Shown here one piece after another: positions 1 to 49,511 of a stretch of DNA of 49,511 bases. Within the stretch, counting starts at the first letter, position 1, and each line of letters starts with the position of its first letter. Source of the stretch: an uncultured Candidatus Saccharibacteria bacterium (GTDB taxonomy: Bacteria; Patescibacteriota; Minisyncoccia; Phycocordibacterales; DATDSR01); assembly GCA_964348575.1 (NCBI GenBank), contig CAYGDD010000001.1, positions 1 to 49,511 on the forward strand. The letters are read 5' to 3'. The position numbers were made by a program, and so were the translations under genes. The notes beneath the pieces were generated by a model, which worked only from the letters and a program-made list of their open reading frames with translations, did not search any database and was not told the DNA's origin.

Positions 1-51
1 AGCATTCGACTGATACTCGAAAGGTCCTAGGTTCGATCCCTAGAGCGCGCA
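1..51 (+). tRNA. tRNA-Ile(GAU), 3' portion (5' part lies upstream of the window)
   Basis: Anticodon stem TTCGA(5-9)/TCGAA(17-21) around loop CTGATAC, with anticodon GAT at 12-14. Variable loop AGGTC. T-stem CTAGG(27-31)/CCTAG(39-43) with loop TTCGATC. Acceptor 3' strand AGCGCGC(44-50), discriminator A51. CCA is not encoded. Confidence 0.7.
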
Positions 52-55
52 CAAG

Positions 56-310
56 ATGACATATGTTGTTTATGTTTTGCGAGGTTCTGATAGCAGGCTA
101 TATAAGGGCATGACTAACAATTTAGAAAGAAGGTTAAGTGAGCACAAAAGAGGGCACACATTTGCAACGCGAACAATGAAAGAATTGGAAGTGGTCTACA
201 AGGAGGAGTACGATAGTGTGCTAGACGCCAGAAGAAGAGAGTTATTTTTAAAAACTGCATCTGGACGCAAGTTTATTAAGCGGATACTCGAAACCCGCCC
301 GAACGGCTGA
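56..310 (+). CDS. small GIY-YIG nuclease family protein (YhbQ/UPF0213-like, 84 aa)
   Basis: N-terminus YVVYVLRGSDSRLYKGMTNNLERRLSEHKRG matches the GIY-(10-11)-YxG plus R..H/E core of GIY-YIG domains. It starts 5 nt after the tRNA end. Confidence 0.85.
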   Translation: MTYVVYVLRGSDSRLYKGMTNNLERRLSEHKRGHTFATRTMKELEVVYKEEYDSVLDARRRELFLKTASGRKFIKRILETRPNG

Positions 311-392
311 ACATCCGCCCGAACGAATGTCCATTCGGACGGGCCGTTCAGTCGGGCGGGGGTCCTAGGTTCGATCCCTAGAGCGCGCACAA
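283..392 (+). repeat. second, incomplete copy of the tRNA-Ile 3' part, split by a 67-nt hairpin-forming insert
   Basis: 283-293 equals 12-22 (GATACTCGAAA) and 361-392 equals 23-54 (32/32 nt). Between them, 294-360 is self-complementary (CCCGCCCGAACGGC...GCCGTTCAGTCGGGCGGG with an inner CGAACGAATG/CATTCGGACG stem). No matching 5' acceptor strand (GCGCGCT) occurs upstream, so this is not a functional tRNA. Confidence 0.8.
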
Positions 393-617
393 ACAGTTAG
401 TTTGCTTAATTTTTGTGGAAAAGGTTCGTGCTTGACTGGGCTTTTTGACGTATACTTAATATATTGGCAGAGATGCGTCTGTGCTTTTAATGCTTGTATT
501 AAAGTGAAGAAAAAACTCTCAAACAAAATCATTGACATAAGGGTAAATAGCGGTCATCACAAGGAGGTGATCAAGCTCAAATCTGACACATTTATAGAGA
601 AGCTTGAACGCCTCTGG

Positions 618-2297
618 ATGGCCCTAGGGGTGATGACCCGTAGAGTAACCGTGTTTGTCCTCTTGTTTGCACTAGTTTTGGGTAGGTCGTACTTTGCAAG
701 TGCTAATACTGCTTATTTTTTCCCAAAAGCATGTTTGGGTGATTGGAAAAATGTTAGTGTACTTAGCCAAAAGTCTAATCCCTCGTATAGTGAGGGATTA
801 CTGGAAGGCGAGTATGCTTTTTTAAATCCTGGTGATGTGGGGAGATTTTTTTGTGGTAATTGGGAGGGTGCTATCCCAGAGGATTCTGAGGTGAAGGAAT
901 TAAAGCTAATCATCGACATTGCCATAGACGATCATCCAAGAGTCGAGATCATGCCGGCCTTGATTGAAAATTCTCAAACTACGCTTATAGAAGAAGGGTT
1001 GCAACAGATCTCGAGCTCTAGTCAGAGCACCACCTCATCTAACGCTCTGGAGAAGATTATGGATAGATTGAAAGAACCAGAAAATAGCTCGGCTCATGCG
1101 CCAGTCGAAGAGGATAAGCCAGAGGCAGAAGAGGAAAAGCCAATTAGCCTAAATGTAAGAAGCCTTTTCACTCGTATTGTGTTTGCCGAAGAGGTAGCCA
1201 AAGATGAGAAGCCTGATGAGGTTGCCCCAGCTCCATGGGTAGTGCCGGTAGAAGAGATTGTCAAGAAGACTGTGGAAGTGCCAGCAGAGAGTCCCACAGA
1301 GACGAGCGTAGATGCTGAGGTAGACCTCGATACAAACACGAACACAAATCCAGCCACGACCTCGGTAATAGAGCAAAAGCGCACATTAGAGACAGTAAAG
1401 AAAGTAAAGACTGAAAAAAAAGTTGAGAGTATAGAAGCTGGGGTGGTGGCGGGCACTTCTACAGTCCAGGAAGATGTTGCCTTAGGTGGGGGTGAGGCGG
1501 TAGAGGAGGTAGCTGAAGAGGTGGTGGATGCAACAGCCGAAGAGGTGATAATGGGCATAACAGACGGGGTTGTAGCCCCAGAGCAACTTATGACGGTGGC
1601 ATATTCCATTGACGGAGATAATTGGGTGGAGATTGCAACCTTAGACAGAAGCATGGTGGGGAGGCAGGAGTTGTCATTACCTCTTAACAGCTTTACTGAC
1701 TTACACAAGATGCAGATAAGCATACAAACAACTAAGGCTCTAAGTGTTATCGATACTGTGTATGTAAAGAACTTTTATCTAGCTGCTTCGTTTATAAGCA
1801 CGAAGAAGGTCAAAGAAGTGATGATTGATGGCAATGTTGAGTTAGAGCCTGTTGATCTTGAGCAAGTTTTATCCCATTTTGATTATTCACACATGGCAAA
1901 TAATGACCTAGGGCACGTGCTATCGGTGGCAAGTTCAGAGACTGCCGAGGATGCACTGTATCTTATTGACACAAAGACTAATAAGGCTTATAAAATGGTA
2001 CTAGATGTAAAACTAAGTGCAGGGATATCCATAAGATCGAAGGAGAGCAAATTTTATTGGGTAAGTGCAGGTAAGGGGACCTTAAACTCTTTCGATCCGC
2101 GTACTAATATGTTGAGGAAAAAGGGTTTAGCCCCTATTAATCCTTCGTTGGGTGAAACTGACACTGTCAGGATGGCAGATGATGACTTCGATGTTATTTG
2201 GATGGGGAGCGACCTATACTTCTACAGAGAGGACTGGGGCCAGGTGTTTGGGGACGATTTTGGTGACGTGACAGCTAAGCTCTTGGAGTTAAATTAG
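618..2297 (+). CDS. membrane-anchored acidic surface protein, unknown function (start uncertain; ORF is open from 402)
   Basis: ATG at 618 precedes the hydrophobic segment VTVFVLLFALVLG. A long E/V/A/P/T-rich low-complexity linker follows, then a C-terminal globular part. It lies directly upstream of the giant gene (stop 2295-2297, next ATG 2300). Confidence 0.55.
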   Translation: MALGVMTRRVTVFVLLFALVLGRSYFASANTAYFFPKACLGDWKNVSVLSQKSNPSYSEGLLEGEYAFLNPGDVGRFFCGNWEGAIPEDSEVKELKLIIDIAIDDHPRVEIMPALIENSQTTLIEEGLQQISSSSQSTTSSNALEKIMDRLKEPENSSAHAPVEEDKPEAEEEKPISLNVRSLFTRIVFAEEVAKDEKPDEVAPAPWVVPVEEIVKKTVEVPAESPTETSVDAEVDLDTNTNTNPATTSVIEQKRTLETVKKVKTEKKVESIEAGVVAGTSTVQEDVALGGGEAVEEVAEEVVDATAEEVIMGITDGVVAPEQLMTVAYSIDGDNWVEIATLDRSMVGRQELSLPLNSFTDLHKMQISIQTTKALSVIDTVYVKNFYLAASFISTKKVKEVMIDGNVELEPVDLEQVLSHFDYSHMANNDLGHVLSVASSETAEDALYLIDTKTNKAYKMVLDVKLSAGISIRSKESKFYWVSAGKGTLNSFDPRTNMLRKKGLAPINPSLGETDTVRMADDDFDVIWMGSDLYFYREDWGQVFGDDFGDVTAKLLELN

Positions 2298-2299
2298 GC

Positions 2300-5200
2300 A
2301 TGCTAAGAAAGTTATACAAAGCAAGCAGTAAGGTAAAGAAAGTCTACAAAGTAGGAGGTATTTTTCTGCTAGCTTTTGTATTGCTGACCACTACGTATTG
2401 GCCGAACTTGTTTGGTGAGAAGTCCCAAACCGCAGAGGCCTCGCTTACCTCCACGGATAACCAATACGCGATCTCAATAGGCCCAATTGCGGGCAACACC
2501 GGTGCCAACTATGCCTTTGCCACTTTATTTAACCCAAGTGGTTCGGGTAAAACTGCCGTGGTAACAAGAATCCGCATAGGCGTGGATAATATTGCAGCAG
2601 CAAATTATGTGGGTATGACAATTAGGCGAATTTCAAGTGCTTCTGCGGGTACGCAGATTGTCGCAGGGGACATTCCAAAGAAAAACAAATACAGTCCCAA
2701 CTCTATCATGGAAGTGCGACACACAAACGTGACTGTGGGCTTAAGTGGGAGTGTGGACTCAAGAATAAGTTCCCTAACCGCGCCCGGAGCAGTGGGAGCA
2801 TATATAGGCAAGGATGAGCTTGTTTTTGGAGACAACGAAAAGTTAATTCTACAACCAGGGGAAGGAGTAACCCTGTATCAGGAAGCGGCTGGTAACACAA
2901 ATCATGTAGTGCGCCTTACAGTCACTTGGCATGAACAAACCTCTGCTCCCTCTGCGGGCAATGAGTATATGATCTCTATGCCTAAAGTAGAGCTAGCCCT
3001 AACTGCGGGTATGGTTAGTAACGCCTTCTTTAACCCCCTAACTTCAGGCAAGGTCGCTAAGATTAAGAGGTTGAGCATAGATGTAGACTATGACGCGGCG
3101 GCCATATATACAAATCAATTTGCTATTTACAGAATTACCACATCGACCAATGGGACCCTTCTTTCGGCGGTCAACATCCCCAAGAAGCATTCTAGTACAG
3201 GAGATACGGCCATGCAGTTACGCTATACTACGGGTACTACAGGTTCTACTTTTGTTACCGTGACCCAAGTGGGAGGAGCGGATGCCAAGTTGATGAATGT
3301 TGCCCCCGGAGCGGTGGCCGGCCAACCACATTCGCATATGGAGTTCGTCTTTGATTCGGACGATGAATATCTAATAATCAAGCCCGGTGAGGGTATTGCA
3401 CTTACGAACTTAGATATTACCGCTGATGTTGATCAGATAAATCGTATGTCAATTGTTTGGGAGGAGGTGGCAGTGGCCAGTGGGCCTACAGCTGTAGATG
3501 AGTATATGATGAGTGTAGGCAAGGTTAACGGTAATACTACTAATCCATATAATTATATAACGATCTTTAATCCAGGTGGTTCCGGCAAGAATGCTATTGT
3601 GAAGCGCTTGGGGATTAGAGTGGATGCGGCCGCGGCCGCTGTGTATATACCTATGTCTGTTTTTCGAATTACAACAGCCTCTGCGGGGACTCTTGTCAGT
3701 TCGGCTGATATACCTAAGAAACATGCCAGCAGTAGTACGCCTGTGGTTGAGATAAGGCATACAAATGTCACGGCTACGTTGGCAGGGGGAACAGATTCGA
3801 AAATTATGGATATTACTACCCCAGGGGCGGTGGGGCAACTCATTGGTCACGAGGATTTAGTATTTGAAAATGCAGAAGATATGATTCTCCAACCGGGAGA
3901 GGGCTTGGTGCTAAGGCAGACTGGAGTGGGCGACATAGACTTTAGAGTCAAGCTTCTACTCGAATGGAAGGAACAAGCCACCTTACCAACCCCCTTAAAT
4001 CAATATGTGATCTCTGCAGGGCCAATAACTGGTAGTGCAACCAACCCGTACAACTATATTTCCTTTTTCAACACGAGTGGTTCGGGTAAAGTCATGGTGG
4101 TTAACCGGGTGGCCTTGCGCATAGACGCCGCCGCGGCCGCGGTGTATGTCCCTATTTTTATTAGGAGGACAAGCTCACATTCTGCGGGTACCCTTATTGC
4201 GGCCTCGGACATACCCAAGAAGCATGCTAGTTCTAGCAACTCTGTGATGAGTATTCGGCATACCAATGTCACGGCGGGCTTGGTGGGGAACTCCGATTCT
4301 AATCTGACTTCAGTGATCACCCCTGGAGCAGTGGGTTCAGCTGCCGCTCCTCAGATCTCTGGCTACGATGAATTCATTTATAATACTAATGATAAGATTA
4401 TACTAAGGGAGGGTGAGGGCTTTGTGGTGAGGCAAGAGGCGGTAGGTAGCACGGGTCTTAGAGTCAAGCTCTTGGTCGAGTGGGATGAGGAAAACACGGC
4501 CCCCGCAAGCAAGGACGAATATATTGCCTCGATTGGCCCAGTTGCGGGCAATACAGGCGAAATGTATACATATGCTTCGATATATAACCCCGCGGGTTCG
4601 GGTAAGGCCCTTGTGCTTAAGCGCCTGGGCTTAGATATGGCTCTTGTGGCGGCAGGTGTGTATGGGCCAATGACAATTGCAAAAATGAGCAACGCAACGG
4701 GCGGTACTCTGGTTGACAACGCAAATGTTTTGAAGAAAGACACAACCTCGGGAACGCCTATCGCAGAACTTAGGCATACGGGAGTCTCTACAAGTTCTAT
4801 TTGGAGTAGCTCCTCTCGTATTATGGGTAGAACCTCACCAGCAGTGCTTGGTCAAGGATTCGGCTTCAGTGAGGTTGTCTTTGCCAATGATCACCAGTTG
4901 GTTTTGTATGAGGGCGAGGGGTTGGCTCTGTATCACGAGCTTGCCCAAGACGGCGATCTTAGATCTAGGATGAGCGTAGTCTGGTTGGAGGTGGTGCCAC
5001 CACCCTCGGTGAGCATCTCTAGTGCTTATGACGAGATCTTTAACTACGGCGGAGTCGCCTCTACCTCGGCCTTGCTAACCGTTACCGACATAGATGGGGT
5101 ACTTACTACCACCAACAAACTCCGCATACCCATAGCCACTTCGAGTATTAACATGCTTTGGGACACTAGTATCACCACTCCCTCATACGGTGGCACTGGC

Positions 5201-7237
5201 TCAGGCAACGTCACTAATCCTGTGACATATGAGGGCGGGGGTTCAGTAGCCGTTATAAATGTAACCACCAACTTTAGTGCTGGTCAGACCCTTACGATAT
5301 CGGGTCTTAAACTCAAGAGCTTCAACACCGCTACTTCCTCCACCCCCGCTTACCTTGGTATCTTCGCCGATGGAGCTACCGATCAATCCCTTAATGCCAC
5401 CACCACCCAGTCTGCCGCCATAAAAGGTACCCTTTTCTTGGGTAATCACACTGCCGGTCAAGTAATTGACCAGTGGGACACCCAGACCCCAACCACATCA
5501 GTGCATTATCGCTTTGGCCTAGGGGCTTCGGGTGAGAGTATTAGTATCGCGACTACTACTATTTCCCTCTCTAGTATCACAGGTATTGATACTTCTAACT
5601 TTAGCTTCGCCCGTCTCTATTTTGATGCCAATAACGACGGCTATGCAGGTGCTTCTACCACAGCTAAGGCTTATCTACGGCCAAACTTTAACAAAAATAC
5701 CGGCTTGTCCGCATTTGGTTGTGCCATTAACTATCTATGTGTAGATGAGGATACCACCGATGACGACAGCACATTCGTTAACACAGCTGCTACCCTTACC
5801 ACCGATGAGACTTATACACTTGTGAACTCTACCACCACAGGTCATATCTCCAATGTAAGAGTGGTTAACCGGATGGGCTTAAATGGTGGGACTAACTACA
5901 CAGCCAACATCAGACATATGCTCAACATAAACGCCGTAAACTATAAATCCAACGCCACTACGAGTATCACCACTACAGGTTATCAAAATTATTCTTATGA
6001 TTGGGTTGTTAACCCAGCTACCGGCCTAGCTTGGCAATGGAAGGACTTGGATAACTTATCCTCGGGCATCTTCTTTGTAGGTATTGCGGGGACGAATTCA
6101 TTCAGATTTACCCAATCGTACGTGGAGGTTACTTATTGTACTGGGGATTGTCAGATAGGCTATGACGGCACGGTCTTTATCTCTGGTGGAAGTGGGTACA
6201 TAAATTTTGCCACCTCTTCTGCCTACTACGCAAACTCTACTGGAGCCACGGCCACTACGAGCCTGCTTGCTGTGCTTTCTATGACTGGCTTGGTGTCTGC
6301 CGACACTATGACTATGAGCTTTGCTTCAACTCAAGCTAGCTCCACCGGTGCCACAAGCACCAAGACAATTACTCCCACGGGCTCGGCCAGTAATATTACT
6401 CATACATTTGATATCAGCAATACCGCACCAGCTATTACCAACCATACATTCAATTCAGGTAACGCTATCAATCTCATAGAGGGTACCTATAAATGGGCCA
6501 CCAGCACTATGCTTATTACTGATGACCAGTTCTGCACCTCTATCACCAGCGTAACAGCCAAGGCCTACCTCGCTTCTACCACTAACTCGGGCACCCTCTG
6601 TGCCGAGAACGACCTTAACTGCTACATAGGCGTAGGCTCTACCACGGCAGTATCCAATTGCGTAGCCACCACTACGGGTGATACTTGCGGAGCTTCCGAT
6701 ACTACAGTGGAGTACGACTGTGGCTTCAAATTCTGGTATAACACTACACCCACCGACACGGGCTCATGGGCCTCTAGTATCTGGAGTGTCTCGGCCACGG
6801 CCACCGACTCGGGCGCCCTTACCGGCACAGCTACTAACACCAGTCAGTTAGTGGAGATTAACACTCTCTCGGCCTTTAGCATCAGCCCTACCACTATAAG
6901 TTATGGTTCGCTGGACCCTGGCACAGACTCCGGCTCGGTTAACGCCACTACCACTATCACCAATACTGGTAATAGCGATGTAGACCCTAGGCTGTCGGGC
7001 ACCGATATGACCTCTGGCCCTAACACTATCTTGGTAGGCCAGCAACAATATTTGGGTCTGCCCTTCATATACGGTGCGGGCACACCTCTTAGCGCGGTGG
7101 CGACCTTGCTTAACTTGCTCTTGCCTGCTCCAACTTCTACCACTACGCCCGTGCTTGACTACGTGTCTTGGGGCTTAGGCGTACCAGCCGGTAAACCGGC
7201 CGGTTCGTACACGGGTACTAACACAATACAGATATAA
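2300..7237 (+). CDS. giant surface protein (1645 aa): N-terminal TM anchor, 5 tandem ~170-aa modules, S/T-rich region, Cys-containing C-terminal region
   Basis: Uninterrupted 4.9-kb ORF. N-terminal hydrophobic helix GGIFLLAFVLLTTTYW. Internal repeats are visible in translation. The C-terminal ~270 aa is paralogous to the next gene. Confidence 0.85.
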   Translation: MLRKLYKASSKVKKVYKVGGIFLLAFVLLTTTYWPNLFGEKSQTAEASLTSTDNQYAISIGPIAGNTGANYAFATLFNPSGSGKTAVVTRIRIGVDNIAAANYVGMTIRRISSASAGTQIVAGDIPKKNKYSPNSIMEVRHTNVTVGLSGSVDSRISSLTAPGAVGAYIGKDELVFGDNEKLILQPGEGVTLYQEAAGNTNHVVRLTVTWHEQTSAPSAGNEYMISMPKVELALTAGMVSNAFFNPLTSGKVAKIKRLSIDVDYDAAAIYTNQFAIYRITTSTNGTLLSAVNIPKKHSSTGDTAMQLRYTTGTTGSTFVTVTQVGGADAKLMNVAPGAVAGQPHSHMEFVFDSDDEYLIIKPGEGIALTNLDITADVDQINRMSIVWEEVAVASGPTAVDEYMMSVGKVNGNTTNPYNYITIFNPGGSGKNAIVKRLGIRVDAAAAAVYIPMSVFRITTASAGTLVSSADIPKKHASSSTPVVEIRHTNVTATLAGGTDSKIMDITTPGAVGQLIGHEDLVFENAEDMILQPGEGLVLRQTGVGDIDFRVKLLLEWKEQATLPTPLNQYVISAGPITGSATNPYNYISFFNTSGSGKVMVVNRVALRIDAAAAAVYVPIFIRRTSSHSAGTLIAASDIPKKHASSSNSVMSIRHTNVTAGLVGNSDSNLTSVITPGAVGSAAAPQISGYDEFIYNTNDKIILREGEGFVVRQEAVGSTGLRVKLLVEWDEENTAPASKDEYIASIGPVAGNTGEMYTYASIYNPAGSGKALVLKRLGLDMALVAAGVYGPMTIAKMSNATGGTLVDNANVLKKDTTSGTPIAELRHTGVSTSSIWSSSSRIMGRTSPAVLGQGFGFSEVVFANDHQLVLYEGEGLALYHELAQDGDLRSRMSVVWLEVVPPPSVSISSAYDEIFNYGGVASTSALLTVTDIDGVLTTTNKLRIPIATSSINMLWDTSITTPSYGGTGSGNVTNPVTYEGGGSVAVINVTTNFSAGQTLTISGLKLKSFNTATSSTPAYLGIFADGATDQSLNATTTQSAAIKGTLFLGNHTAGQVIDQWDTQTPTTSVHYRFGLGASGESISIATTTISLSSITGIDTSNFSFARLYFDANNDGYAGASTTAKAYLRPNFNKNTGLSAFGCAINYLCVDEDTTDDDSTFVNTAATLTTDETYTLVNSTTTGHISNVRVVNRMGLNGGTNYTANIRHMLNINAVNYKSNATTSITTTGYQNYSYDWVVNPATGLAWQWKDLDNLSSGIFFVGIAGTNSFRFTQSYVEVTYCTGDCQIGYDGTVFISGGSGYINFATSSAYYANSTGATATTSLLAVLSMTGLVSADTMTMSFASTQASSTGATSTKTITPTGSASNITHTFDISNTAPAITNHTFNSGNAINLIEGTYKWATSTMLITDDQFCTSITSVTAKAYLASTTNSGTLCAENDLNCYIGVGSTTAVSNCVATTTGDTCGASDTTVEYDCGFKFWYNTTPTDTGSWASSIWSVSATATDSGALTGTATNTSQLVEINTLSAFSISPTTISYGSLDPGTDSGSVNATTTITNTGNSDVDPRLSGTDMTSGPNTILVGQQQYLGLPFIYGAGTPLSAVATLLNLLLPAPTSTTTPVLDYVSWGLGVPAGKPAGSYTGTNTIQI
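2456..5008 (+). repeat. five tandem coding repeats (504, 537, 501, 516, 495 nt) inside the giant gene
   Basis: Module starts are at 2456 (DNQYAISIGP), 2960 (NEYMISMPK), 3497 (DEYMMSVGK), 3998 (NQYVISAGP) and 4514 (DEYIASIGP). Recurrent motifs are FNPxGSGK, DAAAAAVY, SAGTL, DIPKKHxSS, RHTNVT, PGAVG, ILxPGEG and RVKLLxEW. Confidence 0.9.
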
Positions 7238-7256
7238 CGGGCTGGGGATAACAATA

Positions 7257-7285
7257 GTGACGTCTAGGCCAAAAGTGAGTATAAT
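7257..7285 (+). promoter_or_regulatory. candidate sigma70-type promoter for the 7357 gene
   Basis: GTGACG (7257-7262), a 17-nt spacer, then TATAAT (7280-7285) in the 119-nt intergenic gap. Confidence 0.35.
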
Positions 7286-7356
7286 TAGAATCAAATTATG
7301 TTTTGGATTCTGAGTTATTATTAAGAACAGGATGTTGAAGTATAAAGTTAAATATA

Positions 7357-8331
7357 ATGACGAGATATAATTATTCGCAGTCCCTAATTGCCTTCGCTAT
7401 TTTTGCAGTTGGACTTTTCGTTTTTGTCTCTGTGGTAATCGCGGATGTGGCCAACACAAGTGTCTCTGTGGGCAATGCCGCTCCTACCATCTCCGTTAAC
7501 TTTAATGGGGGTAATGCCATCACTCTTAACGAAGCCACATATGCTTACGCCACTGCCACTCTTACTATTACAGACGCTAACGGTTGTAACAGTATTAACT
7601 ACGTTAAGGCGACAGCCTTCCTAGCCTCTACCTCCGCCCCTGCCAGTACCATATGTACTGGTAATGATAACAATTGCTATCCTACCTCGTCGTCTACTGC
7701 AAGTTATCCAGCTTTATCCGACGCGGTGTGTTTGGCTACTACCACAGGTAATCAATGTACGGGTGGTCTAGATACTTCTGTAGTCTATGACTGTGGCTTT
7801 AAGCTCTGGTTCATTGCCGAGGCCACCGACGCCAGCGCCCCTTCTTGGGCCTCTAGCATCTGGGCCGTGGCCGCCTCTACCTCTGATGGTCTTGCCTCTA
7901 CTACAGCTTCTAATACTAACCAAACAGTAGAGATTAATACTCTCGCCGCTCTAGATCTTACGGGTACGCTTGCCTACGGTTCGGTATCAGCCGGCACCAA
8001 CACCGGTAGCACCAACTCCACCACCACCGCCACCACCACTGGCAACATAGCTATTGACGCTCAAGTATATGGTAATGCCTCGTATATGGAATCTGGAGCT
8101 AACACACTCCATATCGCAAGGCAGAAGTATCAGGCCACGCCCTTTATCTATAGTTCGGCTGGAGTACACTTAACTTCTACCACTACGCCCAACCTAGAGT
8201 TCGCCAGTGTTAAGACATTAAGTACCACTTCAGTAGAAACGCAATTAGTCTCTTGGGGTATAGCTATTGAGTCTGGTCAGGCTAACGGTACCTACACGGG
8301 CTCCAGTACCCTCGCAGCCGTAGCCGACTAG
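7357..8331 (+). CDS. secreted or anchored protein paralogous to the C-terminal region of the giant protein (324 aa)
   Basis: N-terminal hydrophobic segment LIAFAIFAVGLFVFVSVVIA. It aligns by eye with giant-protein residues from about APAITNHTFNSGNAINL onwards. Six Cys are conserved and shared motifs include VxYDCGFKxW, SWASSIW, VEINTL and VSWG(I/L). Confidence 0.8.
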   Translation: MTRYNYSQSLIAFAIFAVGLFVFVSVVIADVANTSVSVGNAAPTISVNFNGGNAITLNEATYAYATATLTITDANGCNSINYVKATAFLASTSAPASTICTGNDNNCYPTSSSTASYPALSDAVCLATTTGNQCTGGLDTSVVYDCGFKLWFIAEATDASAPSWASSIWAVAASTSDGLASTTASNTNQTVEINTLAALDLTGTLAYGSVSAGTNTGSTNSTTTATTTGNIAIDAQVYGNASYMESGANTLHIARQKYQATPFIYSSAGVHLTSTTTPNLEFASVKTLSTTSVETQLVSWGIAIESGQANGTYTGSSTLAAVAD

Positions 8332-8401
8332 TCCTAATTGAGCACAGAGGGGAGAGGAGGGTTCTTTACTTATCTAGTAAAATTGGATACAGTTTAGTTT
8401 A

Positions 8402-9301
8402 ATGATACATAACTACCTAAGGCTATATGCGGGTACCCTCTTATTGGTGCTAACCTTCTTGGCTCCAGGGGTAGTGTCTGCGGGCTTCGGCGTCTCACCT
8501 GCCAAAATTATTGAGACCCGTCTAGTCAAAGGCTCTGTGCTAGACCGGGTGGTATACTTCGTCCAAGGTACACCAGACGCGGACTTGGCCATTACATTGT
8601 CTGTTGATGACGGTGAGATCGGTAGTTGGATAAGTATTACTCCCACAGACAATGTCATAATACCTAAGGGTATCCAACAGTTTCCGGTTACCATTAGGAT
8701 TACAGTGCCTCGCGACGCCAAGACTGGTATATATAAGGGCTTTATTCGCGCCTCGGCAAGACCAGTTGAGACATTAGAGCAAGGTTCTGGTTCTGGTGTG
8801 AGTATTGTGGCTGGGGCTGTAGCCACCATAGAGCTCACAGTTGGAGAGGGCGTGTATTATGAGTACGTCATTAGGAATCTAGACCTCAAGAATATCAAAG
8901 AACATCAGTCGCCTTCCGTTGACCTATCTATAGAGAATAAGGGCAATGTGCCCGCCGGCCCGGCCGAGGCTTCGTTTGAATTGTTTAACAAGTATGGGGA
9001 CGTACGTCTTGCCTATGTGCAGGGAGTTAAGATTGCTAGACTTGAACCCTTTATAACCAAGACTGTAAATGTAGAGTTCCCCCTGCCTCTTAGGCTCTCT
9101 GTGGGTGAGTACTGGGGCTTGGTTAGAGTTTATAACGACAGTGGCGGGACAGTGCGTGAGTTTAAGGGAGTATTTAACGTAACCAAGTCCACCTTCTTAG
9201 ACAAATACAGCCAGATGATAAGTATGGGCTTGGGCATCCTTTTGTTATTAGTGTTCCTACTGTTTATTCTTAAGAGGATAAGAAATAGGTCTAAGAAATG
9301 A
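8402..9301 (+). CDS. signal peptide + two beta-sandwich-like domains + C-terminal TM anchor (architecture resembles DUF916/DUF3324 or CARDB/NEW3)
   Basis: Signal-like LLLVLTFLAPGVVSA followed by GFGVSP. The second half contains a CARDB-like stretch (VDLSIENKGNVPAGPAEASFELFN). C-terminal TM MGLGILLLLVFLLFIL is followed by the basic tail KRIRNRSKK. Confidence 0.6.
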   Translation: MIHNYLRLYAGTLLLVLTFLAPGVVSAGFGVSPAKIIETRLVKGSVLDRVVYFVQGTPDADLAITLSVDDGEIGSWISITPTDNVIIPKGIQQFPVTIRITVPRDAKTGIYKGFIRASARPVETLEQGSGSGVSIVAGAVATIELTVGEGVYYEYVIRNLDLKNIKEHQSPSVDLSIENKGNVPAGPAEASFELFNKYGDVRLAYVQGVKIARLEPFITKTVNVEFPLPLRLSVGEYWGLVRVYNDSGGTVREFKGVFNVTKSTFLDKYSQMISMGLGILLLLVFLLFILKRIRNRSKK

Positions 9302-10146
9302 GATGGTTATTTTACTTCACGATGAGTATATTAGTAGTCGGGGGAGCACTACAGATATATGCCGAGACATCAGTAGTTACTGTGACGGTGATAATCCCCG
9401 AATGTAATGACACTCTTGATAATGACGGCGATACCTTTGTAGACTACCCTTCTGACCCCGGATGTACTAGTCTCTTTGATAACGACGAGACTGACCCAGT
9501 GGCTCCACAGTGCAATGATGGCATAGATAACGACGGCGATTCTAGAATAGATTTTCCGACTGACCTTGGTTGTGACAGCCTAACGGACAATGATGAGTCT
9601 GGCGAGGTTGTTGTCACACCGACTACCACCCCCGGCGGGGGTAACGGTCCAATCTTGCCTACGGTCACTCTAACTGGTACACAGGTGATCTTCTCGGGTA
9701 GGGCCTTCCCCGGGGCAAGTATCACCGCCTTAGCTGATGGCAAGGTGGTAGGTGTCACTAGGGTAGGTGTTGATAACTTGTTTAGATTAAGCATTGAAGA
9801 GATCCCTCCCGGAGTGTACATATTCAACATCTACGCCACAGATCCCTTAGGGCGTACTCTCCGGCCCCAGTCGTTTGCTTTAGAGCTTAGCCGAGGCTTG
9901 ATTACAGAGATTAAAGGAATCGTGTTCACGCTATCAAGTGAGATTGATAAAATAACCGGCTGTTCTAATTTGGGTGACCTTAATGCTGATTGTAAGGTTA
10001 ATCTTACTGATTTTTCCATCGCTGCTTATTGGTGGGGCAGGACCCTAGATGCTGACTTCTTGAAATTGGAAGCCAGAAGATTGAGTGGCGATGGCAAAAT
10101 TAGTCTGGAAGACTTTAGCATCCTCGCTTATTATTGGACAGGATGA
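9298..10146 (+). CDS. dockerin-containing secreted protein with two Cys/Asp-rich Ca-binding-type repeats and an Ig-like middle domain
   Basis: Two copies of CND(T/G)xDNDGDxxxD(Y/F)PxDxGCxSLxDNDE. The C-terminus carries duplicated dockerin-type segments, DLNADCKVNLTDFSIAAYWW and SGDGKISLEDFSILAYYW. ATGA overlap with the upstream gene. Confidence 0.75.
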   Translation: MRWLFYFTMSILVVGGALQIYAETSVVTVTVIIPECNDTLDNDGDTFVDYPSDPGCTSLFDNDETDPVAPQCNDGIDNDGDSRIDFPTDLGCDSLTDNDESGEVVVTPTTTPGGGNGPILPTVTLTGTQVIFSGRAFPGASITALADGKVVGVTRVGVDNLFRLSIEEIPPGVYIFNIYATDPLGRTLRPQSFALELSRGLITEIKGIVFTLSSEIDKITGCSNLGDLNADCKVNLTDFSIAAYWWGRTLDADFLKLEARRLSGDGKISLEDFSILAYYWTG

Positions 10147-11102
10147 TTATGGGAACTCAAAGCACAAAACTCAAAGCACAAAACTCAAAGTCGGTTAGAT
10201 TGATTTCGTATTGTTTTTTTATCTTCGCTTTTACCATACTCTGCATACAATTTACGAGTAATACAGCCTATGGGGCTTGGCTTGGTTTCGGCCTAGAGTC
10301 AGTTGAGGTGACGGTTAATAAGGACTTCTCTGTGGACTTATTGCTTGATCCAGAGGGTGGAGATATTAACGCTCTTGAGCTAGAGCTTAGTTATGACCCG
10401 ACTAAATTATATTTCAAATCTGGGCCAACAGGTAAGTCTGTGGTAAGTATCTGGCTTACTCCTCCGGTGGCCACAGAAGGGCTTATAACTATGGCGGGCA
10501 TTATGCCCGGAGGCTTTAGTGGGTTAATAGACATAGCTACAGGCAAGAAGAGGGCGGGCAATATTGCTTCATTCGTCTTTAGGCCACTGGTAGTGGGCAC
10601 GTCTACAATTGAATTTGAGACCACCAAAGTCATCAAGAATGATGGTCTTGGCACAGAGCTTAAGTTACCTGCTTATAATTTAGTTGTCAGGGCTAACCAA
10701 AGTGCAGTAGGCTCGGTAGATATTTACGAATATAATGACACAGAACCCCCGGATGTATTTGAACCAACCTTGATAAAGTCAAAATATATCTATGATAATA
10801 AATATACGCTCATCTTTAATGCTAGCGATGGCGGTTCGGGCGTAGAGAGATACGAAGTGAGTGAGGGTGAGGATAAGTTTAAGAACGCTAAGAGCCCGTA
10901 CCTTTTGGAAGATCAGGCTTTAGAGGGTATAATATTAGTTAGGGCGATTGACTTCGCCGGTAACGCCCGGACTGTTGCGCTTGAGCCTTATTCCGCAAGC
11001 AATAGTGGTAAGTGGACAGGCTCGCAGGTACTTATAGTAATCGCATTTGTCATATTGTTAATTGTATGGATGATAAGAAGAAAATTCCAAACTCACATCT
11101 AG
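10143..11102 (+). CDS. cohesin-domain protein with C-terminal TM anchor (start uncertain: TTG 10134, ATG 10143 or ATG 10149)
   Basis: Cohesin-like region FSVDLLLDPEGGDINALELELSYDPTKLYF...ASFVFRPLVVGTSTIEF. An Ig-like domain follows (GGSGVERYEVS). C-terminal TM VLIVIAFVILLIVWMI. Confidence 0.7.
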   Translation: MIMGTQSTKLKAQNSKSVRLISYCFFIFAFTILCIQFTSNTAYGAWLGFGLESVEVTVNKDFSVDLLLDPEGGDINALELELSYDPTKLYFKSGPTGKSVVSIWLTPPVATEGLITMAGIMPGGFSGLIDIATGKKRAGNIASFVFRPLVVGTSTIEFETTKVIKNDGLGTELKLPAYNLVVRANQSAVGSVDIYEYNDTEPPDVFEPTLIKSKYIYDNKYTLIFNASDGGSGVERYEVSEGEDKFKNAKSPYLLEDQALEGIILVRAIDFAGNARTVALEPYSASNSGKWTGSQVLIVIAFVILLIVWMIRRKFQTHI

Positions 11103-13114
11103 CCCACTTTGCGTATCTCGGTGCGGTGTTGCTTGTGGCCTCATTTTTATTCTATCCGACACTTAGTGCCCAAAGCGAGACAGGAACCTCACTATATCTT
11201 ACGCCCAGCACCGGTAACTATGCGGTGGACGATACTTTCTCTGTATCTGTATATATTAATACTGGGGGATTGTCTGTTAATGCCATAGAGTCAGCCATCA
11301 CTTTTCCACCTGATAAGTTGCAAATAGTTTCGCCCTCTATTGGCAAGTCTGTTATCGGGGTGTGGGTTGGCCAACCTAGCTTCTCTAATTCGGCGGGCAC
11401 AATCAACTTCCGAGGGGCTATCCCCAACCCGGGTCTTATTACCTCACAGGGGCTTATCTCTACCTTTACCTTTAGGGTTAAGTCTGTGGGTAAGGCTGTT
11501 GTTAAGTTCACCGACAGCTCCAAAGTTTTGCTTAATGATGGCAAGGCCACCAATGTATTAAGTAATACCAGTGGGGCCATCTATGATCTTGTCTTACCCC
11601 CTCCTCAAGGACCTATTGTCGTATCTTCTACTAACCCCGACCAATCCAAGTGGTATCCCAACAGTTCAGTCTCTTTTTCCTGGTCAGGTGATAGCGAACT
11701 AGACAAGTTTAGCTATGTTTTAAACAGTGAGCCTGTCAGTAACCCAGATAATATCCAAGAGTCGGGCTCCACTGGTATCACTTATGCCGACCTTGAGGAC
11801 GGCATACACTATTTCCATATCAAGGCTTACAGAGATGGCGTATGGGGTGGTGTGACCCATTTTGCAGTCAAGGTAGACCAAACTCAGCCGGCAGATTTTA
11901 GGCTAATTATTGAGCCCCGTAAGACCACCGCCAATAGAAAGCCTATCATAATCTTTGACACCATGGACGGCGCCTCTGGAGTAGACTATTTTGAGCTTAA
12001 GATGATTTCCCTTAGCGTAGGAGCTGTTAATTTGGGCCAAGTTTCTAATGAGTTTTTTATTGAGAGTACTAGCCCCTATATCCCAGAGCTTGAGATTGGC
12101 AAGTATGATTTAGTGCTCAGAGCATTCGATAAAGCTGGGAATTACAGAGAGGTTAAAGAACGGATAACTATCCTCCCGCCGGCTTTGGGGGCTATCGGTT
12201 TCTTGTGGCCCTCTACGTGGCTTGGCTTCCTGCTTTTATTGCTCCTCCTCCTTATTAGTGCCCACTTGTCTAGGAAGTATTATCTTTGGCATCTTAGACT
12301 ATCCCACCAGCATGCTATGGGCCCAACGGCTCAGGGTGACATCGCAGAGAAGCTAGCGACGCTTAAAGAATATCAGAAGAAGTACGGCCATCTAGTTGTT
12401 GTCCTAACCTTGCTAGCCACATTGTTTGGCAATGCTGGCATGGCTCGAGCGGACATTGATGACCCTAACCGGCCGGCCCCCCCAAGTGTCACTCTTATAT
12501 CTGAAAATATTAGCAATGAAGAACTCTTCTACATTGGTGGTAGACACAACGTCCCAGGGAGTATCGTGACCATTTACCTCCAAGGGGATAGTGGCGAGAC
12601 AAGTAGCTTCCTGACAAGTACTAATCAGAAAGGGGACTGGTTCTACTCTATGACCCGATTCTTGCCGGCTGGGGAGTATAGTGTCTGGACCCAGGCGCGT
12701 TCGGGTAATGTAGAGAGTCCCCCTTCTGCCCAAACCAAGTTTAATGTAGAGAAGACCGCCTTCTCTGTAGGGGGTTCTAGGATCAGCTATCAACTTATCT
12801 TTGGCCTTGTCTCTATTATCTCGTTTATTCTAAGCTTAATCTTACTATTACGCGCGTACTATTATTACAAAGCAGGCAAGAAGAAGCACGCTCTCCTAAC
12901 CAAAGAGATAGAAGAGGCCACAGCCTCTGTGCATAGAGGCTTCGCCATTATTAGACGCGATATCCAAGCAGAACTTGAACTGGTGAAGAAGGCTAAACTT
13001 TCGGGTAGCTTACGGGCAGAGGAAGAGAAGCGCGAAGCGCAACTGCTTAGCGACCTTAGTAGTATAGAGGACTCTATAGGAAGGGAAGTGTGGGATATTA
13101 AGCAGTACAGCTAA
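11066..13114 (+). CDS. cohesin-domain polytopic membrane protein (about 680 aa)
   Basis: ATG 11066 (MDDKKK) precedes a signal-like segment. Cohesin-like region FSVSVYINTGGLSVNAIESAITFPPDKLQIVS...STFTFRVKSVGKAVVKF. Further Ig-like domains and three hydrophobic segments follow (WLGFLLLLLLLLISAHL, LVVVLTLLATLFG, LIFGLVSIISFILSLILLL). The tail is charged and coiled-coil-like. Confidence 0.7.
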   Translation: MDDKKKIPNSHLAHFAYLGAVLLVASFLFYPTLSAQSETGTSLYLTPSTGNYAVDDTFSVSVYINTGGLSVNAIESAITFPPDKLQIVSPSIGKSVIGVWVGQPSFSNSAGTINFRGAIPNPGLITSQGLISTFTFRVKSVGKAVVKFTDSSKVLLNDGKATNVLSNTSGAIYDLVLPPPQGPIVVSSTNPDQSKWYPNSSVSFSWSGDSELDKFSYVLNSEPVSNPDNIQESGSTGITYADLEDGIHYFHIKAYRDGVWGGVTHFAVKVDQTQPADFRLIIEPRKTTANRKPIIIFDTMDGASGVDYFELKMISLSVGAVNLGQVSNEFFIESTSPYIPELEIGKYDLVLRAFDKAGNYREVKERITILPPALGAIGFLWPSTWLGFLLLLLLLLISAHLSRKYYLWHLRLSHQHAMGPTAQGDIAEKLATLKEYQKKYGHLVVVLTLLATLFGNAGMARADIDDPNRPAPPSVTLISENISNEELFYIGGRHNVPGSIVTIYLQGDSGETSSFLTSTNQKGDWFYSMTRFLPAGEYSVWTQARSGNVESPPSAQTKFNVEKTAFSVGGSRISYQLIFGLVSIISFILSLILLLRAYYYYKAGKKKHALLTKEIEEATASVHRGFAIIRRDIQAELELVKKAKLSGSLRAEEEKREAQLLSDLSSIEDSIGREVWDIKQYS

Positions 13115-13143
13115 GGAGGCTGAACCTTTTCTTAGCTGTTAGC

Positions 13144-13998
13144 TTATTTACCAGTTATTAGACACACGATAGCTCCCCCCGCTCCAGCTTGCCAGCCCTC
13201 TCTCTGTGCCTTAACTAGACCAGCAATAGAGAGAGCGCTATTGGCTGATATGTCTATCCCAGTAAGGTCCTTAACTAACTTTACGGCTTCTATAATCTCA
13301 GGGTCGCTTACTACCCAACCACCTACCAGACTCTTCTGTAGGCTATCTTTGCGTAGAGCTACCTTATCCACTATCGCATCAGCTATGGAAGTCTCGCTAC
13401 TTTCAAACTTAGTATCTAAACTTTCGGCAATGGGATGACAAGCACTGGTCTGTACTATGTGCACAGGATACTTCGAAGCTAGGGCTAGAGCGGTAGTGCC
13501 ACTTGATGTGGGTACAAATATGGCCGAAACTTTATTAATTTCAGAGAGTTCGTCAACAAGACTTTGGTAGCCGATTAAGGCCAAGGGGTCGTTGGATTGG
13601 CGCAAGGCTTTAGCCTCTCCCTTTTTATTTAACATATGGACTGATTGTACAGGGCGGTCTGTTTGGATAAGTGTGAAGCCAGGATCAGTTATCTTTTCTT
13701 TCAGTATGTTCAGCTTATCTTGGTCAATGTTTTGACCTACGAATATATCTAGCATGAGCGGGTCCTCGGTAAACTTTGTGTTGTATTCATTTATGTAAGA
13801 GAGTGCGGCAAGGGCGGCGTTGCCCGAGCTGGAGATAGCAAAACGCTTTTGACCACCTCCCGCATATTGCCGAATCATATAGGGGATGGAGCGCCCCTTG
13901 TGTGAGCCAAAAGGATGCAAGTCCTCACGTTTAAGGTACAAACTAGGCACACCAAGCCTTTTGGCTAGTTGGGGGACTTCCTGTTGCGGGGTAATCAT
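13144..13998 (-). CDS. fold-type II PLP-dependent enzyme (threonine synthase / cysteine synthase-like, 284 aa)
   Basis: LKREDLHPFGSHKGRS corresponds to the xKxExxNPxGSFKDR PLP-lysine motif. A glycine-rich SSGNAA loop is present. Confidence 0.65.
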   Translation of the reverse strand: MITPQQEVPQLAKRLGVPSLYLKREDLHPFGSHKGRSIPYMIRQYAGGGQKRFAISSSGNAALAALSYINEYNTKFTEDPLMLDIFVGQNIDQDKLNILKEKITDPGFTLIQTDRPVQSVHMLNKKGEAKALRQSNDPLALIGYQSLVDELSEINKVSAIFVPTSSGTTALALASKYPVHIVQTSACHPIAESLDTKFESSETSIADAIVDKVALRKDSLQKSLVGGWVVSDPEIIEAVKLVKDLTGIDISANSALSIAGLVKAQREGWQAGAGGAIVCLITGK

Positions 13999-14050
13999 AA
14001 CTCGTAGTATACTCTATATAAGTTGTTAGTTGCTAGGTATCAGGTTTTGG

Positions 14051-14086
14051 CCTAACACCTAACACCTAATACTAATACCTAATCAC
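14051..14086. repeat. five degenerate tandem heptamers CCTAAYA just upstream of the LysW-like ORF
   Basis: cctaaca cctaaca cctaata ctaata cctaatca, ending 2 nt before ATG 14089. Confidence 0.8.
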
Positions 14087-14088
14087 TT

Positions 14089-14259
14089 ATGACTAAATCA
14101 CTAATTTGTCCGGAATGTAAAAATGACATAGACCTTGTGGCCTCTGGCGAACTTATGGTTGGCAAGATCATAGAGTGTGACTCATGCGGTATTACTCTAG
14201 AGGTCACAGACATTACTACTCCAACAATTACGGTTGAGATTGTAGACGAAGGCAAGTAG
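14089..14259 (+). CDS. LysW-like zinc-ribbon small protein (56 aa; below the ORF-track length cut-off)
   Basis: Hand translation gives MTKSLICPECKNDIDLVASGELMVGKIIECDSCGITLEVTDITTPTITVEIVDEGK. The CPEC...(19 aa)...CDSC ribbon with GxIIEC and LEV matches the LysW/amino-group-carrier pattern. The acidic tail ends in DEGK rather than EDWGE. Confidence 0.55.
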   Translation: MTKSLICPECKNDIDLVASGELMVGKIIECDSCGITLEVTDITTPTITVEIVDEGK

Positions 14260-15634
14260 CCTCTATCATTCCGCGGAAGCCATGGCTACCTAAGAAGACA
14301 ATTACCATAGGAGCCTCTGTTGCTAACTGCTCAACTAATTTATCATCGTCTGGGATGTAGCGCACGTCAAGATGTGCTCGTGATATTAGCTTGGCTAGGT
14401 CGGCTCCATCCATGGGTTTGGCAGTTCTGTCGGGGTCAATCTTCTGCTTACTTAGACGGGGGATAATGACACTGTCAGCAGCCGAGAAGGCCCCAGTATA
14501 ACGTGAGGCCATCTCGGCGTTGCGACCGCCGAGATTGGGTTCGAACACAGCCACAATCTTGCCACTATATATCTCACGCAAGTTCCTAAGTGTAGCTCTG
14601 GCCTTGTCGGGTGAGTGGGCTAGGTCGTTAATCACAGTTGTGCTCTTGGTTTGGCAGACTTTCTCTAGGCGTTGCCTAAGTCCAGCGAAGCTTCGGATAC
14701 TTGCTATTATACTTTTGGCTGGGATCCCTAGTTCAAGCGCTATGGCAAAGGCTCCGGTAATATTCTCGGCTTGGAAGTCGCCGATTAGACCACTTTCAAT
14801 GGCATAGGAATTGGTCTTATCTTTGATACCAAAGCGCAGACCAGTGCTAGATTGACCCACGCGTACATATTGATAATCGGCCGAGCTTTGACGTCCATAG
14901 GTTACTACTTTGGCCAAAGCCCCACCAAGTACACGCTTAACTCCGGTGTCGTTATCACAGGCGACAATTAGGCCGGTGGGTGGGATGGAGCTTACTAACT
15001 TCTCGAACACTGCGAAGTAGTGGTCCTCGGTGGGGTATAAGTCAGCGTGGTCCCATGATAAGCCTGTTAGTAGTAGGTGCGTAGGGTTATAGTAGACGAA
15101 CTTGGGCGTGGGGTCATCTCGCTCGCTCCGGTACTCATCTCCCTCAAAGACGCTCCACTCGCCATTGCCAATATGGGCAGGTCGCTCGCCCGATTTAGGT
15201 ATGCCCCCCATCATGTAGCTAGGGTCAAGTTTGGCTTGTGTAAATATGTGAGCAAGAAGAGCGGTAGAACTTGTCTTACCCCAAGTCCCCGCGACGACTA
15301 GCGACTTAGGTTTGATAAAATAATCTCTAAAGACTTGAGTATATGGTACAAGGGGGATGTTGTTGTCTTTTGCATACTGCCATTCGGGATTATTTTCCCC
15401 GGCGTAGCTAATGGGGATGACTATATCGGGTTTGCCCATCTTCTCGGGGTGCCAACCTGGGTAAAATTTTATACCAGCTTCTGTGAGTAAGTCCGAGGCC
15501 GGCGGATAGAAGCCCTTATCCGAGCCTGTTACCTTCCAGCCAGCATTGGCAAGGGCAAGGGCAAGGGCACTTGTGGCCTTGCCACAAATGCCAATGATGT
15601 GGGCATGCTTCTTGCTTGCTTGAGAGTTTGCCAT
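14228..15634 (-). CDS. mpl: Mur ligase family, Mpl-like (UDP-MurNAc:L-Ala-gamma-D-Glu-meso-DAP ligase type)
   Basis: N-terminus HIIGICGKATSALALALANAGWKVTGSDKGFYPPASDLLTEAGI resembles Mpl (GICG...TGSD..YPP...L...GI). Central P-loop AGTWGKTS and a Mur ligase C-terminal region are present. Confidence 0.7.
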   Translation of the reverse strand: MANSQASKKHAHIIGICGKATSALALALANAGWKVTGSDKGFYPPASDLLTEAGIKFYPGWHPEKMGKPDIVIPISYAGENNPEWQYAKDNNIPLVPYTQVFRDYFIKPKSLVVAGTWGKTSSTALLAHIFTQAKLDPSYMMGGIPKSGERPAHIGNGEWSVFEGDEYRSERDDPTPKFVYYNPTHLLLTGLSWDHADLYPTEDHYFAVFEKLVSSIPPTGLIVACDNDTGVKRVLGGALAKVVTYGRQSSADYQYVRVGQSSTGLRFGIKDKTNSYAIESGLIGDFQAENITGAFAIALELGIPAKSIIASIRSFAGLRQRLEKVCQTKSTTVINDLAHSPDKARATLRNLREIYSGKIVAVFEPNLGGRNAEMASRYTGAFSAADSVIIPRLSKQKIDPDRTAKPMDGADLAKLISRAHLDVRYIPDDDKLVEQLATEAPMVIVFLGSHGFRGMIEATCLRLQSQP

Positions 15635-15646
15635 TAGATAAGGATA

Positions 15647-16420
15647 TCACACTTGCTTAAGTGAAGTTTTCAATCTTTCTAGATCTGTTTGCCAACCAGT
15701 ATCTTTATCAAACCATTCAAGGCCACTAAACTGGAGCTTGTAAGTATCTGTGGGTCTTGTGGCCGAACCTAGGTATACATACTTATCTCCCTGCTCTTTA
15801 GCAAGCATAATAGCCATAAGCATCATGCCGAGACCCATACTCTTAGGCACACTAGTTATTGCATCTTTGCTTTGGGTACTTTCGGAGTCGGAGCTGTCAT
15901 TGTGTAAACTATAGAATGGATAAGAGTAATGCAGTAAGCCTTCCCCCGCATAGCAAATAGTATACCCCAACCCCAACTTAGCCGACGGTCCGCTAAGTAG
16001 TGGGTTTGAGAAGCTTATCAATGCATTGAAGTTACTTTTATCTGGGTCAGTTAGTAGCTCTTTTACTTTGTTAGCACTAAAGATGAGTTTACCCCGCGAA
16101 GCCTCGGGCGAAGTGGGGCCAAATTTGGTGCTATAGAAGTCTTTAGCCAGTTTAGCTATCTGCCAAGAGTAGTCCTCCATGGGCAGGCTCTCAACATTTA
16201 GCTCTATGCCCTCTAGTTGCTTAAGTATACGTCTGTTCTCACTAGATAGCTCAAATTTACTTAGGTCCACCCTCACACTCCGAGTCTGTTGCATAACACC
16301 CTTACCCTTACGGGTAAAGACGTAACCTTGATTATACAAATCGCGAACAGCCTCATCCGAAAAATCCGTAATAGTTTTCTCCTCCCAATTTAAATAGTTG
16401 TTTTCTCCTCCCTTTAACAT
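15647..16420 (-). CDS. ATE/Bpt-like (arginyl/leucyl-tRNA-protein transferase C-terminal fold) protein, 257 aa
   Basis: GYVFTRKGKG...RSVRVDLSKFELSSENRRILKQ parallels the Bpt/ATE pattern GFRRSG...IR...F.LS.SQKR.L. The C-terminal part HYSYPFYS...MGLGMMLMAIMLAKEQGDKYVYLG...YKLQFSGLEWF parallels SAxYxFFxP...SLGT...YLGY...YKxxF. Confidence 0.55.
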   Translation of the reverse strand: MLKGGENNYLNWEEKTITDFSDEAVRDLYNQGYVFTRKGKGVMQQTRSVRVDLSKFELSSENRRILKQLEGIELNVESLPMEDYSWQIAKLAKDFYSTKFGPTSPEASRGKLIFSANKVKELLTDPDKSNFNALISFSNPLLSGPSAKLGLGYTICYAGEGLLHYSYPFYSLHNDSSDSESTQSKDAITSVPKSMGLGMMLMAIMLAKEQGDKYVYLGSATRPTDTYKLQFSGLEWFDKDTGWQTDLERLKTSLKQV

Positions 16421-16443
16421 TTAACATTTAACATTTAACATTT
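16413..16443. repeat. (TTTAACA)x4 tandem heptamer filling the whole mraY / ATE-like intergenic gap
   Basis: Four perfect units at 16413-16440 plus a partial unit. On the minus strand this reads (AAATGTT)n, and the last unit supplies the ATG at 16420. Confidence 0.9.
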
Positions 16444-17598
16444 CTAATGGAGGCCGAGCCAGAGGCCAAAGATTACCGCGGCTAGGTGGATAAGCCAGAA
16501 GCGCATTACAATCTTCTCTTCGCTCCAGCCGATGAGTTCAAAGTGGTGGTGCAGAGGGGCCATCCGGAAGATGCGCCTACCAAGAAATGTGCGTCCAAAA
16601 ACTTGGATAATTACAGTCAGGGTCTCAACTACAAAAATGAAAGCAAGTAGCGGGAGCACAACTATAGCATTGGTAACAACCGCATTAATACCCATAAGGG
16701 CCCCGAGGCCTAGACTACCCACATCACCCATTTGGAAGCGGGCAGGTTTGACATTGAAATATGTGTAAGTAATAAGCGCGCCCATGGTTACGGCATCTAA
16801 GATGGCCACTTCGCGTAGGCCACTTGCCCAAGCCAAGATACCTAGAGCACCAAAAGTGGGTATGAGGGCTCCGCCCGAGAGGCCGTCTAGACCGTCAGAA
16901 ATGTTAACAGAGTTGGCGGCAGCGATGACTACAAAGATGACCAAGGGTACTATCCAGAAGCCGATGTTGATGTCTCCGCCAAAGGCGGACCCGCCTCCAG
17001 CGGAAAAGGGAAGAGCAATCTCACGCCAGTTCTCGCCTAGCTTCCAATAGATCCACCACGCACTAATGCCTCCAGCTATAAATTGGAGGAGCAACTTCTC
17101 ATGTACCTGCACGCCCTTACCGGGGTGTGAGCCTAGCCACATACTCATACGTTTGAAGGCCACCCAAGGCAGACTAAGGAAGAGCCAGATGCGCATAAGA
17201 GGGTTCTTGTGTACTTGGGCCAAGCGCAGGACGTGTGCGAGCTTGGGGTTACGTCGCTTACTGCCAAAGATGTTAAGCAGGTCGTCTAAACCACCCAAGA
17301 AGGCGGAGATGAGCATCACACCTATGGGGACGAAGGTGAAGGCTCGTGACCAGTTAAACAAGATAGTGATGACAGCTACCGTAACGACCACCAATAAGCC
17401 ACCCATAATGGGAGTACCCACTTTGTCTTTACGCGAATCAAGCGCAAGTGTAGTGTCATATGGGTTGCGTCTAGTGATGTCCCACTTGTAAAGATAGTGC
17501 GTAAGAATTGGAGCCCAAAGGAAAGCAATAAAACAAGAAAAGATGATATAGCCGAGGAAAGTGGTAAGTAGTCCCATGTCTTGCATAGAGCCTAACAT
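16444..17598 (-). CDS. mraY: phospho-N-acetylmuramoyl-pentapeptide transferase
   Basis: Polytopic membrane protein with the MraY motifs NSVNISDGLDGLSGG, MGDVGSLGLG and APLHHHFE. ATG 17598 is preferred over TTG 17604 because a GGGGGAGGG box lies 10 nt upstream of it. Confidence 0.9.
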   Translation of the reverse strand: MLGSMQDMGLLTTFLGYIIFSCFIAFLWAPILTHYLYKWDITRRNPYDTTLALDSRKDKVGTPIMGGLLVVVTVAVITILFNWSRAFTFVPIGVMLISAFLGGLDDLLNIFGSKRRNPKLAHVLRLAQVHKNPLMRIWLFLSLPWVAFKRMSMWLGSHPGKGVQVHEKLLLQFIAGGISAWWIYWKLGENWREIALPFSAGGGSAFGGDINIGFWIVPLVIFVVIAAANSVNISDGLDGLSGGALIPTFGALGILAWASGLREVAILDAVTMGALITYTYFNVKPARFQMGDVGSLGLGALMGINAVVTNAIVVLPLLAFIFVVETLTVIIQVFGRTFLGRRIFRMAPLHHHFELIGWSEEKIVMRFWLIHLAAVIFGLWLGLH

Positions 17599-17639
17599 TA
17601 GCAAAAATCCCTCCCCCTTTCAATCATATAAATGTCGAA

Positions 17640-17681
17640 CCCCCGAGACCGTACTGCGCAGGGGCAGATTAGTCTCGGGGG
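17640..17681 (-). terminator. hairpin 7 nt downstream of the cassette-1 gene stop (no clear T-tract)
   Basis: CCCCCGAGAC (17640-17649) pairs with GTCTCGGGGG (17672-17681). The loop contains the palindrome CTGCGCAG. Confidence 0.4.
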
Positions 17682-17688
17682 CGTGTGG

Positions 17689-18177
17689 CTACTCGGTGGG
17701 AGCGTCCTCTGCGGGAGTGTTCTCATCATCTTCCCAAGGATTGGCTTGGGGTATGGCGAACGTCGGCTTAACTTCGCCATTGACGATCATCCAAAGGAAT
17801 TGTACTGCTTCCTGGATGGATCGTGCAGAAAGGCTGATATCCTGCGTCCATGTTTGCCGGCCGTTCCCAGTGGAACTTTGACCACATAGCCGGGTCTCTA
17901 TCTTTGCAAATTTTTCGTTATGGGTAGGTGCCAGGTAATAGCCTGGTGACATCTTTCCCATATCAAGGTGGTACCACAGGCTAACACCTGCCACCCACTT
18001 GTCAGGTAGGCCGGGTGTTTCTTGGGTAGACCTCGGGGCAATCGGATCGAAATGATTATAGTCGAGGTAGAAATCGCCTCGCTCGCACTGTTTCGGCTTC
18101 CTTCCCTCCAGCGCCTCTTTGAGGTACGGGTCGGTCTCAGGGTTGCCTGCGAGGTAGAGCCTTGTCGTCCCGATCAT
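17689..18177 (-). CDS. hypothetical protein (162 aa) in GC-richer cassette 1
   Basis: AGGAGG (18182-18187) lies 4 nt before ATG 18177. The gene has its own promoter and a downstream hairpin. I recognise no family. Confidence 0.6.
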   Translation of the reverse strand: MIGTTRLYLAGNPETDPYLKEALEGRKPKQCERGDFYLDYNHFDPIAPRSTQETPGLPDKWVAGVSLWYHLDMGKMSPGYYLAPTHNEKFAKIETRLCGQSSTGNGRQTWTQDISLSARSIQEAVQFLWMIVNGEVKPTFAIPQANPWEDDENTPAEDAPTE

Positions 18178-18243
18178 GTTGCCTCCTGTGTCTCAGGTCA
18201 TGTAGGGGATTAGTCCCCAGTCAGCCCAAAACGTCCACTACAG

Positions 18244-18272
18244 AGCATATCACATGAATAAACACTTGTCAA
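18244..18272 (-). promoter_or_regulatory. near-consensus sigma70 promoter of cassette 1
   Basis: On the minus strand, TTGACA (18272-18267), a 17-nt spacer, then TATGCT (18249-18244). It lies immediately after the stop of the upstream NlpC/P60 gene. Confidence 0.55.
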
Positions 18273-18276
18273 ATAT

Positions 18277-18960
18277 TTAGAACCAGTTTAGGCGTCGTAG
18301 TTCTCCGGGGGGGTTACTTGAGTCTATTTGCTCTATGCGTACGCCATGCCCATAACGGCCATCCTCTGGTAGGGCCACTGATTGGGCTATCTCTATTTCG
18401 CCATTTTCAATTTTGATTATTACCATTATGTGATTACGTGGGGTGCCGGTTTGCTTGGCATATTTGTTAATAACAAAAAAGTCTCCCGCCCTAGCCTCAT
18501 TGATCTTGATTTGCCTACTGTTACTTGCGTCAGCAAAGACAGCTACACTCATGTTCTCTACTGGGCGCTTAACAAATAATTTTCTAATAATAGAAAGTAC
18601 GTTATTGGCCTTAGGGAAAGATAGCTTATCTACCAAGTGACCATACCCACGGCCTACGCCTTCGGCCTCAAGGATGTAATATACGAAACCAGAACAGTCT
18701 ATGCCCAAGTTGTGGTCTACCAAGAACTTAGTCTTATTTTCTGGCGAGAGTTTAGCTAGTTCGACTTTACTTTTGTGAGCAATTAGCAGGGCCTCCTCCA
18801 CAATCTCCTCTGCACTCCCTTTGCCCACTTGTACTCGCAGAGCCCCACGCACCTTCTGGCGCTCGTTGGTAAAGTATGGGCACTTAACACCCAGATCTGG
18901 TAAGCGAAGGAATTCTGCAAGCACTAAGTTGGCCTCATGGCTTAGTTTGGAATTGATCAT
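18277..18960 (-). CDS. NlpC/P60 (C40) family peptidase-like protein
   Basis: Catalytic-Cys motif GIDCSGFVYYIL, then ARAGDFFVI...NHIMVIIK (His motif) in canonical order. ATGA overlap with the upstream ATP-grasp gene. Confidence 0.7.
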   Translation of the reverse strand: MINSKLSHEANLVLAEFLRLPDLGVKCPYFTNERQKVRGALRVQVGKGSAEEIVEEALLIAHKSKVELAKLSPENKTKFLVDHNLGIDCSGFVYYILEAEGVGRGYGHLVDKLSFPKANNVLSIIRKLFVKRPVENMSVAVFADASNSRQIKINEARAGDFFVINKYAKQTGTPRNHIMVIIKIENGEIEIAQSVALPEDGRYGHGVRIEQIDSSNPPGELRRLNWF

Positions 18961-20099
18961 GACACAAGCTTTGCTACTTCTTCGCCTAATGGTGAAAGTT
19001 TATTATGCCCAGCCATCAAGCTTACACTATTAGACCTTATCTGGAGTAAGTCCTCGCCCGGCTTCTCGGGCACAGACTCAACAGTACTAAGCCCCAGTAC
19101 TTGTAACTTGCCCACGGCATCTTCTGCGATGGCCACACTTGACTGTCTGCGTATAAGTCGCGCTCCAGCTGTGATCATAGCAGGACTACTTTCAAAAGGT
19201 ATGTTCGCCAAGGATGCGATATGAGATTCAAAGGTTGTGGGCAGTTCTGGCACGAGCGACTTCTGTAGCATGGATTCGAAGGTTACAGATGCAGTCTGCC
19301 GTGCGTTGACCTCTATTAGGTACAGTTCGTCAGTATTCTTGTCGAGTATCAGGTCTACTCCATAGCAACCTCTCCAACCATCTCGCTGCATACGCTCGCC
19401 AATTTTGGTAGAAATTTCTCGGGCCTTTCTTTGTTGCTCGGCTGTTAGTAATTTATTCACAATACCCCAATCGTTGCCAATGGTAGCAAAGGGATTATCC
19501 GTAAAGGCAGGGAGGCCAGTAATTTGGTAGCTAAGACTGCCTAGGATTACACGCGTACCTGTCACCACGTTGTTGCTGGTAAAGACTGGTCCATCTATAA
19601 ACTTACTTATACGCACAGGTCTATCGGGGAAGTCGGTGGCAAGTTCGCGCACTTGCGCTTCGCTATCTTGAAGTATAGTGCCAAGACCAGAGTGCGAATG
19701 GTTAAATTGGACAATCACTGGCGTACCATCATATACAAGCTCGCTACATCGGCGGATGGCAAAGGGTACGAGTAAGTTGGCCAGTTCGCCCAACCACTTG
19801 GTCTGACTGATCTTGGCTTCTACGCGCTCGGCCAAGTCCGCACTGGGGTTAAGTAAGTTCCAATTGTTAAGCTTGCATACCTGCTCGGCCTGGCGATTAG
19901 TCTTAAATATCACTAGGTTCTTCTCGGGTTTATTTGCAAATAGCTCAGCCACACGCGGGTCTGTCAATAATTCACGAGTGCTCCTGCTCTCATCACTAAA
20001 GATCTCGTAGCCCGCCGTGCTTAGGCTATCGGCACGTTCGGCTTGGCGGGTAATATATAAGACTGGATGCTCTTTAAGATATGTGTATAATTCTTCCAT
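18957..20099 (-). CDS. ATP-grasp family ligase (380 aa), substrate unknown
   Basis: C-terminal ATP-grasp signature GWRGCYGVDLILDKNTDELYLIEVNARQTAS. Confidence 0.7.
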   Translation of the reverse strand: MEELYTYLKEHPVLYITRQAERADSLSTAGYEIFSDESRSTRELLTDPRVAELFANKPEKNLVIFKTNRQAEQVCKLNNWNLLNPSADLAERVEAKISQTKWLGELANLLVPFAIRRCSELVYDGTPVIVQFNHSHSGLGTILQDSEAQVRELATDFPDRPVRISKFIDGPVFTSNNVVTGTRVILGSLSYQITGLPAFTDNPFATIGNDWGIVNKLLTAEQQRKAREISTKIGERMQRDGWRGCYGVDLILDKNTDELYLIEVNARQTASVTFESMLQKSLVPELPTTFESHIASLANIPFESSPAMITAGARLIRRQSSVAIAEDAVGKLQVLGLSTVESVPEKPGEDLLQIRSNSVSLMAGHNKLSPLGEEVAKLVS

Positions 20100-20183
20100 C
20101 CTATTAGAAGTTAGCTGTTTTAATGTATATAATGAAAAACATGATTATTGACTATATTGGCTTAGACTCCTAACAGGACCCAT

Positions 20184-20876
20184 ATGGGCATACTTTACAT
20201 TGTCGGGACACCTATTGGCAACTTGGAAGATATTACTATGCGAGCCTTGCGCATTTTACGCGAGGTAGATGTAATATTTTGCGAAGACACCAGAGTTACG
20301 GCTAGGCTACTTAAGCGCTACAATATAACTAAGCCTCTAAAACAATTTAACGCTCACACCCGCGTCTCTGGCTTCCAAAATCTAGCTTCTAGCCTCCAGA
20401 GTATTGCTTATGTAAGTGACGCCGGTACTCCCGGCTTATCGGACCCTGGAGCAGAGCTGGTGCGCGCCAGCTTGGCTCTTGGCTTTGAGGTGGTGAGCGT
20501 GCCGGGGCCTTCGGCTATCTCGGCCATCATCTCACTTTCGGACACCACCATCACCAGCTTTACCTTCCACGGCTTCCCGCCCCACAAGAAGGGGAGAGAA
20601 ACTCTCTTCAAACAGATTGCCCTCTCACTTAGCGGACCGTCGGCTAAGTCAGATAGATCTATGGGTCTGGCGGAGATTTTTTACGAATCGCCTAATCGCA
20701 TTGTTAAAGCTCTTACTCAATTAGAGAAGTATGCCCCAGATAGGCGAGTGTTGGTAGGTCGTGAGCTGACCAAAAAGTTTGAGGAAGTTTTGCGAGGCAC
20801 AGTCACCGAAGTTCGCACCCTCCTTGAATCTGACCCCAGCAAACAAAGAGGCGAGTTCGTCGTCCTAGTTCTTTAA
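20184..20876 (+). CDS. rsmI: 16S rRNA (cytidine1402-2'-O)-methyltransferase
   Basis: LYIVGTPIGNLEDITMRALRILREVDVIFCEDTR, SDAGTPGLSDPG and FYESPNR are typical RsmI / tetrapyrrole-methylase-fold motifs. Confidence 0.9.
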   Translation: MGILYIVGTPIGNLEDITMRALRILREVDVIFCEDTRVTARLLKRYNITKPLKQFNAHTRVSGFQNLASSLQSIAYVSDAGTPGLSDPGAELVRASLALGFEVVSVPGPSAISAIISLSDTTITSFTFHGFPPHKKGRETLFKQIALSLSGPSAKSDRSMGLAEIFYESPNRIVKALTQLEKYAPDRRVLVGRELTKKFEEVLRGTVTEVRTLLESDPSKQRGEFVVLVL

Positions 20877-20892
20877 TCCTGTCGCATGACTT

Positions 20893-20923
20893 CAACTGTT
20901 GGACATTCGATGTCCAACAGTTG
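20893..20923. other. 31-bp near-perfect palindrome (14-bp arms, 3-nt centre)
   Basis: CAACTGTTGGACAT tcg ATGTCCAACAGTTG, starting 17 nt after the rsmI stop. No T-tract follows. Confidence 0.9.
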
Positions 20924-20967
20924 CAGAAATGGGTATTTGTGGTAGCTTGGTCCTTGGAGGTAGCAAA

Positions 20968-21312
20968 ATGGCAGGAAATGGAAGTGGTAGTAACGGCGGT
21001 AGCTTGGCTCTACAGTTTGAGGTCCCAGCTCGTACGGGCCCTACGGCAGAGCAAGTCCTTGGCTTGCAAAAGATTGTGTGCAAGCTCCGAGGTATCAAGA
21101 GCAGGAGGAGTAAGACGAAAGTAGTGCCGACGCTCCTGCTCGCCGGTTTGCAGTATCTCATCGTCTTGAACGCCAAGAACCCAGACAACCCGGAGTTGGA
21201 CGAGGCTTACGGCTATCTTTGCGACTTGGGGTACGACTTTTCGGAAATTCCGTCGCTCGTGGCCAGCTTCCTCATCGTCACCTGCGCCAACAACGCCACC
21301 TGGAAATTTTAA
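20968..21312 (+). CDS. hypothetical protein (114 aa) in GC-richer cassette 2
   Basis: GGAGG (20956-20960) lies 7 nt before ATG 20968. The longer ORF from 20899 would start inside the palindrome. A strong terminator follows. I recognise no family. Confidence 0.55.
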   Translation: MAGNGSGSNGGSLALQFEVPARTGPTAEQVLGLQKIVCKLRGIKSRRSKTKVVPTLLLAGLQYLIVLNAKNPDNPELDEAYGYLCDLGYDFSEIPSLVASFLIVTCANNATWKF

Positions 21313-21315
21313 CCC

Positions 21316-21358
21316 CCCCTAGATAAGACCTCAGAGGTCTTATCTAGGGGTTTCTTTT
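21316..21358 (+). terminator. rho-independent terminator
   Basis: 15-bp perfect stem CCCCTAGATAAGACC (21316-21330) / GGTCTTATCTAGGGG (21336-21350), loop TCAGA, then TTTCTTTT. Confidence 0.85.
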
Positions 21359-21381
21359 AATTTTGTGGTATGATATCTGTC

Positions 21382-21636
21382 ATGAAGAGATGGTGGTACA
21401 TATTGTTCGGCTCAGCTGTTGTAGTGATACTACCTTTGCTTGGCTTGCCTGCTAGCGTGGATAGGGTAGCTTATATGTTTATTGGCATATCTTTTATTCT
21501 AATTTCTTTGCACAATATTCGCCGAGGTTACTTGCGTGATTTCGTAGCTTTCAATACTACTACACCCTCTCCGGCGGAGACACCCGAACTTTATCAAGAG
21601 CCAACAACTCCCGCTGATGAAGAGGTATCAATTTGA
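21382..21636 (+). CDS. small membrane protein (84 aa)
   Basis: MKRWWYILFGSAVVVILPLLGL is followed by a second hydrophobic helix. ATG 21382 lies 7 nt downstream of TGgTATGAT (21366-21374). The ORF-track ATG at 21370 lies inside that -10 box. Confidence 0.55.
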   Translation: MKRWWYILFGSAVVVILPLLGLPASVDRVAYMFIGISFILISLHNIRRGYLRDFVAFNTTTPSPAETPELYQEPTTPADEEVSI

Positions 21637-22798
21637 GATCGCAGGAGTATTGCTTATCATAGTTGCAACTTTGGTTGTTGGTACATATTTAGTTTTCGGC
21701 TTTGCTAATCAGGCGAGCTTGGTCTATGTAGCTAGGCAAGAAGAACCTAGTCTGGTTGCCCAAGTGCCTCCTAAACCCAAAGTTTTGCACATTAAGACAC
21801 CCACCCCTGTGCGCGGGTTGTATCTTACTTCTTGGGTGGCAGGATATAAGAATGCTGAAGGTGATTACTCTTGGCGTAAGAAGATTGTCGCCATTGCGAC
21901 CACTACTGAAATTAATACCCTAGTGATAGATATTAAGGATTACACCGGACGCATATCCTTTGAACTGCCCGGGACTATATACAGTGAGATGGGGGCAGAT
22001 AGTAAGCGTATACCTGATGTAAAAGAATTTATACAAGAGCTACACGATGAGAATATTTACGTCGTCGGTAGATTGTCGGTCTTTCAAGACCAGTTTCTCA
22101 CCGCCGAGCGACCAGAGCTGGCAGTACTCCGCAAAGATAATGGGGAAGTATGGCGCGATCGCATGGGGATAGCTTGGCTTGACCCGGGCAACAGGCAAGT
22201 TTGGGATTATGTGGTGGGCATAGCACAGGCTTCTTACGCACTTGGCTTTGACGAGATTAACTTTGATTATATCCGTTTTCCCTCTGACGGCAATATGCAG
22301 AACACTTTATATCCGCACAGTGACCCCACTCTTGCCAAGCGCGATCAGCTTAATCTGTTCTTCGCTTATCTTGATGGCAAGTTACGGACAGAAGGTATTC
22401 CAATCTCGGCTGACATCTTCGGCATGACTACAACCAATACCGATGACTTGGGCATAGGCCAAGTCCTTGAGAACGCCCTTGCCCACTTTGATTACGTTGC
22501 TCCTATGGTCTACCCCTCGCATTATCCGCCCAACTTTAACGGCTGGCCCGATCCTAATAAAGTGCCCTACGAGCTAATCCATTTTGTAATGAGTAGTGCT
22601 GTAGAGCGCGCTATTATGGCAAGCTCTACTCCAAGCAAGCTCCGGCCTTGGTTGCAAGACTTTAACTACGGGGGTATCTATGGCGAGACCGAGGTTAGAG
22701 CCCAGAAGCAGGCTGTCTATGACGTGGGTCTTGATAGCTGGATGCTTTGGGACCCCAGTGTTAAGTACACCATAAGTGCTCTTGATTTAGTGATATAA
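21617..22798 (+). CDS. membrane-anchored putative glycoside hydrolase (COG1306 / GH-like TIM barrel)
   Basis: N-terminal TM, then VRGLYLTSW...LVIDIKDYTGRISF...GFDEINFDYIRFPSDG, typical of this family. Confidence 0.6.
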   Translation: MKRYQFEIAGVLLIIVATLVVGTYLVFGFANQASLVYVARQEEPSLVAQVPPKPKVLHIKTPTPVRGLYLTSWVAGYKNAEGDYSWRKKIVAIATTTEINTLVIDIKDYTGRISFELPGTIYSEMGADSKRIPDVKEFIQELHDENIYVVGRLSVFQDQFLTAERPELAVLRKDNGEVWRDRMGIAWLDPGNRQVWDYVVGIAQASYALGFDEINFDYIRFPSDGNMQNTLYPHSDPTLAKRDQLNLFFAYLDGKLRTEGIPISADIFGMTTTNTDDLGIGQVLENALAHFDYVAPMVYPSHYPPNFNGWPDPNKVPYELIHFVMSSAVERAIMASSTPSKLRPWLQDFNYGGIYGETEVRAQKQAVYDVGLDSWMLWDPSVKYTISALDLVI

Positions 22799-22806
22799 TA
22801 TTACAG

Positions 22807-24573
22807 ATGGATAAGGACACTAGCGAGAGAGTTATATATTTCGCTGAGACAGACTTCCGCAATCGGAAACAGCGTTTTGGTATTAAAGAGAAGGATCGTT
22901 CTCGCCATATGTACGTCATTGGTAAGACGGGTATGGGTAAGTCTACCTTGCTTGAGAATCTAGCCATCCAAGATATCCAGAACGGTTCGGGTCTAGGCTT
23001 CATTGACCCTCACGGTGGTTCGGCCGAGCTCTTACTTGACCACGTGCCTAAGTCGCGTATTAAGGATGTAATTTATTTTGCCCCATTTGATCTTGAGAAT
23101 CCAGTCTCATTTAACGTTATGGAGGACGTGGGCAAGGACCAGCGCCACCTGGTGGCTGATGGGCTTATGGCTGCCTTTAAGAAGATCTGGCCTGATGTGT
23201 GGAGTGCGCGCATGGAGTACATTCTCAACAACATCCTTCTCGCCCTCATTGAGTATCCAGATTCTACCTTGCTTGGTGTTAATCGGATGCTGGCCGACAA
23301 GTCTTATCGAGATATGGTGGTGGCCCACATTACCGACCCTGCCGTGCGTGCCTTCTGGCTGGACGAGTTTGCCAAGTATACTGACAAGTATATGCAAGAG
23401 GCTGGGGCTGCCATCCAGAACAAGATTGGCCAATTTGTATCTTCACCCATTATCAGGAATATAATTGGTCAAACTACCTCCTCTTTCAACATTCGTGAGG
23501 CTATGGATAGTAAGAAGATTCTGATTATGAATCTTTCTAAAGGTAGGATGGGCGAGAACAATGCCGCCCTGTTGGGTGGTATGCTAATTACTAAGATGTA
23601 CTTGGCTGCTATGTCCAGAGCCCAAGTCAGGGCAAGTGAACTTGCTGGACTACCCCACTTCTACTTTTACGTGGACGAGTTCCAGTCCTTTGTTAACGAA
23701 TCGTTTGCCAATATTCTCTCGGAGGCGCGCAAATACAAACTAGACTTAACCATCGCGCATCAATATGTGGAACAAATGCCCGAGGAAGTACGTGACGCCG
23801 TCTTTGGCAACGTGGGGACTACTATTGCCTTCCGAGTTGGACCACTTGATGCCGAACTCTTAGAGAAAGTTTTTGCCCCCAACTTCTTAGTAGAGGATCT
23901 TGTTAACCTCGGACGTAACCAGATATATCTTTCGCTTATGATAGACGGTATCGGTTCGCCTCCCTTCTCGGCCAAGACCATACCCCCAATAGTACTCGAC
24001 GGCGAGTCACGCCGGGAAGAAGCCTTGGCCTTCTCGCGCGCAACCTATGCCAAGCCCCGAGCTCAAGTAGAGAAGTTGATTGAGGACTGGCATCAGGCTA
24101 TGCCAGTTGCAAGTGGGAGCAGTGATCGTGGTAGAAGTAGTAGTCCTAGTAGTCGGCCCCAATTTGCTGGCAGTAACCAACAGCAGAGACCTAGGCCTAC
24201 CTACCAAACGCAATCTGCAACACGGGCCACACCTCCCGGACCTGCTAATAGTCAAAATCAGCAAAGTAATCCTGCACAAAGGCCGGTGATTAATAATGTC
24301 CGCCATAATACCAACAATCCACCACCCCGCCAGATGGCCATACCCAAAGAGGCCCAAGAGGCACTGGGGGCAAGTAATCTTAAAGATCTGTTAGCTAACG
24401 CCCTCAAAGAGGCTCATTACGAACCAAATAATGAAGATGAAGATGAAGATGATGGCGATGTAACAAGAGTTTACAAGCATGAAGAAGCTTCAGAAGTAGT
24501 TAACCAAACAGAGCAACCAACTGACCCAGCGATCTCAACCGAAGAGTTAAAGAAAATCTTAGGCAAAAAATAG
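22807..24573 (+). CDS. soluble VirD4/TraG/TraD-like (type IV coupling protein-type) P-loop ATPase with Q/N/P-rich and acidic C-terminal tail
   Basis: Walker A GKTGMGKST, Walker B FYFYVDEFQSF, LTIAHQY. No N-terminal TM. The tail from about 24100 is low-complexity (QQQRPRPTYQTQ...NNEDEDEDDGD). Confidence 0.6.
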   Translation: MDKDTSERVIYFAETDFRNRKQRFGIKEKDRSRHMYVIGKTGMGKSTLLENLAIQDIQNGSGLGFIDPHGGSAELLLDHVPKSRIKDVIYFAPFDLENPVSFNVMEDVGKDQRHLVADGLMAAFKKIWPDVWSARMEYILNNILLALIEYPDSTLLGVNRMLADKSYRDMVVAHITDPAVRAFWLDEFAKYTDKYMQEAGAAIQNKIGQFVSSPIIRNIIGQTTSSFNIREAMDSKKILIMNLSKGRMGENNAALLGGMLITKMYLAAMSRAQVRASELAGLPHFYFYVDEFQSFVNESFANILSEARKYKLDLTIAHQYVEQMPEEVRDAVFGNVGTTIAFRVGPLDAELLEKVFAPNFLVEDLVNLGRNQIYLSLMIDGIGSPPFSAKTIPPIVLDGESRREEALAFSRATYAKPRAQVEKLIEDWHQAMPVASGSSDRGRSSSPSSRPQFAGSNQQQRPRPTYQTQSATRATPPGPANSQNQQSNPAQRPVINNVRHNTNNPPPRQMAIPKEAQEALGASNLKDLLANALKEAHYEPNNEDEDEDDGDVTRVYKHEEASEVVNQTEQPTDPAISTEELKKILGKK

Positions 24574-24614
24574 AAGCTTTACTTTTGGGATTCTGCTGTT
24601 AAGATTTGATAAAC

Positions 24615-26825
24615 ATGGCTAAAAAGCGAGTTTTGCTATTTTCTACTGCCTACGCCCCATTCTGGTCTGGGGCCGAAATCGCTATCCGCGAGCTTACAAG
24701 TAGGATGCCAGATTATGAGTTCGAGATGCTGACCGTGCACCTTGATCCCACAAGTTCCACAAGCGAGCAGGTGGGCAAAATATTAGTGCACAGAGTTGGA
24801 GTAGGGAGCCTCCCTATGCGCAAGTTTACGGCTCCCTTTATCGGTGCGTTGAAAGTTTTTCAACTTATTCGCGCTCGGGGGGAGTTTGACATCTTTTGGC
24901 CGTTTATGGTGACTTATGTCAGTGGCTCGGCTTACATCTTTAACATCCTAAGATTCTGGCATAGAGTGCCGGTGGTACTAACCTTGCAAGAAGGTGACTC
25001 TGACGAACATTTGCGAAGGAGGCACCATGGTTTGTTGGGCCTTGCTTGGCGAGCGGTAATGACTAGGACTAATTATCTAGTTGGCATTAGCAAATATTTG
25101 GCCAATAGAGCAATGGGCCTAGGCTATGTGGGTAAGTCGGCGGTGATCCCAAATGGGGTGGCAGACGAGTTCTTTAACATTAAGTTAAAGGCCACCGAGC
25201 GCAATAAGTTACGAGAGAGTTTGGGCTATAAGAAGAGTGACATTGTGCTTATCCACACAGGCCGACTTAATGTCAAGAATGCAATTAGTGACATTATCAA
25301 ATCCTTAGTCTACTTGCCCACTAATTGTAAGTTCCTATCTATTGGTGATGGAGAGTTGGCTGATGAGCTTGCTCTGATTGCTCGGGACTTCCGAGTTGCT
25401 GACAGGGTTACATTCCTACCGGCGGTCTCGCAAATAGAGCTGGCAAGATATTTGGCTATGGCAGACATTTTCGTTCGGCCCTCACTCTCGGAGGGCTTGG
25501 GTATCTCCTTCCTTGAGGCTCTGGCCGTGGGCTTACCCATAGTGGCCACAGAAGTAGGCGGTATCCCAGACTTCCTTGTAGATAATAGGACCGGCCTATT
25601 TTGTAGAGTGGGAGATCCAGAGGACCTAGCAAGTAAAGTTAAGATGCTTATTGCTAATCCAATATTGTTTGCTCGCATATCCAAGGAAGTGCAGTTAGTT
25701 GCTCGCGCGAGTTATAAGTGGGAAAAGTTTGCAACAGACTACTCACAAATTTTCCAAGGATTAAGAGAGGGCCTTGGGGTTGATAAGATTGTTATTGCTT
25801 CCCCCCTTGCTCCTAACAGCACAAGTAGCACTTATTATGCTACTAGGCTTAGCGAGGAGTTAATAAATAAAGGTATCCCAGTGCGCATACTAACCTTTGC
25901 CACCAACTTGCCCACTGGTCTTAGACACATTGTTTATTTTTTCAAACTAGTATTCGCAAGTAGGGGAGTGAGCGCAATAATTGCCCTAGATAACTTTTCT
26001 GTGGCTCTTGTTTCAGTCTGGGCAGGTCTGCTCACTCGGACCAAGGTGGTAGTGCGAGTGGGGGGCGACTTCTTGTGGGAGCACTATGCTAATCGCACGG
26101 GCGAGCTTATAACTTTGTCCAGATTTAACTCCGTACTAACTTCTCCTTCGCTAAAGCTGTCATATAAAGAGAAAGTAATCAGATATTTAATAAATTGGAT
26201 TTATATCCACGCTGATCATATCGTCTTCAGCACTCTGTGGCAACGAGATATAGTTATGGATAGTAACGATCTAGTTGCTACCAAGTCTAGCGTCATAACT
26301 AACGCTTACCTACAACGTGTGGGTGTGTTTAAAGAGGTGATAGAGCCAAACTTTATCTGGATTGGAAGAGATATACCTCTTAAGAATGTGAGAGTTTTAC
26401 AAGAGGCTTATACTATTGCTAAAGAAAATAATCCAGACATTACGCTCACTATATATAAAGACTTGTCTCAGAAGGAGGTATGGCCAAAGCTGTTGGAGTG
26501 CTATGCTTTGATCTTGCCGTCATTATCAGAAGTTAGTCCTAATCTTGTGCTCCAAGCGATATCATTTGGTAAGCCTTTTGTTATGCCGAAAGACAGTGGT
26601 TATGCAGATTGGCTTAGAGAGTTTGGCATAGTAATAGACACAACCAATAAGGCCGAGTTAGCCAAGGCGATGCTTAAATTAACAGATAAAAAGATGTATT
26701 TGAAATACAAAAATGCCATAGCCAAATTTGCCTACAAACATACTTATGCTGATATAGCCAAAGAATTTTTAGCATTAATAGAGCAAGAAGATAAAGCTAA
26801 GCAAACTAAAGTTAGCAAGTTATGA
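24615..26825 (+). CDS. tandem double GT4-type (GT-B fold) glycosyltransferase (about 736 aa)
   Basis: The first half has RPSLSEGLGISFLEALAVGLPIVATEVGGIPD (the EX7E region). The second half is another GT-B-like domain (LPSLSEVSPNLVLQAISFGKPFV). Confidence 0.7.
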   Translation: MAKKRVLLFSTAYAPFWSGAEIAIRELTSRMPDYEFEMLTVHLDPTSSTSEQVGKILVHRVGVGSLPMRKFTAPFIGALKVFQLIRARGEFDIFWPFMVTYVSGSAYIFNILRFWHRVPVVLTLQEGDSDEHLRRRHHGLLGLAWRAVMTRTNYLVGISKYLANRAMGLGYVGKSAVIPNGVADEFFNIKLKATERNKLRESLGYKKSDIVLIHTGRLNVKNAISDIIKSLVYLPTNCKFLSIGDGELADELALIARDFRVADRVTFLPAVSQIELARYLAMADIFVRPSLSEGLGISFLEALAVGLPIVATEVGGIPDFLVDNRTGLFCRVGDPEDLASKVKMLIANPILFARISKEVQLVARASYKWEKFATDYSQIFQGLREGLGVDKIVIASPLAPNSTSSTYYATRLSEELINKGIPVRILTFATNLPTGLRHIVYFFKLVFASRGVSAIIALDNFSVALVSVWAGLLTRTKVVVRVGGDFLWEHYANRTGELITLSRFNSVLTSPSLKLSYKEKVIRYLINWIYIHADHIVFSTLWQRDIVMDSNDLVATKSSVITNAYLQRVGVFKEVIEPNFIWIGRDIPLKNVRVLQEAYTIAKENNPDITLTIYKDLSQKEVWPKLLECYALILPSLSEVSPNLVLQAISFGKPFVMPKDSGYADWLREFGIVIDTTNKAELAKAMLKLTDKKMYLKYKNAIAKFAYKHTYADIAKEFLALIEQEDKAKQTKVSKL

Positions 26826-27949
26826 AAGTTTTATCACTAGGAATCGGCACGCAACTATTTGACACCAAGGGTAAGGTGGCTATGCGCATCCGTGAGCATG
26901 GCAAGCAGGTAGCAGAGCTGTGCATTATTACTTACACTGGACCTTCTTACAAATCAGTTACTATTGGCAATAATGTGCGCGTATATCCTACTAATAGTAG
27001 CAAACGCTATAGATATTTTTACGACTCGCTTAAACTTGCTTGGCCAATTATCAAAGAGTGGAAGAAGACGACAAATGAGATAGTTATCACTAGTCAGGAG
27101 GGCATGACTAATATCCCAGCCATAATATTATCTGTATTCTTTTGCCTCGGGCTAGAGGTCCAGATACATACAGATGTTCTTAGTCGGTACTTTAAGCAAG
27201 AGTCCTTAACCAACAGACTCCGGTTGGTGGGTTATTGGCTGGGGGTAAAGAGGGCGCGCTCTGTGCGGGTGGTCTCTCGGCGCATTGCCCGTTTACTCAT
27301 TACAAGATGGAGAATAGATGGCAAGAAGATAAGTGTTCTGCCGGTGTATCTAGACAAAGATTACTGGTTACAGCCTTATACTAGTCGAGATAATCTACAC
27401 CAAAGATTTCCCCAGTTTGACAAGATCATCCTTATGGCCAGCCGTTTTACAAGGGAAAAGAATTTACCCCTAGCTCTTGAAGCAGTATCACGAGTGCAAA
27501 GCAAGTTCCCCAGGACTGGCCTAGTTATTGTAGGTGGAGGTAGTGAGCAGGCAGGGCTAGTGGGAGGGGGTGTAGTGGTCTTGCCTTGGGCGCTAGAGCT
27601 CCGAGATTATTACCACTCGGCTGACATCTTCTTGCTTACCTCTAACTATGAGGGCTACGGCCTAACTCTTGTCGAGTCTGCTCTCTCGGGCCTACCTATT
27701 GTTACTACAGATGTAGGCGTAGTGGGGGAGTTAATAACTCCACATAATGCTCTCGTGGCACCAGTAGCAGATGTGGGCAAGCTAGCGGACTGTCTTAACT
27801 TCTTAGTGCAGAATGATGAAGCTAGACGCATGATGTCTAAACGCTTACTACAGATAAGCAAAAAGTTACCAGACAAAGATGCCTATATGAATTTGTTTAA
27901 AGCTAGCCTAGAGAGATGTATAGTTAAACATGATACCCCAACATCTTGA
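26822..27949 (+). CDS. GT4 family glycosyltransferase
   Basis: TSNYEGYGLTLVESALSGLPIVTTDVGVVGE. ATGA overlap with the upstream gene. Confidence 0.75.
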   Translation: MKVLSLGIGTQLFDTKGKVAMRIREHGKQVAELCIITYTGPSYKSVTIGNNVRVYPTNSSKRYRYFYDSLKLAWPIIKEWKKTTNEIVITSQEGMTNIPAIILSVFFCLGLEVQIHTDVLSRYFKQESLTNRLRLVGYWLGVKRARSVRVVSRRIARLLITRWRIDGKKISVLPVYLDKDYWLQPYTSRDNLHQRFPQFDKIILMASRFTREKNLPLALEAVSRVQSKFPRTGLVIVGGGSEQAGLVGGGVVVLPWALELRDYYHSADIFLLTSNYEGYGLTLVESALSGLPIVTTDVGVVGELITPHNALVAPVADVGKLADCLNFLVQNDEARRMMSKRLLQISKKLPDKDAYMNLFKASLERCIVKHDTPTS

Positions 27950-27950
27950 T

Positions 27951-28937
27951 ATGAGAATCTTAATTACAACGCAGAAGGTGGACATGGATGATAGTAACTT
28001 GAGCTTCTTCCATGCGTGGATCGCGGAGTTTGCCCGCCACTATGAGCAAGTGACGGTGATTTGCCTTGAGCTGGGTCGGATAGAGTTGCCAAGCAATGTG
28101 CAAGTCTACTCACTGGGTAAAGAGCGTGGTAATTATAGAGTTGCTAGACTGTTTAACTTCTACAAATACCTTATTAGCCTTTGGTCTAAATATGAGCGCG
28201 TCTTCGTCCATATGAACCCCGAGTACGTACTCCTAGGTGCCCCCCTGTGGCGCATGGGTGGCAAGCATGTCTCGTTGTGGTACACACATAAGCATGTAGA
28301 TTCTAAATTGAGGTTGGCAGAGAAGTTGATCAATATTATCTTTTCGGCTTCGCCCGAGAGCTTCCGGCTTGCAAGTCACAAGTTGCGCGTAGTGGGTCAC
28401 GGCATAGATGTTAATAAATTTAATCCCAATGACACAAAGTGGGAAGAACGCGGGGGAATTTTATCAGTGAGCAGGATTAGTCGCGCCAAGAACATAGAGC
28501 TCATAGCCACGGCTACAGATAGTCTTGATGTGCCAGTGACAATAGTGGGCGAGCCGATTACAAAGCAAGATGGTGATTATTATGACTCCCTCCTAGCTAA
28601 GAATTATGGCAATATTAAATTCGCAGGGCCAAAAGCTCACAGTGCTCTCGGGCCATATTATAAGAGAGCAAAAGTCTTCATAAATTTAAGCGATACTGGG
28701 AGTATAGATAAGGCAGTCCTAGAGGCTATGGCCAGTGGGTGCTTGCCTCTTGTTTCTAACGAAGCTTTTAGGAGTGTTCTCAATTCTAAATACTTGGTAA
28801 GTAAGGATAGGCAAGAGATAGAGACTAAGGCAAAGAGCTTACTGGCTAGTCCTCCTGACCTCGAGCTAGTTAAATACGTGCGCGATAATCATGGTCTCGC
28901 GCGTTTAATTAAGCTCATTGTAGAGATGCTCGCTTAA
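27951..28937 (+). CDS. GT-B type glycosyltransferase
   Basis: MRILITTQKVDMDDSNLSFFHAWI... and C-terminal SIDKAVLEAMASGCLPLVSN. ATG 27951 follows the upstream TGA by 1 nt. Confidence 0.6.
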   Translation: MRILITTQKVDMDDSNLSFFHAWIAEFARHYEQVTVICLELGRIELPSNVQVYSLGKERGNYRVARLFNFYKYLISLWSKYERVFVHMNPEYVLLGAPLWRMGGKHVSLWYTHKHVDSKLRLAEKLINIIFSASPESFRLASHKLRVVGHGIDVNKFNPNDTKWEERGGILSVSRISRAKNIELIATATDSLDVPVTIVGEPITKQDGDYYDSLLAKNYGNIKFAGPKAHSALGPYYKRAKVFINLSDTGSIDKAVLEAMASGCLPLVSNEAFRSVLNSKYLVSKDRQEIETKAKSLLASPPDLELVKYVRDNHGLARLIKLIVEMLA

Positions 28938-28953
28938 TGTTAATCTGAAGTCT

Positions 28954-29382
28954 ATGTTAGAACTTATTAGCAAATATTCTCTCTTAATTAGATATGTAAT
29001 ATCTGGAGGCACAGCCGCGCTTGTGGATATTGTCATACTCTACATTGCGACCGAGTACTTCGGGGTATGGTATCTGGCCAGCGCCGTGTTTGCCTTCACT
29101 CTTGCCTTCATTGTTAGCTTCTTGTTGCAGAAGTTTTGGGCCTTCCGGGATACTCGTACGCAAGCAATGCACGGTCAGCTCTTCTCGTATCTGGGAGTCT
29201 TAGTAGTAAATATGATTCTTAACACTTGGTTTATATACTATCTAGTAGAGCACGGTAATCAGCATTATGTCATTGCTCAAATAATTTCTGGAGCAGTAAT
29301 TGCCCTTTGGAGCTTCTTCATATACCGCTTTGTGATCTTCCGTCTTGGGGCTAATGACGTCAACGATAATGTTGCAGGGTAA
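28954..29382 (+). CDS. GtrA family membrane protein
   Basis: 142 aa with four hydrophobic helices. LIRYVISGGTAALVDIVILY and the FxLQKFWAFR motif are typical of GtrA-like proteins. Confidence 0.8.
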   Translation: MLELISKYSLLIRYVISGGTAALVDIVILYIATEYFGVWYLASAVFAFTLAFIVSFLLQKFWAFRDTRTQAMHGQLFSYLGVLVVNMILNTWFIYYLVEHGNQHYVIAQIISGAVIALWSFFIYRFVIFRLGANDVNDNVAG

Positions 29383-30958
29383 AAAAATTGTTGTAGTACT
29401 CCCAGCGTATAACGCTAGTCGTACTCTCTTGCGCACATTGCAGGCGATACCCAGAGATGTTGTTGACGACATAATTTTGGTTGATGACTGTAGCAGGGAT
29501 GATACAGTCGAGGTATCGCGCTCTTTGGGGATTAAAACATTTGTACACGAGAAGAATCTAGGCTACGGCGCCAATCAGAAGACTTGCTATAGCGAGGCTC
29601 TTGGGTTGGGCGCAGTGATCGTGGTGATGGTCCACCCAGACTTCCAATACGACCCCAAATATATTCCGGCCATGGTGGCGCCCATAGCAAGGGGCGAGGC
29701 AGACGCAGTCTTTGGCTCGCGTATGGTCCACCCAGAGGACGCCCTAAAGGGGGGCATGCCAAGATGGAAGTGGTATGCTAACAAATTTTTAACCATGGTT
29801 GAGAATTTTATTTTGAGACTTGATCTCACTGAGTATCATTCGGGATTTCGCGCTTATCACAAGCGAGTATTAGAATTACCCATAGAGCTTAACTCCAATA
29901 ACTTTGTCTTTGATACAGAGATTATTGTGCAGATGGCGGTAGCCAGAATGCGCATTTTGGAAATTCCCATCAGTACGCGCTATTTCCCTGAGGCCTCGAT
30001 GATCGGCTTTGGAAAGTCGGTTAGATACGGTCTATCTATTTTGGTTGTTATGATAAAGTATATTCTTCATAAACTAGGCTTTCATCGTGCACAATTTACT
30101 TTCGATAAAATCAAGTCGGGTGTAACTTGTAGGCTTTGTGGTGAAAGGAAAGTGCAATTGCTGAAGAGGGCTACAGCAGAACCAAAGAAGCTCTTTGCAA
30201 AACCTTACGCCATTACCGAAGAAGGTGCAGGGGAGCATGGAGATATCTATAAGTGTCTAACTTGCCGGGCCTCATTTGTTCAAAGTACAGGGGAGCTAGA
30301 GGGACTTTTGCACAATTACTACAAGCAAGCCCCCTTAGATCTGGTATATATCAAAGATGTAGTAGGCAGGAAGAAGACTGCCCGGGAAGTATTAAAGTAC
30401 GTGCAGGGGAAGACGCTTCTAGACTTTGGTTGCAACACAGGCATCTTCTTAGACCAAGCGCGCACACTTGGTTATGACGTTACTGGGGTAGAGGCTTCTA
30501 GTGTAGCTCGCGCTTATGCCAAGCAGAATTATAATCTAGATATTGTAGAAGCTATTCCAGAGGGCAAGCAGTACGATGTTATCACTATCTTTGATGTGTT
30601 AGAACATGTAAGTGAGCCAAAAGCTCTTGTCCAGACACTAAGTTCTAAGCTTACCCCCGGGGGGGCAATAGTTATTACTGCGCCAGATATTGGTAGTCCT
30701 ACGGCGCGTCTAATGGGCAAGAGGTGGCACGCTCTTGTGCCTGGCCACTTAACATACTTTAACAACCACAGCATTTCATACCTGGCTCGCGTGCTTGGTA
30801 TGAAGGTGGTTAAGACTATCTGGTATAAGCGCTACTTGACTGTTGGCTCGATGATAAATAGGTTACTCCGAAGGCAAGATTTGCGAGTGCCGATTATCGG
30901 TGATTTTGTCATTGCGGGTAATACTTATGACGAACCCTTATGGATACTAAAAAAATAA
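29369..30958 (+). CDS. fusion protein: GT2 glycosyltransferase + C4 zinc ribbon + class I SAM methyltransferase
   Basis: GT2 region: KIVVVLPAYNAS...ILVDDCSRDDT...VMVHPD. Ribbon: CRLCGERK...(about 33 aa)...CLTCRASF. Methyltransferase region: LLDFGCNTGIFL...ITIFDVLEHV. Confidence 0.7.
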   Translation: MLQGKKIVVVLPAYNASRTLLRTLQAIPRDVVDDIILVDDCSRDDTVEVSRSLGIKTFVHEKNLGYGANQKTCYSEALGLGAVIVVMVHPDFQYDPKYIPAMVAPIARGEADAVFGSRMVHPEDALKGGMPRWKWYANKFLTMVENFILRLDLTEYHSGFRAYHKRVLELPIELNSNNFVFDTEIIVQMAVARMRILEIPISTRYFPEASMIGFGKSVRYGLSILVVMIKYILHKLGFHRAQFTFDKIKSGVTCRLCGERKVQLLKRATAEPKKLFAKPYAITEEGAGEHGDIYKCLTCRASFVQSTGELEGLLHNYYKQAPLDLVYIKDVVGRKKTAREVLKYVQGKTLLDFGCNTGIFLDQARTLGYDVTGVEASSVARAYAKQNYNLDIVEAIPEGKQYDVITIFDVLEHVSEPKALVQTLSSKLTPGGAIVITAPDIGSPTARLMGKRWHALVPGHLTYFNNHSISYLARVLGMKVVKTIWYKRYLTVGSMINRLLRRQDLRVPIIGDFVIAGNTYDEPLWILKK

Positions 30959-32643
30959 TTTTAAGTATTCTATTTTTGGCATTTGTTATCCGGGTGGTGG
31001 GTATTAGCTATGGCTTACCTATGACTCTTATACATGATGAGCCGGGCTTAGTCTTCGGGGCTCTCAAGATGTTAGAGCTTAAGAGTGTCCTACCCTTTAT
31101 GCACTTGGCTGACTTTGCCGGCACTTTATACTACCCGCCTTATATATCATATTTGTACCTACCGTTTTTTGCTATGGCTATTGGGGTAAAACTTCTTACT
31201 GTTACAAGTAATTTTGAATTGCTTAAAAATTTGCTAATTGCTGACCCCACTGTATTTTATCTGGGAGCTCGGTTTATTTCGGTCCTCTTGGGCACTGCTA
31301 CAGTCTACTTGGTTTATCTTATCGGCAGGCAGATGTGGCAGAGTAAGCGCTCCGGACTCTACTCGGCCCTTATGCTCAGTCTCTCGTACATCCACACCAT
31401 CTTCTCGCATTGGGGCAGACACTGGGTGTCGGTCACGTTTATATTTACGCTTGCTATGTATATGCTATCCCGGCGTGACATTGCGCAAAGCAAGCGTTAC
31501 TTCTGGGCCACATTAATTTTGGGCATTGGCATCGGCTTTAACTTCCAGATGACCATTGGTATCTTGCTCTTGCCTCTGTGGTATCTCTTGTATGACAAGC
31601 AGAGGCTTCGGGATGCTCTCTCTGCCACCTGGGTGTGGAAGCTTGTTTTGCTCTTTGTTAGCCTGCTTGGCTTGGCCTACCTTATCTATCCTGCCGGCTT
31701 CGTAGTCACAGCTAATGACGTTTATGGGGCCTCTAAGGGCCTAGGGGGCCTGTTACTTAGCTACGCCTTCCATGCCTCCACCCTGCTCTTTAACGACCCT
31801 ATTTTGCTCATATTTAGCTTACTGGGATTATATTACGCTTCTCGGCATAGGCGAGAGACACTCACACTTATTTACTTTAGTATAATCTATGTGGCGGTGT
31901 TCTACTTCCTGCTGTTCCAGGTTGATCGTTATATTATGATGCTCTTACCCATACTGGCCCTCTACGCTGGCTATGGCCTTGAACGGATAATTGCCAACAA
32001 GGATGACGTTAATATTTCTACTCCTTCCGATCTTTCTATGTCCAAGAAAATTTTTGTAACATGTATTTTTACTGCAATGCTTGTCCCAATAGTTAAAGCA
32101 GATTATTTGCTATATCTAAATGACACGCGTTCTGTAGCTAACAAATGGATGATGAGCAATTTAGCCCCGGGGACAAAAGTATTTGTCTACGGAGATGCTT
32201 GGCGCATGCCTACCAATGCAAGTGCGGTAGACGAATTAGAAGTGTTGGACCCTGACGCTCTGCGGAGTGTAGATAAGGCCGAGAGAGAGTTAGACAACAA
32301 GCAAGGCCTGCACGTCCTTAATGCATATAATATCAAAGACAAACAATTCTTCGCCAACCTAGAAGCATATCTGAAAGATAATAACTATCAGTACCTAGCC
32401 CTAGACCTAGAGCAAGCCAAGCGCAAAGGCTTTACTCATTTACTTACTCTTGGTGAGCCTGTGCCTTTTGAAGGAGGCGTAGCTAAGTGGGAGGGATATA
32501 TGGATAGGTCGCGCGACGTGGCTAACTGGTTTGGTGGGGGACTTGGAGCGCGCGAAACTATCCCCTGGTTCGCAGGAGGCTTCACCACTCTGTACTCCCT
32601 GCCCCAAAACGGTCCCAGCATAATTATCTACAAACTCAACTAA
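30940..32643 (+). CDS. GT-C fold membrane glycosyltransferase (ArnT/PMT-like)
   Basis: About 11 hydrophobic segments in the first 390 aa, with the early loop motif HDEPGLVFGA. The C-terminal domain is soluble. Confidence 0.65.
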   Translation: MDTKKIILSILFLAFVIRVVGISYGLPMTLIHDEPGLVFGALKMLELKSVLPFMHLADFAGTLYYPPYISYLYLPFFAMAIGVKLLTVTSNFELLKNLLIADPTVFYLGARFISVLLGTATVYLVYLIGRQMWQSKRSGLYSALMLSLSYIHTIFSHWGRHWVSVTFIFTLAMYMLSRRDIAQSKRYFWATLILGIGIGFNFQMTIGILLLPLWYLLYDKQRLRDALSATWVWKLVLLFVSLLGLAYLIYPAGFVVTANDVYGASKGLGGLLLSYAFHASTLLFNDPILLIFSLLGLYYASRHRRETLTLIYFSIIYVAVFYFLLFQVDRYIMMLLPILALYAGYGLERIIANKDDVNISTPSDLSMSKKIFVTCIFTAMLVPIVKADYLLYLNDTRSVANKWMMSNLAPGTKVFVYGDAWRMPTNASAVDELEVLDPDALRSVDKAERELDNKQGLHVLNAYNIKDKQFFANLEAYLKDNNYQYLALDLEQAKRKGFTHLLTLGEPVPFEGGVAKWEGYMDRSRDVANWFGGGLGARETIPWFAGGFTTLYSLPQNGPSIIIYKLN

Positions 32644-32855
32644 CCGGAGGAGGACCGTCCTCCTCCGGCAGGAGTAGGAGGGATATATGGATAGGTCGCG
32701 CGACGTGGCTAACTGGTTTGGCGGGGGACTTGGAGCGCGCGAAACTATCCCCTGGTTCGCAGGAGGCTTCACCACTCTGTACTCCCTGCCCCAAAACGGT
32801 CCCAGCATAATTATCTACAAACTCAACTAACCGGAGGAGGACCGTCCTCCTCCGG
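32486..32855 (+). repeat. tandem direct duplication (period 187 bp) of the gene 3' end plus its terminator hairpin
   Basis: About 32486-32668 is repeated at about 32673-32855. I see one internal mismatch (GGTTTGGTGGGGG versus GGTTTGGCGGGGG). Each copy ends in CCGGAGGAGGAccgTCCTCCTCCGG. Confidence 0.9.
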
Positions 32856-32860
32856 TTTTA
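32831..32860 (+). terminator. rho-independent terminator (copy 2 of the hairpin, the only one followed by a T-run)
   Basis: 11-bp stem CCGGAGGAGGA/TCCTCCTCCGG with a 3-nt loop, then TTTTA. Confidence 0.7.
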
Positions 32861-32876
32861 AGCCTGATCATAGCCA

Positions 32877-32906
32877 TTGACAGTTAGCTTGTCTGTGATG
32901 TATAAT
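32877..32906 (+). promoter_or_regulatory. consensus sigma70 promoter of cassette 3
   Basis: TTGACA (32877-32882), an 18-nt spacer, then TATAAT (32901-32906). Confidence 0.6.
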
Positions 32907-32967
32907 ACACATTGAATCTGAACCCGGTCTAGCGCTTTGCTATGGCCACTAACAACAGGAGGAAACC

Positions 32968-33534
32968 GTGAAAAAGGTTCTTGCTCTATTCGCCATTGTC
33001 GGCGTGGCTATCACCACCTGCTACTTCTTCCCCAGCTTCACTCAGTTGTCGTTCGACACCAGGACGGCATCCTGGCCAAGTGGCGCGGTCGAGCAGATGG
33101 TCGTGGTGTGCGTCGTCCCAACGGAACAGGAGCCGGATCACGTTATGGTCTGGATGCACTCCAAGGTCATGACGGGCACGATCGACCTCTATCCCGTCAA
33201 GAACGACATCGCCGGTCGCTGGTGCCGGGAGTTGGCCTTCAGTATCAACGACAGGGACAGTGGCGAGTTTCTCGACGTCCAACTCCATGCGAGCAGGCTC
33301 ACCGCCAAGCTCTCGCGGGTCGAGCTCTGGCATCCGGTCGACGAGAATGAGATCGCGTGCGCTGTTCGGACCGACGACTTGGATACTGGAGGGTCGGGTG
33401 GCAAGTACGCCCTGAACCTCCGACCAACCGGCAACATTCCGAGAGAACAGCTCCCGGTGCGCAGGTTGTTGGACGCAGGACTGTTCCTCCAAGCGATCAA
33501 GGGTCAGGCGGTCTATCCATCACCCCCCATATAA
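32968..33534 (+). CDS. hypothetical membrane/secreted protein (188 aa) in GC-richer cassette 3
   Basis: AGGAGG (32957-32962) lies 5 nt before GTG 32968. N-terminal hydrophobic segment VLALFAIVGVAITTCYFF. Strong G/C preference at the third codon position. I recognise no family. Confidence 0.6.
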   Translation: MKKVLALFAIVGVAITTCYFFPSFTQLSFDTRTASWPSGAVEQMVVVCVVPTEQEPDHVMVWMHSKVMTGTIDLYPVKNDIAGRWCRELAFSINDRDSGEFLDVQLHASRLTAKLSRVELWHPVDENEIACAVRTDDLDTGGSGGKYALNLRPTGNIPREQLPVRRLLDAGLFLQAIKGQAVYPSPPI

Positions 33535-33541
33535 CCCCCAG

Positions 33542-33594
33542 AGCCCCGGATCCTTTTCGCCACCTTCGGCGGATTGGGTTCGGGGCTATTTTCA
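33542..33594 (+). terminator. candidate terminator of cassette 3
   Basis: Outer stem AGCCCCG (33542-33548)/CGGGGCT (33581-33587) encloses an inner CGCC..GGCG hairpin and is followed by ATTTTC. Confidence 0.4.
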
Positions 33595-33729
33595 ATTAAC
33601 TTGTTTGACGCTCGGTGTTGAACAGTGTTGAACAGGTGAGGTGAACAGATTGGGGGAGTGAAGAAGTGGGGGAGGTAGTTGGAAGTTGCTGGAGTGGCTG
33701 GGACTTGGAGAAGGGAGTAGTGATGGGCG

Positions 33730-33738
33730 TGGTATAAT
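33730..33738 (+). promoter_or_regulatory. extended -10 promoter (TGgTATAAT) 7 nt upstream of the asnB ATG
   Basis: TGgTATAAT at 33730-33738. The spacer GCACGGT contains no SD. ATG is at 33746. Confidence 0.55.
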
Positions 33739-33745
33739 GCACGGT

Positions 33746-35656
33746 ATGTGTGCTATTAATGGGTTTAATTGGTCGGATACGGAGCTGGGAGCTCGGATGA
33801 ATGCGGTTACGGCTCACAGGGGTCCAGACGGCACGGCGGTATATGTAGATAAGGGAGTGACTCTGGGGCATAATCGCTTGAGTATTATTGATCTATCAGA
33901 GTCAGCTAGTCAGCCCATGCATAGCGCAGATGGTCGCTATACAATTACTTACAACGGCGAGCTCTACAATTATTTGGATATAAAGAAGGAAGTAGGCGAC
34001 TATCCGTATAAGTCTAAGAGCGATACCGAAGTGATTTTGGCCGCTTATAGTAAGTGGGGTAGTGGGATGTTAGAGAAGTTTAACGGCATCTTCGCGCTTG
34101 CTATATGGGACAAAGAGAAGGGCGAATTATTCTTAGCCCGTGACCAGATGGGCGTTAAGCCCCTTTACTATTACTACGCACCCGCTACGAGTAAAGAACC
34201 TCCTAAATTTATTTTCTCCTCCGAGATTAAGGGCATTTTAGAGCATAAGTTAGAACGAAGATTAAATCTCACTGCTTTTAACCATTACTTGAGATTGCTG
34301 TATGTGCCGGAACCATTTACGTTGTTTGATGGAGTAAATAAATTGCCTCAGGCGCATTCCGCCATCTTAAATAGTTCTGGTCTTAAGTTGACTCGTTATT
34401 GGAACAAGGATTTAGAAACCCCTATCCCGGAAGAGGTAGATAGGCGGGCGACTTTTGAGAGTCTAAGGAGTATGGAATTGTATAGCAAGATAACAAAAGC
34501 TGTTGAGCGACAGCTGGCCTCAGACAGGCCACTCGGGGTGTATTTATCGGGCGGTATAGACTCTAGTTCGGTCTTGGCCTCTATGAAGAAGTTCAGAGAC
34601 AGTATAGATACATTTTCTGTCGGCTTTGACCTTGAGGAAGGCGAGCAAGAAGAGAAGTTTAATGCTGACTTTAACCTTGCACGACAAGTAGCTAAGCACT
34701 TTAACACCAACCACCACGAACTAACTATAAAGTCAGACCAGGTGGTTGATTTGCTTAAGCAGGCTATATGGCATATGGACGAGCCTGTTGTTAATGCCAC
34801 TATTATCCCGATGATGGCTCTGTCTGAGTTTGCCAAGAATAAGGTGGACGTAGTCTTGGGAGGAGACGGCGGGGACGAGCTCTTTGGTGGCTACGAACGC
34901 TACCAACTCTCCTATAGGGCATCGAGCTATAGATTAACCGTACCAAATTTTATACGTTCGTGGCTTAATAAGTTTCCAAAACTTGCGAAGCTTAATACCA
35001 ATGAGGGAGTGGATAGGTATGCCTTGTTTATGTTCCAGAAGGAAGACGTGATATCAAGAGTTATAAATAGTACTTACGATAACAAAACGATAACTAGGGA
35101 ATACTTTGTGAGTAAGTATTTTCCCGAGAAAGATTACAGAACAGAGAGGGATTCTTTCGAGGAGTTGTTTATGCGAGTAGATCGCAGGACATGGCTAGTA
35201 GATGAGGATTTAAATAGAGGAGATAAGCTCTCTATGGCCCACGGCCTAGAGCTTAGAGTCCCGATGTTAGATAGAGATGTGGTTGAATATTCGGCAACTA
35301 TCCCCGCAAGAGCAAAAATTTTTATAGCAGGCCTAAACTTGAGTGCAACTAAAATCCCAGGGAAAGGGATACTTAAAGCTGCTTTCGCTGAAGATTTACC
35401 CAGCTTCCTATTTGGTCAACCTAAGAGGGGATTTTATTCACCTGTTGCCAAGTGGTTGCGTAGACCAGAAGTGTACAACCTAGCCAAAGAAGCATTTACA
35501 CCAGAATATTACCCACCCAGTGCAGATTTGTTCAATTGGGATGAGATTAATGTGATGCTTGAGGAGCATTATGACAAGAGTAAGTACCACGCCAACATTT
35601 TGTGGTTAGTCCTGTCGTTCCAACTATGGGCTAAAATGTTTAAAATCGAAGTGTAA
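33746..35656 (+). CDS. asnB: asparagine synthase (glutamine-hydrolysing)
   Basis: The start is set so that the protein begins MCAINGF, giving the obligatory N-terminal Cys nucleophile of class II amidotransferases. Also HRGPDG, LGHNRLSIID and the PP-loop LSGGIDSS. Confidence 0.9.
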   Translation: MCAINGFNWSDTELGARMNAVTAHRGPDGTAVYVDKGVTLGHNRLSIIDLSESASQPMHSADGRYTITYNGELYNYLDIKKEVGDYPYKSKSDTEVILAAYSKWGSGMLEKFNGIFALAIWDKEKGELFLARDQMGVKPLYYYYAPATSKEPPKFIFSSEIKGILEHKLERRLNLTAFNHYLRLLYVPEPFTLFDGVNKLPQAHSAILNSSGLKLTRYWNKDLETPIPEEVDRRATFESLRSMELYSKITKAVERQLASDRPLGVYLSGGIDSSSVLASMKKFRDSIDTFSVGFDLEEGEQEEKFNADFNLARQVAKHFNTNHHELTIKSDQVVDLLKQAIWHMDEPVVNATIIPMMALSEFAKNKVDVVLGGDGGDELFGGYERYQLSYRASSYRLTVPNFIRSWLNKFPKLAKLNTNEGVDRYALFMFQKEDVISRVINSTYDNKTITREYFVSKYFPEKDYRTERDSFEELFMRVDRRTWLVDEDLNRGDKLSMAHGLELRVPMLDRDVVEYSATIPARAKIFIAGLNLSATKIPGKGILKAAFAEDLPSFLFGQPKRGFYSPVAKWLRRPEVYNLAKEAFTPEYYPPSADLFNWDEINVMLEEHYDKSKYHANILWLVLSFQLWAKMFKIEV

Positions 35657-35703
35657 GCGTTAAAACAGGAAGAAAATCTATAGGCTACTTCACTTTCAGA
35701 GTG

Positions 35704-35712
35704 TGCTATAAT
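35704..35712 (+). promoter_or_regulatory. extended -10 promoter (TGcTATAAT) 8 nt upstream of the hicB ATG
   Basis: TGcTATAAT at 35704-35712. Spacer ATATATGT. ATG is at 35721. Confidence 0.5.
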
Positions 35713-35720
35713 ATATATGT

Positions 35721-35945
35721 ATGAAGAATGATCGAAGTTTTACAATCGAAACAGAACAAGAGGCAGATGGGCGCTGGATAGCTGAAGTTATTGAGTTACC
35801 TGGCGTTTTGACCTATGGAGGAAGTGCTGAACAAGCGAGAGCCAAAGTAGAAGCTCTTGCTTTTCGAGTACTTGCTGATGAACTAGAAGCTAGTCATAGT
35901 ACTTCACCATCTAGTTTCTCTAATGTGTCGTTCTCTCTTATATGA
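35721..35945 (+). CDS. hicB: HicB-like antitoxin (UPF0150 / RNase H-like fold N-domain only, 74 aa)
   Basis: SFTIETEQEADGRWIAEVIELPGVLTYGGSAEQARAKVEAL is the typical HicB N-terminal pattern. ATGA overlap with the following hicA-like frame. Confidence 0.7.
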   Translation: MKNDRSFTIETEQEADGRWIAEVIELPGVLTYGGSAEQARAKVEALAFRVLADELEASHSTSPSSFSNVSFSLI

Positions 35946-36157
35946 GTAAGTGGCCAAGTGTGAAGGCGAGCAAGGTCTTTCGCGCATTGATTAAGATTGG
36001 TTGGGAGATCAAAAGACATGGGAGTGGTTAACACATAATTCTTGAAAAAGAAGGACACCCAGACTATGTTTGGGCATTTTCCAACAGCGAAGAGATTGGC
36101 TCTAAGATGTTAGCTCGCATATCAAAACACACCGAACTAACTACAGAAGATTTATAA
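35942..36157 (+). pseudogene. hicA: hicA-like toxin gene interrupted by an in-frame TAA (36029-36031)
   Basis: Hand translation gives MSKWPSVKASKVFRALIKIGWEIKRHGSG*HIILEKEGHPDYVWAFSNSEEIGSKMLARISKHTELTTEDL. This fits the HicA pattern (K..KALxKxGW...RxxGSH...) with the stop next to the GSH catalytic motif. Confidence 0.65.
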
Positions 36158-36201
36158 GTTTTTGAACTCCCATACATTAATTTGTGATGAAGAGTATTTA
36201 A

Positions 36202-36804
36202 TCATAATGATTTTGTAGCCGTAGCAATTAGCGACTCACCTAATTTTTTCAATGGGCCGATGGACGGCAGAGTGAAGGTTATCTTAGCCGAGAAGACGCG
36301 CTCTGTATCTACAAATATATTTCCAAACTTAGCTTGTTCTAGCATATTCATGAGCTGAAGGGGGGAGTAGAAGATCTTATGGTCACTGTTGCCTAACAAG
36401 TCCTCTCTTCCTTGTACTGTGTAGCGTAGGATGCGCGAGAGCGAGTAGACATTGGGCAAGTCAAGCACTAGTCTGCCCCCAACCTTAAGCACCCGTCTGC
36501 ATTCTTGCAAGACAATCATTGGTGTCCAAGTATGCTCAAGAACCTGTCCCATATAGACAAGGTCAAAGTAGTTGTCAGCAAAAGGCATCTTTTCGAAAGT
36601 GCCAACATGTTGATTGGGAAGATTAAGGTTGAGGGACTTCGGGTCTTGCGAATCAAGGCCAAAGAACTCGCAAGCAGGGAAGTCTCGTACCAATTCTGTG
36701 TGCAAACGGGCTTTCTTATCTAAATTGCCAATGTCTAATACTCTTGCGAGATCACTTTGTTTAAAATCCTTGAGAAACTGGGCAAGAAAGTCGTACCTTG
36801 TCAT
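36202..36804 (-). CDS. class I SAM-dependent methyltransferase
   Basis: ARVLDIGN... and YFDLVYMGQVLEH...LKVGGRLVLDLPN. ATG 36804 lies 7 nt downstream of TGcTAATAT (minus strand, 36820-36812). Confidence 0.75.
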   Translation of the reverse strand: MTRYDFLAQFLKDFKQSDLARVLDIGNLDKKARLHTELVRDFPACEFFGLDSQDPKSLNLNLPNQHVGTFEKMPFADNYFDLVYMGQVLEHTWTPMIVLQECRRVLKVGGRLVLDLPNVYSLSRILRYTVQGREDLLGNSDHKIFYSPLQLMNMLEQAKFGNIFVDTERVFSAKITFTLPSIGPLKKLGESLIATATKSL

Positions 36805-36832
36805 ATCGCAAATATTAGCACACAATAGAGTA

Positions 36833-37867
36833 ATGGCTACAAATAAGAGTAGAGGCTACGTGCTTATTACCGGCGGGGCCGGCTTTATTGGTATTAACAC
36901 CGCCCTACACTTCCTAGCCGGGGGTACTAAGGTGGTCATTCTGGATAACTTCTCGCGTATCGGGTCTAAAGATAACATCGTATGGCTTAAGAGTATCTAT
37001 TCTGACAAAGTAAGGATAATCAAGTCTGATATATGTAATGATAGGAAAGTTTTGGAACAAGCGGTGGCCAACGCCTTCGCGGTTATCCACTTGGCGGGCC
37101 AAGTGGCAGTGACTAAGTCAGTTACTAATCCACGTGACGACTTCGAGCGTAACGCCCTAGGTACTTTTAATGTTCTTGAAGCTGTGCGTATAAGCAAACA
37201 TAAACCAGCACTTATTTATTCTTCAACCAACAAAGTTTACGGTTCGCTCTCTGGAGCGAGGGTGCGCGAAGGGGCCAAGCGTTATAGCTTCTCTAATCGT
37301 CCGAAGGGCATAGCCGAGGATGAGCCACTGGACTTCCACTCCCCCTACGGATGCTCTAAGGGGGCAGCTGATCAGTATGTGCGTGATTATGCGCGCATTT
37401 ATAATCTCAACACAGTCGTCCTTCGCCAATCATGCGTCTATGGCCCACATCAGTTTGGTATTGAGGACCAAGGTTGGGTAGCTTGGTTTATTATCGCTAG
37501 CAACATGGGTCGCGAGATAAGCATCTATGGCAATGGTAAGCAGGTGCGCGACATACTCTATGTGAGCGACCTTTGCGAGCTCTATGAGAAGCTGATAAAT
37601 AATATCAAGAAGGTCCGAGGGCAAGTGTTTAACATTGGAGGCGGAGTAGACAACACCCTATCCTTGCTTGAGTTCTTACCTATGTTGGATAACGCTAGTT
37701 ATAACTTTGGTAAGGTTCGCCCTGGCGACCAGCCGATATATATATCGGATATTAGCAAGGCCAAGCGTCTGCTTGGTTGGCAACCAACAGTATCGCCCAA
37801 AGAGGGCATAGTTAAACTTAAGCAATGGGTAGAGGACAACAAAACAGTTCTAAAAAGATACTTGTAG
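36833..37867 (+). CDS. NAD-dependent sugar epimerase, CDP-paratose 2-epimerase-like (extended SDR)
   Basis: VLITGGAGFIGIN, SSTNKVYG, FHSPYGCSKGAADQY and GNGKQVRD closely follow the CDP-paratose 2-epimerase pattern. The ORF-track extension back to 36614 overlaps the divergent methyltransferase gene. Confidence 0.8.
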   Translation: MATNKSRGYVLITGGAGFIGINTALHFLAGGTKVVILDNFSRIGSKDNIVWLKSIYSDKVRIIKSDICNDRKVLEQAVANAFAVIHLAGQVAVTKSVTNPRDDFERNALGTFNVLEAVRISKHKPALIYSSTNKVYGSLSGARVREGAKRYSFSNRPKGIAEDEPLDFHSPYGCSKGAADQYVRDYARIYNLNTVVLRQSCVYGPHQFGIEDQGWVAWFIIASNMGREISIYGNGKQVRDILYVSDLCELYEKLINNIKKVRGQVFNIGGGVDNTLSLLEFLPMLDNASYNFGKVRPGDQPIYISDISKAKRLLGWQPTVSPKEGIVKLKQWVEDNKTVLKRYL

Positions 37868-39045
37868 TCACTCCGCGCTTCCCCCTACCTGCCACTGGCG
37901 CCTGCGAGAAGGATCGCTACTTTAACCTGCTCCAGCTTAAGGCTATGGGCCACCAAGTAGAAGTCCTTACTAAAGTACATCCAAGTTACGACAAAGTTGC
38001 TGTCGCCAATTTTGAGCAGAGCGAAGGTATCCGGGTCATTACCCAGCCTTATGTTTTTATGGGCACCAGGGGTATGGGCTTTTGGCTTGGGCATTTATTG
38101 CCCTGGAACTGGGACGGGGCCGCTTACGAATATGCCCACAAGGCTACCAGGCAAGCTCTAGAAGAAGCTCTAGATACCTTCCAACCTGATCTTGTTTGGT
38201 TTGACTACACATATCTTTGGCCACTGTATAAGCAAGTGAGGAAGAGGGGAGTGCCTATTATTACCCGTTCAATAAATTTTGAAGCTCGGCATTTCTTACA
38301 AGAAGATGGTTACACACTAATTAATCTTGTCAGATTCATTCCCAAGTTTATAAGCGAACTTGTTACTATCCGCTTGAGTGACTGGATATTTGCCATTACG
38401 CCAGACGAAGCCAAGATATATAAGAGCTGGGGTGGTGAGGGTAAAACTAGCACCCTGCCCTTGCGTGGCTTGAGCAAAGTGCTAGGCAAACAAGTGCCGG
38501 TTAAAGCTGGCAGGGCAGTGCTTAAAGTTTTCTTTATGGGTTCTACATATAATGTGCATCATAATAGGGCTGCTCTCGAATTTATTATCAAAGAGATCGC
38601 GCCCTTAGTCTGGAAGGAAGCTCGGGACAAGTTCGTCTTTTATATTCTTGGTAAGCAAATTCCCGCAGACCTAGACAAGTATATAACTAATAATGTTCAG
38701 TATGTGGGTTATCAAGACCCGGTAACATACTTGCAAGATATGGACATCGCCCTAGTGCCTTCACTCTTTGGAGCCGGTATGCAACAGAAGGTCTTCGAGC
38801 CTATGGCCCTTGGTCTACCCCTTGTTACTTCAAAACGAGCCATAGCCGGTTACCCCTTTATCGCTGGAGAGCACTACTTAGCGTCCCGAGCGCTAAATGA
38901 ATTTGTAGAGCAGATTATGTTGCTTACTGATGAGGGTTTACGGCAGAAGCTTGCCAACGCAGGCCATAGGCGTTCGCAAGAACTCTTTGCCCAAGATAAA
39001 GTTGATAGGATAGTTAGTAGCGTGATTGATAGTTTAATCAAGTAA
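37825..39045 (+). CDS. GT-B type glycosyltransferase (GT4-like)
   Basis: KILVVTPRFPLP at the N-terminus. C-terminal VPSLFGAGMQQKVFEPMALGLPLVTS. Confidence 0.6.
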   Translation: MGRGQQNSSKKILVVTPRFPLPATGACEKDRYFNLLQLKAMGHQVEVLTKVHPSYDKVAVANFEQSEGIRVITQPYVFMGTRGMGFWLGHLLPWNWDGAAYEYAHKATRQALEEALDTFQPDLVWFDYTYLWPLYKQVRKRGVPIITRSINFEARHFLQEDGYTLINLVRFIPKFISELVTIRLSDWIFAITPDEAKIYKSWGGEGKTSTLPLRGLSKVLGKQVPVKAGRAVLKVFFMGSTYNVHHNRAALEFIIKEIAPLVWKEARDKFVFYILGKQIPADLDKYITNNVQYVGYQDPVTYLQDMDIALVPSLFGAGMQQKVFEPMALGLPLVTSKRAIAGYPFIAGEHYLASRALNEFVEQIMLLTDEGLRQKLANAGHRRSQELFAQDKVDRIVSSVIDSLIK

Positions 39046-39066
39046 CAAGAGATTATATTTATAATT

Positions 39067-40077
39067 ATGAGACCTAAAGTTTATATTGGTAAGCTCCTGT
39101 CGGATAAGAAATCTTATCTACCAATTTTGTATCCTAATCTAGGCCGGCAACATAAAGATAGTAGACTGTTTTTGGATCGCGCGTATGATTGTCTGACCTC
39201 CCCGGTCGTAGATATTGTAGAGAATGTTAGTGAGGCGGACTTTCTCCTTATTCCATATGACTTCTTTAATATAAGTGAGCGTCAGAGTTATATACGGGAG
39301 TTTGAAACACTAGCCAAGAAAGCTAATAAGAAGATTATTATTTTTGACTTTAGCGATTATACAGAGCCGATAGATGTAAGCAATGCTCTTGTATTTAGAG
39401 TTTCTCAAAAAAGAGGCGAAAAAAGATCCAATGTGATTGTGATGCCACCCTTTGTAGAGGATCTTAAGGTGGCTATGCCTAGAGCCTATAGAGATAAGCC
39501 ACTTGTGAGCTTCATGGGTTATGCGGGACACAATTCGCTTAAATCTAAAATGGCTTATTTGCTTAGAACACTGTTTGCAGGCGGGGGAGACAAACCCGGA
39601 ATTTATTATAGAAGGAGGGCGATTGAAATATTGTCCAAAGCAGAAGGGATAGACACTAATTTCAAAATTCTTAAGACATACTCTGGTCATAGCGATACTA
39701 TCCTAGGTGATCCAGAAGTAGTTAGAGCGAACTATATAAAGAGTATAGTAGAGAGCGACTTTGTGCTTGCGCCAAGGGGCAATGGCAACTATTCTATCCG
39801 CTTCTTTGAGGCTCTGGCACTTGGGCGGATACCCATACTTATTGATGTTGACCAAGAATTACCAATGGAAGATTTAATAAACTACGAAAAATTCATAATA
39901 AGAGTAGATTACAAAGATATGAACAATCTCTCGACTATTGTTACGGCCAAATGGCAGAGTCTAAATAGTGAGTCATATGCCAATATGCAAAAAGAAGCTA
40001 GACTTAACTTTGAGCAACATCTTCGGATGGACAAATTCCTGTTCTTAGCTTTTGGTAAGTTAGTAGGACGTAACTAG
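39067..40077 (+). CDS. exostosin-like (GT47-type) glycosyltransferase
   Basis: SDFVLAPRGNGNYSIRFFEALALGRIPILI matches the exostosin C-terminal motif. Confidence 0.6.
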   Translation: MRPKVYIGKLLSDKKSYLPILYPNLGRQHKDSRLFLDRAYDCLTSPVVDIVENVSEADFLLIPYDFFNISERQSYIREFETLAKKANKKIIIFDFSDYTEPIDVSNALVFRVSQKRGEKRSNVIVMPPFVEDLKVAMPRAYRDKPLVSFMGYAGHNSLKSKMAYLLRTLFAGGGDKPGIYYRRRAIEILSKAEGIDTNFKILKTYSGHSDTILGDPEVVRANYIKSIVESDFVLAPRGNGNYSIRFFEALALGRIPILIDVDQELPMEDLINYEKFIIRVDYKDMNNLSTIVTAKWQSLNSESYANMQKEARLNFEQHLRMDKFLFLAFGKLVGRN

Positions 40078-41260
40078 TTGCCATAATAAACAAAAGTTGA
40101 TTGATCCCAACTCTGTAGCGAGCCGCTCCGAATGGTGCACTGAGTAAAGTAAGTCCAAGGATTAGCAGTATCATTACTAACTTTCCAACTAGTAGCCTAT
40201 TTTTTGCAAGAGTTGAGTCCAAAAAAGCAAAAAGGGCAATCAAAGAGAAAATCCAGGTTGAAAGTTTAAGTATGAAATCAGAAGTAACTTGGTTTAGGTC
40301 TAAGCCCTCAGTAATGGTGCTATAACTTGTATCAGTAAACATATTTGAGAATGTTTGACCAATGAATACGGCGTAATAAAATGGATATTCCAAGATAAAT
40401 CTTTTCCCAGCATTAAGGTAAGTACTTGCTTTTTCGGCTTGCCAATAATGGGTGAGGTCTAATTTCTCATAATCAAGTTTGTTATTATCTAGGAGTCTTC
40501 TGTCTTCTAACCATCGGTTAAAGTGCTTGGCATTATAGTTGTAGACATTGTACTCTACTATGGTGCTGTAAGACCAAAAGCCGAGTTGGATTTTATTTCT
40601 CACTATCCAAGGCGCAGATATGGTGGCTATAACAATTAATGAAGCCAAGGCATGTTTGAGGGTTTGCTTGCTACAGCCGTCAATAAAAGCTACAAAGGGT
40701 ATTAGAAATAAGATGGGGAAAACTACAGGTTTAATTAAGGCTGATAAGGCAAATAGACACGAAGCAAGCATGTAGTGAATTATCTTTCTTCCCAAACAAT
40801 ACTTTGCTGTAAATAGAAGAGCGGGAATAAAGAACAAAGCCAATAGCCACTCGGTTACAAGTTGGTTGTTGAGCAGAGCCGTATATGGTTCTAGAGCTAG
40901 AGCTAGGCTACCGTAATATGCTGCCCTTGGCTCGAAGACATCTTTCGCAAGTAAAAAAATTAACACGATGCCTAGGCTCATTATAAGACTTTGGACTAAG
41001 GCAATCGTATATAATGAAGCATCTAGTAATACAAATGGGGTAAGAAATAGTGGATAAAGAGGTGTTCTGAAGTTATCAGACTTGAGCTCCCCCGTAGAAT
41101 CATCCATAGAGTAAACGCCGTGATTTACAATGTTCGTAGCAATACCAAAATAGTCCTTACCATCGCGATGCATAATAGACTCGGCTGAATCAAATGAAGC
41201 CAAGGCTAGGAGTCTCATAGCCATAGCAAGCACAAAGAGAATTATGATCTTTTTGCCCAT
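40004..41260 (-). CDS. polytopic membrane protein, putative GT-C glycosyltransferase
   Basis: About 10 hydrophobic segments. The early loop has FRTPLYPLFL, as in ArnT/PMT_2-like proteins. Confidence 0.5.
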   Translation of the reverse strand: MGKKIIILFVLAMAMRLLALASFDSAESIMHRDGKDYFGIATNIVNHGVYSMDDSTGELKSDNFRTPLYPLFLTPFVLLDASLYTIALVQSLIMSLGIVLIFLLAKDVFEPRAAYYGSLALALEPYTALLNNQLVTEWLLALFFIPALLFTAKYCLGRKIIHYMLASCLFALSALIKPVVFPILFLIPFVAFIDGCSKQTLKHALASLIVIATISAPWIVRNKIQLGFWSYSTIVEYNVYNYNAKHFNRWLEDRRLLDNNKLDYEKLDLTHYWQAEKASTYLNAGKRFILEYPFYYAVFIGQTFSNMFTDTSYSTITEGLDLNQVTSDFILKLSTWIFSLIALFAFLDSTLAKNRLLVGKLVMILLILGLTLLSAPFGAARYRVGINQLLFIMATSYVLLTYQKLRTGICPSEDVAQS

Positions 41261-42030
41261 ATTATTCCTTGAACCCTATTCTCTTTATCAAACTTAGTAA
41301 TAGTAAAGCCTGCTCTACCTAGATATCTAATAATTTCCTCCGGTTTGTACTTGGGATGTAAATGGAATTCTAAGCTTATTCTTTCAATCTTAGATAAATA
41401 ATTTAATGGTGTGTTTAATAGTATTTCATACTCTGCTCCTTCGCAATCAAGCTTTAGGAACGTACAAGAAGATATATTGTTATGATCAAGGATGTCTACA
41501 AGTGTCGTGCAAGGGACACTAATTGGAGTGTTATTGTCAGTGGCTAGTATGCTATGAGCGGCAGTGTTGTGCCTATGTTTGTATAAGGGTACCAGCCCAG
41601 GAATACCACTTACCGCAAGATTATAAGCTTTTACATTCGGTAAGTTATTAAGCTCAATATTGTCTAGCAAAGCGAGATAGTTCAGAGGATCAGGTTCGTA
41701 TGTATAAACTAGAGCTCCAGATTTACCGACAAGTAGTGAGAATGATCCTATGTGACCTCCGATGTCTATTACTACATTACTTTTATTAAGAGCTAGGTCT
41801 GACTTAGCATATTCGTTCCACATTAGACAACTAACTGCCATATAGAGATCTACTATTTTAGATTTTGTATTGGTCGCTCTTATATTTAGCTCAATATTAG
41901 AAATCCTGATTTTTTTGGTGAGGCCAAAAGTGAACCAAAAATAGAGCCAGTCTCGCAGGGGAAAGAGCCTAATAGAGTAAAAAAATAGAAAAAGGGCCTT
42001 CTTTATAGCTATGCCATATCTATAAATCAT
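41242..42030 (-). CDS. FkbM family methyltransferase
   Basis: VVIDIGGHIGSFSL and FLKLDCEGAEYEIL are FkbM-family hallmarks. Confidence 0.75.
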   Translation of the reverse strand: MIYRYGIAIKKALFLFFYSIRLFPLRDWLYFWFTFGLTKKIRISNIELNIRATNTKSKIVDLYMAVSCLMWNEYAKSDLALNKSNVVIDIGGHIGSFSLLVGKSGALVYTYEPDPLNYLALLDNIELNNLPNVKAYNLAVSGIPGLVPLYKHRHNTAAHSILATDNNTPISVPCTTLVDILDHNNISSCTFLKLDCEGAEYEILLNTPLNYLSKIERISLEFHLHPKYKPEEIIRYLGRAGFTITKFDKENRVQGIIWAKRS

Positions 42031-42089
42031 AGGCAGATACTAGCATATTATGAAGTGACACCAAAGCTAAAATGGGTTAGAATCCAACT

Positions 42090-42785
42090 GTGCAAAAGCT
42101 TTCAATCATAATCCCTGCCTATAACGAACAGGCTACTATAGAGCGCACGATATCTCGAATTAAAGCGGTGCCTCTGGCCTTTACAAAAGAGATAATTGTG
42201 GTTAATGATGCTTCAGTAGACAAGACTAAGGAAATATTAAGGGGCATAAAGGATATCTTCGTATTCGACCACTCAACTAACCAAGGCAAGGGTGCAGCTA
42301 TTAGAACTGGATTATTACAAGCCAGTGGGGATATTGTCATAATCCAAGACGCGGACCTTGAGTATGATCCAAATGAATTTCCAAAACTTATAGAACCTGT
42401 AATTTCCGGTTTTGCCGATGTTGTCTACGGCTCTCGTTTTAAAGGTGATGGACCACATAGGGTATATTACTTGCATCACTATTTTGCTAATAAATTCCTA
42501 ACCCATTTTTCCAATCTTCTTACTGGACTTTATCTTAGTGACATGGAGACTTGTTATAAGGTCTTTACCAAGCAAGTGGTGGATACATTTAAGGATAAGC
42601 TTGAATCTAAGCGCTTTGGTTTTGAGCCTGAAGTAACCGCTCGGGTGGCTAGGGGTAAGTGGCGAGTATATGAGGTGGGCATATCTTACCACGGCCGAAC
42701 CTACGGTGAGGGCAAGAAGATAAACTGGAAGGACGGCCTAGCGGCCATTTGGCACATTATTTATTTCAACTTATTTTCTAAGTAA
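42090..42785 (+). CDS. GT2 glycosyltransferase (Dpm1/polyprenyl-phosphate sugar synthase-like); GTG start
   Basis: LSIIIPAYNE...IIVVNDASVDKT...NQGKGAAIRTGL...VIIQDADLEYDP. Confidence 0.75.
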   Translation: MQKLSIIIPAYNEQATIERTISRIKAVPLAFTKEIIVVNDASVDKTKEILRGIKDIFVFDHSTNQGKGAAIRTGLLQASGDIVIIQDADLEYDPNEFPKLIEPVISGFADVVYGSRFKGDGPHRVYYLHHYFANKFLTHFSNLLTGLYLSDMETCYKVFTKQVVDTFKDKLESKRFGFEPEVTARVARGKWRVYEVGISYHGRTYGEGKKINWKDGLAAIWHIIYFNLFSK

Positions 42786-42787
42786 TT

Positions 42788-44230
42788 ATGAGTAGGAAGA
42801 TAGATTGGCCAGTCATTTGTCTTGTTACGTTTATGTTTATGTTTGTAGTGCTTTGGTGGCCACACAGGCTAGAAGTGCCAAGATATTGGTATGACGAAGC
42901 AGTCAATTATCAGATCGCGCGCAACGGAGCTGAAGCGGGTGTACTAAACCTAGTTATTACTCCAGATGAGGGTTACCCTTTACCTTACCAATTCCAAACT
43001 AGTGGTTATCCTCTTAGTGCGCCCCTTGCGATCTTGTTTAAACTTTTTGGGGCAAGCTTTGAACTGGCTCGAGGTTATATGCTTGTGTGGTTCTTCGCAT
43101 TATTAACAAGCGTTTTTTTCTTTGTAAGACGCTTATCTGGTCCTTGGCTTGCCCTCGCTTCCGCACTTATTGTTGGTACTTTTGCCCCAATAATTTTCCA
43201 TAGTCTCTCTATTATCGGCGAAGCCCCGGCACTTACATTTATGATTTGGTCTGCGTATTTTTTTTCTAGATACCAAAGTGATCGAGGCCATATGTACCTA
43301 GGAGCGCATGCCCTTGCTTTGGGCCTTATGCTTGCGAGTAAACCACTCTTCGCTCCCGTCGCACTTATGGCCTTGCTCGTGCACTTGTCTAACAGAGACA
43401 ATATGAGCAAGCGGGAGTGGGGAGTATTGGCGACTTATTTTGCCTTACCTATTGTAATATTTGCCGTTCTTGTTCTACCAAATGGCTTTACATTTAGTGA
43501 CGTCTTGAACACGTATCAGAACAGGGCGACCCACGGCAACCTAGTACAGAATATATTTACCAATTTATCTCGCCTGCCAAATGAACTCTCGTTAATTTAT
43601 ACTCTGATGCTAGGTTCTCTGCTTGCCTTACATTCAAGATTCATAATAAGAAGCAAGTCTACAGATCAGTCAGGCCAACTTACTCATCAGAGCTTCGGCC
43701 AAACTCACAAACTTTTAATCTCATATTGTCTGGGTATGACTGCATTTTTCCTAATTAGCGCTGGTTGGAACAGATACTTACTTGCTACTCAGATAATCTT
43801 ACTGTTGTCTTTGCCGGTAGCTCTAGCCGGGCTAATTCGCAAGAAGTGGCTAGTTGCGTTAGTAATTATTCTAACCCTTACTTTGCATGTTTACCAATTT
43901 AACAAAGTAATAGGTCAAAGCTTCTGGCAGAATGCTTGGTATGCGCGTTTGACCGAGTTTGTTAATACAGAGGCACCCGAGGGCAAAGTATTTGTACTTT
44001 GGAGTGCCGAGACTGCCAGTGTCGTGCCCTTAGACCGCCTCTACTTCCACACACGCTTTGAAGATAGGGAAGTTATGCCAAACAAATTACTAGAGCTAGA
44101 TAAGTATAAATTTGACTACATAATAACTAAGCCCAATAACATCGACTTCATCCCATACAGATCGCTGGTCGAGAAGAACTATGTGGTAAGTGCAAAGATA
44201 GAGAATCTCGAAGTCTGGCGTAGAAAGTAG
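42788..44230 (+). CDS. polytopic membrane protein, putative GT-C glycosyltransferase
   Basis: About 12 hydrophobic segments with an early YDEAVNY loop and a soluble C-terminal domain. It starts 2 nt after the GT2 stop. Confidence 0.5.
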   Translation: MSRKIDWPVICLVTFMFMFVVLWWPHRLEVPRYWYDEAVNYQIARNGAEAGVLNLVITPDEGYPLPYQFQTSGYPLSAPLAILFKLFGASFELARGYMLVWFFALLTSVFFFVRRLSGPWLALASALIVGTFAPIIFHSLSIIGEAPALTFMIWSAYFFSRYQSDRGHMYLGAHALALGLMLASKPLFAPVALMALLVHLSNRDNMSKREWGVLATYFALPIVIFAVLVLPNGFTFSDVLNTYQNRATHGNLVQNIFTNLSRLPNELSLIYTLMLGSLLALHSRFIIRSKSTDQSGQLTHQSFGQTHKLLISYCLGMTAFFLISAGWNRYLLATQIILLLSLPVALAGLIRKKWLVALVIILTLTLHVYQFNKVIGQSFWQNAWYARLTEFVNTEAPEGKVFVLWSAETASVVPLDRLYFHTRFEDREVMPNKLLELDKYKFDYIITKPNNIDFIPYRSLVEKNYVVSAKIENLEVWRRK

Positions 44231-44245
44231 TATATAACTGGTAGA

Positions 44246-44953
44246 TTATTTTTCGGGAACTTTCAAGAGTAGTTTCCATGGCAGTAATATAGATTCAAAA
44301 ATTTTCTTACCGGACATTTTAGACTTGCCCTCGCGTCTATCTGTGAATGTAATTGGGATTTCTGTGCTATTAAGGCCCAGCTTATGCAGGACATATTTTG
44401 TCTCTACGCAGAAGGCGTAACCACTTGAGTTAATGTGTGCACCTGTTATGACCATTAGTGCTTGCCTAGAATAGCCAACAAAGCCAGAAGTCATGTCACT
44501 TATGGGTGCGCGCAAGACAAGTTTTACATAAAGATTTGCGTACTTGCTTAACAGCCTCCTGTGGAGTTTCCAGTTGGCAATGCCTCCACCAGCGCAATAG
44601 CGCGAGCCTATTACAAAATCAGCATGCTTGCCTTTCAAGACACTTACAATTTTATTGAGGACTTTTGGATCATGAGAGAAGTCAGCGTCCATAGAGACTG
44701 CTTTCTCAAAGTTGTGAGTCAGTGCCCACTCCAAGCCAGCCATGACTGATGGCCCGTAGCCATAGTTACTCGTTCTTGCAAGTAAGTGGACTCTAGTGCC
44801 CAAACTCATGGCTACTTGCTGGGTGTCGTCACTAGAATTGTCATCTACTATCAAGACTTGATAGTCTTGACTTAGACTCAAGATATCTTTAATTAGTAGG
44901 CCTATATTGTCGGCCTCATTTAGGGTAGGGATGACGATGATTGTATCTTGCAC
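44246..44953 (-). CDS. GT2 glycosyltransferase (polyprenol-monophosphate-mannose synthase-like); GTG start
   Basis: IIVIPTLNEADNIG...LIVDDNSSDDT...MDADFSHDP. Confidence 0.75.
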   Translation of the reverse strand: MQDTIIVIPTLNEADNIGLLIKDILSLSQDYQVLIVDDNSSDDTQQVAMSLGTRVHLLARTSNYGYGPSVMAGLEWALTHNFEKAVSMDADFSHDPKVLNKIVSVLKGKHADFVIGSRYCAGGGIANWKLHRRLLSKYANLYVKLVLRAPISDMTSGFVGYSRQALMVITGAHINSSGYAFCVETKYVLHKLGLNSTEIPITFTDRREGKSKMSGKKIFESILLPWKLLLKVPEK

Positions 44954-44977
44954 AAAATAAGTATAGCATTGAGCTAA

Positions 44978-45766
44978 ATGAAGAAGCTAATTGTAAACGC
45001 GGACGATTTTGGCTGGTCGGAGGGTATAAACAAAGGAATAATAGATTGCCACAAAAACGGCATAGTAACCAGTACTAGTTTACTTGCCACAGGCCAAGCT
45101 TATGACCATGCAGTCTACCTAGCAAAAGCTAACCCAACACTCTCCGTGGGGGTGCATTTGAACTTTTATCGAGGGACACCCCTGCTGGAGACGAGCGATG
45201 TGCTATATGGGAGCATACCAAAACTTGTAGCATACTTAATGATTGGTAAAGTAAAAACTTCACAAATAGAGGCAGAGTTTAGAGCTCAGATAGATAAAAT
45301 AATACTTTCAGGCATAAGACCTACCCATTTAGATTCAGAGAAGCACGTTCACCTACTGTCACCCAAGGTGTATAAGATAGTAAAAAAATTATCTAGTGAG
45401 TACGGGATAAAGCAAGTTAGAGTGGTTAAGGAGCCCTTACTGGGCTCTTGGAAGAGCTTTGTCTTGGGGTTAAACTCAAGCTATAATACAGAAGTTGGGA
45501 GTTGCGGTGTGGCGTACTCACCTACTAGCTATGTGGGCCTAGAGAGAGTCTTGAGGCAGGCTAGCAGGTCGGAACAAGCCGAAGTTGAACTTATAACACA
45601 TCCCGGTTACCTTGATGAAGAATTTTGGCAACTACAAGCAACTATCCCAAATAAGCTAACTTATGCTAGGGAAGAAGAGGCGAAGATATTACAAAGTGAA
45701 CGTGCCAGAAAATTAGTTTCTAAATATAATTTTGAGCTCACAAGTTTCGGAGTAAAAAATATATGA
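44978..45766 (+). CDS. YdjC/ChbG family carbohydrate deacetylase
   Basis: LIVNADDFGWSEGINKGIIDCHKNGIVTSTSLLA and HLDSEKHVH. Confidence 0.8.
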   Translation: MKKLIVNADDFGWSEGINKGIIDCHKNGIVTSTSLLATGQAYDHAVYLAKANPTLSVGVHLNFYRGTPLLETSDVLYGSIPKLVAYLMIGKVKTSQIEAEFRAQIDKIILSGIRPTHLDSEKHVHLLSPKVYKIVKKLSSEYGIKQVRVVKEPLLGSWKSFVLGLNSSYNTEVGSCGVAYSPTSYVGLERVLRQASRSEQAEVELITHPGYLDEEFWQLQATIPNKLTYAREEEAKILQSERARKLVSKYNFELTSFGVKNI

Positions 45767-45773
45767 TGAAAAT

Positions 45774-46724
45774 ATGAAGAAAATTTCTATAATAATCCCG
45801 ATGAAGAATGAGGAGCAAAGCATCCCCGAACTGTGGGCCAGATTGGTGGTTGCTCTAGGAAAAATCGACTGGCAGTGGGAAGTTATTTTTATTGATGACG
45901 GCTCTACGGACCGGACGCTGGAGGTACTCAATGTTTTAAGAGAGAAAGATAGTAGGGCTAGAGTGTTATCCTTTGTTCGCAATTTTGGTAAGGCTTCAGC
46001 TTTGCAGGCAGGCTTTGACAATGCTAAAGGTGATTACGTATTAACCATGGACGCTGATCTTCAGCACGAGCCAGAGGAGATACCAAACTTCGTGACCAAA
46101 CTTAAAGAGGGAAATGATATGGTTATATCTTGGCGTCATAAACGACGAGACAATGCTCTGACACGCAAAATCCCCTCCTGGCTTGCTAATAGGATAATAG
46201 AGAAGATGTCAGGTCTAAAGTTGCATGATTTTGGTGGCACATTCCACGCATATCGTAAAGAATTACTGGAAGGTATAGAGCTCTACTCAGAGTTACATAG
46301 ATTTATTCCCGCTCTTGCCAATTGGAATGGGGGATACAAATATGTAGAACTTCCAATCAACAATCCAGATCGTAAATACGGCAAATCTAATTATGGCCTG
46401 GGCAGGATATATAAAGTTATAGTGGACTTAATAGTGGTTAAGTACTTTGCGAGTTATGTAAATAGACCCTTACAAATATTTGGATCAGTGGGCTTCTCAC
46501 TGCTTGTCTTAGGAGTTTTGGGTAATATTTTCTTGCTCTACAAAAAGGTTTTTTTGGGAACCTTAGTTCTAGTCGAGCACGGACCGTTGTTTATGGTTTC
46601 TATCTTTTTAGTGATTATTGCTTTACAGTTTATTTTCTTCGGTATCATGGCCGAGATGTTATCGAGAATATATTTTAGGAGTTCAGATAGACATATATAT
46701 AAGTTACGAACTGAAATGGAGTAA
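45774..46724 (+). CDS. membrane-bound GT2 (GtrB/ArnC-like polyprenyl-phosphate glycosyltransferase)
   Basis: ISIIIPMKNE...IFIDDGSTDRT...FGKASALQAG...TMDADLQHEP plus two C-terminal TM helices. Confidence 0.8.
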   Translation: MKKISIIIPMKNEEQSIPELWARLVVALGKIDWQWEVIFIDDGSTDRTLEVLNVLREKDSRARVLSFVRNFGKASALQAGFDNAKGDYVLTMDADLQHEPEEIPNFVTKLKEGNDMVISWRHKRRDNALTRKIPSWLANRIIEKMSGLKLHDFGGTFHAYRKELLEGIELYSELHRFIPALANWNGGYKYVELPINNPDRKYGKSNYGLGRIYKVIVDLIVVKYFASYVNRPLQIFGSVGFSLLVLGVLGNIFLLYKKVFLGTLVLVEHGPLFMVSIFLVIIALQFIFFGIMAEMLSRIYFRSSDRHIYKLRTEME

Positions 46725-46726
46725 TT

Positions 46727-48079
46727 ATGGACAATTTTCTTGAAGTAGTTAAGACTAGGAAGAGTATTAGAAATTTTAAACTCGAGCCTGTACCAAGAGA
46801 AATAGTTGAGGAGATCTTGGCCCTTGCTGTGTATGCCCCAACAAATTGTAATCAGCAACTCTGGAATTTCATAGTCGTCGAAGATGCACAAACTAAAGAG
46901 AGACTAATCAAAGAGGCGGCTTCAAATACGCTTATCCGCAGAGCGCCTGTGCTCATTGTGGTGAGTTACGATGGCTGGAACTATAAAGAGGCTATCCAGG
47001 GTGGTGCACTTGCAGTAGGCAACATTCTCCTAGCGGCCCAGTACTATGGCTTAGGGGCATTGCCTATGAATAGTTATGGCTCAGACAAGAAAGTAAAATC
47101 TATACTTAACATACCAGAGAATGAGACTATTTGTTGTTTTGTGCTACTGGGCTATGCGGACGAGGAAGCTAAGAACGCACCCCTAGTACCTCGCAAGAAT
47201 GCAAGCGAGGTAACTCACTGGGGGACTTATATAGAAAGAACTAGGCCACCTTTTTCTTACAATCCAGAAGATTGGACAACAGAGACACTCATTGCACATC
47301 AGCGTCACTATTGCCGGAAGACATTTTTGGGTAAAGAGATGGATATTATGAGCAGTGCCGAGAGGGAGCTTGTTAAGAGAACACTAGATTTAGGAATTGA
47401 CGAACATAAATCGTTTATAGATTTTATGACCTACGACGGTGCATATGTAAGAGAATTCCCAACCGGCATTGACCTAACCACAATTGACCTGTGCAGAGAG
47501 ACGGCTGATTATACCAAGGTGGCCTGTAAAAGTTTACAAAACGTACACTCTTTTACACTTGGTGAAGAATATAGTGGTGCTATGAAATATGACTATGCAA
47601 CATTAATTTACAAACTAGAGAGATTACCAAAATCATTACGCACAGACGTGTTTACAGTAGTCCATGATAGTCTTAAGGAGGCTGGGGAATTTATCATAAT
47701 AGCTAGAAAAGGCAATTTCTTCTTGGCTATATTTTTTAGTGTGATTAAATTTCTATTTGGGAAGGATATCAGAAAGACTGGTATCTACAACTTTTTCGGT
47801 CCCTATAGACCTATCTCACTAAGAAGTACTATTCAAGAATTGAAGCAGGCTGGCTTCAAGCAGATTTCCTATGAAAGCTACTTTCCTTTCCCTACATTCT
47901 ATGAACAGGCCTATCAGATGTATCTTCAATTTAAAGCAAGCGATGGAACGAGTTACCTACACAGGGAAAAGCGGACAGATTTTATTTCTAAGCTGATCAA
48001 TTTTATTATTCAGATTCAGGGCTTTAGAAACGCCGGTCTATTTGGTTCGGTTGTAATAATAAAATGCAAAAAGAAGTAG
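46727..48079 (+). CDS. nitroreductase-family domain fused to a methyltransferase-like C-terminal domain
   Basis: N-terminal 170 aa: TRKSIRNF...APTNCNQQLWNFIVV...VLLGYA (nitroreductase fold). The C-terminal 270 aa has a degenerate Rossmann-like pattern. Confidence 0.6.
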   Translation: MDNFLEVVKTRKSIRNFKLEPVPREIVEEILALAVYAPTNCNQQLWNFIVVEDAQTKERLIKEAASNTLIRRAPVLIVVSYDGWNYKEAIQGGALAVGNILLAAQYYGLGALPMNSYGSDKKVKSILNIPENETICCFVLLGYADEEAKNAPLVPRKNASEVTHWGTYIERTRPPFSYNPEDWTTETLIAHQRHYCRKTFLGKEMDIMSSAERELVKRTLDLGIDEHKSFIDFMTYDGAYVREFPTGIDLTTIDLCRETADYTKVACKSLQNVHSFTLGEEYSGAMKYDYATLIYKLERLPKSLRTDVFTVVHDSLKEAGEFIIIARKGNFFLAIFFSVIKFLFGKDIRKTGIYNFFGPYRPISLRSTIQELKQAGFKQISYESYFPFPTFYEQAYQMYLQFKASDGTSYLHREKRTDFISKLINFIIQIQGFRNAGLFGSVVIIKCKKK

Positions 48080-49428
48080 AAAATATTTACTTAACTAGAG
48101 TTCTGTCTCAAGTACCACGCTTACTCAGCTCTCTTAATAGGTCTCCACTCTCAGGTACTTACGGATCTTTAGATAGAGAGCATTGGTTATTACATACAAG
48201 TGATATCCCTAATGCCCGTAAACAAGAAGCCATCTGGTTTCTTGCACTTCTCTATAGTAGCAACTTCAAAGGTAATATTTACTACAAGGATCAACAAATA
48301 TTGAAATGGATTAATGCTGGCTTAGATTATCTCATAAAGATCCAGCATGACGATGGTTCATTCGATGAGTTGTTTTATAACGAGAGGTCTTTTGTATGCA
48401 CATCATTTGTGCTTGTGGCAGTGGCTCAATGCGCACTTCTGTTTAAGAATGGCGAGCTTGTGAATAGAAATAAAATTGAATCTCTGTTGCGAAAAGCATC
48501 AGACTATGTGTTAAATGAATATGAGAGCGTGGCCAGTAATCAGACTGCAGGTAACATCCTAGCCTTGGTCCTTACTTCGCAAGTCTTGGGCGAAGATGCC
48601 TACAAAGAACACGCTTCATTAAAGTTGGAACGCTTCTTGTTGGAACAAAACGAAGAGGGGTGGTGGAGTGAATATGGTGGTCCAGATATTGGATACCTAT
48701 CTTTGACTGTGGATTACCTTAAGCTCATAAACGTGCATTTTGAATTAGGAAAGGTTGGCAATGCGATTGAGAAGGCGGTTAACTTCTTGTCCTACTTCCT
48801 TCATCCAAACTTTACTGCTGGAGGGGAATACGGCTACAGGGACACAGGTTATGTAGTGCCGTCAGGACACAGATTATTTCAAGAGTTTGGGGCACGGGCA
48901 CTAGAAGCGGGGACTGCTACTTGGCCTGGTAGTATGAGTGACGATTACATGCTTACTATGCTTAGTCACTGGTTGAGAGCTGGTTTAACCTACAGGCCTG
49001 GAGAGGAGCTTCTAAAAGTTGTTTTGGAAAATGATGTCGAGCGAAACTTCAAGAACTCAAGGTTATTTGTTAAGAGAAGCAAGAACTACTACATAGCCTA
49101 TAATACAAATAAGGGAGGGGCGTTTACTTTAGTTTCCAATGTTGGGCACTATTCTGATTCAGGGGCCATTGTGGAAATAAAAGAAATTTCACAGACACCT
49201 ATTTTAGGATTGTTATTTAAAATCTCCAATCTCATCTTCGGTCCATTAAAGTTCTTTAGAAGTTTTCTTAAAAGATATCTTAGGAAGCAACTAATATTTA
49301 AGAGGCCAATTTACCATGAAAGGATATTTAAGTTCGATAAAAATGAAGTTACTATCATAGGACGACATGGCGAGAAAGCTGCATATGGGAATAATCAAAG
49401 TTCGCGTTTTTTGACCCTATGGAATTAG
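48064..49428 (+). CDS. hypothetical protein, possibly alpha/alpha-toroid (prenyltransferase/terpene-cyclase-like repeats)
   Basis: QHDDGSFDE and QNEEGWWSEYGG resemble QxxDGxW-type toroid repeats. Overlaps the upstream gene by 16 nt. Confidence 0.4.
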   Translation: MQKEVENIYLTRVLSQVPRLLSSLNRSPLSGTYGSLDREHWLLHTSDIPNARKQEAIWFLALLYSSNFKGNIYYKDQQILKWINAGLDYLIKIQHDDGSFDELFYNERSFVCTSFVLVAVAQCALLFKNGELVNRNKIESLLRKASDYVLNEYESVASNQTAGNILALVLTSQVLGEDAYKEHASLKLERFLLEQNEEGWWSEYGGPDIGYLSLTVDYLKLINVHFELGKVGNAIEKAVNFLSYFLHPNFTAGGEYGYRDTGYVVPSGHRLFQEFGARALEAGTATWPGSMSDDYMLTMLSHWLRAGLTYRPGEELLKVVLENDVERNFKNSRLFVKRSKNYYIAYNTNKGGAFTLVSNVGHYSDSGAIVEIKEISQTPILGLLFKISNLIFGPLKFFRSFLKRYLRKQLIFKRPIYHERIFKFDKNEVTIIGRHGEKAAYGNNQSSRFLTLWN

Positions 49429-49511
49429 CCAATGATAGGTTAATGCCGATAATTGAAGGCGATCGTAGAGTATTCCATATTGAAAAAATATGAAAATATC
49501 CTCAACTAATT

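What the first reader, a model, noticed from the sequence alone, without database searches (positions are those of the whole stretch)
1..392. Minimal GIY-YIG gene bracketed by a duplicated tRNA-Ile 3' part, the second copy split by a 67-nt hairpin
The last 43 nt of the tRNA region (12-54) reappear downstream of the 84-aa GIY-YIG gene. They occur as 283-293 plus 361-392, separated by a self-complementary 67-nt insert placed exactly in the variable-loop position. The last codons of the nuclease gene (KRILETRPNG) are encoded by the tRNA-like copy. A roughly 340-bp unit made only of a nuclease gene between target-site-like repeats looks like a footprint of nuclease-driven homing or integration into a tRNA gene. 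No integrase is present. Alternatively the hairpin-bearing tRNA half is a structured RNA in its own right.
Basis: partly seen in the sequence, partly recalled or inferred. Interest (0 to 1): 0.6.

Follow-up and report, generated by a model that had tools for sequence, protein, structure and literature searches.

The report
Nuclease cassette nested in tRNA-Ile gene
A tiny nuclease gene and a spare working tRNA-Ile gene sit inside an older tRNA-Ile gene split at its anticodon, and each dead half carries a small GC-rich hairpin; this layout recurs at tRNA genes across many bacterial phyla and I found no published description of it.

Summary
Positions 12-54 recur as 283-293 plus 361-392, with a 67-nt hairpin at the variable-loop position, and the 84-aa GIY-YIG ORF (56-310) ends inside that copy.

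The window shows only part of the structure. Three independent metagenome contigs extend the locus upstream. They show the 16S rRNA 3' end, then a 5' stump of tRNA-Ile carrying the same 36-nt hairpin in its D-loop and ending inside the anticodon. A 24-nt spacer, the intact tRNA-Ile, the nuclease gene and the 3' stump follow. With the hairpins removed, the two stumps rebuild the tRNA exactly (76/76). One resident tRNA gene was therefore split by an insert of about 330 bp carrying a replacement tRNA and the nuclease gene.

A same-genus genome has the same split. There the stumps belong to a different, internally complementary tRNA-Ile allele. Two other relatives have plain tRNA-Ile genes.

Of 80 relatives' loci, 68 lie beside a same-strand tRNA and 62 have a partial tRNA copy. 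The hairpins share CCYGCC...GGCRGG ends, and hairpin type follows the nuclease tree.

Best reading: a selfish cassette pairing an Ssn/Slx1-like nuclease with a cognate hairpin, lodged in tRNA genes. Nuclease activity and the mobility mechanism are inferred, not shown.

The parts
1..51 (+). Intact tRNA-Ile(GAU), tRNA positions 23-73. Positions 1-22 lie upstream of the contig end (L021 794-815).
   Evidence: Rfam tRNA 37.2 bits, 5'-truncated. Full gene on L021 794-866, 74.5 bits, and ARAGORN tRNA-Ile(gat).
12..54 (+). Repeat copy 1: anticodon G34 to the discriminator base plus the CAA trailer (43 nt).
56..310 (+). 84-aa single-domain GIY-YIG nuclease gene. The ATG lies 4 nt after the tRNA 3' end, with no Shine-Dalgarno sequence and no promoter-like site nearby. 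The stop codon lies inside the hairpin.
   Evidence: ORF list. Pfam PF01541 at 1.2e-10. Y6, Y16, G18, R26, H30 and E62 are invariant in 23 homologues. AF2 pLDDT 90.6; best folds are UPF0213 and Slx1. No promoter-like site.
283..293 (+). 3' stump, first piece: tRNA positions 34-44 (GATACTCGAAA). It overlaps codons R76-T80 of the ORF.
294..360 (+). 67-nt composite hairpin at tRNA position 44|45. The outer 36-nt element (294-312 plus 344-360) differs by 1 nt from the hairpin in the upstream 5' stump.
   Evidence: Decomposition and folds. RNA fold of 283-392.
313..343 (+). Inner 31-nt hairpin of the same family (ATCCGCCCGAACGAATGTCCATTCGGACGGG), nested in the loop of the outer element.
   Evidence: By eye 24 of 30 positions match the C10 copy, with compensatory stem changes.
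361..392 (+). 3' stump, second piece: tRNA positions 45-73 plus CAA, identical to 23-54.
   Evidence: 32/32 BLAST match.

Best explanation
Window 1-392 is the right-hand part of a composite of about 510 bp lying just downstream of the 16S rRNA gene. A resident tRNA-Ile(GAU) gene was split inside its anticodon, after A35, with GA present on both sides. The insert is about 330 bp and consists of a 24-nt spacer, an intact tRNA-Ile and an 84-aa single-domain GIY-YIG nuclease gene. The cell keeps a working tRNA, and the two dead halves remain as stumps. Each stump carries a 36-nt GC-rich palindromic mini-element: in the D-loop at 21|22 and in the variable loop at 44|45. The right-hand element has a second element nested in its loop.

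The locus belongs to a widespread family of tRNA-embedded 'mini GIY-YIG plus hairpin' cassettes.

Proposed working (inferred):
1. The nuclease is a structure- or hairpin-specific enzyme of the Ssn/Slx1/UPF0213 kind, and the CCYGCC...GGCRGG palindrome is its cognate repeat.
2. A nuclease-made break in or beside a tRNA gene is repaired from a cassette-bearing copy. The conserved tRNA sequence serves as the homology arm, and the other side is joined imprecisely.
3. The nuclease gene is therefore copied together with enough tRNA to rebuild an intact gene, and the displaced part is left as a stump.
4. The tRNA (here rRNA-tRNA) transcription unit supplies the promoter. tRNA 3' processing would free a nearly leaderless mRNA, and the hairpin closes it.
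5. A hairpin inside a stump also breaks up the direct repeats that could otherwise delete the cassette.

Shown: the anatomy, the recurrence, the plain sites and the nuclease-hairpin association. Inferred: the nuclease activity, its target, the repair route and the expression route.
For: Anatomy:
- L021/L022/L023 are identical to the window over 3310 nt and extend it upstream.
- The stumps minus their hairpins, with GA counted once, equal the intact tRNA plus CAA, 76/76.
- The 16S 3' end lies at L021 1-327.

Nested insertion:
- In same-genus G002 the two stumps have acceptor strands GCGCGTG/CACGCGC and T-stems CCAGG/CCTGG. These pair with each other and differ from the intact copy (GCGCGCA/TGCGCGC, CTAGG/CCTAG).
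- Joined, the G002 stumps are called tRNA-Ile by ARAGORN.

Plain sites: G003 and G019.

Family survey of 80 loci:
- 68 have a same-strand tRNA within 120 nt: 55 downstream, 9 upstream as in the window, 4 both.
- 62 have a partial tRNA copy on the far side, and at least 32 of those are split by a 17-54-nt GC palindrome.
- The first tRNA position after the insert is 22 in 17 of about 36 cases. The flanks are TA| in 35/53 and |GA in 28/53.
- A mirror-type cassette sits at tRNA-Pro in the same genome.

Nuclease-hairpin link:
- The closest homologues (56-63% identity) carry CCCGCCCG...CGGGCGGG hairpins.
- Hairpin type changes 11 times on the protein tree, against 23.8 +/- 1.7 in shuffles.
- Gene copy number and hairpin count correlate over 41 genomes, Spearman 0.68.
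- The hairpin pattern gives 105 matches against 10 for the reversed-pattern control.

Enzyme: the GIY-YIG catalytic residues are conserved, and the fold is closest to UPF0213 and Slx1.

Precedents: Ssn nucleases cut ssDNA beside their flanking hairpins (PMC11893778). T4 SegB recognises a tRNA T-arm motif and drives homing of tRNA genes (PMC2330249).

Expression: no promoter-like site in L021 300-1400.
Against: - No biochemical or population evidence of mobility.
- G002 and G018 have stumps with hairpins but no nuclease gene at the site. The nuclease gene is therefore not needed to keep the structure, and trans action has to be assumed.
- The inner ends of stumps across the family are spread over tRNA positions about 25-44 and beyond. 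There is no single cut site and no fixed distance from the hairpin.
- The intact tRNA inside the insert has the same sequence as the supposed target, so immunity of the filled allele is unexplained.
- In this genome the stumps are 100% identical to the intact copy. A local duplication cannot be excluded for this locus alone.
- The genome-level correlation is not corrected for relatedness.
Confidence: 0.6

Rival explanations
1. Passive passenger. Partial tRNA duplications and hairpin insertions arise on their own, for example by hairpin-induced replication slippage or template switching at highly transcribed tRNA genes. The small GIY-YIG genes persist there only because a tRNA transcription unit gives a promoterless gene expression. 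The nuclease does not cut tRNA genes and does not drive its own spread.
For: Stumps with hairpins exist without any nuclease gene between them: G002, G018, and tandem tRNA-Ser 5' stubs at C18. Stump ends are variable. Hairpins insert at many non-tRNA sites, including ORFs. The nuclease genes lack their own promoter and Shine-Dalgarno sequence.
Against: 68 of 80 relatives lie beside a tRNA on the same strand, usually within 0-20 nt. In contrast 0 of 8 distant viral relatives do. Hairpin type follows the nuclease tree. In G002 the insert brought a different tRNA allele, which points to transfer and not local slippage.
Confidence: 0.2
2. Domesticated host nuclease. The GIY-YIG protein is an Ssn-type single-stranded-DNA nuclease that the host uses with its hairpin repeats, for example to control incoming transforming DNA. 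The tRNA stumps are old scars of no present relevance.
For: Ssn proteins are 94-aa single-domain GIY-YIG enzymes whose genes are flanked by cognate hairpins and which modulate transformation (PMC11893778). There are nine paralogues in a 677-kb genome, and the hairpins are dispersed in the genome.
Against: Multiple diverged paralogues sit at different tRNA genes, with fresh stumps 100% identical to the intact copy. This looks like ongoing spread and not one conserved host gene. The family is patchy: absent from 7 of 41 relatives. The hairpin sequence differs from NTS/SRM.
Confidence: 0.1
3. Remnant of an integrase-type genomic island. A tyrosine-integrase element integrated at the anticodon loop of tRNA-Ile and duplicated the 3' part. 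Later deletions left only a cargo nuclease gene.
For: A 43-nt duplication running from the anticodon loop to just past the tRNA 3' end is the classic att footprint of such islands (bioRxiv 10.1101/2022.07.05.498093; own knowledge of integrase sublocation classes).
Against: There is no integrase gene and the unit is about 330 bp. A 5' stump is also present, which integrase insertion does not produce. The same minimal layout occurs in dozens of unrelated genomes, mostly with 5' stumps. The stumps carry hairpins.
Confidence: 0.05
4. The hairpin-bearing tRNA half (283-392) is a functional structured RNA in its own right.
For: The fold is strong (z = -3.6) and the region lies in a transcribed context downstream of the 16S gene and the tRNA.
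Against: There is no Rfam match. The hairpin is a palindromic DNA repeat found in both orientations, at D-, variable- and T-loops, in intergenic sites and in-frame in ORFs. The tRNA part is an exact copy of the neighbouring gene and shows no independent conservation.
Confidence: 0.03

Closest known systems
Ssn family of site-specific ssDNA nucleases with NTS/SRM hairpin repeats (Chenal et al. 2025, PMC11893778)
   Same: A single-domain GIY-YIG protein of about 85-95 aa with no DNA-binding domain. The gene is flanked on both sides by a cognate 20-50-nt GC-rich hairpin repeat. Copies of the repeat are dispersed in the genome. Repeat type co-varies with nuclease lineage. The authors noted an IS-like 'repeat-gene-repeat' layout.
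   Different: The hairpin sequence is different: CCCGCCCGAACG...CGGGCGGG against CGTCATTCCCGCG..GCGGGAATC. Here the hairpins sit inside duplicated tRNA-gene pieces, and the gene abuts an intact tRNA. The word tRNA does not occur in that paper. Assignment to cd10448 and ssDNA-specific cutting could not be tested. The best PDB relatives are UPF0213 proteins and Slx1.
Phage T4 SegB, a free-standing GIY-YIG homing endonuclease in the tRNA gene cluster (PMC2330249)
   Same: A GIY-YIG gene embedded among tRNA genes. Its recognition site contains a conserved tRNA stem-loop motif. It promotes inheritance of itself together with the neighbouring tRNA genes.
   Different: By my own recollection, SegB is a much larger protein with a DNA-binding part. 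It is a phage gene. It leaves no tRNA stumps and has no associated hairpin repeat. Relatives of the window protein are nearly absent from viral contigs (8 loci, none beside a tRNA).
Mobile endonuclease ORFs of fungal mitochondria that carry a replacement gene end (Allomyces atp6, Glomus; own knowledge, also named in earlier scan notes)
   Same: The endonuclease gene travels with a copy of the adjoining part of the host gene. That copy replaces the resident part, and the displaced resident piece stays downstream as a relic. This matches the layout intact tRNA, nuclease gene, 3' stump.
   Different: The hosts are protein-coding organellar genes. The endonucleases are larger. No hairpin repeat is involved. 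Here a whole tRNA plus a 5' stump is involved.
Integrase-mediated islands at tRNA genes (att duplication of the tRNA 3' part)
   Same: A direct repeat of about 43 nt of the tRNA 3' part, starting in the anticodon loop.
   Different: No integrase, an insert of about 330 bp, a 5' stump also present, and hairpins in the stumps.
Palindromic mini-elements: REP/REPIN-RAYT, Rickettsia palindromic elements (own knowledge)
   Same: Short GC-rich palindromes that are dispersed, sometimes nested, and tolerated in-frame inside protein genes. They are linked to a small number of enzyme genes.
   Different: The candidate enzyme is a GIY-YIG nuclease, not an HUH transposase. The elements are only 20-40 nt long. 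They show a strong preference for the A21|G22 site of tRNA-gene copies.

Membership tests
GIY-YIG nuclease superfamily (PF01541) | Profile match above the curated cut-off | tested here: met
   42 bits against a cut-off of 22.6, E 1.2e-10, residues 3-71.
GIY-YIG nuclease superfamily (PF01541) | Catalytic Tyr/Tyr/Arg/His/Glu residues and the three-strand beta sheet with helices | tested here: met
   Y6, Y16, G18, R26, H30 and E62 are invariant in 23 homologues. AF2 pLDDT 90.6 with element order E-E-H-E-H-H. Foldseek hits UPF0213 BH0048 (E 3.7e-5) and Slx1.
Ssn family (cd10448) | Single-domain protein of about 90 aa with no extra domain | tested here: met
   84 aa, and the GIY-YIG domain covers residues 3-71.
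Ssn family (cd10448) | Gene flanked by cognate hairpin repeats, and repeat copies dispersed in the genome | tested here: met
   A 36-nt hairpin lies 116 nt upstream of the ATG and the same hairpin overlaps the stop codon. Eight more family copies occur in the genome against 0 in the control. Spearman 0.68 between gene and hairpin counts.
Ssn family (cd10448) | Repeat matches the NTS/SRM motif (CGTCATTCCCGCGMAVGCGGGAATCYRG) | tested here: not met
   The hairpin is CCCGCCCGAACGGCTGAATCCGTTCAGTCGGGCGGG against the motif quoted. The palindrome core differs. Compared by eye only.
Ssn family (cd10448) | Assignment to cd10448, or BLASTP E<1e-10 to N. meningitidis SsnA | not testable with these tools
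   No CDD library is on hand, the SsnA sequence is not held, and the paper has no supplements held. NCBIfam gives no hit.
Ssn family (cd10448) | Cuts only single-stranded DNA, a few nt 5' of the hairpin | not testable with these tools
   This needs biochemistry. The distance from hairpin to stump end across loci is broad, 4-20 nt, which gives no support either way.
Free-standing homing endonuclease gene (SegB-like) | Filled and empty versions of the same site in related genomes | tested here: inconclusive
   G003 and G019 have plain tRNA-Ile. G000 is filled. G002 is filled but without the nuclease gene. No empty allele was found within the species.
Free-standing homing endonuclease gene (SegB-like) | A sequence-reading DNA-binding domain attached to the nuclease domain | tested here: not met
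   Only the about 80-aa catalytic domain is present.
Free-standing homing endonuclease gene (SegB-like) | Nuclease-dependent super-Mendelian inheritance, or cleavage of the empty site | not testable with these tools
   This requires an experiment.
Integrase-type tRNA island | A tyrosine or serine integrase gene next to the tRNA | tested here: not met
   The only ORF between the repeats is the 84-aa GIY-YIG gene.
tRNA intron (group I or other) | Intron fold or Rfam match between the tRNA halves | tested here: not met
   No intron hit in window 1-1000 or L021 1-1300. A true group I intron in another tRNA of the same genome is detected (C5, 61.2 bits), so the method works. Also, the insert contains a complete tRNA.
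tRNA-embedded mini GIY-YIG + hairpin cassettes (recurrent in this scan; not found in the literature searched) | Small GIY-YIG ORF within about 120 nt of an intact same-strand tRNA | tested here: met
   The ATG lies 4 nt after the tRNA. 68 of 80 relatives show the same.
tRNA-embedded mini GIY-YIG + hairpin cassettes (recurrent in this scan; not found in the literature searched) | A partial copy of that tRNA on the far side of the ORF, split by a CCYGCC...GGCRGG palindrome | tested here: met
   283-293, then the hairpin, then 361-392. 62 of 80 loci have a partial copy and at least 32 have a split copy.

The most novel reading that the evidence does not exclude
The mini GIY-YIG gene and its CCYGCC...GGCRGG palindrome form a two-part mobile system of a kind not yet described. 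In this reading, a structure-specific nuclease with no DNA-binding domain recognises its own hairpin, or the loops of tRNA-gene DNA folded as a cloverleaf. It breaks tRNA genes at loop positions: D-loop 21|22, the anticodon, the variable loop and the T-loop. It is then copied in together with enough tRNA to rebuild the essential gene. Because tRNA sequences are nearly universal, they would serve both as landing pad and as expression platform, which would allow spread between phyla. The nested locus here (a tRNA inside a tRNA, and a hairpin inside a hairpin) would be a direct record of repeated rounds.
Probability: 0.35. Interest if true: 0.85.

Novelty: new variant of a known kind. Interest (0 to 1): 0.65.

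Why it matters
If the reading holds, tRNA genes of many bacterial phyla host a very small selfish element that annotation pipelines miss: about 300 bp comprising a nuclease gene plus a 20-40-nt hairpin. The nuclease is annotated as a hypothetical 'GIY-YIG family protein', and the stumps and hairpins are not annotated at all.

It would explain many orphan tRNA fragments and contig breaks at tRNA genes in metagenome-assembled genomes.

It would give the recently discovered Ssn-type nucleases a natural role as mobile-element enzymes.

It would also offer a compact nuclease whose specificity may be set by a DNA hairpin and not by a protein domain.

This locus is a useful test case. It preserves both stumps, the replacement tRNA, an intact nuclease gene and two or three hairpin copies within about 510 bp, and a close relative carries a second allele state.

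Tried and rejected
- Empty allele: looking up the exact downstream 621-aa protein returned only the same three filled contigs. Two exact-pattern scans of JGI metagenomes, one for an empty right junction and one for either allele, found nothing. The species is simply absent there.
- Closer relatives: none above 63% identity in 5.8 billion proteins. The ends of the mobile unit therefore could not be set by DNA-level comparison.
- NCBIfam gave no family. PHROGs and PADLOC gave only marginal hits.
- Fixed cut distance: I tested whether stump ends lie at a fixed distance from the hairpin, as expected for an Ssn-like cut. The distribution is broad, so this gives no support.
- Universal anticodon breakpoint: rejected. 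This holds for the window, G002, L024 and some others, but not for the family as a whole.
- Ordinary terminator: some genomic copies of the hairpin are followed by T-runs. However, the shared 12-nt core, the in-frame ORF copies and the D-loop site argue for an inserted element.
- tRNA intron, split tRNA and integrase island: considered and rejected (see the membership tests).
- Literature: five searches found no paper linking small GIY-YIG genes to tRNA stumps. This covers only the held library.
Full report
**1.
The window starts inside a tRNA. Rfam aligns 1-51 to tRNA model positions 22-71 (37.2 bits, flagged as cut at the 5' end). ARAGORN finds nothing because the 5' part is missing. BLAST of the first 420 nt against the whole 677-kb assembly returns 23-54 = 361-392 (32/32). 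Positions 12-22 and 283-293 are the same 11 bases. The 67 nt in between form one long hairpin. The ORF 56-310 encodes 84 aa with a clear GIY-YIG domain. The catalytic residues are conserved in 23 homologues. The predicted fold is confident and is closest to UPF0213 proteins and Slx1. The ORF's last codons run through the 11 tRNA-like bases and stop inside the hairpin.

**2. The window shows only part of the structure.**
The window is the first 49.5 kb of contig C1 of the assembly. The exact 84-aa protein occurs on three further contigs from three ENA assemblies. These are identical to the window over 3310 nt and extend it upstream by up to 815 nt. In L021 coordinates (window position = L021 position minus 815) the order is:
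- 16S rRNA 3' end, 1-327.
- A spacer.
- A 5' stump of tRNA-Ile, 699-769. It consists of GCGCGCTTAGCTCAGTTGGTA, then a 36-nt hairpin CCCGCCCGAACGGCTGAATCCGTTCAGTCGGGCGGG, then GAGCATTCGACTGA.
- A 24-nt spacer.
- The intact tRNA-Ile(GAU), 794-866 (74.5 bits).
- The nuclease gene, 871-1125.

The 5' stump ends after the second anticodon base, and the 3' stump starts at the first. With the hairpins removed and the shared GA counted once, the two stumps give the intact tRNA plus its CAA trailer, 76 of 76. The simplest reading is one resident tRNA-Ile gene split in its anticodon by an insert of about 330 bp. That insert brings a spacer, a complete tRNA-Ile and the nuclease gene.

The hairpin in the 3' stump is the same 36-nt element (35/36 identical). 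It carries a related 31-nt hairpin nested at its loop.

**3. Relatives support a nested insertion.**
Same-genus genome G002 has a 5' stump ending at the same base (…CGACTGA). This is followed by 70 nt, an intact tRNA-Ile and 46 nt. A 3' stump starting at TACTCG follows, with a 33-nt hairpin insert. The two G002 stumps carry acceptor strands GCGCGTG/CACGCGC and T-stems CCAGG/CCTGG. These pair with each other but differ from the intact copy by compensatory changes. Joined, they are called tRNA-Ile by ARAGORN. The stumps are therefore the halves of an older functional allele, and the intact gene arrived with the insert.

G002 has no nuclease ORF in its insert, but it has four paralogues elsewhere. 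G003 (same genus) and G019 have plain tRNA-Ile genes. G018 has an intact tRNA-Ile followed by a T-arm copy with a 36-nt hairpin in the T-loop and no nuclease gene.

**4. The locus belongs to a large family.**
The genome holds nine paralogues, five of them beside tRNA genes. The one at tRNA-Pro(GGG) is a mirror image: 5' stump with a GC insert, nuclease gene, then an intact tRNA that overlaps the ORF's stop. The closest homologues elsewhere (56-63% identity) sit at tRNA-Ala, tRNA-Asp and tRNA-Phe. Each has a 5' stump split by a CCCGCCCG…CGGGCGGG hairpin.

I surveyed 80 loci from different species:
- 68 have a same-strand tRNA within 120 nt of the ORF: 55 downstream, 9 upstream as in the window, 4 both.
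- 62 have a partial copy of that tRNA on the far side.
- At least 32 of those copies are split by a 17-54-nt GC palindrome.
- The palindromes start CC[CT]GCC and end GGC[AG]GG.
- They sit mostly between A21 and G22 (GGTA|H|GAGC).

The upstream-tRNA class to which the window belongs includes L046, L072 (also tRNA-Ile), L100, L033, L107, L064 and L091. In these the 3' copy starts at various positions and the hairpin lies in the D-, variable- or T-loop. The anticodon breakpoint is therefore not universal; stump ends are spread over positions about 25-44 and beyond.

Host labels span Patescibacteria lineages, Bacteroidota, Ignavibacteriota, Chlorobiota, Nitrospirota, Planctomycetota, Pseudomonadota and others. 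Only eight distant relatives occur in 2.9 million viral contigs, and none is beside a tRNA.

**5. The hairpin is a separate small element tied to the nuclease.**
The pattern CCYGCCYG…CRGGCRGG occurs at eight more places in this genome and never in the reversed-pattern control. Five of these copies lie in-frame inside long ORFs and are read as P-A-R…G-G. Others look like intergenic terminator hairpins. Across 41 related genomes, nuclease gene number and hairpin number correlate (Spearman 0.68). Genomes without the gene have almost no hairpins. This correlation is not corrected for relatedness. On a tree of the 80 proteins, hairpin type changes 11 times, against 23.8 ± 1.7 for shuffled labels.

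This matches the Ssn family. Those are 94-aa single-domain GIY-YIG enzymes that cut single-stranded DNA next to a cognate hairpin repeat flanking their genes (PMC11893778). That paper does not mention tRNA, and its hairpin motif differs from the one here. I could not test assignment to its CDD family.

**6. How it probably works.**
Shown: the anatomy, the recurrence, the plain and filled sites, and the nuclease-hairpin association.

Inferred:
- The protein is an active structure- or hairpin-specific nuclease.
- It makes breaks in or beside tRNA genes.
- These breaks are repaired from a cassette-bearing copy. Conserved tRNA sequence provides homology on one side, and the other side is joined imprecisely. 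This would explain why an intact tRNA is always regenerated, why the displaced part survives as a stump of variable length, and why both mirror forms exist.

T4 SegB shows that a GIY-YIG enzyme can read a tRNA stem-loop motif and drive inheritance of tRNA genes (PMC2330249).

On expression, I found no promoter-like site between the 16S gene and the downstream gene. The ATG lies 4 nt after the tRNA. Expression most likely rides on the rRNA-tRNA transcript and on tRNA 3' processing (inference). A hairpin inside a stump shortens the direct repeats that could delete the cassette, which may explain why stumps nearly always carry one (inference).

Open problems:
- The intact tRNA inside the insert is identical to the presumed target.
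- Stumps persist without a local nuclease gene in G002 and G018.
- There is no sharp cut position.

**7. Rivals.**
A passive-passenger model cannot be excluded (about 0.2). In it, stumps and hairpins arise on their own and the gene only borrows tRNA promoters. A domesticated Ssn-like host function is possible (about 0.1). An integrase-island remnant and a functional hairpin-tRNA RNA are unlikely for the reasons given in their entries.

**8. Novelty.**
Five full-text searches found no description of small GIY-YIG genes nested in duplicated tRNA genes. Known sources of partial tRNA genes in the library are integrase-borne elements and CRISPR spacers.

Earlier notes of this scan report the same kind of cassette in many other genomes. 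Those are unchecked AI notes. I re-derived the recurrence independently and did not count them as evidence.

This locus adds several things:
- a complete nested example with both stumps;
- the rarer 'tRNA upstream' orientation;
- a hairpin-in-hairpin nest;
- a relative whose stumps prove allele replacement;
- the in-frame ORF copies of the hairpin;
- a quantitative nuclease-hairpin link.

Noticed in passing
G000 contig C5:106-402, minus strand (locus L112): A group I intron (Rfam RF00028, 61.2 bits against a gathering score of 50) interrupts the anticodon loop of a tRNA that ARAGORN does not call. tRNA genes in this genome are hit by more than one kind of insert.
   Followed up: partly
G000 contig C18:13710-14003 (locus L114): Two tandem units of about 98 nt lie upstream of the intact tRNA-Ser(UGA). 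Each is made of the first 14 nt of that tRNA followed by a GC-rich hairpin. There is no GIY-YIG gene between them.
   Followed up: no
G000 contig C12:21845-22266 (locus L113): A mirror-type cassette at tRNA-Pro(GGG). A 5' stump of 24 nt, a 27-nt GC insert and 17 nt ends near the anticodon. The GIY-YIG ORF (21956-22192) and the intact tRNA follow. The ORF's stop codon lies inside the tRNA 5' end.
   Followed up: partly
G000 C34:1118-1156, C20:3156-3191, C10:1417-1446, C33:4655-4678, C11:22446-22469: Copies of the CCCGCC...GGCGGG hairpin lie in-frame inside long ORFs (584, 354, 735, 443 and 235 aa). They are translated as P-A-R...(S)-G-G, much like Rickettsia palindromic elements in protein genes.
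   Followed up: partly
L002 (G002) 1455-1645: The insert in the split tRNA-Ile of G002 is bounded by inverted repeats (CCCCAGAACCAATGTGC ... GCACATTGGTACGGGG). The replacement tRNA therefore sits in the 'loop' of a hairpin-like element, and its acceptor stem is extended by CCCGTCG/CGACGGG.
   Followed up: no
L006 (G032) 102-510: tRNA-Ile(GAU) is followed by a long perfect palindrome that includes the tRNA 3' end, then several T-arm-like fragments and a 26-nt copy starting in the anticodon loop. I saw no GIY-YIG gene by eye.
   Followed up: no
L025, L029, L030, L033, L039, L040 (downstream of the intact tRNA): In several 'tRNA downstream' cassettes, a block of 120-160 nt separates the intact tRNA from a further 3' stump that begins in the T-loop. 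The block often contains an inverted copy of the tRNA 3' end. Its nature is unknown.
   Followed up: no
window 402-13114 and other parts of the window: Earlier scan notes describe a pilus-like locus and several GC-rich orphan cassettes in this window. The gene directly downstream of the 3' stump (402-2297) belongs to that locus and appears to have its own upstream region after position 392.
   Followed up: no

Follow-up and report, generated by a model that had tools for sequence, protein, structure and literature searches.

A probable divergent Pam-type pilus locus with a giant candidate tip protein and a dockerin–cohesin module in a CPR bacterium

We conclude, with moderate confidence, that a seven-gene locus at positions 402–13114 of the analysed DNA (a stretch of 49,511 nucleotides, hereafter the window) is a divergent Pam-type pilus locus, encoding a CPR-specific surface filament. 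Pam filaments, solved by cryo-EM in the cultured relative Ca. Mycosynbacter amalyticus, form by donor-strand exchange and contact the host cell; the system is confined to CPR, a group of tiny symbiotic bacteria, and comprises two-domain pilins (PamA/B/E/T), TM-anchored chaperones (PamC/D), an anchor (PamR) and a co-localised 'tail fibre-like protein' (bioRxiv 10.64898/2026.03.03.709456). Neither the candidate pilin nor the candidate chaperone of the window matches a Pam model, and it is therefore by synteny, architecture and predicted fold that the locus is assigned.

Organization and conservation of the locus

The listing of open reading frames confirmed seven co-directional genes on the forward strand (g1 to g7, Table 1), with the closely spaced junctions that the sequence-only reading had described: a 2-nt gap between g1 and g2 (2297/2300), an ATGA overlap of g4 and g5 (9298–9301), and overlaps of g5 with g6 (10134–10146) and of g6 with g7 (11066–11102). 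The claim that all products are exported or membrane-anchored was likewise borne out, as an N-terminal hydrophobic segment was found in each of the seven; that of g2 is shorter and fell under the hydropathy threshold used, yet is visible (VGGIFLLAFVLLTTTYW). In addition, g4 and g6 have a C-terminal TM segment with basic residues behind it, whereas in g7 three more TM segments come after the N-terminal hydrophobic one. The start codons are partly uncertain, with probable starts for g1, g6 and g7 inside the listed frames. Judging from its consensus match, the promoter-like site in the g2–g3 gap may boost pilin expression, and the hairpin at the end of g7 is the probable end of the operon. Searches of the surroundings found neither phage genes flanking the locus nor ATP synthase genes near it.

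Table 1 Coordinates of the genes, domains and signals of the locus
Feature	Residues	Nucleotides	Strand	Basis or remark
g1		402..2297	+	ORF; start 504 (GTG) or 618 (ATG) probable, instead of 402
g2, giant protein	1645 aa	2300..7237	+	ORF
g2 five tandem jelly-roll repeats		2441..4999	+	~170 aa each
g2 repeat 1	48–216	2441–2947		
g2 repeat 2	217–394	2948–3481		
g2 repeat 3	395–562	3482–3985		
g2 repeat 4	563–734	3986–4501		
g2 repeat 5	735–900	4502–4999		
g2 S/T-rich middle	901–1371	5000..6412	+	29% Ser+Thr
g2 pilin-like C-terminal module	1372–1645	6413..7234	+	paralogous to g3
Promoter-like site, g2–g3 gap		7257..7285	+	10/12 matches to sigma-70 consensus
g3	324 aa	7357..8331	+	ORF
g4	299 aa	8402..9301	+	ORF
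g5	282 aa	9298..10146	+	ORF
g5 type I dockerin	225–282	9970–10143	+	
g6		10134..11102	+	ORF; start 10143 probable
g6 cohesin-like domain		about 10293–10625		
g7		11012..13114	+	ORF; start 11066 probable
g7 cohesin domain		about 11216–11578		
Hairpin at g7 end		13107..13139	+	13-bp stem, between convergent genes

The order g1, giant gene, small paralogue(s), g4-like gene, g5, g6 and g7 recurs in dozens of CPR/Patescibacteria contigs, and, since it is kept in more than 25 others, the locus is not a chance arrangement. Loci with the window's own pilin type (L034, L052, L053 and L054) show the identical order, and in g3-type sister loci other domains take the place of the repeat head while the rest of the locus is kept. 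Across CPR, the g5–g7 trio is always linked with giant, pilin and chaperone genes. A gene order conserved nowhere had been set beforehand as the refutation of a conserved cell-surface appendage locus in a small-genome (CPR) organism; the order proved widely conserved, and that proposal is supported.

In loci of the commonest form, both the small paralogues and the giant C-terminus match the Pam pilin model NF058581 (CPR_Pam_pilin_C) above its cutoff. This model was matched by 51 of the 61 small paralogues scanned (best E = 2.4e-21), and at locus L009 the giant C-terminus scored 56.9 bits and the two pilins 69.5 and 67.2 bits (cutoff 55). None of the window's seven proteins matched an NCBIfam Pam model at E <= 0.1. 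The locus had been taken for an undescribed kind of system, a view that does not survive the finding of NF058581 pilins above cutoff in relatives with the same gene order, Pam being already described.

The giant protein, its paralogue and their membrane-anchored partner

The g2 protein consists of a signal or anchor segment, five jelly-roll repeats, an S/T-rich middle and a C-terminal pilin module. The repeats share 32–52% pairwise identity (z at least 28 against shuffles), and an AF2 model of the repeat region was all beta and rigidly packed (pLDDT 91.5, pTM 0.91); its Foldseek matches, all of low TM-score, were confined to jelly-roll folds (C1q head, PNGase F, viral capsids). Over 100 CPR proteins share 38–48% identity with this region, and the repeats also match phage proteins of ~200 aa (best 28% identity, E = 3e-12). 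The S/T-rich middle, which gave no family match and is unconserved in relatives of ~1100 aa, is probably a stalk or a set of variable domains; relatives hold other inserts in its place, including LamG, RCC1, fn3 and Kelch-like domains.

Residues 1372–1643 of g2 share 46% identity with g3 (E = 4e-51), and this C-terminal module, with six Cys, spans both domains of mature g3, in agreement with the original description of a 1645-aa repeat protein and a stand-alone paralogue. In every locus variant, the C-terminal domain (CTD) of the giant protein is paralogous to the small protein(s) encoded just downstream, a rule true of all three CTD types. It fits the suggestion that one structure contains the large protein and its paralogue as different subunits. 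We propose that g2 is a pilus tip protein, in which a head of five jelly rolls is joined to a pilin module.

The g3 protein, which we propose as the shaft pilin and which has 84 homologues in CPR, has a signal peptide and two Ig-like domains joined by a conserved linker; three Cys pairs lie in the first of these, an N-terminal sandwich. In the linker (NTLAALDL, around aa 193–200), L196 and A198 are nearly invariant. Its AF2 model showed two Ig-like beta-sandwiches (pLDDT 89.5), for which Foldseek returned generic Ig folds and the chaperone–usher subunits AggA, FimH and CsuE, all of them weak matches (TM-scores 0.2–0.38). Neither g3 nor its L034 homologue matched the NCBIfam Pam models, and profile–profile comparison of the g3-type C-terminal domain with the Pam-pilin-C type was not significant (best probability 14%, P = 0.002), although the alignment ran in register across 148 columns.

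In g4, which has 867 representative homologues, a signal peptide and a pair of Ig-like domains are followed by a C-terminal TM segment (aa 268–296) and a basic tail. The protein aligned with the family that occupies this position in the common loci (hhalign, probability 95.6%, E = 1e-8). In a mixed set of g4-like proteins (A2), the Pfam model WxLIP_PGBD was matched by 16 of 27 members (best E = 1.1e-8), and WxLIP_HBD was matched by 2 of 87 g4-type members. The solved EfmWxLIP1 structure (9i25_C) was the top PDB sequence match of both the broad (A2) profile (E = 1.3e-3) and the narrow one (E = 0.07); g4 alone gave only weak matches to CARDB and choice-of-anchor-T. A Saccharibacteria locus, L051, carries two g4-like genes, matching the pair of PamC plus PamD. 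We propose that g4 acts as a membrane-anchored chaperone for the pilin, resembling PamC/PamD and WxLIP in kind, and read it as a remote relative of the WxL-interacting proteins of Firmicutes.

The dockerin–cohesin genes and g1

The dockerin and two cohesins named in the sequence-only reading were recovered by HMM searches at the family level, with g6 alone below cutoff and g5 alone weak. The secreted g5 protein carries acidic double-disulfide repeats (aa 36–64 and 72–100), an Ig-like domain and the C-terminal dockerin, whose second repeat is degenerate. On its own it matched the dockerin model at E = 0.09, and all 25 members of its family matched Dockerin_1 (best E = 9e-8), the family profile reaching 5.7e-7 against solved type I dockerins. 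In g6, kept as a family in 24 loci, a cohesin-like domain (Pfam Cohesin, 21.2 bits, E = 3.5e-4, just under the cutoff of 24.1) is followed by an Ig-like OmpL47-type domain (1e-5) and a C-terminal TM segment (aa 291–320). In g7, the order is cohesin, Ig-like domain, TM, short loop, TM, Big_13 (1.8e-5), TM and a charged C-tail; its cohesin scored 26.2 bits, over the same cutoff, and the family profile matched solved cohesins at 6.7e-4. The two proteins are 33% identical over the cohesin domain, and g7 is 63% identical to its L053 homologue. We read g5–g7 as a dockerin–cohesin membrane module.

The g1 product runs from an N-terminal membrane anchor or signal (hydrophobic segment, aa 71–102 of the ORF) through a Cys-containing N-domain and an acidic/Pro-rich low-complexity middle to a beta-rich conserved C-terminal region. 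It gave no match in Pfam, NCBIfam or PDB sequences, and its homologues lie upstream of the giant gene in 26 loci. Conserved as the opening gene of the locus, g1 is, speculatively, a partner of the system.

Relation to known systems and proposed assembly

The locus resembles Pam (NF058581, NF058579) in its restriction to CPR, its operon of Sec-exported proteins, its disulfide-stabilised two-domain Ig-like pilins, the TM-anchored proteins with two beta-sandwich domains adjoining them, the co-localised large 'tail fibre-like' protein, and the sister loci in which the same order comes with pilins over the NCBIfam cutoff. It differs in that the pilin (g3 type) and the chaperone-like protein lack a Pam-model match, the giant protein joins a complete pilin module to a head of five jelly rolls, and no ATP synthase genes lie nearby. 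The dockerin protein, the two cohesin membrane proteins and g1, all of them core to these loci, are a further difference; the Pam preprint mentions none of these parts, and neither cohesin, dockerin nor WxL (bioRxiv 10.64898/2026.03.03.709456). The window's lineage looks like Paceibacteria/Parcubacteria, as against Saccharimonadia or Microgenomatia, and, compared with the common locus form, a class-A beta-lactamase-fold gene is missing. Chaperone–usher pili (Pap/Fim, Csu, AAF) share with it the Ig-like subunits, the proposed donor-strand exchange, a tip adhesin that combines a binding head with a pilin domain, and the Foldseek matches of g3. Unlike them, it has no usher and no outer membrane, its chaperone is TM-anchored and its pilins are two-domain; the window's proteins gave no Pfam PapD or usher match.

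The same genes could also form a WxL/Csc-type static complex without a filament, with g4 holding g3 and the g2 C-terminal module non-covalently and the g2 head serving as adhesin. Such display has been proposed in Lactobacillales for clusters of large WxL, small WxL and WxLIP genes (PMC9772566, PMC10599100), in which WxLIP consists of DUF916, DUF3324 and a TM segment (PMC1534035, PMC9772566, PMC10599100). The layouts agree: one to several small proteins share the CTD of a large protein whose N-terminal domains vary, next to a signal peptide/two-Ig/C-terminal-TM partner for which insertion of a strand into that CTD is predicted (PMC9772566, PMC10599100). Together with the WxLIP_PGBD, WxLIP_HBD and EfmWxLIP1 matches of the g4-type proteins, this layout speaks against the earlier dismissal of WxL. 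We nevertheless consider a static complex unlikely. WxL motifs are missing from the locus, the WxL domain (PF13731) was not found in g2, g3 or the 61 small paralogues, and no LPxTG partner was found; WxL clusters are reported almost only from Bacilli, and the dockerin and cohesin genes are extra here. Moreover, the shared domain forms filaments in CPR relatives; in sister loci, NCBIfam identifies the small paralogues as bona fide Pam pilins, and Pam pilins build filaments. The WxL/Csc reading may describe the same ancestry from another angle and be no true rival.

A phage-derived or S-layer-like receptor-binding array, in which the five-jelly-roll protein forms a surface lattice or a tail-fibre-like spike unconnected with a pilus, would accommodate the resemblance of the repeat to small caudoviral proteins and capsid-type jelly rolls, the rigid body indicated by its pTM, and a sequence unusually conserved across CPR classes. 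It is very improbable given the lack of flanking phage genes, a repeat head that is always fused to a pilin-type CTD, with free pilins coming after it, and the exchange of that head in g3-type sister loci that keep the remaining locus. Still harder to credit is a cellulosome-like scaffold, displaying g5, and possibly dockerin-bearing enzymes encoded elsewhere, on the two membrane cohesins for polymer degradation or harvest at the cell surface, with the giant protein as unrelated cargo. The adjacent cohesin and dockerin domains do recall known cellulosomal and non-cellulosomal pairs (PF00963, PF00404), with a type I dockerin of duplicated calcium-binding segments beside membrane-anchored cohesins. 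However, Pfam and NCBIfam searches of the locus found no glycoside hydrolase, CBM or multi-cohesin scaffoldin, the sole dockerin protein bears Ig-like domains, and the module is embedded in a pilus-type locus to which it is constantly tied.

Under the preferred reading of a Pam-type pilus, g3 would polymerise head to tail by donor-strand exchange, its conserved linker filling the groove in the C-terminal Ig domain of the following subunit, by analogy with PamA and PamB. The g2 protein would sit at the distal tip, joined to the fibre by its pilin module, with the jelly-roll head exposed as the part that binds. By their descriptions only, g4 may be equated with PamC/D and g6 with PamR; as a membrane-tethered chaperone, g4 would cap the pilin groove and pass subunits on, a role proposed for PamC/PamD (bioRxiv 10.64898/2026.03.03.709456) and predicted for WxLIP with WxL domains. 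More speculatively, the g5 dockerin might bind the cohesins of g6 and g7, and the three proteins might serve at the membrane as the base by which the fibre is held or terminated, substituting for an usher. The locus is not categorically new; it is a variant with components absent from the preprint's description, and the proposed giant tip protein and the dockerin–cohesin membrane module are the parts that the Pam preprint leaves unexplained.

Gene content and variants of the locus

The sequence-only reading had treated seven consecutive genes between 402 and 13114 as one locus, and this was borne out: g1 to g7 are seven plus-strand ORFs whose junctions fall where it had placed them. An N-terminal hydrophobic segment was present in 7 of the 7 products, with g4 and g6 also carrying a TM helix and then basic residues at the C-terminus, and g7 three additional TM segments plus a charged tail. 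The true start codons are probably at 504 or 618 for g1, at 10143 for g6 and at 11066 for g7. A hairpin closes the locus (see the table); a promoter-like site precedes g3, and the antisense ORF inside g1 is almost certainly not a gene. Scans of the seven products against Pfam and NCBIfam returned weak matches only (cohesin, dockerin, CARDB and an OmpL47-type barrel), and for g1, the conserved first gene, no relatives with a known function were detected, including in a PDB sequence search with the g1 profile.

We scanned one genome per species, which yielded 47 loci, and defined locus forms by BLAST of g1 to g7 against the ORFs of these loci, followed by clustering. The beta-lactamase-fold gene of the commonest form is absent from the window. 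It occurs in L001, L009 and 28 other loci, where it overlaps the start of the giant's gene; in these common loci, Pfam Beta-lactamase2 was matched by 30/30 of the encoded proteins; with the NCBIfam class A model the score was just 88.8 bits against a cutoff of 200. The sequence-only reading had staked its case on the gene order being kept in some relative, and the window's own arrangement (g1, giant, g3, g4, g5, g6, g7) does recur, in L034, L052, L053 and L054. L053 is close to the window, with 56–63% identity across g3 to g7 and a convergent PALP gene downstream in both.

Coordinates and composition of features in the window and in homologous loci (L numbers)
Feature	Position	Description
Antisense ORF within g1	1094-1723, minus strand	209 aa; Ser/Thr/Ala-rich low-complexity translation
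Promoter-like site	7257-7285	10/12 matches; inside the 119-nt gap before g3
Acidic double-disulfide repeat, g5 aa 36-100	9403-9597	two copies, CNDxxDNDGDxxxDxPxDxGC...DNDE
C-terminal part of g7, aa 392-700	12185-13114	three further TM segments, external Big_13 domain, charged ~80-aa C-terminal tail
Hairpin	13107-13139	13-bp stem; directly after g7, between convergent genes
Genes downstream of the locus	13144-49428	mostly surface-glycan and glycosylation genes
Beta-lactamase-fold gene	L001:9067-10071; L009:8836-9822	
Sister-locus giants with g3-type module	L052:5026-9909; L053:1975-9435; L054:5041-9948	1627-2486 aa, without the five jelly rolls
Commonest locus form, gene 1		g1-like protein, ~830 aa
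Commonest locus form, gene 2		class-A beta-lactamase-fold protein, ~335 aa; invariant SxxK, SDN, KTG
Commonest locus form, gene 3		giant, ~1100 aa
Commonest locus form, next		two to four small paralogues, ~365 aa
Commonest locus form, g4 position		~325-aa protein
Commonest locus form, last		g5-like, g6-like and g7-like proteins

Every variant follows the same design rule: whatever small protein or proteins are encoded immediately downstream of the giant are paralogues of its C-terminal domain. In the window, the last 274 residues of the 1645-aa giant g2 align with the whole of mature g3, the 324-aa small protein, at 46% identity (E = 4e-51). Clustering of 294 C-terminal segments of 190 aa resolved three main domain types, namely the common type (n = 170), the g3 type (n = 83) and a Moranbacteria type (n = 29). 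The N-terminal head of the giant is swappable, with the pilin module and the remaining locus retained: the giants of L052, L053 and L054 place heads other than the five repeats of g2 in front of the g3-type module (LamG/DUF2341, Kelch-like or unknown), and longer relatives from the g2 search carry RCC1, fn3 or LamG inserts.

The five-repeat part of g2 has over 100 unannotated counterparts at 38–48% identity, typically of ~1100 aa, from Kerfeld-, Pace-, Parcu-, Moran- and Saccharibacteria and other Patescibacteria. All g2 and g3 homologues that bear names come from Patescibacteria groups, matching a restriction to CPR. Giant-bearing contigs L004, L033, L038, L039, L040, L042 and L049 carry labels of other phyla (Gammaproteobacteria, Pseudomonadales, Planctomycetales, Bacteroidia, Pacearchaeota or Aenigmatarchaeota), which are probably the result of misbinning; L040 and L006 come from one sampling site and have near-identical genes, and the L049 giant is broken into five ORFs. 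Among more than 100 protein clusters of the common ~362-aa pilins, which come from many samples, identities are 60–89%, an unusual degree of conservation for an exposed surface subunit.

Probable relation to the Pam pilus

PamA and PamB were identified by cryo-EM of Ca. Mycosynbacter amalyticus filaments and polymerize by donor-strand exchange; their operon also encodes PamC and PamD, FimC/PapD-like chaperones that pair two beta-sandwich domains with a C-terminal TM helix, together with PamE, the tip pilin PamT and the RbmA-like, TM-anchored PamR (bioRxiv 10.64898/2026.03.03.709456). Homologues were found in CPR only, chiefly Saccharimonadia and Microgenomatia, the conserved pam neighbourhood is centred on a 'tail fibre-like protein', and a glycan was observed at PamA Ser356 (bioRxiv 10.64898/2026.03.03.709456).

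Two NCBIfam models (June 2026) represent this system, NF058581 ('Pam pilus system pilin subunit') and NF058579 ('CPR-type pilus protein PamT'). The small paralogues matched NF058581 in 51 of 61 cases (best E = 2.4e-21) and NF058579 in 48 of 61, and in L009 NF058581 scored 56.9 bits at the giant's C-terminus and 69.5 and 67.2 bits in two small proteins, against a curated cutoff of 55. Homologues of g1, of the g2 repeats and of g5, g6 and g7 flank these NF058581-positive pilins in identical order. A profile search with the common pilins returned close relatives only and did not reach M. amalyticus PamB.

The candidate chaperone g4, which has 867 representative homologues, has two Ig-like domains between a signal peptide and a C-terminal TM segment, an architecture that, compared by description, would fit PamC and PamD. 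In hhalign it matched the family at the g4 position of the common loci with a probability of 95.6% (E = 1e-8), and a bona fide Saccharibacteria locus carries two genes of the g4-position type, resembling PamC plus PamD.

For g3 itself, NF058581 (cutoff 55 bits) gave no match in g2 or g3 at E ≤ 0.1 and none in g3 at E ≤ 1, and g3 did not match NF058579 either. Aligned by hhalign, the g3-type and common Pam-type C-terminal domains were in register but not significant (probability 14%, P = 0.002); comparing the g3 family with the common pilin families likewise gave no significant result, and PDB sequence searches with the small-protein and g3-family profiles returned nothing useful. Pam membership of g3 was thus not recovered by sequence, and synteny, architecture and fold carry the case instead. 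The AF2 model of g3, built from 76 homologues, consists of two Ig-like beta-sandwiches (pLDDT 89.5); the protein has three Cys pairs, and L196 and A198 of its inter-domain linker NTLAALDL are nearly invariant. As modelled, the fold, together with the Cys pairs and the linker, would fit a Pam-type pilin. Against the PDB, Foldseek returned generic Ig folds and, weakly, the chaperone-usher subunits AggA, FimH and CsuE, from a library apparently without PamA or PamB.

The preprint mentions neither cohesin, dockerin nor WxL (bioRxiv 10.64898/2026.03.03.709456), and, unlike its pam neighbourhood, the window has no ATP synthase genes among the Pfam matches listed. We regard a Pam-type pilus as the best explanation of the locus and a reasonably probable one, with g2 as its putative tip protein. 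The earlier interpretation, a surface appendage with which a small-genome organism attaches to its host, is upheld in kind, whereas the claim that the system is undescribed falls, since a pilus of the Pam kind has already been described; the locus is best filed as a variant of it. What goes beyond the preprint is a distinct pilin family with a modular giant as candidate tip protein, a core dockerin-cohesin module and a candidate chaperone that may be related to WxLIP.

Among the genes downstream of the locus, Pfam identified Glycos_transf_1 (four), Glycos_transf_2 (four), PMT_2 (three) and GDP-mannose dehydratase/epimerase, as well as GtrA, YdjC, DUF4015, Asn synthase and a Mur ligase. The products of the glycan genes might glycosylate g3 and the Ser/Thr-rich middle region of g2.

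The giant's repeats and the dockerin-cohesin trio

The giant g2 contains five tandem repeats of ~170 aa each, with pairwise identities of 32–52% and z-scores of at least 28 against shuffles. The AF2 model of residues 41-911 (pLDDT 91.5, pTM 0.91) predicts five jelly rolls packed into a single rigid body. Foldseek with this model returned jelly-roll folds only, the nearest being the C1q head, PNGase F and viral capsid jelly rolls at low TM-scores, with no close structural relative; a PDB sequence search with the giant profile gave nothing useful. For a single repeat (the five together span 2441-4999), the best structural match came from Streptomyces phage Coruscant, a protein with no assigned function (28% identity, E = 3e-12); some twelve proteins of ~200 aa from uncultured caudoviruses match as well. 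These caudoviral matches agree with the preprint's 'tail fibre-like' label, and there are hints that the jelly-roll domain has been exchanged between phages and CPR.

The sequence-only reading had named g5 a dockerin and the membrane proteins g6 and g7 cohesins. This held for g7, which at 26.2 bits exceeds the Pfam Cohesin cutoff of 24.1, and for g5 at the family level, where Dockerin_1 was matched by 25/25 members (best E = 9e-8); g6 falls just below the cutoff at 21.2 bits, and g5 alone reaches E = 0.09. A type I dockerin with a duplicated calcium-binding segment was found with family-level matches: the g5-family profile hits solved type I dockerins at 5.7e-7, spanning both repeats, of which the first is canonical (DLNADCKVNLTD) and the second degenerate in the window's g5. 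Two domains are shared by g6 and g7, the first cohesin-like (33% identity) and the second Ig-like. The cohesin family profile matches solved cohesins at 6.7e-4 over 55 residues, and Pfam Cohesin was matched by just 5 of 45 family members.

The trio g5 to g7 lies downstream of the pilin and chaperone genes in both common and g3-type loci, and it therefore belongs to the system there. We speculate that docking of the g5 dockerin onto the cohesins, which are anchored in the membrane, would provide the fibre with its base or anchor. Set against PamR by description, one of the three may be PamR, with g6 the likeliest candidate. The acidic double-disulfide repeats of the window's g5, which weakly match NCBIfam NF033662, are missing from most g5 relatives. 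The topology of g7 would be suited to transmembrane signalling or coupling. A literature search on Patescibacteria with cohesin or dockerin found nothing relevant.

Possible relation to WxL clusters and alternative readings

In Lactobacillales, WxL clusters encode three kinds of protein: a small WxL protein, a large one whose variable N-terminal domains precede a C-terminal WxL domain, and WxLIP. The last comprises DUF916, DUF3324 and a TM segment, and insertion of one of its strands, from a beta-hairpin, into WxL has been predicted (PMC9772566, PMC10599100). The layout of large protein, small protein and WxLIP corresponds to g2, g3 and g4, and the large and small proteins have a C-terminal domain in common, as do g2 and g3; WxL clusters occur in Bacilli, whereas the homologues here come from CPR. 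In a mixed alignment of 27 g4-like proteins (A2), which included four LysM-bearing relatives besides g4 and its L034 homologue, Pfam WxLIP_PGBD (DUF916, PF06030) was matched by 16 of the 27 (best E = 1.1e-8), and EfmWxLIP1 (9i25_C, 9i1y_A) was the top match of the PDB sequence search (E = 1.3e-3 and 0.07 for the broad and the narrow profile, respectively). WxLIP_HBD (DUF3324, PF11797) was matched by 2 of 87 g4-type proteins, and g4 alone matched neither PF06030 nor PF11797. A g4-only profile of 87 sequences did not recover WxLIP_PGBD or EfmWxLIP1 from Pfam and PDB, so the link from g4 to WxLIP is indirect. We found no paper tying CPR to WxL/DUF916 or joining the Pam and WxL systems. A shared ancestry of Pam pili and WxL clusters is, on this footing, a tentative hypothesis.

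The same likeness could be read as a static WxL-like complex that forms no filaments, which we consider unlikely; the WxL domain PF13731, with its two Trp-x-Leu motifs, was found neither in g2 or g3 nor, at E ≤ 1, in 61 small paralogues. A jelly-roll surface array or spike, which would take up the fold predicted for g2, is highly improbable, and a cellulosome-like scaffold, which the dockerin and cohesins might bring to mind, is the least credible of the three; in g1 to g7, neither CAZyme nor CBM domains were found, nor the repeated cohesins of a multi-cohesin scaffoldin, and the cellulosome was rejected on the absence of enzymes. Sortase-assembled and chaperone-usher pili are excluded because g1 to g7 contain no LPxTG-like motif (an LPxTG protein being a common, though not obligatory, partner in WxL clusters), no sortase was seen among the 25 Pfam families listed, out of 39 found, for the other 30 ORFs of the window, and Pfam matched neither an usher nor a PapD-type chaperone, the candidate chaperone being TM-anchored. 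A prophage was rejected as well, with no phage genes among the Pfam matches listed.

Taking the Pam-type pilus together with the WxL likeness, we put forward a joint reading that is possible but doubtful. CPR Pam pili and Firmicutes WxL/Csc would be two branches of one ancient monoderm system, in which a membrane-tethered two-Ig chaperone (PamC/D, equated with WxLIP) would complement an incomplete Ig-like domain common to the modular giant tip protein and the small subunits. Most CPR lineages would have added a g5 to g7 dockerin-cohesin membrane base replacing the usher, and a highly conserved five-jelly-roll head recognising a conserved host-surface ligand.

CPR are a very large, mostly uncultured group attached to other microbes, and the mechanism of attachment is a central question. 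If the Pam-type assignment is true, the Pam pilus extends past Saccharimonadia and Microgenomatia, with at least three pilin types spanning Paceibacteria, Parcubacteria, Gracilibacteria and related groups; the 'tail fibre-like' giant would be a tip protein with an exchangeable head, and the dockerin-cohesin trio a candidate for the fibre's missing membrane base. CPR pili would then also be tied to the WxL clusters of enterococci and lactic acid bacteria, which are poorly understood and for which a donor-strand-type mechanism would become directly testable.

Follow-up and report, generated by a model that had tools for sequence, protein, structure and literature searches.

To our knowledge, the Fem enzymes are the only ones described as branching peptidoglycan with amino acids from tRNA. 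The Patescibacteria make up a large and mostly uncultured share of bacterial diversity. In Ate1 of K. lactis, a Tyr303-Lys304 pair is essential, its catalytic Lys is common to FemX (Lys305), tRNA is bound by a basic alpha-3 helix, and the N-domain carries a C4 zinc finger formed by Cys23, Cys26, Cys95, and Cys96 (PMC9351520). In LysW/ArgW systems, the carrier protein ends in EDWGE, with a terminal Glu, and is paired with an ATP-grasp loader, the LysX/ArgX partner carrying a GSWGR motif (PMC10433800).

The window analyzed here is a stretch of 49,511 nucleotides of patescibacterial DNA. The ORF listing showed, on its minus strand, genes for an ATP-grasp protein, an NlpC/P60-like protein, an orphan ORF, MraY, an ATE/Bpt-like protein, and a Mur ligase, with gaps of 23 nt between the MraY and ATE-like genes (16421-16443) and 12 nt between the ATE-like and Mur ligase genes (15635-15646), an order and spacing already reported in the first-pass annotation. 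Our literature search found no paper describing the ATE-like gene, its linkage to a wall operon, or the LysW-like and PLP-enzyme genes that lie next to it. The features are the following:

13144..13998, minus strand, short fold-type II PLP enzyme (PF00291)
14089..14259, plus strand, LysW-type zinc-ribbon small protein of 56 aa with C-terminus VDEGK (PF21344)
14228..15634, minus strand, MurC-type Mur ligase (murC score above mpl score; MurC in the PDB)
15647..16420, minus strand, ATE/Bpt-like aminoacyl-tRNA-transferase-fold protein of 257 aa (NCBIfam Bpt models, AlphaFold/Foldseek)
16444..17604, minus strand, MraY, phospho-MurNAc-pentapeptide translocase (PF00953, TIGR00445)
17689..18177, minus strand, orphan 162-aa ORF between the P60-like gene and mraY (no homologue in related loci)
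18277..18960, minus strand, cytoplasmic NlpC/P60-like cysteine hydrolase (NLPC_P60, Cys/His conservation)
18957..20099, minus strand, ATP-grasp carboxylate-amine ligase (ATP-grasp_3, PRK06524)
20184..20876, plus strand, RsmI 16S rRNA methyltransferase (TIGR00096)

The 257-aa protein itself gave no match in a Pfam profile search and fell below the curated cutoffs for the family (NCBIfam Bpt equivalogs; Pfam ATE_C/ATE_N), matching seven NCBIfam Bpt "arginyltransferase" models (best E 7e-6, 25.4 bits versus cutoffs of 170-358) in an alignment that covers residues 193-245. Each of the 33 family members sampled matched the Bpt models (at best E 5e-14 and about 50 bits, versus the same cutoffs), 24/33 homologues matched PF04377 (ATE_C), and 11/33 matched Acetyltransf_6; none of the 33 matched ATE_N, and none matched FemAB (PF02388) at E<=1. 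The AlphaFold model of the 257-aa protein (pLDDT 87.5) is a compact globular fold of the GNAT type found in ATE_C. When this model was compared with the PDB by Foldseek, human ATE1 was the best match (E 4.7e-8, TM 0.61), followed by the aaPGS/MprF domains (E 1.9e-6), yeast ATE1, Sba18, L/F-transferase, and FemX, with K. lactis ATE1 also among the matches, every top match being an aminoacyl-tRNA transferase. The protein is a divergent relative of bacterial Bpt and eukaryotic ATE1, and the proposal of an ATE/Bpt-like aminoacyl-transferase fold held on all of these counts, namely the Bpt models, ATE_C, and the top structural match.

Residues Y227-K228, R47, R50, and the helix S60-E61-N62-x-R64 are invariant across two subfamilies of about 30% identity, the helix corresponding to a basic SSENRR stretch in the 257-aa protein. 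Judging from position, motif, and invariance, the Y227-K228 pair, near the C-terminus as in ATE proteins, appears equivalent to Tyr303-Lys304 of klAte1. No cysteine was found among the invariant or near-invariant columns in alignments of 33 or 31 sequences, so this family lacks the C4 zinc finger that ATE proteins carry in the N-domain. These features bear on the possibility that the protein works as Bpt does, adding an amino acid to a protein N-terminus, either to serve an N-degron pathway or to control a wall enzyme encoded nearby. Bpt and ATE1 are its nearest families by both sequence profile and fold, and the JGI annotation labels family members as arginyl- or leucyl-tRNA-protein transferases. 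However, scores of 25-50 bits stand against equivalog cutoffs of 170-358, the zinc finger is missing, and the invariant operon partners are wall-synthesis genes rather than protease or adaptor genes, and we consider protein modification decidedly unlikely.

The gene linkage is observed in two classes. MraY, identified in the window by PF00953 (83.5 bits) and TIGR00445 (185.8 bits versus a cutoff of 192), is encoded directly upstream of the ATE-like gene in 73 of 73 related, Paceibacteria-type loci (median gap 3 nt), and a MurC-type ligase lies downstream in 65 of 65, although the 80 close loci were the top-scoring relatives in a single clade and are therefore not fully independent samples. In a sister subfamily from Microgenomates (27-33% identical), the ATE-like gene lies inside the dcw cluster, in the order mraZ-rsmH-ftsL-ftsI-murE-[ATE-like, 4-nt overlap]-murC-murB-murA-ddl-murF-mraY in the three loci found (3/3; no ddl was called in L085). 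The ATE-like gene there therefore follows murE, whose product gives the stem peptide its only free amine, and this MurE passes the NCBIfam cutoff for the meso-DAP type (400 versus 373 bits). Adjacency of the ATE-like and ligase genes is the sole feature kept in both classes. The linkage of the ATE-like gene to mraY and the ligase is far beyond chance, and a loss of this linkage, which the first-pass annotation had named as grounds for giving up its own reading, was seen neither in the Paceibacteria-type loci nor in the murE-ATE-like-murC arrangement of Microgenomates.

Tight coupling to the gene of a membrane enzyme, together with the aaPGS and MprF domains being the second-best fold matches, could also point to aminoacylation of a membrane lipid, as in aaPGS/MprF, or to a non-catalytic partner of MraY. 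This we regard as extremely unlikely, since the Microgenomates copy is coupled to murE and not to mraY, the compact globular model differs from the membrane-attached aaPGS domain of MprF, and the strictly conserved Tyr-Lys pair and basic helix argue for catalysis.

The downstream ligase (14228-15634) contains all three Mur ligase domains and scored 258.9 bits with the murC model (cutoff 335.1) and 187 bits with mpl (cutoff 388.7); because it lies below both curated cutoffs, it is best described as a divergent member of the MurC/Mpl clade. Among PDB structures, MurC 1gqq (E 1e-44) was preferred over Mpl 3eag (E 2.8e-25), and MurC outscored Mpl in both classes, by a margin of only 43 bits in L084. 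The earlier label "Mpl-like" consequently gives way to MurC-like on both scores and structures. In Microgenomates, the orthologue lies between murE/ATE-like and murB-murA-ddl-murF-mraY in L084 and L086, and likewise in L085, and at cluster level it is the only MurC-type ligase beside murA, murB, murE, murF, ddl, and mraY.

These data also weigh on a role in building or salvaging peptides, in which the ATE-like protein would aminoacylate either an amino acid or a murein peptide in free form, and the preformed peptide would be joined to UDP-MurNAc by the MurC/Mpl-type ligase. The adjacency kept in both classes, the position of the ligase below the MurC and Mpl cutoffs with the narrow L084 margin, and the linked cytoplasmic P60-like hydrolase would all suit such a role, as would a member of a third subfamily that lies among genes of the murein-peptide recycling type, being translationally coupled to an Orn/DAP decarboxylase gene and adjoining LdcA, an L-Ala-D/L-Glu epimerase-type gene, an M14 peptidase, and PBP4. 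On the other hand, MurC scores exceed Mpl scores in both classes and solved MurC structures are the best matches, while the presence of murA, murB, murE, murF, and ddl in the Microgenomates cluster implies de novo precursor synthesis, which requires a MurC, and this ligase is the sole candidate there. Peptide salvage is thus very unlikely in our estimation, and the scavenging of murein peptides suggested in the first-pass annotation is weakened because the ligase profiles as MurC rather than Mpl.

Upstream, the ATP-grasp protein matched ATP-grasp_3 (E 4.7e-7) and PRK06524 (E 7.6e-25), and its AlphaFold model (pLDDT 94.4) had PurK, PurT, PurD, biotin carboxylase, and L-amino-acid ligases as top Foldseek matches, a generic resemblance that does not single out the Asl-type side-chain ligase put forward in the first-pass annotation. 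No LysX/RimK family match was found in NCBIfam, and the fold ranking places the protein with PurK/PurT. The gene is present upstream in 54/62 loci, and some homologues are fused to a NUDIX domain. The P60-like gene, whose start overlaps the ATP-grasp stop by 4 nt, occurs in 61/68 loci and, in Microgenomates locus L085, has a homologue after mraY. Its product matched NLPC_P60 just under the cutoff (E 1.1e-4, 22.6 bits versus 23), with an invariant Cys89 in the motif G(I/V)DCSG (GIDCSGF here) and an invariant His177; a profile search against solved structures retrieved only the Cys motif of LytE, weakly (E 0.4), and no N-terminal hydrophobic signal was found in the sequence.

The 162-aa ORF had no counterpart in any of 83 related loci and no Pfam, NCBIfam, PHROG, or phage match. 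It lies outside the conserved cluster, and its lack of counterparts makes the earlier description of an "inserted cassette" before mraY a fair one. Immediately before this ORF, at 18272-18244, is a sequence resembling a promoter (TTGACA-17-TATGCT with TG). At the far end, RsmI (TIGR00096, 188.3 bits, above the cutoff of 167.9) occupies the same divergent position in 31/56 loci and is probably a neighbour functionally unrelated to the cluster.

Two conserved genes had escaped the first-pass annotation, a LysW-like one on the opposite strand and, adjoining it, one for a PLP enzyme. The LysW-like product matched PF21344 (Zn_ribbon_LysW; E 1.8e-10, 40.7 bits versus a cutoff of 27), as did 28/28 homologues, its best PDB matches were LysW 5k2m_E and 3wwl_A, and it forms a zinc-ribbon domain with four invariant Cys. 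In 66 of 66 loci the gene is placed between those for the ligase and the PLP enzyme and is encoded on the other strand; in the window it converges on murC, with a 32-nt overlap, and diverges from the PLP-enzyme gene. The tail reads (I/V)VDEGK in 61 of 65 distinct sequences and ends in G-K in 65/65, the terminal E-G-K being called invariant; neither an EDWGE tail with terminal Glu nor a LysX/ArgX partner with GSWGR was found here. The PLP enzyme (PF00291, E 1.6e-31; weak matches to threonine synthase) is related to threonine synthase and serine dehydratase, and its gene was found in all 55 loci with enough flank. No LysW-like, PLP-enzyme, or ATP-grasp gene was found within 7 kb in the three Microgenomates loci, which indicates that the ATE-like gene does not need them nearby.

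This set of genes raises the alternative of a carrier-protein pathway, in which the ATE-like, ATP-grasp, P60-like, and PLP enzymes would act on the LysW-like tail (...VDEGK), an amino acid being loaded onto it and modified there, so that an unusual amino acid or peptide would be released to supply wall synthesis. A zinc ribbon of LysW type above the Pfam cutoff in 66/66 loci, its invariant E-G-K end, its divergent pairing with the PLP enzyme (55/55 loci), and the overlapping ATP-grasp and Cys hydrolase genes in the same cluster are consistent with this pathway, and LysW systems also have a releasing hydrolase (LysK). Against it, the tail differs from EDWGE, with Lys instead of Glu as its last residue, the ATP-grasp protein is not LysX/RimK-like by NCBIfam or fold ranking, the LysW-like gene is transcribed from the other strand, and ATE-like-murC is retained in the three Microgenomates loci without LysW-like, PLP-enzyme, and ATP-grasp genes within 7 kb, so that a carrier pathway seems unlikely. 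We give a low probability to its more specific form, a carrier chemistry for the wall without precedent, in which the tail would be loaded by the ATE-like or ATP-grasp enzyme, the PLP enzyme would modify the cargo, and the P60-like enzyme would set free a non-canonical amino acid, diamino or branched, destined for the stem peptide; if true, a biosynthetically poor symbiont would make its cross-linking residue on a protein scaffold.

The fold and the conserved linkage with mraY and the ligase therefore make a non-Fem, tRNA-dependent modification of the stem peptide the best reading, and in this respect the first-pass proposal stands, its biochemical content staying presumptive. Because the ATE-like gene is locked into wall operons in two classes, its product probably makes a branched wall peptide, along a route that has not been described. 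The third-subfamily member coupled to the Orn/DAP decarboxylase gene speaks for this reading as well. We would give roughly even chances to a Fem-like reaction in which the enzyme aminoacylates an amine of a peptidoglycan precursor from tRNA; the tRNA donor, the acceptor, and the stage of the reaction, nucleotide-linked or lipid-linked, we infer. In such a mechanism, the 257-aa product would be a catalytically competent aminoacyl-tRNA-dependent transferase from a divergent, zinc-finger-less ATE/Bpt branch that was drawn into the core pathway for peptidoglycan precursors in Patescibacteria, its gene presumably co-transcribed, and often translationally coupled, with mraY and murC. Most likely, a charged tRNA would supply the amino acid and the enzyme would attach it to a free amine on the precursor. 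The most plausible acceptor is the amine in the side chain of the diamino acid at position 3, carried on UDP-MurNAc-peptide or lipid I/II. The predicted product is a branched stem peptide, the job of FemX/MurM in Firmicutes, which would here be done by another branch of the same fold superfamily. Walls of the DAP type are usually cross-linked directly, without bridges, and the meso-DAP-type MurE of Microgenomates was counted against a wall role, as were the action of the nearest characterized relatives, Bpt and ATE1, on protein N-termini and not on peptidoglycan, and a further third-subfamily member that lies in Bacteroidota-like DNA with no peptidoglycan-synthesis operon around it.

If the aminoacylation of a wall precursor is correct, wall synthesis would have taken up the aminoacyl-tRNA transferase fold a second time, independently, and the ATE/Bpt branch would have its first acceptor that is not a protein. 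Many Patescibacteria would then be expected to carry stem peptides that are branched or modified in some other way, and the invariant LysW-like, PLP-enzyme, ATP-grasp, and P60-like neighbours would point to further undescribed steps of the same pathway.

Compared with known systems, the downstream ligase aligns over its full length with MurC structures and holds the MurC position in a dcw-type cluster, but scores below the curated murC and mpl cutoffs. The 56-aa ORF resembles LysW/ArgW as a four-cysteine zinc ribbon (~54 aa) above the Pfam LysW cutoff, with a short flexible tail, an invariant end motif, and an ATP-grasp gene in the cluster; it differs in its tail (VDEGK versus EDWGE, terminal Lys versus Glu), in the ATP-grasp protein not being LysX/RimK-like, and in a cluster without kinase, reductase, or aminotransferase genes of the Lys/Arg pathways. 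Bpt and ATE1 are nearest to the ATE-like protein in fold and in profile searches (PRK01305 models of NCBIfam, and ATE_C for most homologues), and it shares with them a length in the Bpt range (215-270 aa) and the motif order of a basic helix in the N-terminal part, GNAT motif A, and a C-terminal Tyr-Lys, whereas it scores far short of the cutoffs, lacks the four cysteines that bind zinc, is encoded in a peptidoglycan precursor operon instead of among N-degron genes, and has a wall precursor amine instead of a protein N-terminus as its predicted acceptor. From the Fem family it is set apart by the absence of a FemAB (PF02388) match and of the ~330-420 aa architecture, being about 80 residues shorter than FemX, by a Tyr of the ATE type before the catalytic Lys where Fem proteins have Phe, and by a fold nearer to ATE1 (TM 0.61) than to FemX (TM 0.39, E 1e-4). 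FemX, FemA, FemB, and MurM are nonetheless its proposed functional analogues, with an aminoacyl-tRNA as donor and a peptidoglycan precursor amine as acceptor, and they belong to the same fold superfamily with a common catalytic Lys (PMC9351520).

The cluster lies on the minus strand between positions 13144 and 20099 of the window, where the order of transcription is ATP-grasp, P60-like, orphan ORF, MraY, ATE-like, Mur ligase and PLP enzyme.

Genes of the cluster and its borders (coordinates, strand, product).
18957-20099, minus strand, ATP-grasp protein, 380 aa
18277-18960, minus strand, NlpC/P60-like protein, 227 aa, overlapping the end of the ATP-grasp gene by 4 nt
17689-18177, minus strand, orphan ORF, 162 aa, an insertion separating the P60-like gene from mraY
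16444-17604, minus strand, MraY, 386 aa
15647-16420, minus strand, ATE/Bpt-like protein, 257 aa
14228-15634, minus strand, Mur ligase, 468 aa
13144-13998, minus strand, fold-type II PLP enzyme, 284 aa
14089-14259, plus strand, LysW-type zinc-ribbon ORF, 56 aa
20184-20876, divergent from the cluster, RsmI

The gaps flanking the gene for the 257-aa protein measure 23 and 12 nt, as the first-pass annotation had reported. GC content is even across the cluster region, no other mur genes were found elsewhere in the window, Rfam searches of the region detected no riboswitch or T-box, and ARAGORN returned no tRNA. At 1-51 (+), Rfam recognized a tRNA gene truncated by the window start, of which the 3' part is left (RF00005, 37.2 bits). 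A promoter-like TTGACA-17-TATGCT with a TG lies at 18272-18244, just upstream of the orphan ORF, in a region where neither promoter nor terminator scans rose above shuffled expectation. No homologue of the orphan ORF occurs in 83 related loci, and searches of Pfam, NCBIfam, PHROGs and phage genomes (tblastn) gave no match for it; the ATE-like and P60-like proteins also matched nothing in PHROGs or by phage tblastn. The gap between mraY and the ATE-like gene (16416-16443, minus strand) consists of four tandem AAATGTT heptamers, the last of which provides the ATG start codon, and a 6-codon in-frame mini-ORF (ATG at 16441, TAA ending at 16421) immediately precedes that start.

The 257-aa protein has no Pfam match of its own and matches seven NCBIfam Bpt "arginyltransferase" models (best E-value 7e-6), with one alignment in each half (residues 193-245 against model positions 190-243 of 256, and 34-78 against 50-94 of 241), so that the match is colinear over both halves. 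Its family comprises at least 1807 clusters at 90% identity, with 500 proteins at E<=1e-3 after clustering at 50%; the few source names given (Patescibacteria group, Paceibacterota, Pacebacteria) are of the Patescibacteria type. All 33 aligned members match the Bpt models (best E-value 5e-14, about 50 bits against cutoffs of 170-358), with 24 also matching Pfam ATE_C and 11 Acetyltransf_6, and FemAB and ATE_N were matched by none of the 33. An AlphaFold model built from the alignment (pLDDT 87.5, pTM 0.87), the low-confidence parts of which are two window-specific insertions, found human ATE1 as its best match among solved structures (E-value 4.7e-8, TM 0.61). Aminoacyl-tRNA-dependent transferases account for 48 of the 49 further matches listed (aaPGS/MprF, yeast and K. 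lactis ATE1, Sba18, L/F-transferase, FemX), and the Legionella acetyltransferase VipF, at rank 48, is the sole non-tRNA transferase among the matches listed. The profile and fold matches bear out the ATE-like identity proposed at first pass. Searches of solved-structure sequences with the single sequence, a 33-sequence profile or a 31-sequence profile of two subfamilies gave generic GNAT motif-A matches only, and no ATE1, FemX or L/F-transferase. Three fusion proteins were noted in the family: P0385 (809 aa), with a long C-terminal extension that looks from its sequence like a PEP-utilising enzyme, P0382 (373 aa), with an uncharacterised C-terminal extension of ~110 residues, and P0047 (379 aa), with an additional GNAT acetyltransferase domain.

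Structural work on K. lactis Ate1 placed a zinc finger of the C4 type in the N-domain and found Tyr303-Lys304 to be an essential pair, the Lys being the counterpart of FemX Lys305 and of the aaPGS lysines; it also described a basic alpha-3 helix common to all aminoacyl-tRNA transferases (PMC9351520). In the ATE-like family Y227-K228 is invariant, within the motif D-x-YKLQF-x-G-x-EWF, as are S60-E61-N62-x-R64, which forms a helix in the AlphaFold model, and R47, R50, G196 and Y216-L217-G218; these residues hold between two subfamilies only ~30% identical. Residue equivalence to ATE1 and FemX is assigned by position and motif, since neither enzyme came up when solved-structure sequences were searched with the profiles. 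No cysteine is conserved in the family, which thus has no zinc finger. We read the 257-aa protein as a predicted active aminoacyl-tRNA transferase belonging to a separate, cysteine-less branch of ATE/Bpt. Canonical Bpt membership was considered and rejected, because the scores fall under the cutoffs and the zinc finger is missing.

A scan of species-representative genomes yielded 381 loci encoding an ATE-like relative, and the best 80 of the 381, which form one clade with 47-56% identity to the window protein, were kept. Neighbours were counted by tblastn and blastp with the window proteins, in loci with enough flank. MraY is encoded directly upstream on the same strand in 73/73 loci (median gap 3 nt, with many overlaps) and the Mur ligase downstream in 65/65, which confirms the linkage to wall genes suggested at first pass. 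The PLP enzyme lies farther downstream in 55/55 loci, the P60-like gene upstream in 61/68, the ATP-grasp gene upstream in 54/62, and a divergent RsmI gene in 31/56. The distance between the ATE-like and ligase genes ranges from an overlap up to 2.4 kb; the gene order has thus survived insertions. Exact-protein look-ups (n = 3) returned the same order, with a murB or murD-like gene nearby. Many of the related loci (L004, L008, L015 and others) are titled "uncultured Gammaproteobacteria" or "Saccharibacteria" despite their Paceibacteria-type cluster, and look like automated mislabels.

A sister subfamily that shares 27-33% identity with the window protein, and has Microgenomates and Shapirobacteria as source names, was reached via a representative search and then searched directly. 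In its three loci (L084, L085 and L086) the gene lies inside a division and cell-wall cluster, in the order mraZ-rsmH-ftsL-ftsI-murE-[ATE-like, 4-nt overlap]-murC-type ligase-murB-murA-ddl-murF-mraY (ddl called in two of the three, L084 and L086), and is translationally coupled to murE. The pair of ATE-like gene and murC is therefore kept in two classes whose gene orders otherwise differ. A 233-aa gene follows mraY in all three loci, and in L085 (13533-14234, 4-nt overlap) its product is homologous to the window P60-like protein; the P60-like gene thus stays beside mraY in both classes, a conserved pairing with its order reversed. Contexts are mixed in a third subfamily: one member comes from Bacteroidota-like DNA with no genes for wall synthesis around it, another adjoins alanine racemase, and the gene in locus L089 (46-7768) shows translational coupling with that for an Orn/DAP decarboxylase, with an LdcA-type S66 peptidase, an MR_MLE epimerase, an aminotransferase, an M14 peptidase and a PBP4-type S13 peptidase as neighbours, a neighbourhood of the murein-peptide recycling type.

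The first-pass annotation had called the window ligase Mpl-like and proposed scavenging of murein peptides. The Microgenomates ligase, orthologous to it (31-33% identity, E-values down to 1e-73), scores 253 bits as MurC against 210 bits as Mpl; the window ligase also scores higher as MurC, and the context is that of the de novo pathway. The Mpl identity was rejected on these grounds. Our preferred reading of the window ligase is a divergent MurC, and the scavenging idea is weakened accordingly; a role of the ATE-like enzyme in building or salvaging peptides together with an Mpl-like ligase is very unlikely.

The ATP-grasp model (pLDDT 94.4) resembles PurK, PurT, PurD, biotin carboxylase and L-amino-acid ligases. 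Neither LysX, RimK, Ddl nor any D-aspartate ligase stood out in the fold search, and sequence and profile searches of solved structures gave weak Ddl and PurK matches only. Several homologues carry a fused NUDIX hydrolase domain (P0146, P0159, P0173, P0190, P0194, P0214; locus L001, 4288-5955), fusions that may hint at a nucleotide-linked substrate. The P60-like protein keeps the invariant Cys and His and has no N-terminal hydrophobic signal, and a family profile search of solved structures recovered the Cys motif only. The window copy lacks a near-C-terminal segment of ~20-30 residues found in 18/18 aligned relatives.

Elsewhere, the window encodes two large surface proteins with cohesin-like domains (10134-13114, upstream of the PLP enzyme) and, downstream of RsmI (21617-24573), a DUF4015 putative glycosyl hydrolase (E-value 7.7e-94) and a VirD4/TraG-like coupling ATPase, neighbours in keeping with the surface and type IV secretion repertoire of an episymbiont. 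Positions 24606-46724 are a large surface-glycan locus, with a run of glycosyltransferases (GT1/GT4, GT2, GT47-like, PMT_2), methyltransferases, asparagine synthase, sugar epimerase/dehydratase and YdjC, and a lower GC of about 0.38-0.43 in its distal part.

To our knowledge, an amine is the only group that an aminoacyl-tRNA transferase can acylate, the position-3 diamino acid offers, in its side chain, the amine available to cytoplasmic wall synthesis, and MurE installs this only free amine of the stem peptide. The ATE-like enzyme would add an amino acid to that side chain, on UDP-MurNAc-peptide or lipid I/II as putative substrates. The position-3 amine, operon membership and coupling to murE or mraY together point to such a Fem-like branching step, to which we give about an even chance. 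Against it, the MurE of the Microgenomates locus L084 passes the meso-DAP-type cutoff, and DAP-type walls are usually without bridges; moreover, the closest characterised relatives modify proteins. Bpt-like protein modification is quite unlikely, and lipid aminoacylation or a non-catalytic role is highly improbable. We found no paper connecting Patescibacteria to ATE/Bpt, Fem or LysW proteins, and no description of an ATE/Bpt-type enzyme in wall synthesis or of a LysW-like protein in Patescibacteria. Fem-like branching, if true, would be a new tRNA-dependent modification of wall precursors by a non-Fem branch of the fold.

The first-pass annotation, supported on the ATE-like identity and the wall-gene linkage but not on Mpl and scavenging, had overlooked the LysW-like ORF, which is convergent with murC, overlapping its 3' end by 32 nt, and divergent from the PLP gene. 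At 40.7 bits its product clears the Pfam LysW zinc-ribbon cutoff of 27, LysW proteins are its best matches among solved structures, and a counterpart lies on the opposite strand in 66/66 related loci; PHROGs gave two weak matches only (E-values 0.003-0.004), the function of both being unannotated. The PLP enzyme, always paired with this gene (55/55 loci), is very short, keeps its lysine in a GSHKGRS motif and weakly matches threonine synthase and serine dehydratase. We speculate that the LysW-like protein may be a carrier-type partner of the PLP enzyme or of the ATP-grasp protein; a LysW-like carrier pathway as the explanation for the cluster is unlikely. The terminal E-G-K is invariant in a 28-sequence alignment, with a tail that is usually E(I/V)VDEGK and, in the window, VDEGK. 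In true LysW and ArgW carriers the C-terminus is EDWGE, with the final Glu as the residue that is used (PMC10433800), whereas the tail of the LysW-like protein differs, its terminal residue being Lys.

Follow-up and report, generated by a model that had tools for sequence, protein, structure and literature searches.

A segment of ~670 bases that separates the NlpC/P60 and mraY genes, at ~17612–18276 of the window (the whole 49,511-nucleotide stretch of DNA analysed), is probably a real, lineage-specific insertion: a single autonomous, co-directional unit that encodes an orphan protein and lies in a short slot between two transcription units. The window is one whole contig of a 42-contig Patescibacteria MAG of 0.68 Mb, whose relatives are named Candidatus Paceibacterota, and the surrounding gene order (ATP-grasp, NlpC/P60, mraY, FemX/ATE-like and Mpl-like Mur ligase) is conserved across the phylum. 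The evidence for insertion from comparison with related genomes was stronger than that from composition, and we present it first.

We compared the NlpC/P60–mraY junction of the window with that of three genomes from the same genus. In two of these (G002 and G003) the junction is empty, with the NlpC/P60 gene joined to mraY across gaps of 28 and 12 nt, respectively, between the listed ORFs (7 and −9 nt by a tblastn-based estimate). The third (G001) carries a 330-bp insert at the same point and of the same design as that of the window, consisting of TTGACA...TGcTATAAT, TAGGAGG, a 68-aa ORF, and a GC hairpin with a partial T-run; direct comparison revealed no sequence shared by this insert and the window's cassette. 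An earlier reading of the DNA from its letters alone (the sequence-only reading) had described a cassette inserted inside the peptidoglycan operon and had proposed checking its presence or absence in sister genomes. That check showed absence from two sisters and an unrelated occupant in the third, and the claim of an insertion thus holds relative to sister genomes, whereas its placement does not, as the cassette sits in the gap upstream of mraY and not strictly inside an operon. Of the Patescibacteria loci that contain both genes (n = 63), 34 have a tight junction (<150 nt between the genes) and 29 (46%) hold inserts of 150–3300 nt. The content of these 29 inserts is heterogeneous, several are G+C-richer than their own locus, and none contains a relative of the 162-aa protein. 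Because the tight junction is the majority state and the two genes are joined in sister genomes, the alignments point to the tight state as ancestral and to the window segment as a derived insertion, at a junction that is a recurrent insertion hotspot.

The insert contains one self-contained gene. Its elements and the features that bound it are as follows, in order of transcription.

18279–18277, minus strand: stop codon (TAA) of the NlpC/P60 gene, read from the sequence
18267..18272, minus strand: −35 box TTGACA, starting 4 nt past the NlpC/P60 stop codon
18244..18252, minus strand: TG-extended −10 box (TGaTATGCT), with TATGCT at 18249–18244 and a 17-nt spacer to the −35 box
18178..18237, minus strand: 5′ leader of ~60 nt, from a predicted transcription start site
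18182..18187, minus strand: Shine–Dalgarno (SD) sequence AGGAGG, 4 nt ahead of the ATG at 18177
17689..18177, minus strand: ORF for a 162-aa orphan protein, from ATG at 18177 to TAG at 17689
17639..17682, minus strand: GC-rich hairpin past the ORF stop codon, with a 12-bp outer stem and a 4-bp inner stem
17584..17603, minus strand: remnant of a leaderless mraY promoter (TGcTAATGT, 8 nt, ATG at 17586), placed by alignment with sister genomes and marking the downstream limit of the insert

In a consensus scan, the putative cassette promoter, of the sigma-70 type with a perfect −35, was the top match in 14000–21000, scoring 10/12 plus the TG extension. Folding predicted that the leader is no more structured than shuffled sequence (z = 0.30) and leaves the SD unpaired, and Rfam gave no credible family in the leader or the hairpin. 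The hairpin has a perfect 10-bp core that becomes 12 bp once folded, and the 96-nt tail that contains it had a folding energy of −38.4 kcal/mol (z = −2.6). This stable 12-bp GC hairpin has no U-tract and was not called by a terminator scan; given the missing U-tract, termination there is probably weak or partial. The sequence-only reading had correctly described TTGACA-17-TATGCT, AGGAGG-4-ATG, and a 162-aa product, together with a 10-bp GC hairpin and five overlapping long ORFs, which correspond to the five ORFs of at least 50 aa that overlap inside the segment in the ORF list.

Compared to the rest of the genome, the composition of the segment is borderline or mildly atypical rather than that of a significant outlier, and alone it does not carry the case for foreign origin. 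The G+C content of 17630–18276 is 53.2%, compared to 45.3% for the 49.5-kb window and 46.7% for the 677-kb genome. This value is +1.65 SD from the genome (SD of 3.9 points for equal-sized windows across the whole genome), and 4.6% of equal-sized genome windows, or ~85 such regions, are as G+C-rich or richer. The segment is clearly G+C-richer than the NlpC/P60 gene (46.0%) but hardly richer than mraY (50.5%; GC3 of 0.561 against 0.589). By its di-, tri-, and tetranucleotide distances from the genome profile, the segment ranks no higher than the top 8–10% (top 9% for tetranucleotides). Codon usage was more telling than G+C or oligonucleotide composition: the host-trained codon score of the ORF, 0.127 bits per codon, ranks it within the lowest 3.5% of the 736 genes called, and its codon usage is the least host-like among local genes. 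The GC1/GC2/GC3 values of the ORF (0.57/0.45/0.59) are gene-like. The segment had been read as visibly G+C-richer than its flanks, which holds only weakly, the excess being clear over NlpC/P60 and slight over mraY; the windowed G+C and tetranucleotide profiles proposed at the same time, to be judged against the genome average, gave a borderline answer. The further suggestion of a high-GC donor found no support, as 53% G+C does not point to one and no donor was found. Foreign origin is plausible, based on the design of the cassette and the sister-genome comparison, but no more than plausible given the weakly atypical composition. Several other parts of the MAG (contigs C15 551–6348, C42, C21 1301–3298, and C39 901–2348) have G+C contents of 60–66%, far above that of the cassette, and may be larger foreign islands or binning contamination.

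The predicted 162-aa product would be a soluble, acidic, ~18-kDa orphan protein (18.3 kDa, pI 4.9, GRAVY −0.71) with no hydrophobic or membrane segment and an acidic C-terminal tail that contains seven D/E and no K/R residues in the last 25 positions. It had been described as belonging to no recognisable family, and searches of Pfam, NCBIfam, PHROGs, and PADLOC, with lenient thresholds included, agreed. No homologue was detected among ~15 billion proteins. A word-indexed search of 5.8 billion clustered proteins returned only the query itself, and a full HMMER search of 1.84 billion representatives returned one extra match, P0002, which we judged spurious; this is a tandem-repeat protein whose score was the sum of ten weak 20-residue matches (each with E ~0.06–0.7 pairwise). 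PDB sequences gave nothing meaningful; metagenome contigs, viral contigs, and phage and plasmid records gave no match to the protein; and the exact junction sequence was not found in metagenome contigs. When 400 genomes of the order were searched in six frames, the only match was at chance level and contained four stop codons. The protein search that had been expected to identify a donor lineage thus yielded no homologue or donor in any collection searched. Single-sequence AlphaFold2 gave no confident fold (pLDDT 38.5).

The evidence that the ORF is coding is moderate. Its codon score is the highest of the six frames, and opposite-strand ORFs had codon scores of ~1 or less and no family match. 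An ORF of this length occurred in 0.8% of dinucleotide-preserving shuffles, and the reading frame is bracketed exactly by the promoter and SD on one side and the hairpin on the other. Against this, the ORF shows weak three-base periodicity (chi-square p = 0.02; 6th percentile among similar-sized native genes).

To place the cassette's signals against the host norm, we scanned our own gene calls over the whole genome. Hexamers resembling a −10 box (at least 5/6 matches) peaked 6–7 nt before start codons, with a frequency of 8.4% at 6 nt vs ~0.8% in the background (~10-fold), and 253 of 723 genes had such a box 4–9 nt upstream vs 111–130 in displaced control windows. These patterns indicate that leaderless transcription is likely to be widespread in the host genome. 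An SD 4-mer is missing in 557 of 736 genes (76%), and AGGAGG is found in 34 of the 736. The contrast first noticed locally, between the canonical signals of the cassette and the leaderless pattern of neighbouring genes, is therefore a genome-wide one, visible in both the −10 peak and the share of genes that have no SD. Native promoters have a weak −35 element and, in half of the boxes, a TG-extended −10; as the cassette promoter is also TG-extended at −10, host RNA polymerase would be expected to use it.

Genes with a strong SD form a distinct minority of the genome. Upstream of an ATG that begins an ORF of ≥60 aa, GGAGG occurs ~2-fold as often as base permutations of the same motif. The strong-SD genes have ~50% vs 46% G+C, are shorter, use codons that are less host-like (p = 6e-12), and almost never have a leaderless −10 box. 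In thirteen genes a strong SD accompanies a promoter scoring 10/12 or higher; these genes average 52.2% G+C vs 46.5% (p = 2e-4), and their products are mixed, with some resembling known proteins by eye and others being orphans.

No 16S gene was found in the window's MAG, and we examined the 16S 3′ ends of two same-genus genomes, which are identical to each other.

L089 2925–2938 (G001) and L091 ~2118–2135 (G002): 16S end GGAAUUAUUCAAGU, in which the CCUCC core is missing

E. coli has GGAUCACCUCCUU at this position. No CCUCC was present in the ~50 nt downstream of either sister 16S end, and upstream motifs able to pair with the sister 16S tail were not separable from the −10 box signal. Because the 16S of these sister species lacks CCUCC, pairing between an SD and 16S is improbable in the genus, and the SD of the cassette is probably unable to work in this way. 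Both genomes nevertheless hold AGGAGG-led mini-genes with terminators. The SD would then be best read as a signature of an exchangeable accessory gene pool or of a donor, and not as the normal initiation signal of the host, as a 16S tail of the type seen in the sister species would offer it no pairing partner. In G002, contig 12 (L090/L091, 8237–10640) has a 16S gene that is split in the Rfam match, with model positions 9–873 spread over 1782 nt, which implies an insertion of ~900 nt; insertions of this kind are common in CPR rRNA genes.

The anti-SD motif is reported to have been lost in about half of Parcubacteria (Tsurumaki et al. 2022, RNA 28:1041; PMC9297842). The host's genus resembles that subgroup, with two sister species that lack CCUCC and a majority of host genes that lack an SD; that paper describes the rRNA loss, and the genome studied here adds a minority of AGGAGG-led accessory cassettes that persists. 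We regard as doubtful the further idea that the AGGAGG-led cassettes of this anti-SD-less genus are more than unadapted imports and are maintained as a separate expression tier or circulating pool. In that case, the SD-like element would either act independently of pairing to 16S, perhaps as a purine-rich ribosome landing site free of structure, or be retained because the cassettes shuttle between anti-SD-bearing and anti-SD-less Patescibacteria via permissive gaps.

These results also bear on whether the insert is real and its ORF non-functional, such that the segment would be foreign DNA that is decaying or never became adapted, that persists because it is neutral where it lies, in a permissive gap, and that has a useless SD. 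Weak periodicity, a low codon score, the failure to find a homologue or a confident fold, and the missing anti-SD in the genus are all consistent with this explanation. We nonetheless consider it unlikely, as the ORF is of a length seldom reached by chance, and is bracketed exactly by expression signals, and as sisters that lack the anti-SD also carry intact AGGAGG-led mini-genes with terminators, which argues that such units are maintained.

The preferred reading, an autonomous unit with an orphan gene, also specifies where in the cluster the insert lies. The mraY starts of sister genomes are preceded by TGaTATAGT-6-ATG in G002 and G003 and by TGcTATATT-6-GTG in G001, each of which appears to be a TG-extended −10 box at the distance expected of a leaderless mRNA. 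The mraY ATG of the window, at 17586, aligned with the start in the sisters, and its −10 box is weaker (TAATGT, 8 nt to the ATG) than theirs (TATAGT/TATATT, 6 nt). Because mraY has a leaderless promoter in sister genomes, the peptidoglycan "operon" would consist of two transcription units, the first containing the ATP-grasp and NlpC/P60 genes and the second containing mraY and the FemX/ATE-like and Mpl-like genes. By this assignment, the insert fills the one non-coding stretch available, which is bounded by a stop codon and the promoter of the following unit. Other cassettes of the genome end in a U-run that is missing behind the hairpin of this one, which makes a degree of read-through plausible, and we envisage that some transcripts probably run past the hairpin into mraY, whose own leaderless −10 is weaker than in the sisters.

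If read-through of this kind were the selected function, the insert would be regulatory, a strong promoter that drives mraY and downstream genes, and the ORF would be incidental. Co-directionality with mraY, the weakened mraY −10, and a hairpin without a U-tract in a genome whose other cassettes end in a hairpin plus U-run are in keeping with this proposal. However, a very stable 12-bp GC hairpin and a spacer of ~90 nt separate the ORF from mraY, a TG-extended −10 remnant still precedes mraY, and the proposal leaves both the SD and the long ORF unexplained; we consider it quite improbable.

Two further explanations would deny that the segment is a derived insertion, and both appear to be very improbable. 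A chimeric join of a foreign 670-bp fragment is conceivable in a MAG, as the cassette sequence occurs on a single contig and in no independent assembly, but would require two chimeric joins within a gap of <30 nt that left both genes unharmed, in a 49.5-kb contig where synteny runs on at both sides, and at a site where the independently assembled G001 carries a different insert and where inserts are found at 46% of Patescibacteria loci. A cassette ancestral to the genus and lost in the sisters can be imagined because the closest sampled relatives share only 70–75% MraY identity, but the tight junction is the majority state in the phylum, the inserts are mutually unrelated, and the six-frame search of 400 genomes of the order found no trace of the ORF.

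As to how a lineage-specific insertion could have arisen, the ends of the insert contain no repeats, TIRs, or target duplication and are unique in the genome, and the insert contains no recombinase, transposase, or integrase, its sole ORF having no family. We propose that no dedicated recombinase took part in the arrival of the cassette and that the most likely route was illegitimate or flank-mediated recombination into the permissive gap. Insertion of an IS, MITE, or transposon was considered and rejected, there being no TIRs, no target-site duplication, and no multiple copies. A common mobile backbone was also rejected, as comparison of the cassette with the others in the genome and with that of G001 revealed no shared sequence.

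The cassette resembles two classes of accessory element. Phage morons (Hendrix-type) are autonomous promoter–ORF–terminator units between genes that are adjacent in relatives. Like them, the cassette is an extra single gene with its own predicted promoter and a hairpin downstream, between genes adjacent in relatives, and its composition and codon usage are somewhat off from those of its neighbours, a contrast that is weak here. Unlike them, it resides in a bacterial chromosome, in a core cell-wall cluster, and its hairpin lacks a U-tract; its neighbours are MraY, a Mur ligase, an ATP-grasp enzyme, and NlpC/P60, and we found no PHROG or phage-collection match that would indicate a phage or prophage setting. 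Minimal mobile elements of Neisseria are differing cassettes between the same conserved flanks, exchanged via transformation and homologous recombination. The window locus is similar in having conserved flanks (NlpC/P60 and mraY) with unrelated cassettes in each species and in having no recombinase, inverted repeat, or target duplication in the cassette; it differs in that species rather than strains are compared and in that no second genome in the collections searched carries the window's cassette. By analogy, the anatomy of the cassette recalls a moron and its population pattern a minimal mobile element, and it belongs fully to neither class. The product also resembles taxonomically restricted ORFans, being short, without a homologue by sequence or profile, and encoded by weakly host-like codons. 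Unlike ORFans, the window ORF has complete textbook expression signals and lies in demonstrably inserted DNA; given that location, it was not born from local non-coding sequence. We therefore describe the segment as an orphan accessory cassette of moron-like type, ordinary among those that fill such gaps in Patescibacteria genomes.

Taken alone, the cassette is one more orphan accessory gene, and the picture of cell-wall synthesis is unchanged. Its value is as a clean, bounded example, at a site that is empty in two sisters and has an unrelated occupant in a third, and it illustrates the way in which ultra-small Patescibacteria acquire genes, as self-contained units placed in the rare non-coding gaps that separate transcription units. 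The puzzle that it brings into sharper focus is a more interesting thread than the cassette itself: textbook SD sites precede accessory genes in a genus whose 16S lacks the pairing sequence.

Additional variation was observed at the next junction of the cluster. The mraY and FemX-like genes are tightly joined in the window and in G003, and in G001 (L009 2303–2725) and G002 (L007 4233–4747) the junction between them holds small AGGAGG-led ORFs of ~85–90 aa with hairpin-plus-U terminators; with this junction occupied in two sisters, several junctions of the cluster are variable within the genus. In a Candidatus Taylorbacteria genome (G030), a PD-(D/E)XK (PDDEXK_3) gene lies between mraY and the FemX/ATE-like gene (L010 3373–3777), and the NlpC/P60–mraY junction holds an unrelated 117-aa ORF.

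Other units were noted within the window and elsewhere in the genome. Positions 20877–21370 of the window contain another self-contained unit, with GGAGG, 8 nt, an ATG at 20968, and a 114-aa ORF with a GC3 of 0.68; it ends in a perfect hairpin and a T-rich tail (ggggTTTCTTTTA), and the gene next to it has a leaderless start (TGgTATGAT plus 7 nt). Positions 32486–32668 and 32673–32855 are a 183-nt tandem duplication, 99% identical, that holds the 3′ end of the gene at 30940–32643 and its CCGGAGGAGGACCGTCCTCCTCCGG terminator hairpin and lies just upstream of a cassette of 60% G+C at 32860–33594. On contig C39, the genes at 996–1136 and 1345–2067 share a near-identical upstream block, CG(C)GAGCGACAGGGTTGACAA, that includes the −35 box, which suggests a reused promoter module.

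Follow-up and report, generated by a model that had tools for sequence, protein, structure and literature searches.

The closest described systems to the locus reported here are phage morons, e.g. gp15 of HK97 (Cumby, Davidson & Maxwell 2012, PMC3594210), which are independent promoter-ORF-terminator units found between two undisturbed genes; they deviate in composition from their surroundings, spread horizontally, and encode small proteins of no known family that are often membrane-associated. HGT islets of Patescibacteria have been surveyed, with mostly intra-phylum exchange observed (PMC12455944). Species-specific orphan genes (short, domainless, found in one species only) were studied by Vakirlis et al. 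2024 (PMC11293555); their GC content equals that of the genome, or is lower in the case of viral-like and de novo orphans. Other systems to be considered are the diversity-generating DGRs, including a Patescibacteria-restricted DGR clade (PMC8144416), integron gene cassettes (a promoterless ORF plus attC, close to an intI integrase gene), and the cargo of REP/RAYT or IS200/IS605 elements, in which a Y1 transposase recognises related hairpins near both ends.

Here we describe a locus, cassette 3, in a genome that belongs to the Patescibacteria/CPR, as placed by its relatives and gene content. The genome has 677 kb in 42 contigs, with 46.7% GC, and the window that we analysed is one whole contig of 49.5 kb. 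Cassette 3 shares with phage morons (PMC3594210) the layout of an independent promoter-ORF-terminator unit between two undisturbed genes, the deviant composition, and the small product without a known family, and we count horizontal spread as a further likeness. Unlike morons, it is found in a cellular chromosome and not in a prophage (PHROGs, phage and IMG/VR searches gave no match), it is GC-richer than its host, and the family of a sibling ORF keeps a high GC content across hosts. It resembles the HGT islets (PMC12455944) in that it is derived, absent from relatives, deviant in GC and dinucleotides and located in an accessory hot spot, and differs from them in being a single gene of about 0.9 kb without tRNA, integrase, flanking repeats or a nameable donor; a class of such cassettes is not described in that survey. 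As in the orphans of PMC11293555, the cassette 3 gene is short, domainless and limited to one species. Unlike those, it lies 13 points (GC) and 28 points (GC3) above its genome and has an expression design unlike that of the host; in most cases, genes that are foreign or orphan resemble the host in composition or are richer in AT (PMC11293555). With regard to DGRs, a sibling ORF in the same genome (C3:12878-13612), whose third-position composition is like that of cassette 3, belongs to DGR clade 2 (Roux et al. 2021, PMC8144416); cassette 3 differs from DGR targets in lacking a VR/TR repeat (no part of its ORF recurs in the genome) and a nearby RT, and it does not resemble this DGR-type sibling. 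Unlike integron gene cassettes, it has a consensus promoter, and its hairpin is single-copy. As for REP/RAYT or IS200/IS605 cargo, cassette 3 is bordered on the left by a REP-like palindrome with 9 genomic copies, and on the right by a single-copy hairpin of unrelated sequence.

Our preferred explanation (with a probability of about 0.55) is that cassette 3 is a genuine accessory gene, restricted to its species and built as an insulated monocistronic unit of the moron type, which was inserted into a normally abutting gene pair and originated from a Patescibacteria gene pool.

Layout of the locus and predicted expression signals

The features of the locus are listed below, with coordinates counted along the window.

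30940..32643, + strand: upstream flanking gene, GT-C (PMT_2-type) membrane glycosyltransferase (Pfam PF13231, 1.2e-08; PF02366)
32644..32668, + strand: REP-like palindrome CCGGAGGAGGACCGTCCTCCTCCGG (copy 1, without T-run), directly 3' of the PMT_2 stop
32673..32855, + strand: tandem-duplication copy 2 (PMT_2 tail and hairpin), 183 nt, period 187, 1 mismatch
32877..32906, + strand: putative sigma-70-type promoter, TTGACA-18 nt-TATAAT, 12/12 consensus match
32907..32967, + strand: predicted leader, about 55-60 nt, holding AGGAGG (32957-32962) 5 nt before GTG (32968)
32968..33534, + strand: 188-codon orphan ORF with GTG start (GC3 0.767, significant periodicity, hydropathy)
33542..33593, + strand: intrinsic-terminator-like long hairpin with AUUUU (fold -35.3 kcal/mol)
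33596..33745, + strand: G-rich, C-poor spacer (G 64, C 13), with GTGTTGAACA twice at 33615-33634, within the derived insertion
33730..33738, + strand: candidate host-style extended -10 (TGgTATAAT) for asnB, ending 7 nt before the asnB ATG
33746..35656, + strand: downstream flanking gene, asnB, asparagine synthase, glutamine-hydrolysing (Pfam PF00733, 3.8e-80; GATase_7, GATase_6)

Both flanking genes appear intact. The PMT_2 gene reaches its normal C-terminus, as aligned to its end with its orthologues in two same-genus genomes (G002 and G003), and the true start of asnB is at 33746 (MCAINGF), with orthologues beginning MCA(I/V)NGF. The neighbours of the cassette 3 ORF have GC contents of 0.453 and 0.439 and GC3 values of 0.51 and 0.47. 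No tRNA is found in the window, and no alternative genomic contexts of the exact PMT_2 product are on record.

The initial annotation had described the cassette as a single-gene, self-sufficient unit between native genes, with a TTGACA-18-TATAAT promoter, an AGGAGG-GTG start and its own terminator, and all of these signals are present in the sequence. The two promoter boxes (TTGACA at 32877-32882, TATAAT at 32901-32906) make up one of only five perfect 12/12 matches in the 677-kb genome. The hairpin at 33542-33587 has a z of about -6.1 (none of 200 shuffles folds as stably), with AUUUUC following it; no second copy of the hairpin was found in the genome. At the motif level, an own promoter and an own terminator bracket a single ORF. 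The leader has no significant fold (z = 0.39), and an RNA element in the leader or spacer was rejected as a candidate, given this fold and the lack of an Rfam match. A scaffold common to other cassettes was not found, as blastn-short searches of the promoter/leader, terminator and spacer against the genome gave only chance matches of 14-22 nt. A 16S gene, sought in the MAG for a check of the anti-SD, was not found.

The palindrome at 32644-32668 (fold -22.2 kcal/mol, z = -4.4) has a 21-nt core that occurs in 9 copies in the genome, mostly 2-7 nt past stop codons. Among the GC-rich cassettes that we looked at, only cassette 3 has such a REP hairpin at its border.

Together, these motifs suggest a simple mechanism. 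Transcription of PMT_2 would end at the REP-like hairpin with its T-run; the consensus -35/-10 promoter would start a new transcript with a leader of ~55 nt, from which the strong Shine-Dalgarno would drive translation of the 188-aa protein from GTG; the N-terminal hydrophobic segment would export or membrane-anchor this protein, with no lipidation; and the -35 kcal/mol hairpin would end the cassette transcript. Transcription of asnB would then be restarted from a new promoter, which is supplied by the 3' end of the spacer (33596-33745); the position of its extended -10, ending 7 nt before the ATG, implies that the asnB mRNA would be leaderless. The insertion is accordingly predicted from its sequence to be transcriptionally insulated, by the palindrome at the PMT_2 end, its own terminator and the TGgTATAAT acquired by asnB.

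Composition and coding status of the cassette 3 ORF

The cassette 3 ORF has a GC content of 0.593 (GC1/2/3 = 0.582/0.429/0.767), against a host background of 45-47% GC and a GC3 of 0.49, in agreement with the earlier description of a GC3-rich ORF. That the cassette is the clearest compositional island of the window is also borne out, since the 500-nt window with the highest GC content in the contig is 33001-33500 (0.606, with the runner-up at 0.540). Among the 763 crudely called ORFs of the genome, it ranks fifth by GC3 (z = +3.4); peaks like this one number about a dozen genome-wide, so cassette 3 is the clearest in the window and not unique in the genome. The high GC content is limited to the transcribed ORF and terminator, and the promoter and leader have 43% GC.

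Within 32937-33599 the two strands together contain seven ORFs of 50 aa or more (the initial annotation had claimed six overlapping long ORFs). These overlapping frames, the lack of a homologue and a low-confidence structure model could all be accommodated if cassette 3 were not a gene, i.e. if it were a GC-rich non-coding insert, or a binning or assembly artefact, with ORFs arising from stop-poor sequence. We consider this very improbable. GC-rich coding DNA is poor in stops and usually gives rise to overlapping open frames as a by-product. In the 188-aa frame GC3 minus GC2 is 0.34, a value reached by 0 of 20000 shuffles, and this is the only one of the frames compared that has the canonical GC3 > GC1 > GC2 order; an open frame of at least 188 codons was found in 1.3% of composition-matched shuffles. 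The strong SD is correctly spaced before the first start codon and the N-terminus is signal-peptide-like, and, as described below, five assemblies are identical over the parts of the cassette that they cover. From the periodicity and ORF length we accept the ORF as coding. The alternative frames (168, 137, 103 and 80 aa) were rejected as the true gene, for lack of a Pfam match and because of their non-canonical GC-position patterns.

Independent assemblies of the locus

We compared the window with independent assemblies, three by MEGAHIT from ENA samples (L007, ERZ27247828; L008, ERZ27247830; L195, ERZ27247820) and one by Logan (L196, ERR3094295). L007 and L008 carry the cassette 3 ORF; L195 and L196 begin inside the ORF, and in both its 3' part is joined to asnB. 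Wherever they cover the cassette, all four match the window at 100% identity. With respect to the junctions, which the initial annotation had singled out for checking, the left one is spanned by L007 and the right one by L007, L008, L195 and L196. Cassette 3 is not a chimera or an assembly artefact, because four other assemblies carry it unchanged.

The insertion site in related genomes

In the same-genus genome G002, PMT_2 and asnB are 4 nt apart, and the gap is 6-13 nt in seven metagenome loci (L043, L044, L050, L056, L059, L060 and L066; those with a co-oriented PMT_2 homologue were counted). Since the flanking genes abut in G002 and in these seven metagenome lineages, the 1.1 kb found here is a derived insertion, comprising everything from 32644 to 33745. 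The same comparison shows that homologues are not universally present at this locus in relatives (universal presence would have spoken against an acquired unit), and it agrees with the claim that the unit lies between native genes. In the same-genus genome G003, the slot holds different small genes: a leaderless signal-peptide ORF after PMT_2, and about 1.6 kb of small ORFs of mildly raised GC before asnB. The PMT_2/asnB site is an accessory-gene hot spot in the genus. No similarity of cassette 3 to the G003 slot genes was found, and no paralogues.

These comparisons bear on a second alternative, according to which cassette 3 is a native orphan (de novo or diverged) whose GC3 has been raised by a local transcription-unit process or by selection on SD-led mRNAs. 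No relative of cassette 3 was found anywhere that we searched, the GC-rich part is confined to the ORF and terminator, next to a promoter and leader of 43% GC, and surveys favour a native origin for most species-specific orphans (PMC11293555), all of which speaks in favour of a native gene. However, eight related lineages have an empty slot (4-13 nt), which leaves no local non-coding DNA for gene birth; the strong periodicity and the shifted GC1 and GC2 indicate a long coding history under GC pressure; and de novo and typical orphans are GC-poorer than, or equal to, their genome (PMC11293555). Sibling families, described below, are relevant on both sides. On balance we hold a native origin to be unlikely.

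Homology searches and the predicted product

The initial annotation had reported a 188-aa protein with one N-terminal hydrophobic segment and no recognisable family, and this stands: Pfam, PHROGs and NCBIfam contain no family for it. Among about 15 billion proteins, nothing matched except the protein itself: it was the only match when 5.8 billion clusters were searched by word index, and a complete phmmer scan of 1.84 billion representatives gave, besides the protein, only two weak matches (P0002 and P0003), which we rejected as repeat-inflated chance matches. The protein collection includes assemblies of the samples that hold this bacterium. Six-frame searching of 400 genomes from the order revealed no cassette 3 homologue, and the best phmmer match in the PDB had only E = 1.7. 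The proteins of cassettes 1 and 2 of the window are also orphans, for which the searches found no relatives, and a donor clade common to the three cassette proteins, which the initial annotation had proposed to look for, can therefore not be named.

Residues 1-25 of the protein, which come after a KK motif, are hydrophobic (mean hydropathy 1.6-1.7) and probably form a signal peptide or signal anchor. The remainder (about 160 residues) has a strand-like pattern and four Cys and is probably beta-rich; an AF2 single-sequence model has a pLDDT of 33 and is uninformative on the fold. There is a possible lipobox Cys at position 18 (...AITTC, with an atypical -1 residue). A lipoprotein was nevertheless rejected: Lgt (PF01790) and LspA (PF01252) are absent from the genome, which is estimated to be 100% complete, and the protein is for this reason not expected to be lipidated. 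The product is predicted to be exported or membrane-anchored at the surface, most likely a surface or secreted protein of the episymbiont. By analogy with small membrane-bound moron proteins (PMC3594210), we would guess at a role in host-cell contact, or in the exclusion of phages or competitors. Patescibacteria are ultra-small episymbionts, in which accessory surface proteins probably decide partner attachment and phage resistance.

Two expression designs in one genome

The following class statistics are based on a crude longest-ORF call, so that counts of SD-led and leaderless genes are approximate. For 69 of the 408 genes with an upstream gap, a -10 box ends 6-8 nt before the start codon, as compared to a background of about 3-4 genes per position elsewhere, and the consensus of 113 aligned genes of this kind is TnTGnTATAAT, with no -35. 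This pile-up and the consensus indicate that transcripts of the host are for the most part leaderless and driven by extended -10 promoters, a pattern that the new asnB promoter follows.

An SD 5-mer was found in only 41 of the 763 ORFs (median size 162 aa), and SD-led ORFs have a higher median GC3 (0.572 vs 0.488; Mann-Whitney 4e-8). Among the 18 ORFs with a GC3 z > 2, 8 are SD-led (Fisher odds ratio 17, p = 1e-6). A layout is repeated in the flanks of this class: a promoter 60-100 nt upstream, an SD and ATG, a GC-rich ORF, and a strong hairpin followed by a U-run. Cassette 3 is an extreme member of this SD-led, GC3-rich class, and cassette 1 (17689-18177) is a mild one. None of the 13 GC3-rich or cassette proteins has a Pfam match, as compared to 8 of 10 size-matched random host genes, and the ten most GC3-rich ORFs of the genome all lack a Pfam family. 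Cassette 3, C3:12878 and C2:22447 have almost the same third-position profile. When pooled, the class lies at a delta* of 127 from the host (host chunks 34 +/- 12); CpG is not depleted in the class (rho 0.99 vs 0.76 in the host), and TpA is (0.66 vs 1.03). The native S6, S11 and RRF genes have a GC3 of 0.35-0.45 and are not GC3-rich, so the GC3 of the class does not come from host translational selection.

One 677-kb genome contains two gene-expression designs, one leaderless with no -35, and one with a -35 and SD, GC3-rich and made up of orphans. We regard as solid that cassette 3 is a well-delimited instance of an unexplained gene class. It also offers a before-and-after view of gene gain: the site is empty in eight lineages and, filled as it is here, appears to comprise a terminator, a self-sufficient unit and, for asnB, a rebuilt promoter of the leaderless type.

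Sibling families and the origin of cassette 3

The sibling ORF C3:12878-13612 (244 aa, SD-led, GC3 0.77) has relatives. Of 401 genomes of the order, 42 carry a member of its family, and GTDB contributes 77 loci, almost all of them under the label Patescibacteria. In 69 of 73 scorable loci the gene exceeds its flanks in GC (mean difference +10.7 points; median GC3 0.72), with the GC of the flanks spanning 30-60%, and many of the relatives keep the SD. The family is not syntenic even within the genus (the gene is common, its neighbours are not). It is a DGR variable-protein family: at the 3' end of one locus (L141) there is a template repeat identical at 113 of 122 positions, with 8 of the 9 mismatches at template adenines, followed by an RT (PF00078, 8.9e-26), in agreement with the Patescibacteria-restricted DGR clade (PMC8144416). 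This best-sampled sibling may, as a DGR family, be a special case. For another sibling, C15:3579-4583, the 350 genomes searched contain two relatives, of which one is GC-rich and the other host-like.

The initial annotation had proposed a high-GC partner organism as a possible donor. Several observations would be accounted for if a single gene had recently been imported from a cellular partner or host of high GC and its composition had not yet drifted: the insertion is derived and species-restricted, the dinucleotide signature of the class is non-host, and an SD and a -35 promoter are typical of most cellular bacteria and unlike this host. According to the Muto-Osawa relation, the GC1/2/3 of 0.58/0.43/0.77 is expected of a gene evolved in a genome of about 60% GC. 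However, no homologue was found even in assemblies of the same samples, where the partner should be at least as abundant, and random genes of a cellular donor would look otherwise in the Pfam comparison (0/13 vs 8/10). The sibling relatives, moreover, are in Patescibacteria and are GC-rich at 30-55% amino-acid identity in AT-rich hosts, a divergence that implies too much time for unameliorated imports. The proposed donor is thus unsupported, and we consider a partner cell an improbable source, less likely than a pool internal to the Patescibacteria.

Because the C3:12878 family is GC-richer than its flanks in 69 of 73 genomes, we argue that mobile accessory genes of Patescibacteria are GC-rich as a lasting trait, and that a high GC content does not mark them as recently imported. 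For the native-orphan alternative, that the sibling family holds a high GC3 across many hosts could be counted in favour; its lack of synteny in the genus indicates movement, not local persistence. Most likely, then, cassette 3 was transferred horizontally from a Patescibacteria-internal gene pool that keeps its own composition, and this is consistent with the intra-phylum exchange reported for the phylum (PMC12455944). Its membership in the pool rests on the architecture and composition that it has in common with the siblings, and not on homology.

If the GC-rich design is lasting in a mobile pool, it provides a simple signature for CPR accessory or host-interaction genes, and raises the question of what carries or maintains these genes. 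A broader and more tentative idea, possible in our view though somewhat doubtful, is that some accessory genes, scattered over Patescibacteria genomes, form a class with a 'dialect' of their own: promoters with -35 and -10 boxes, leaders that hold a strong SD, GC3-rich codons, undepleted CpG and strong terminators, unlike the core genome, which is AT-richer and leaderless with extended -10 promoters. This dialect would pass with the genes from host to host, over a GC span of 30-60%, without decaying. Such a dialect would require either a vehicle or reservoir of ~58% GC that has gone unrecognised (candidates are a virus, a plasmid or a Patescibacteria lineage of high GC) or selection that actively favours SD-led messages rich in GC. 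In that case, a newly minted or fast-evolving member that encodes a surface protein is what cassette 3 would represent.

Mobile elements and the duplication at the left junction

The moron-like architecture with deviant composition (PMC3594210) could also mean that cassette 3 is a phage or mobile-element remnant, either a moron left behind or cargo of a Y1 transposase/REP system. The cassette abuts the 9-copy REP-like palindrome, a Y1_Tnp-like (IS200) gene is encoded elsewhere in the genome, and there is a tandem duplication at the left junction. Yet no integrase, transposase or phage genes adjoin cassette 3, and it has no integrase-sized neighbour. PHROGs gave no match, blastn of the cassette against 50,697 phage records and 72,556 plasmids found nothing, and IMG/VR contained no match either. 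The two bounding hairpins are unrelated to each other, and no target-site duplications or terminal direct or inverted repeats were found to flank the cassette. We therefore rate a remnant of this kind as quite improbable, and continue to prefer an insulated accessory gene from the Patescibacteria pool.

The duplication, too, argues against a mobile-element remnant. It has a period of 187 bp, with copy 1 at 32486-32668, the sequence CCTCCGGCAGGAGTAGGAGGG at the duplicate junction, and a TTTT (32856-32859) that follows copy 2 only. It is absent from L007, which spans the site and keeps cassette 3. Duplication and cassette are therefore independent of each other, and the duplication is either polymorphic or an assembly error in the window. 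No further copies of the 47-aa ORF that arises from the duplication are on record. Other than the duplication, L007 differs from the window over 5 kb by four SNPs within 41 nt of the PMT_2 tail, one of which causes an Ala-to-Val change and three of which are synonymous.

Variation around the cassette insertion site

The GC-rich orphan cassette 3 (ORF 32968-33534) lies between PMT_2, a GT-C membrane glycosyltransferase gene, and asnB. In the window, the PMT_2 tail and a hairpin are duplicated in tandem, and three of the four independent contigs carrying the cassette (L008, L195 and L196) begin within or just 5' of it.

Features at the insertion site (window coordinates)
32486-32855: tandemly duplicated PMT_2 tail and hairpin, period 187 bp
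32646-32666 and 32833-32853: copies of a REP-like palindrome
32900: start of contig L008
33285: start of contig L195
33417: start of contig L196

The duplication is missing from L007, an independent assembly that spans the site, and neither its junction (…CCGG CAGGAGTA GGAGGG…) nor its 47-aa mini-ORF is found on any contig besides that of the window; it reflects either a polymorphism or a misassembly in the window. Because these three contigs start at the cassette, a drop in coverage or a branch in the assembly graph is hinted at there. Over 5 kb, the sole differences between the window and L007 are four SNPs in the PMT_2 tail (one Ala-to-Val change, three synonymous), clustered within 41 nt (32573-32613), which looks like a small recombination patch. 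This cluster adjoins the insertion site.

The REP-like palindrome, GGAGGAGGAC[C/G]GTCCTCCTCC, has nine copies in the source genome (Cn:pos, contig n), most of them 2-7 nt 3' of stop codons; those outside the window are at C2:27849, C3:22007, C20:10718/10785/11503, C26:2072 and C38:2695. The genome also has an IS200/Y1_Tnp-like gene (C31:3907-4620).

In the same-genus genome G003, genes other than cassette 3 occupy the slot between PMT_2 and asnB (L005 5999-6270 and L019 1-1640, a contig break falling within it): a leaderless signal-peptide ORF followed by ORFs of 181, 77 and 105 aa, the latter three with a GC content of 0.50-0.55 vs 0.38-0.44 in the flanks.

Promoters and the spacer before asnB

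The host promoter style across the source genome is TnTGnTATAAT without a -35 element, ending 6-8 nt 5' of the start codon; by the position of this motif at least 113 genes are leaderless, and an SD (Shine-Dalgarno) 5-mer is found in just ~5% of ORFs. Around the -10 box, the cassette promoter and the new promoter of asnB share GTATAAT[A/G]CAC (10/11), and the genome contains no third site of that kind.

Promoter and spacer features (window coordinates)
32900-32910: GTATAAT[A/G]CAC, cassette promoter
33732-33742: GTATAAT[A/G]CAC, asnB promoter
33596-33745: spacer before asnB
33615-33634: tandem GTGTTGAACA x2, inside the spacer

The spacer has a strong G excess and is C-poor (G 64, C 13); it has no Rfam match, and its fold is not significant.

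Other GC-rich genes of the source genome

Among the siblings of cassette 3, C3:12878-13612 is homologous to the DGR variable proteins of Patescibacteria, and its family has a GC content above its own flanks in 69 of 73 genomes. The locus with its relative on CAYMVF010000026.1 (2252-4809) contains a variable/template repeat (VR/TR) pair and a reverse transcriptase, with 8/9 VR/TR mismatches at TR adenines; the copy in the source genome is without a TR. Two further GC3-rich genes, C2:22447-23121 and C10:18571-18936, are paralogous to each other, with 29% identity across 108 aa (E = 2e-9).
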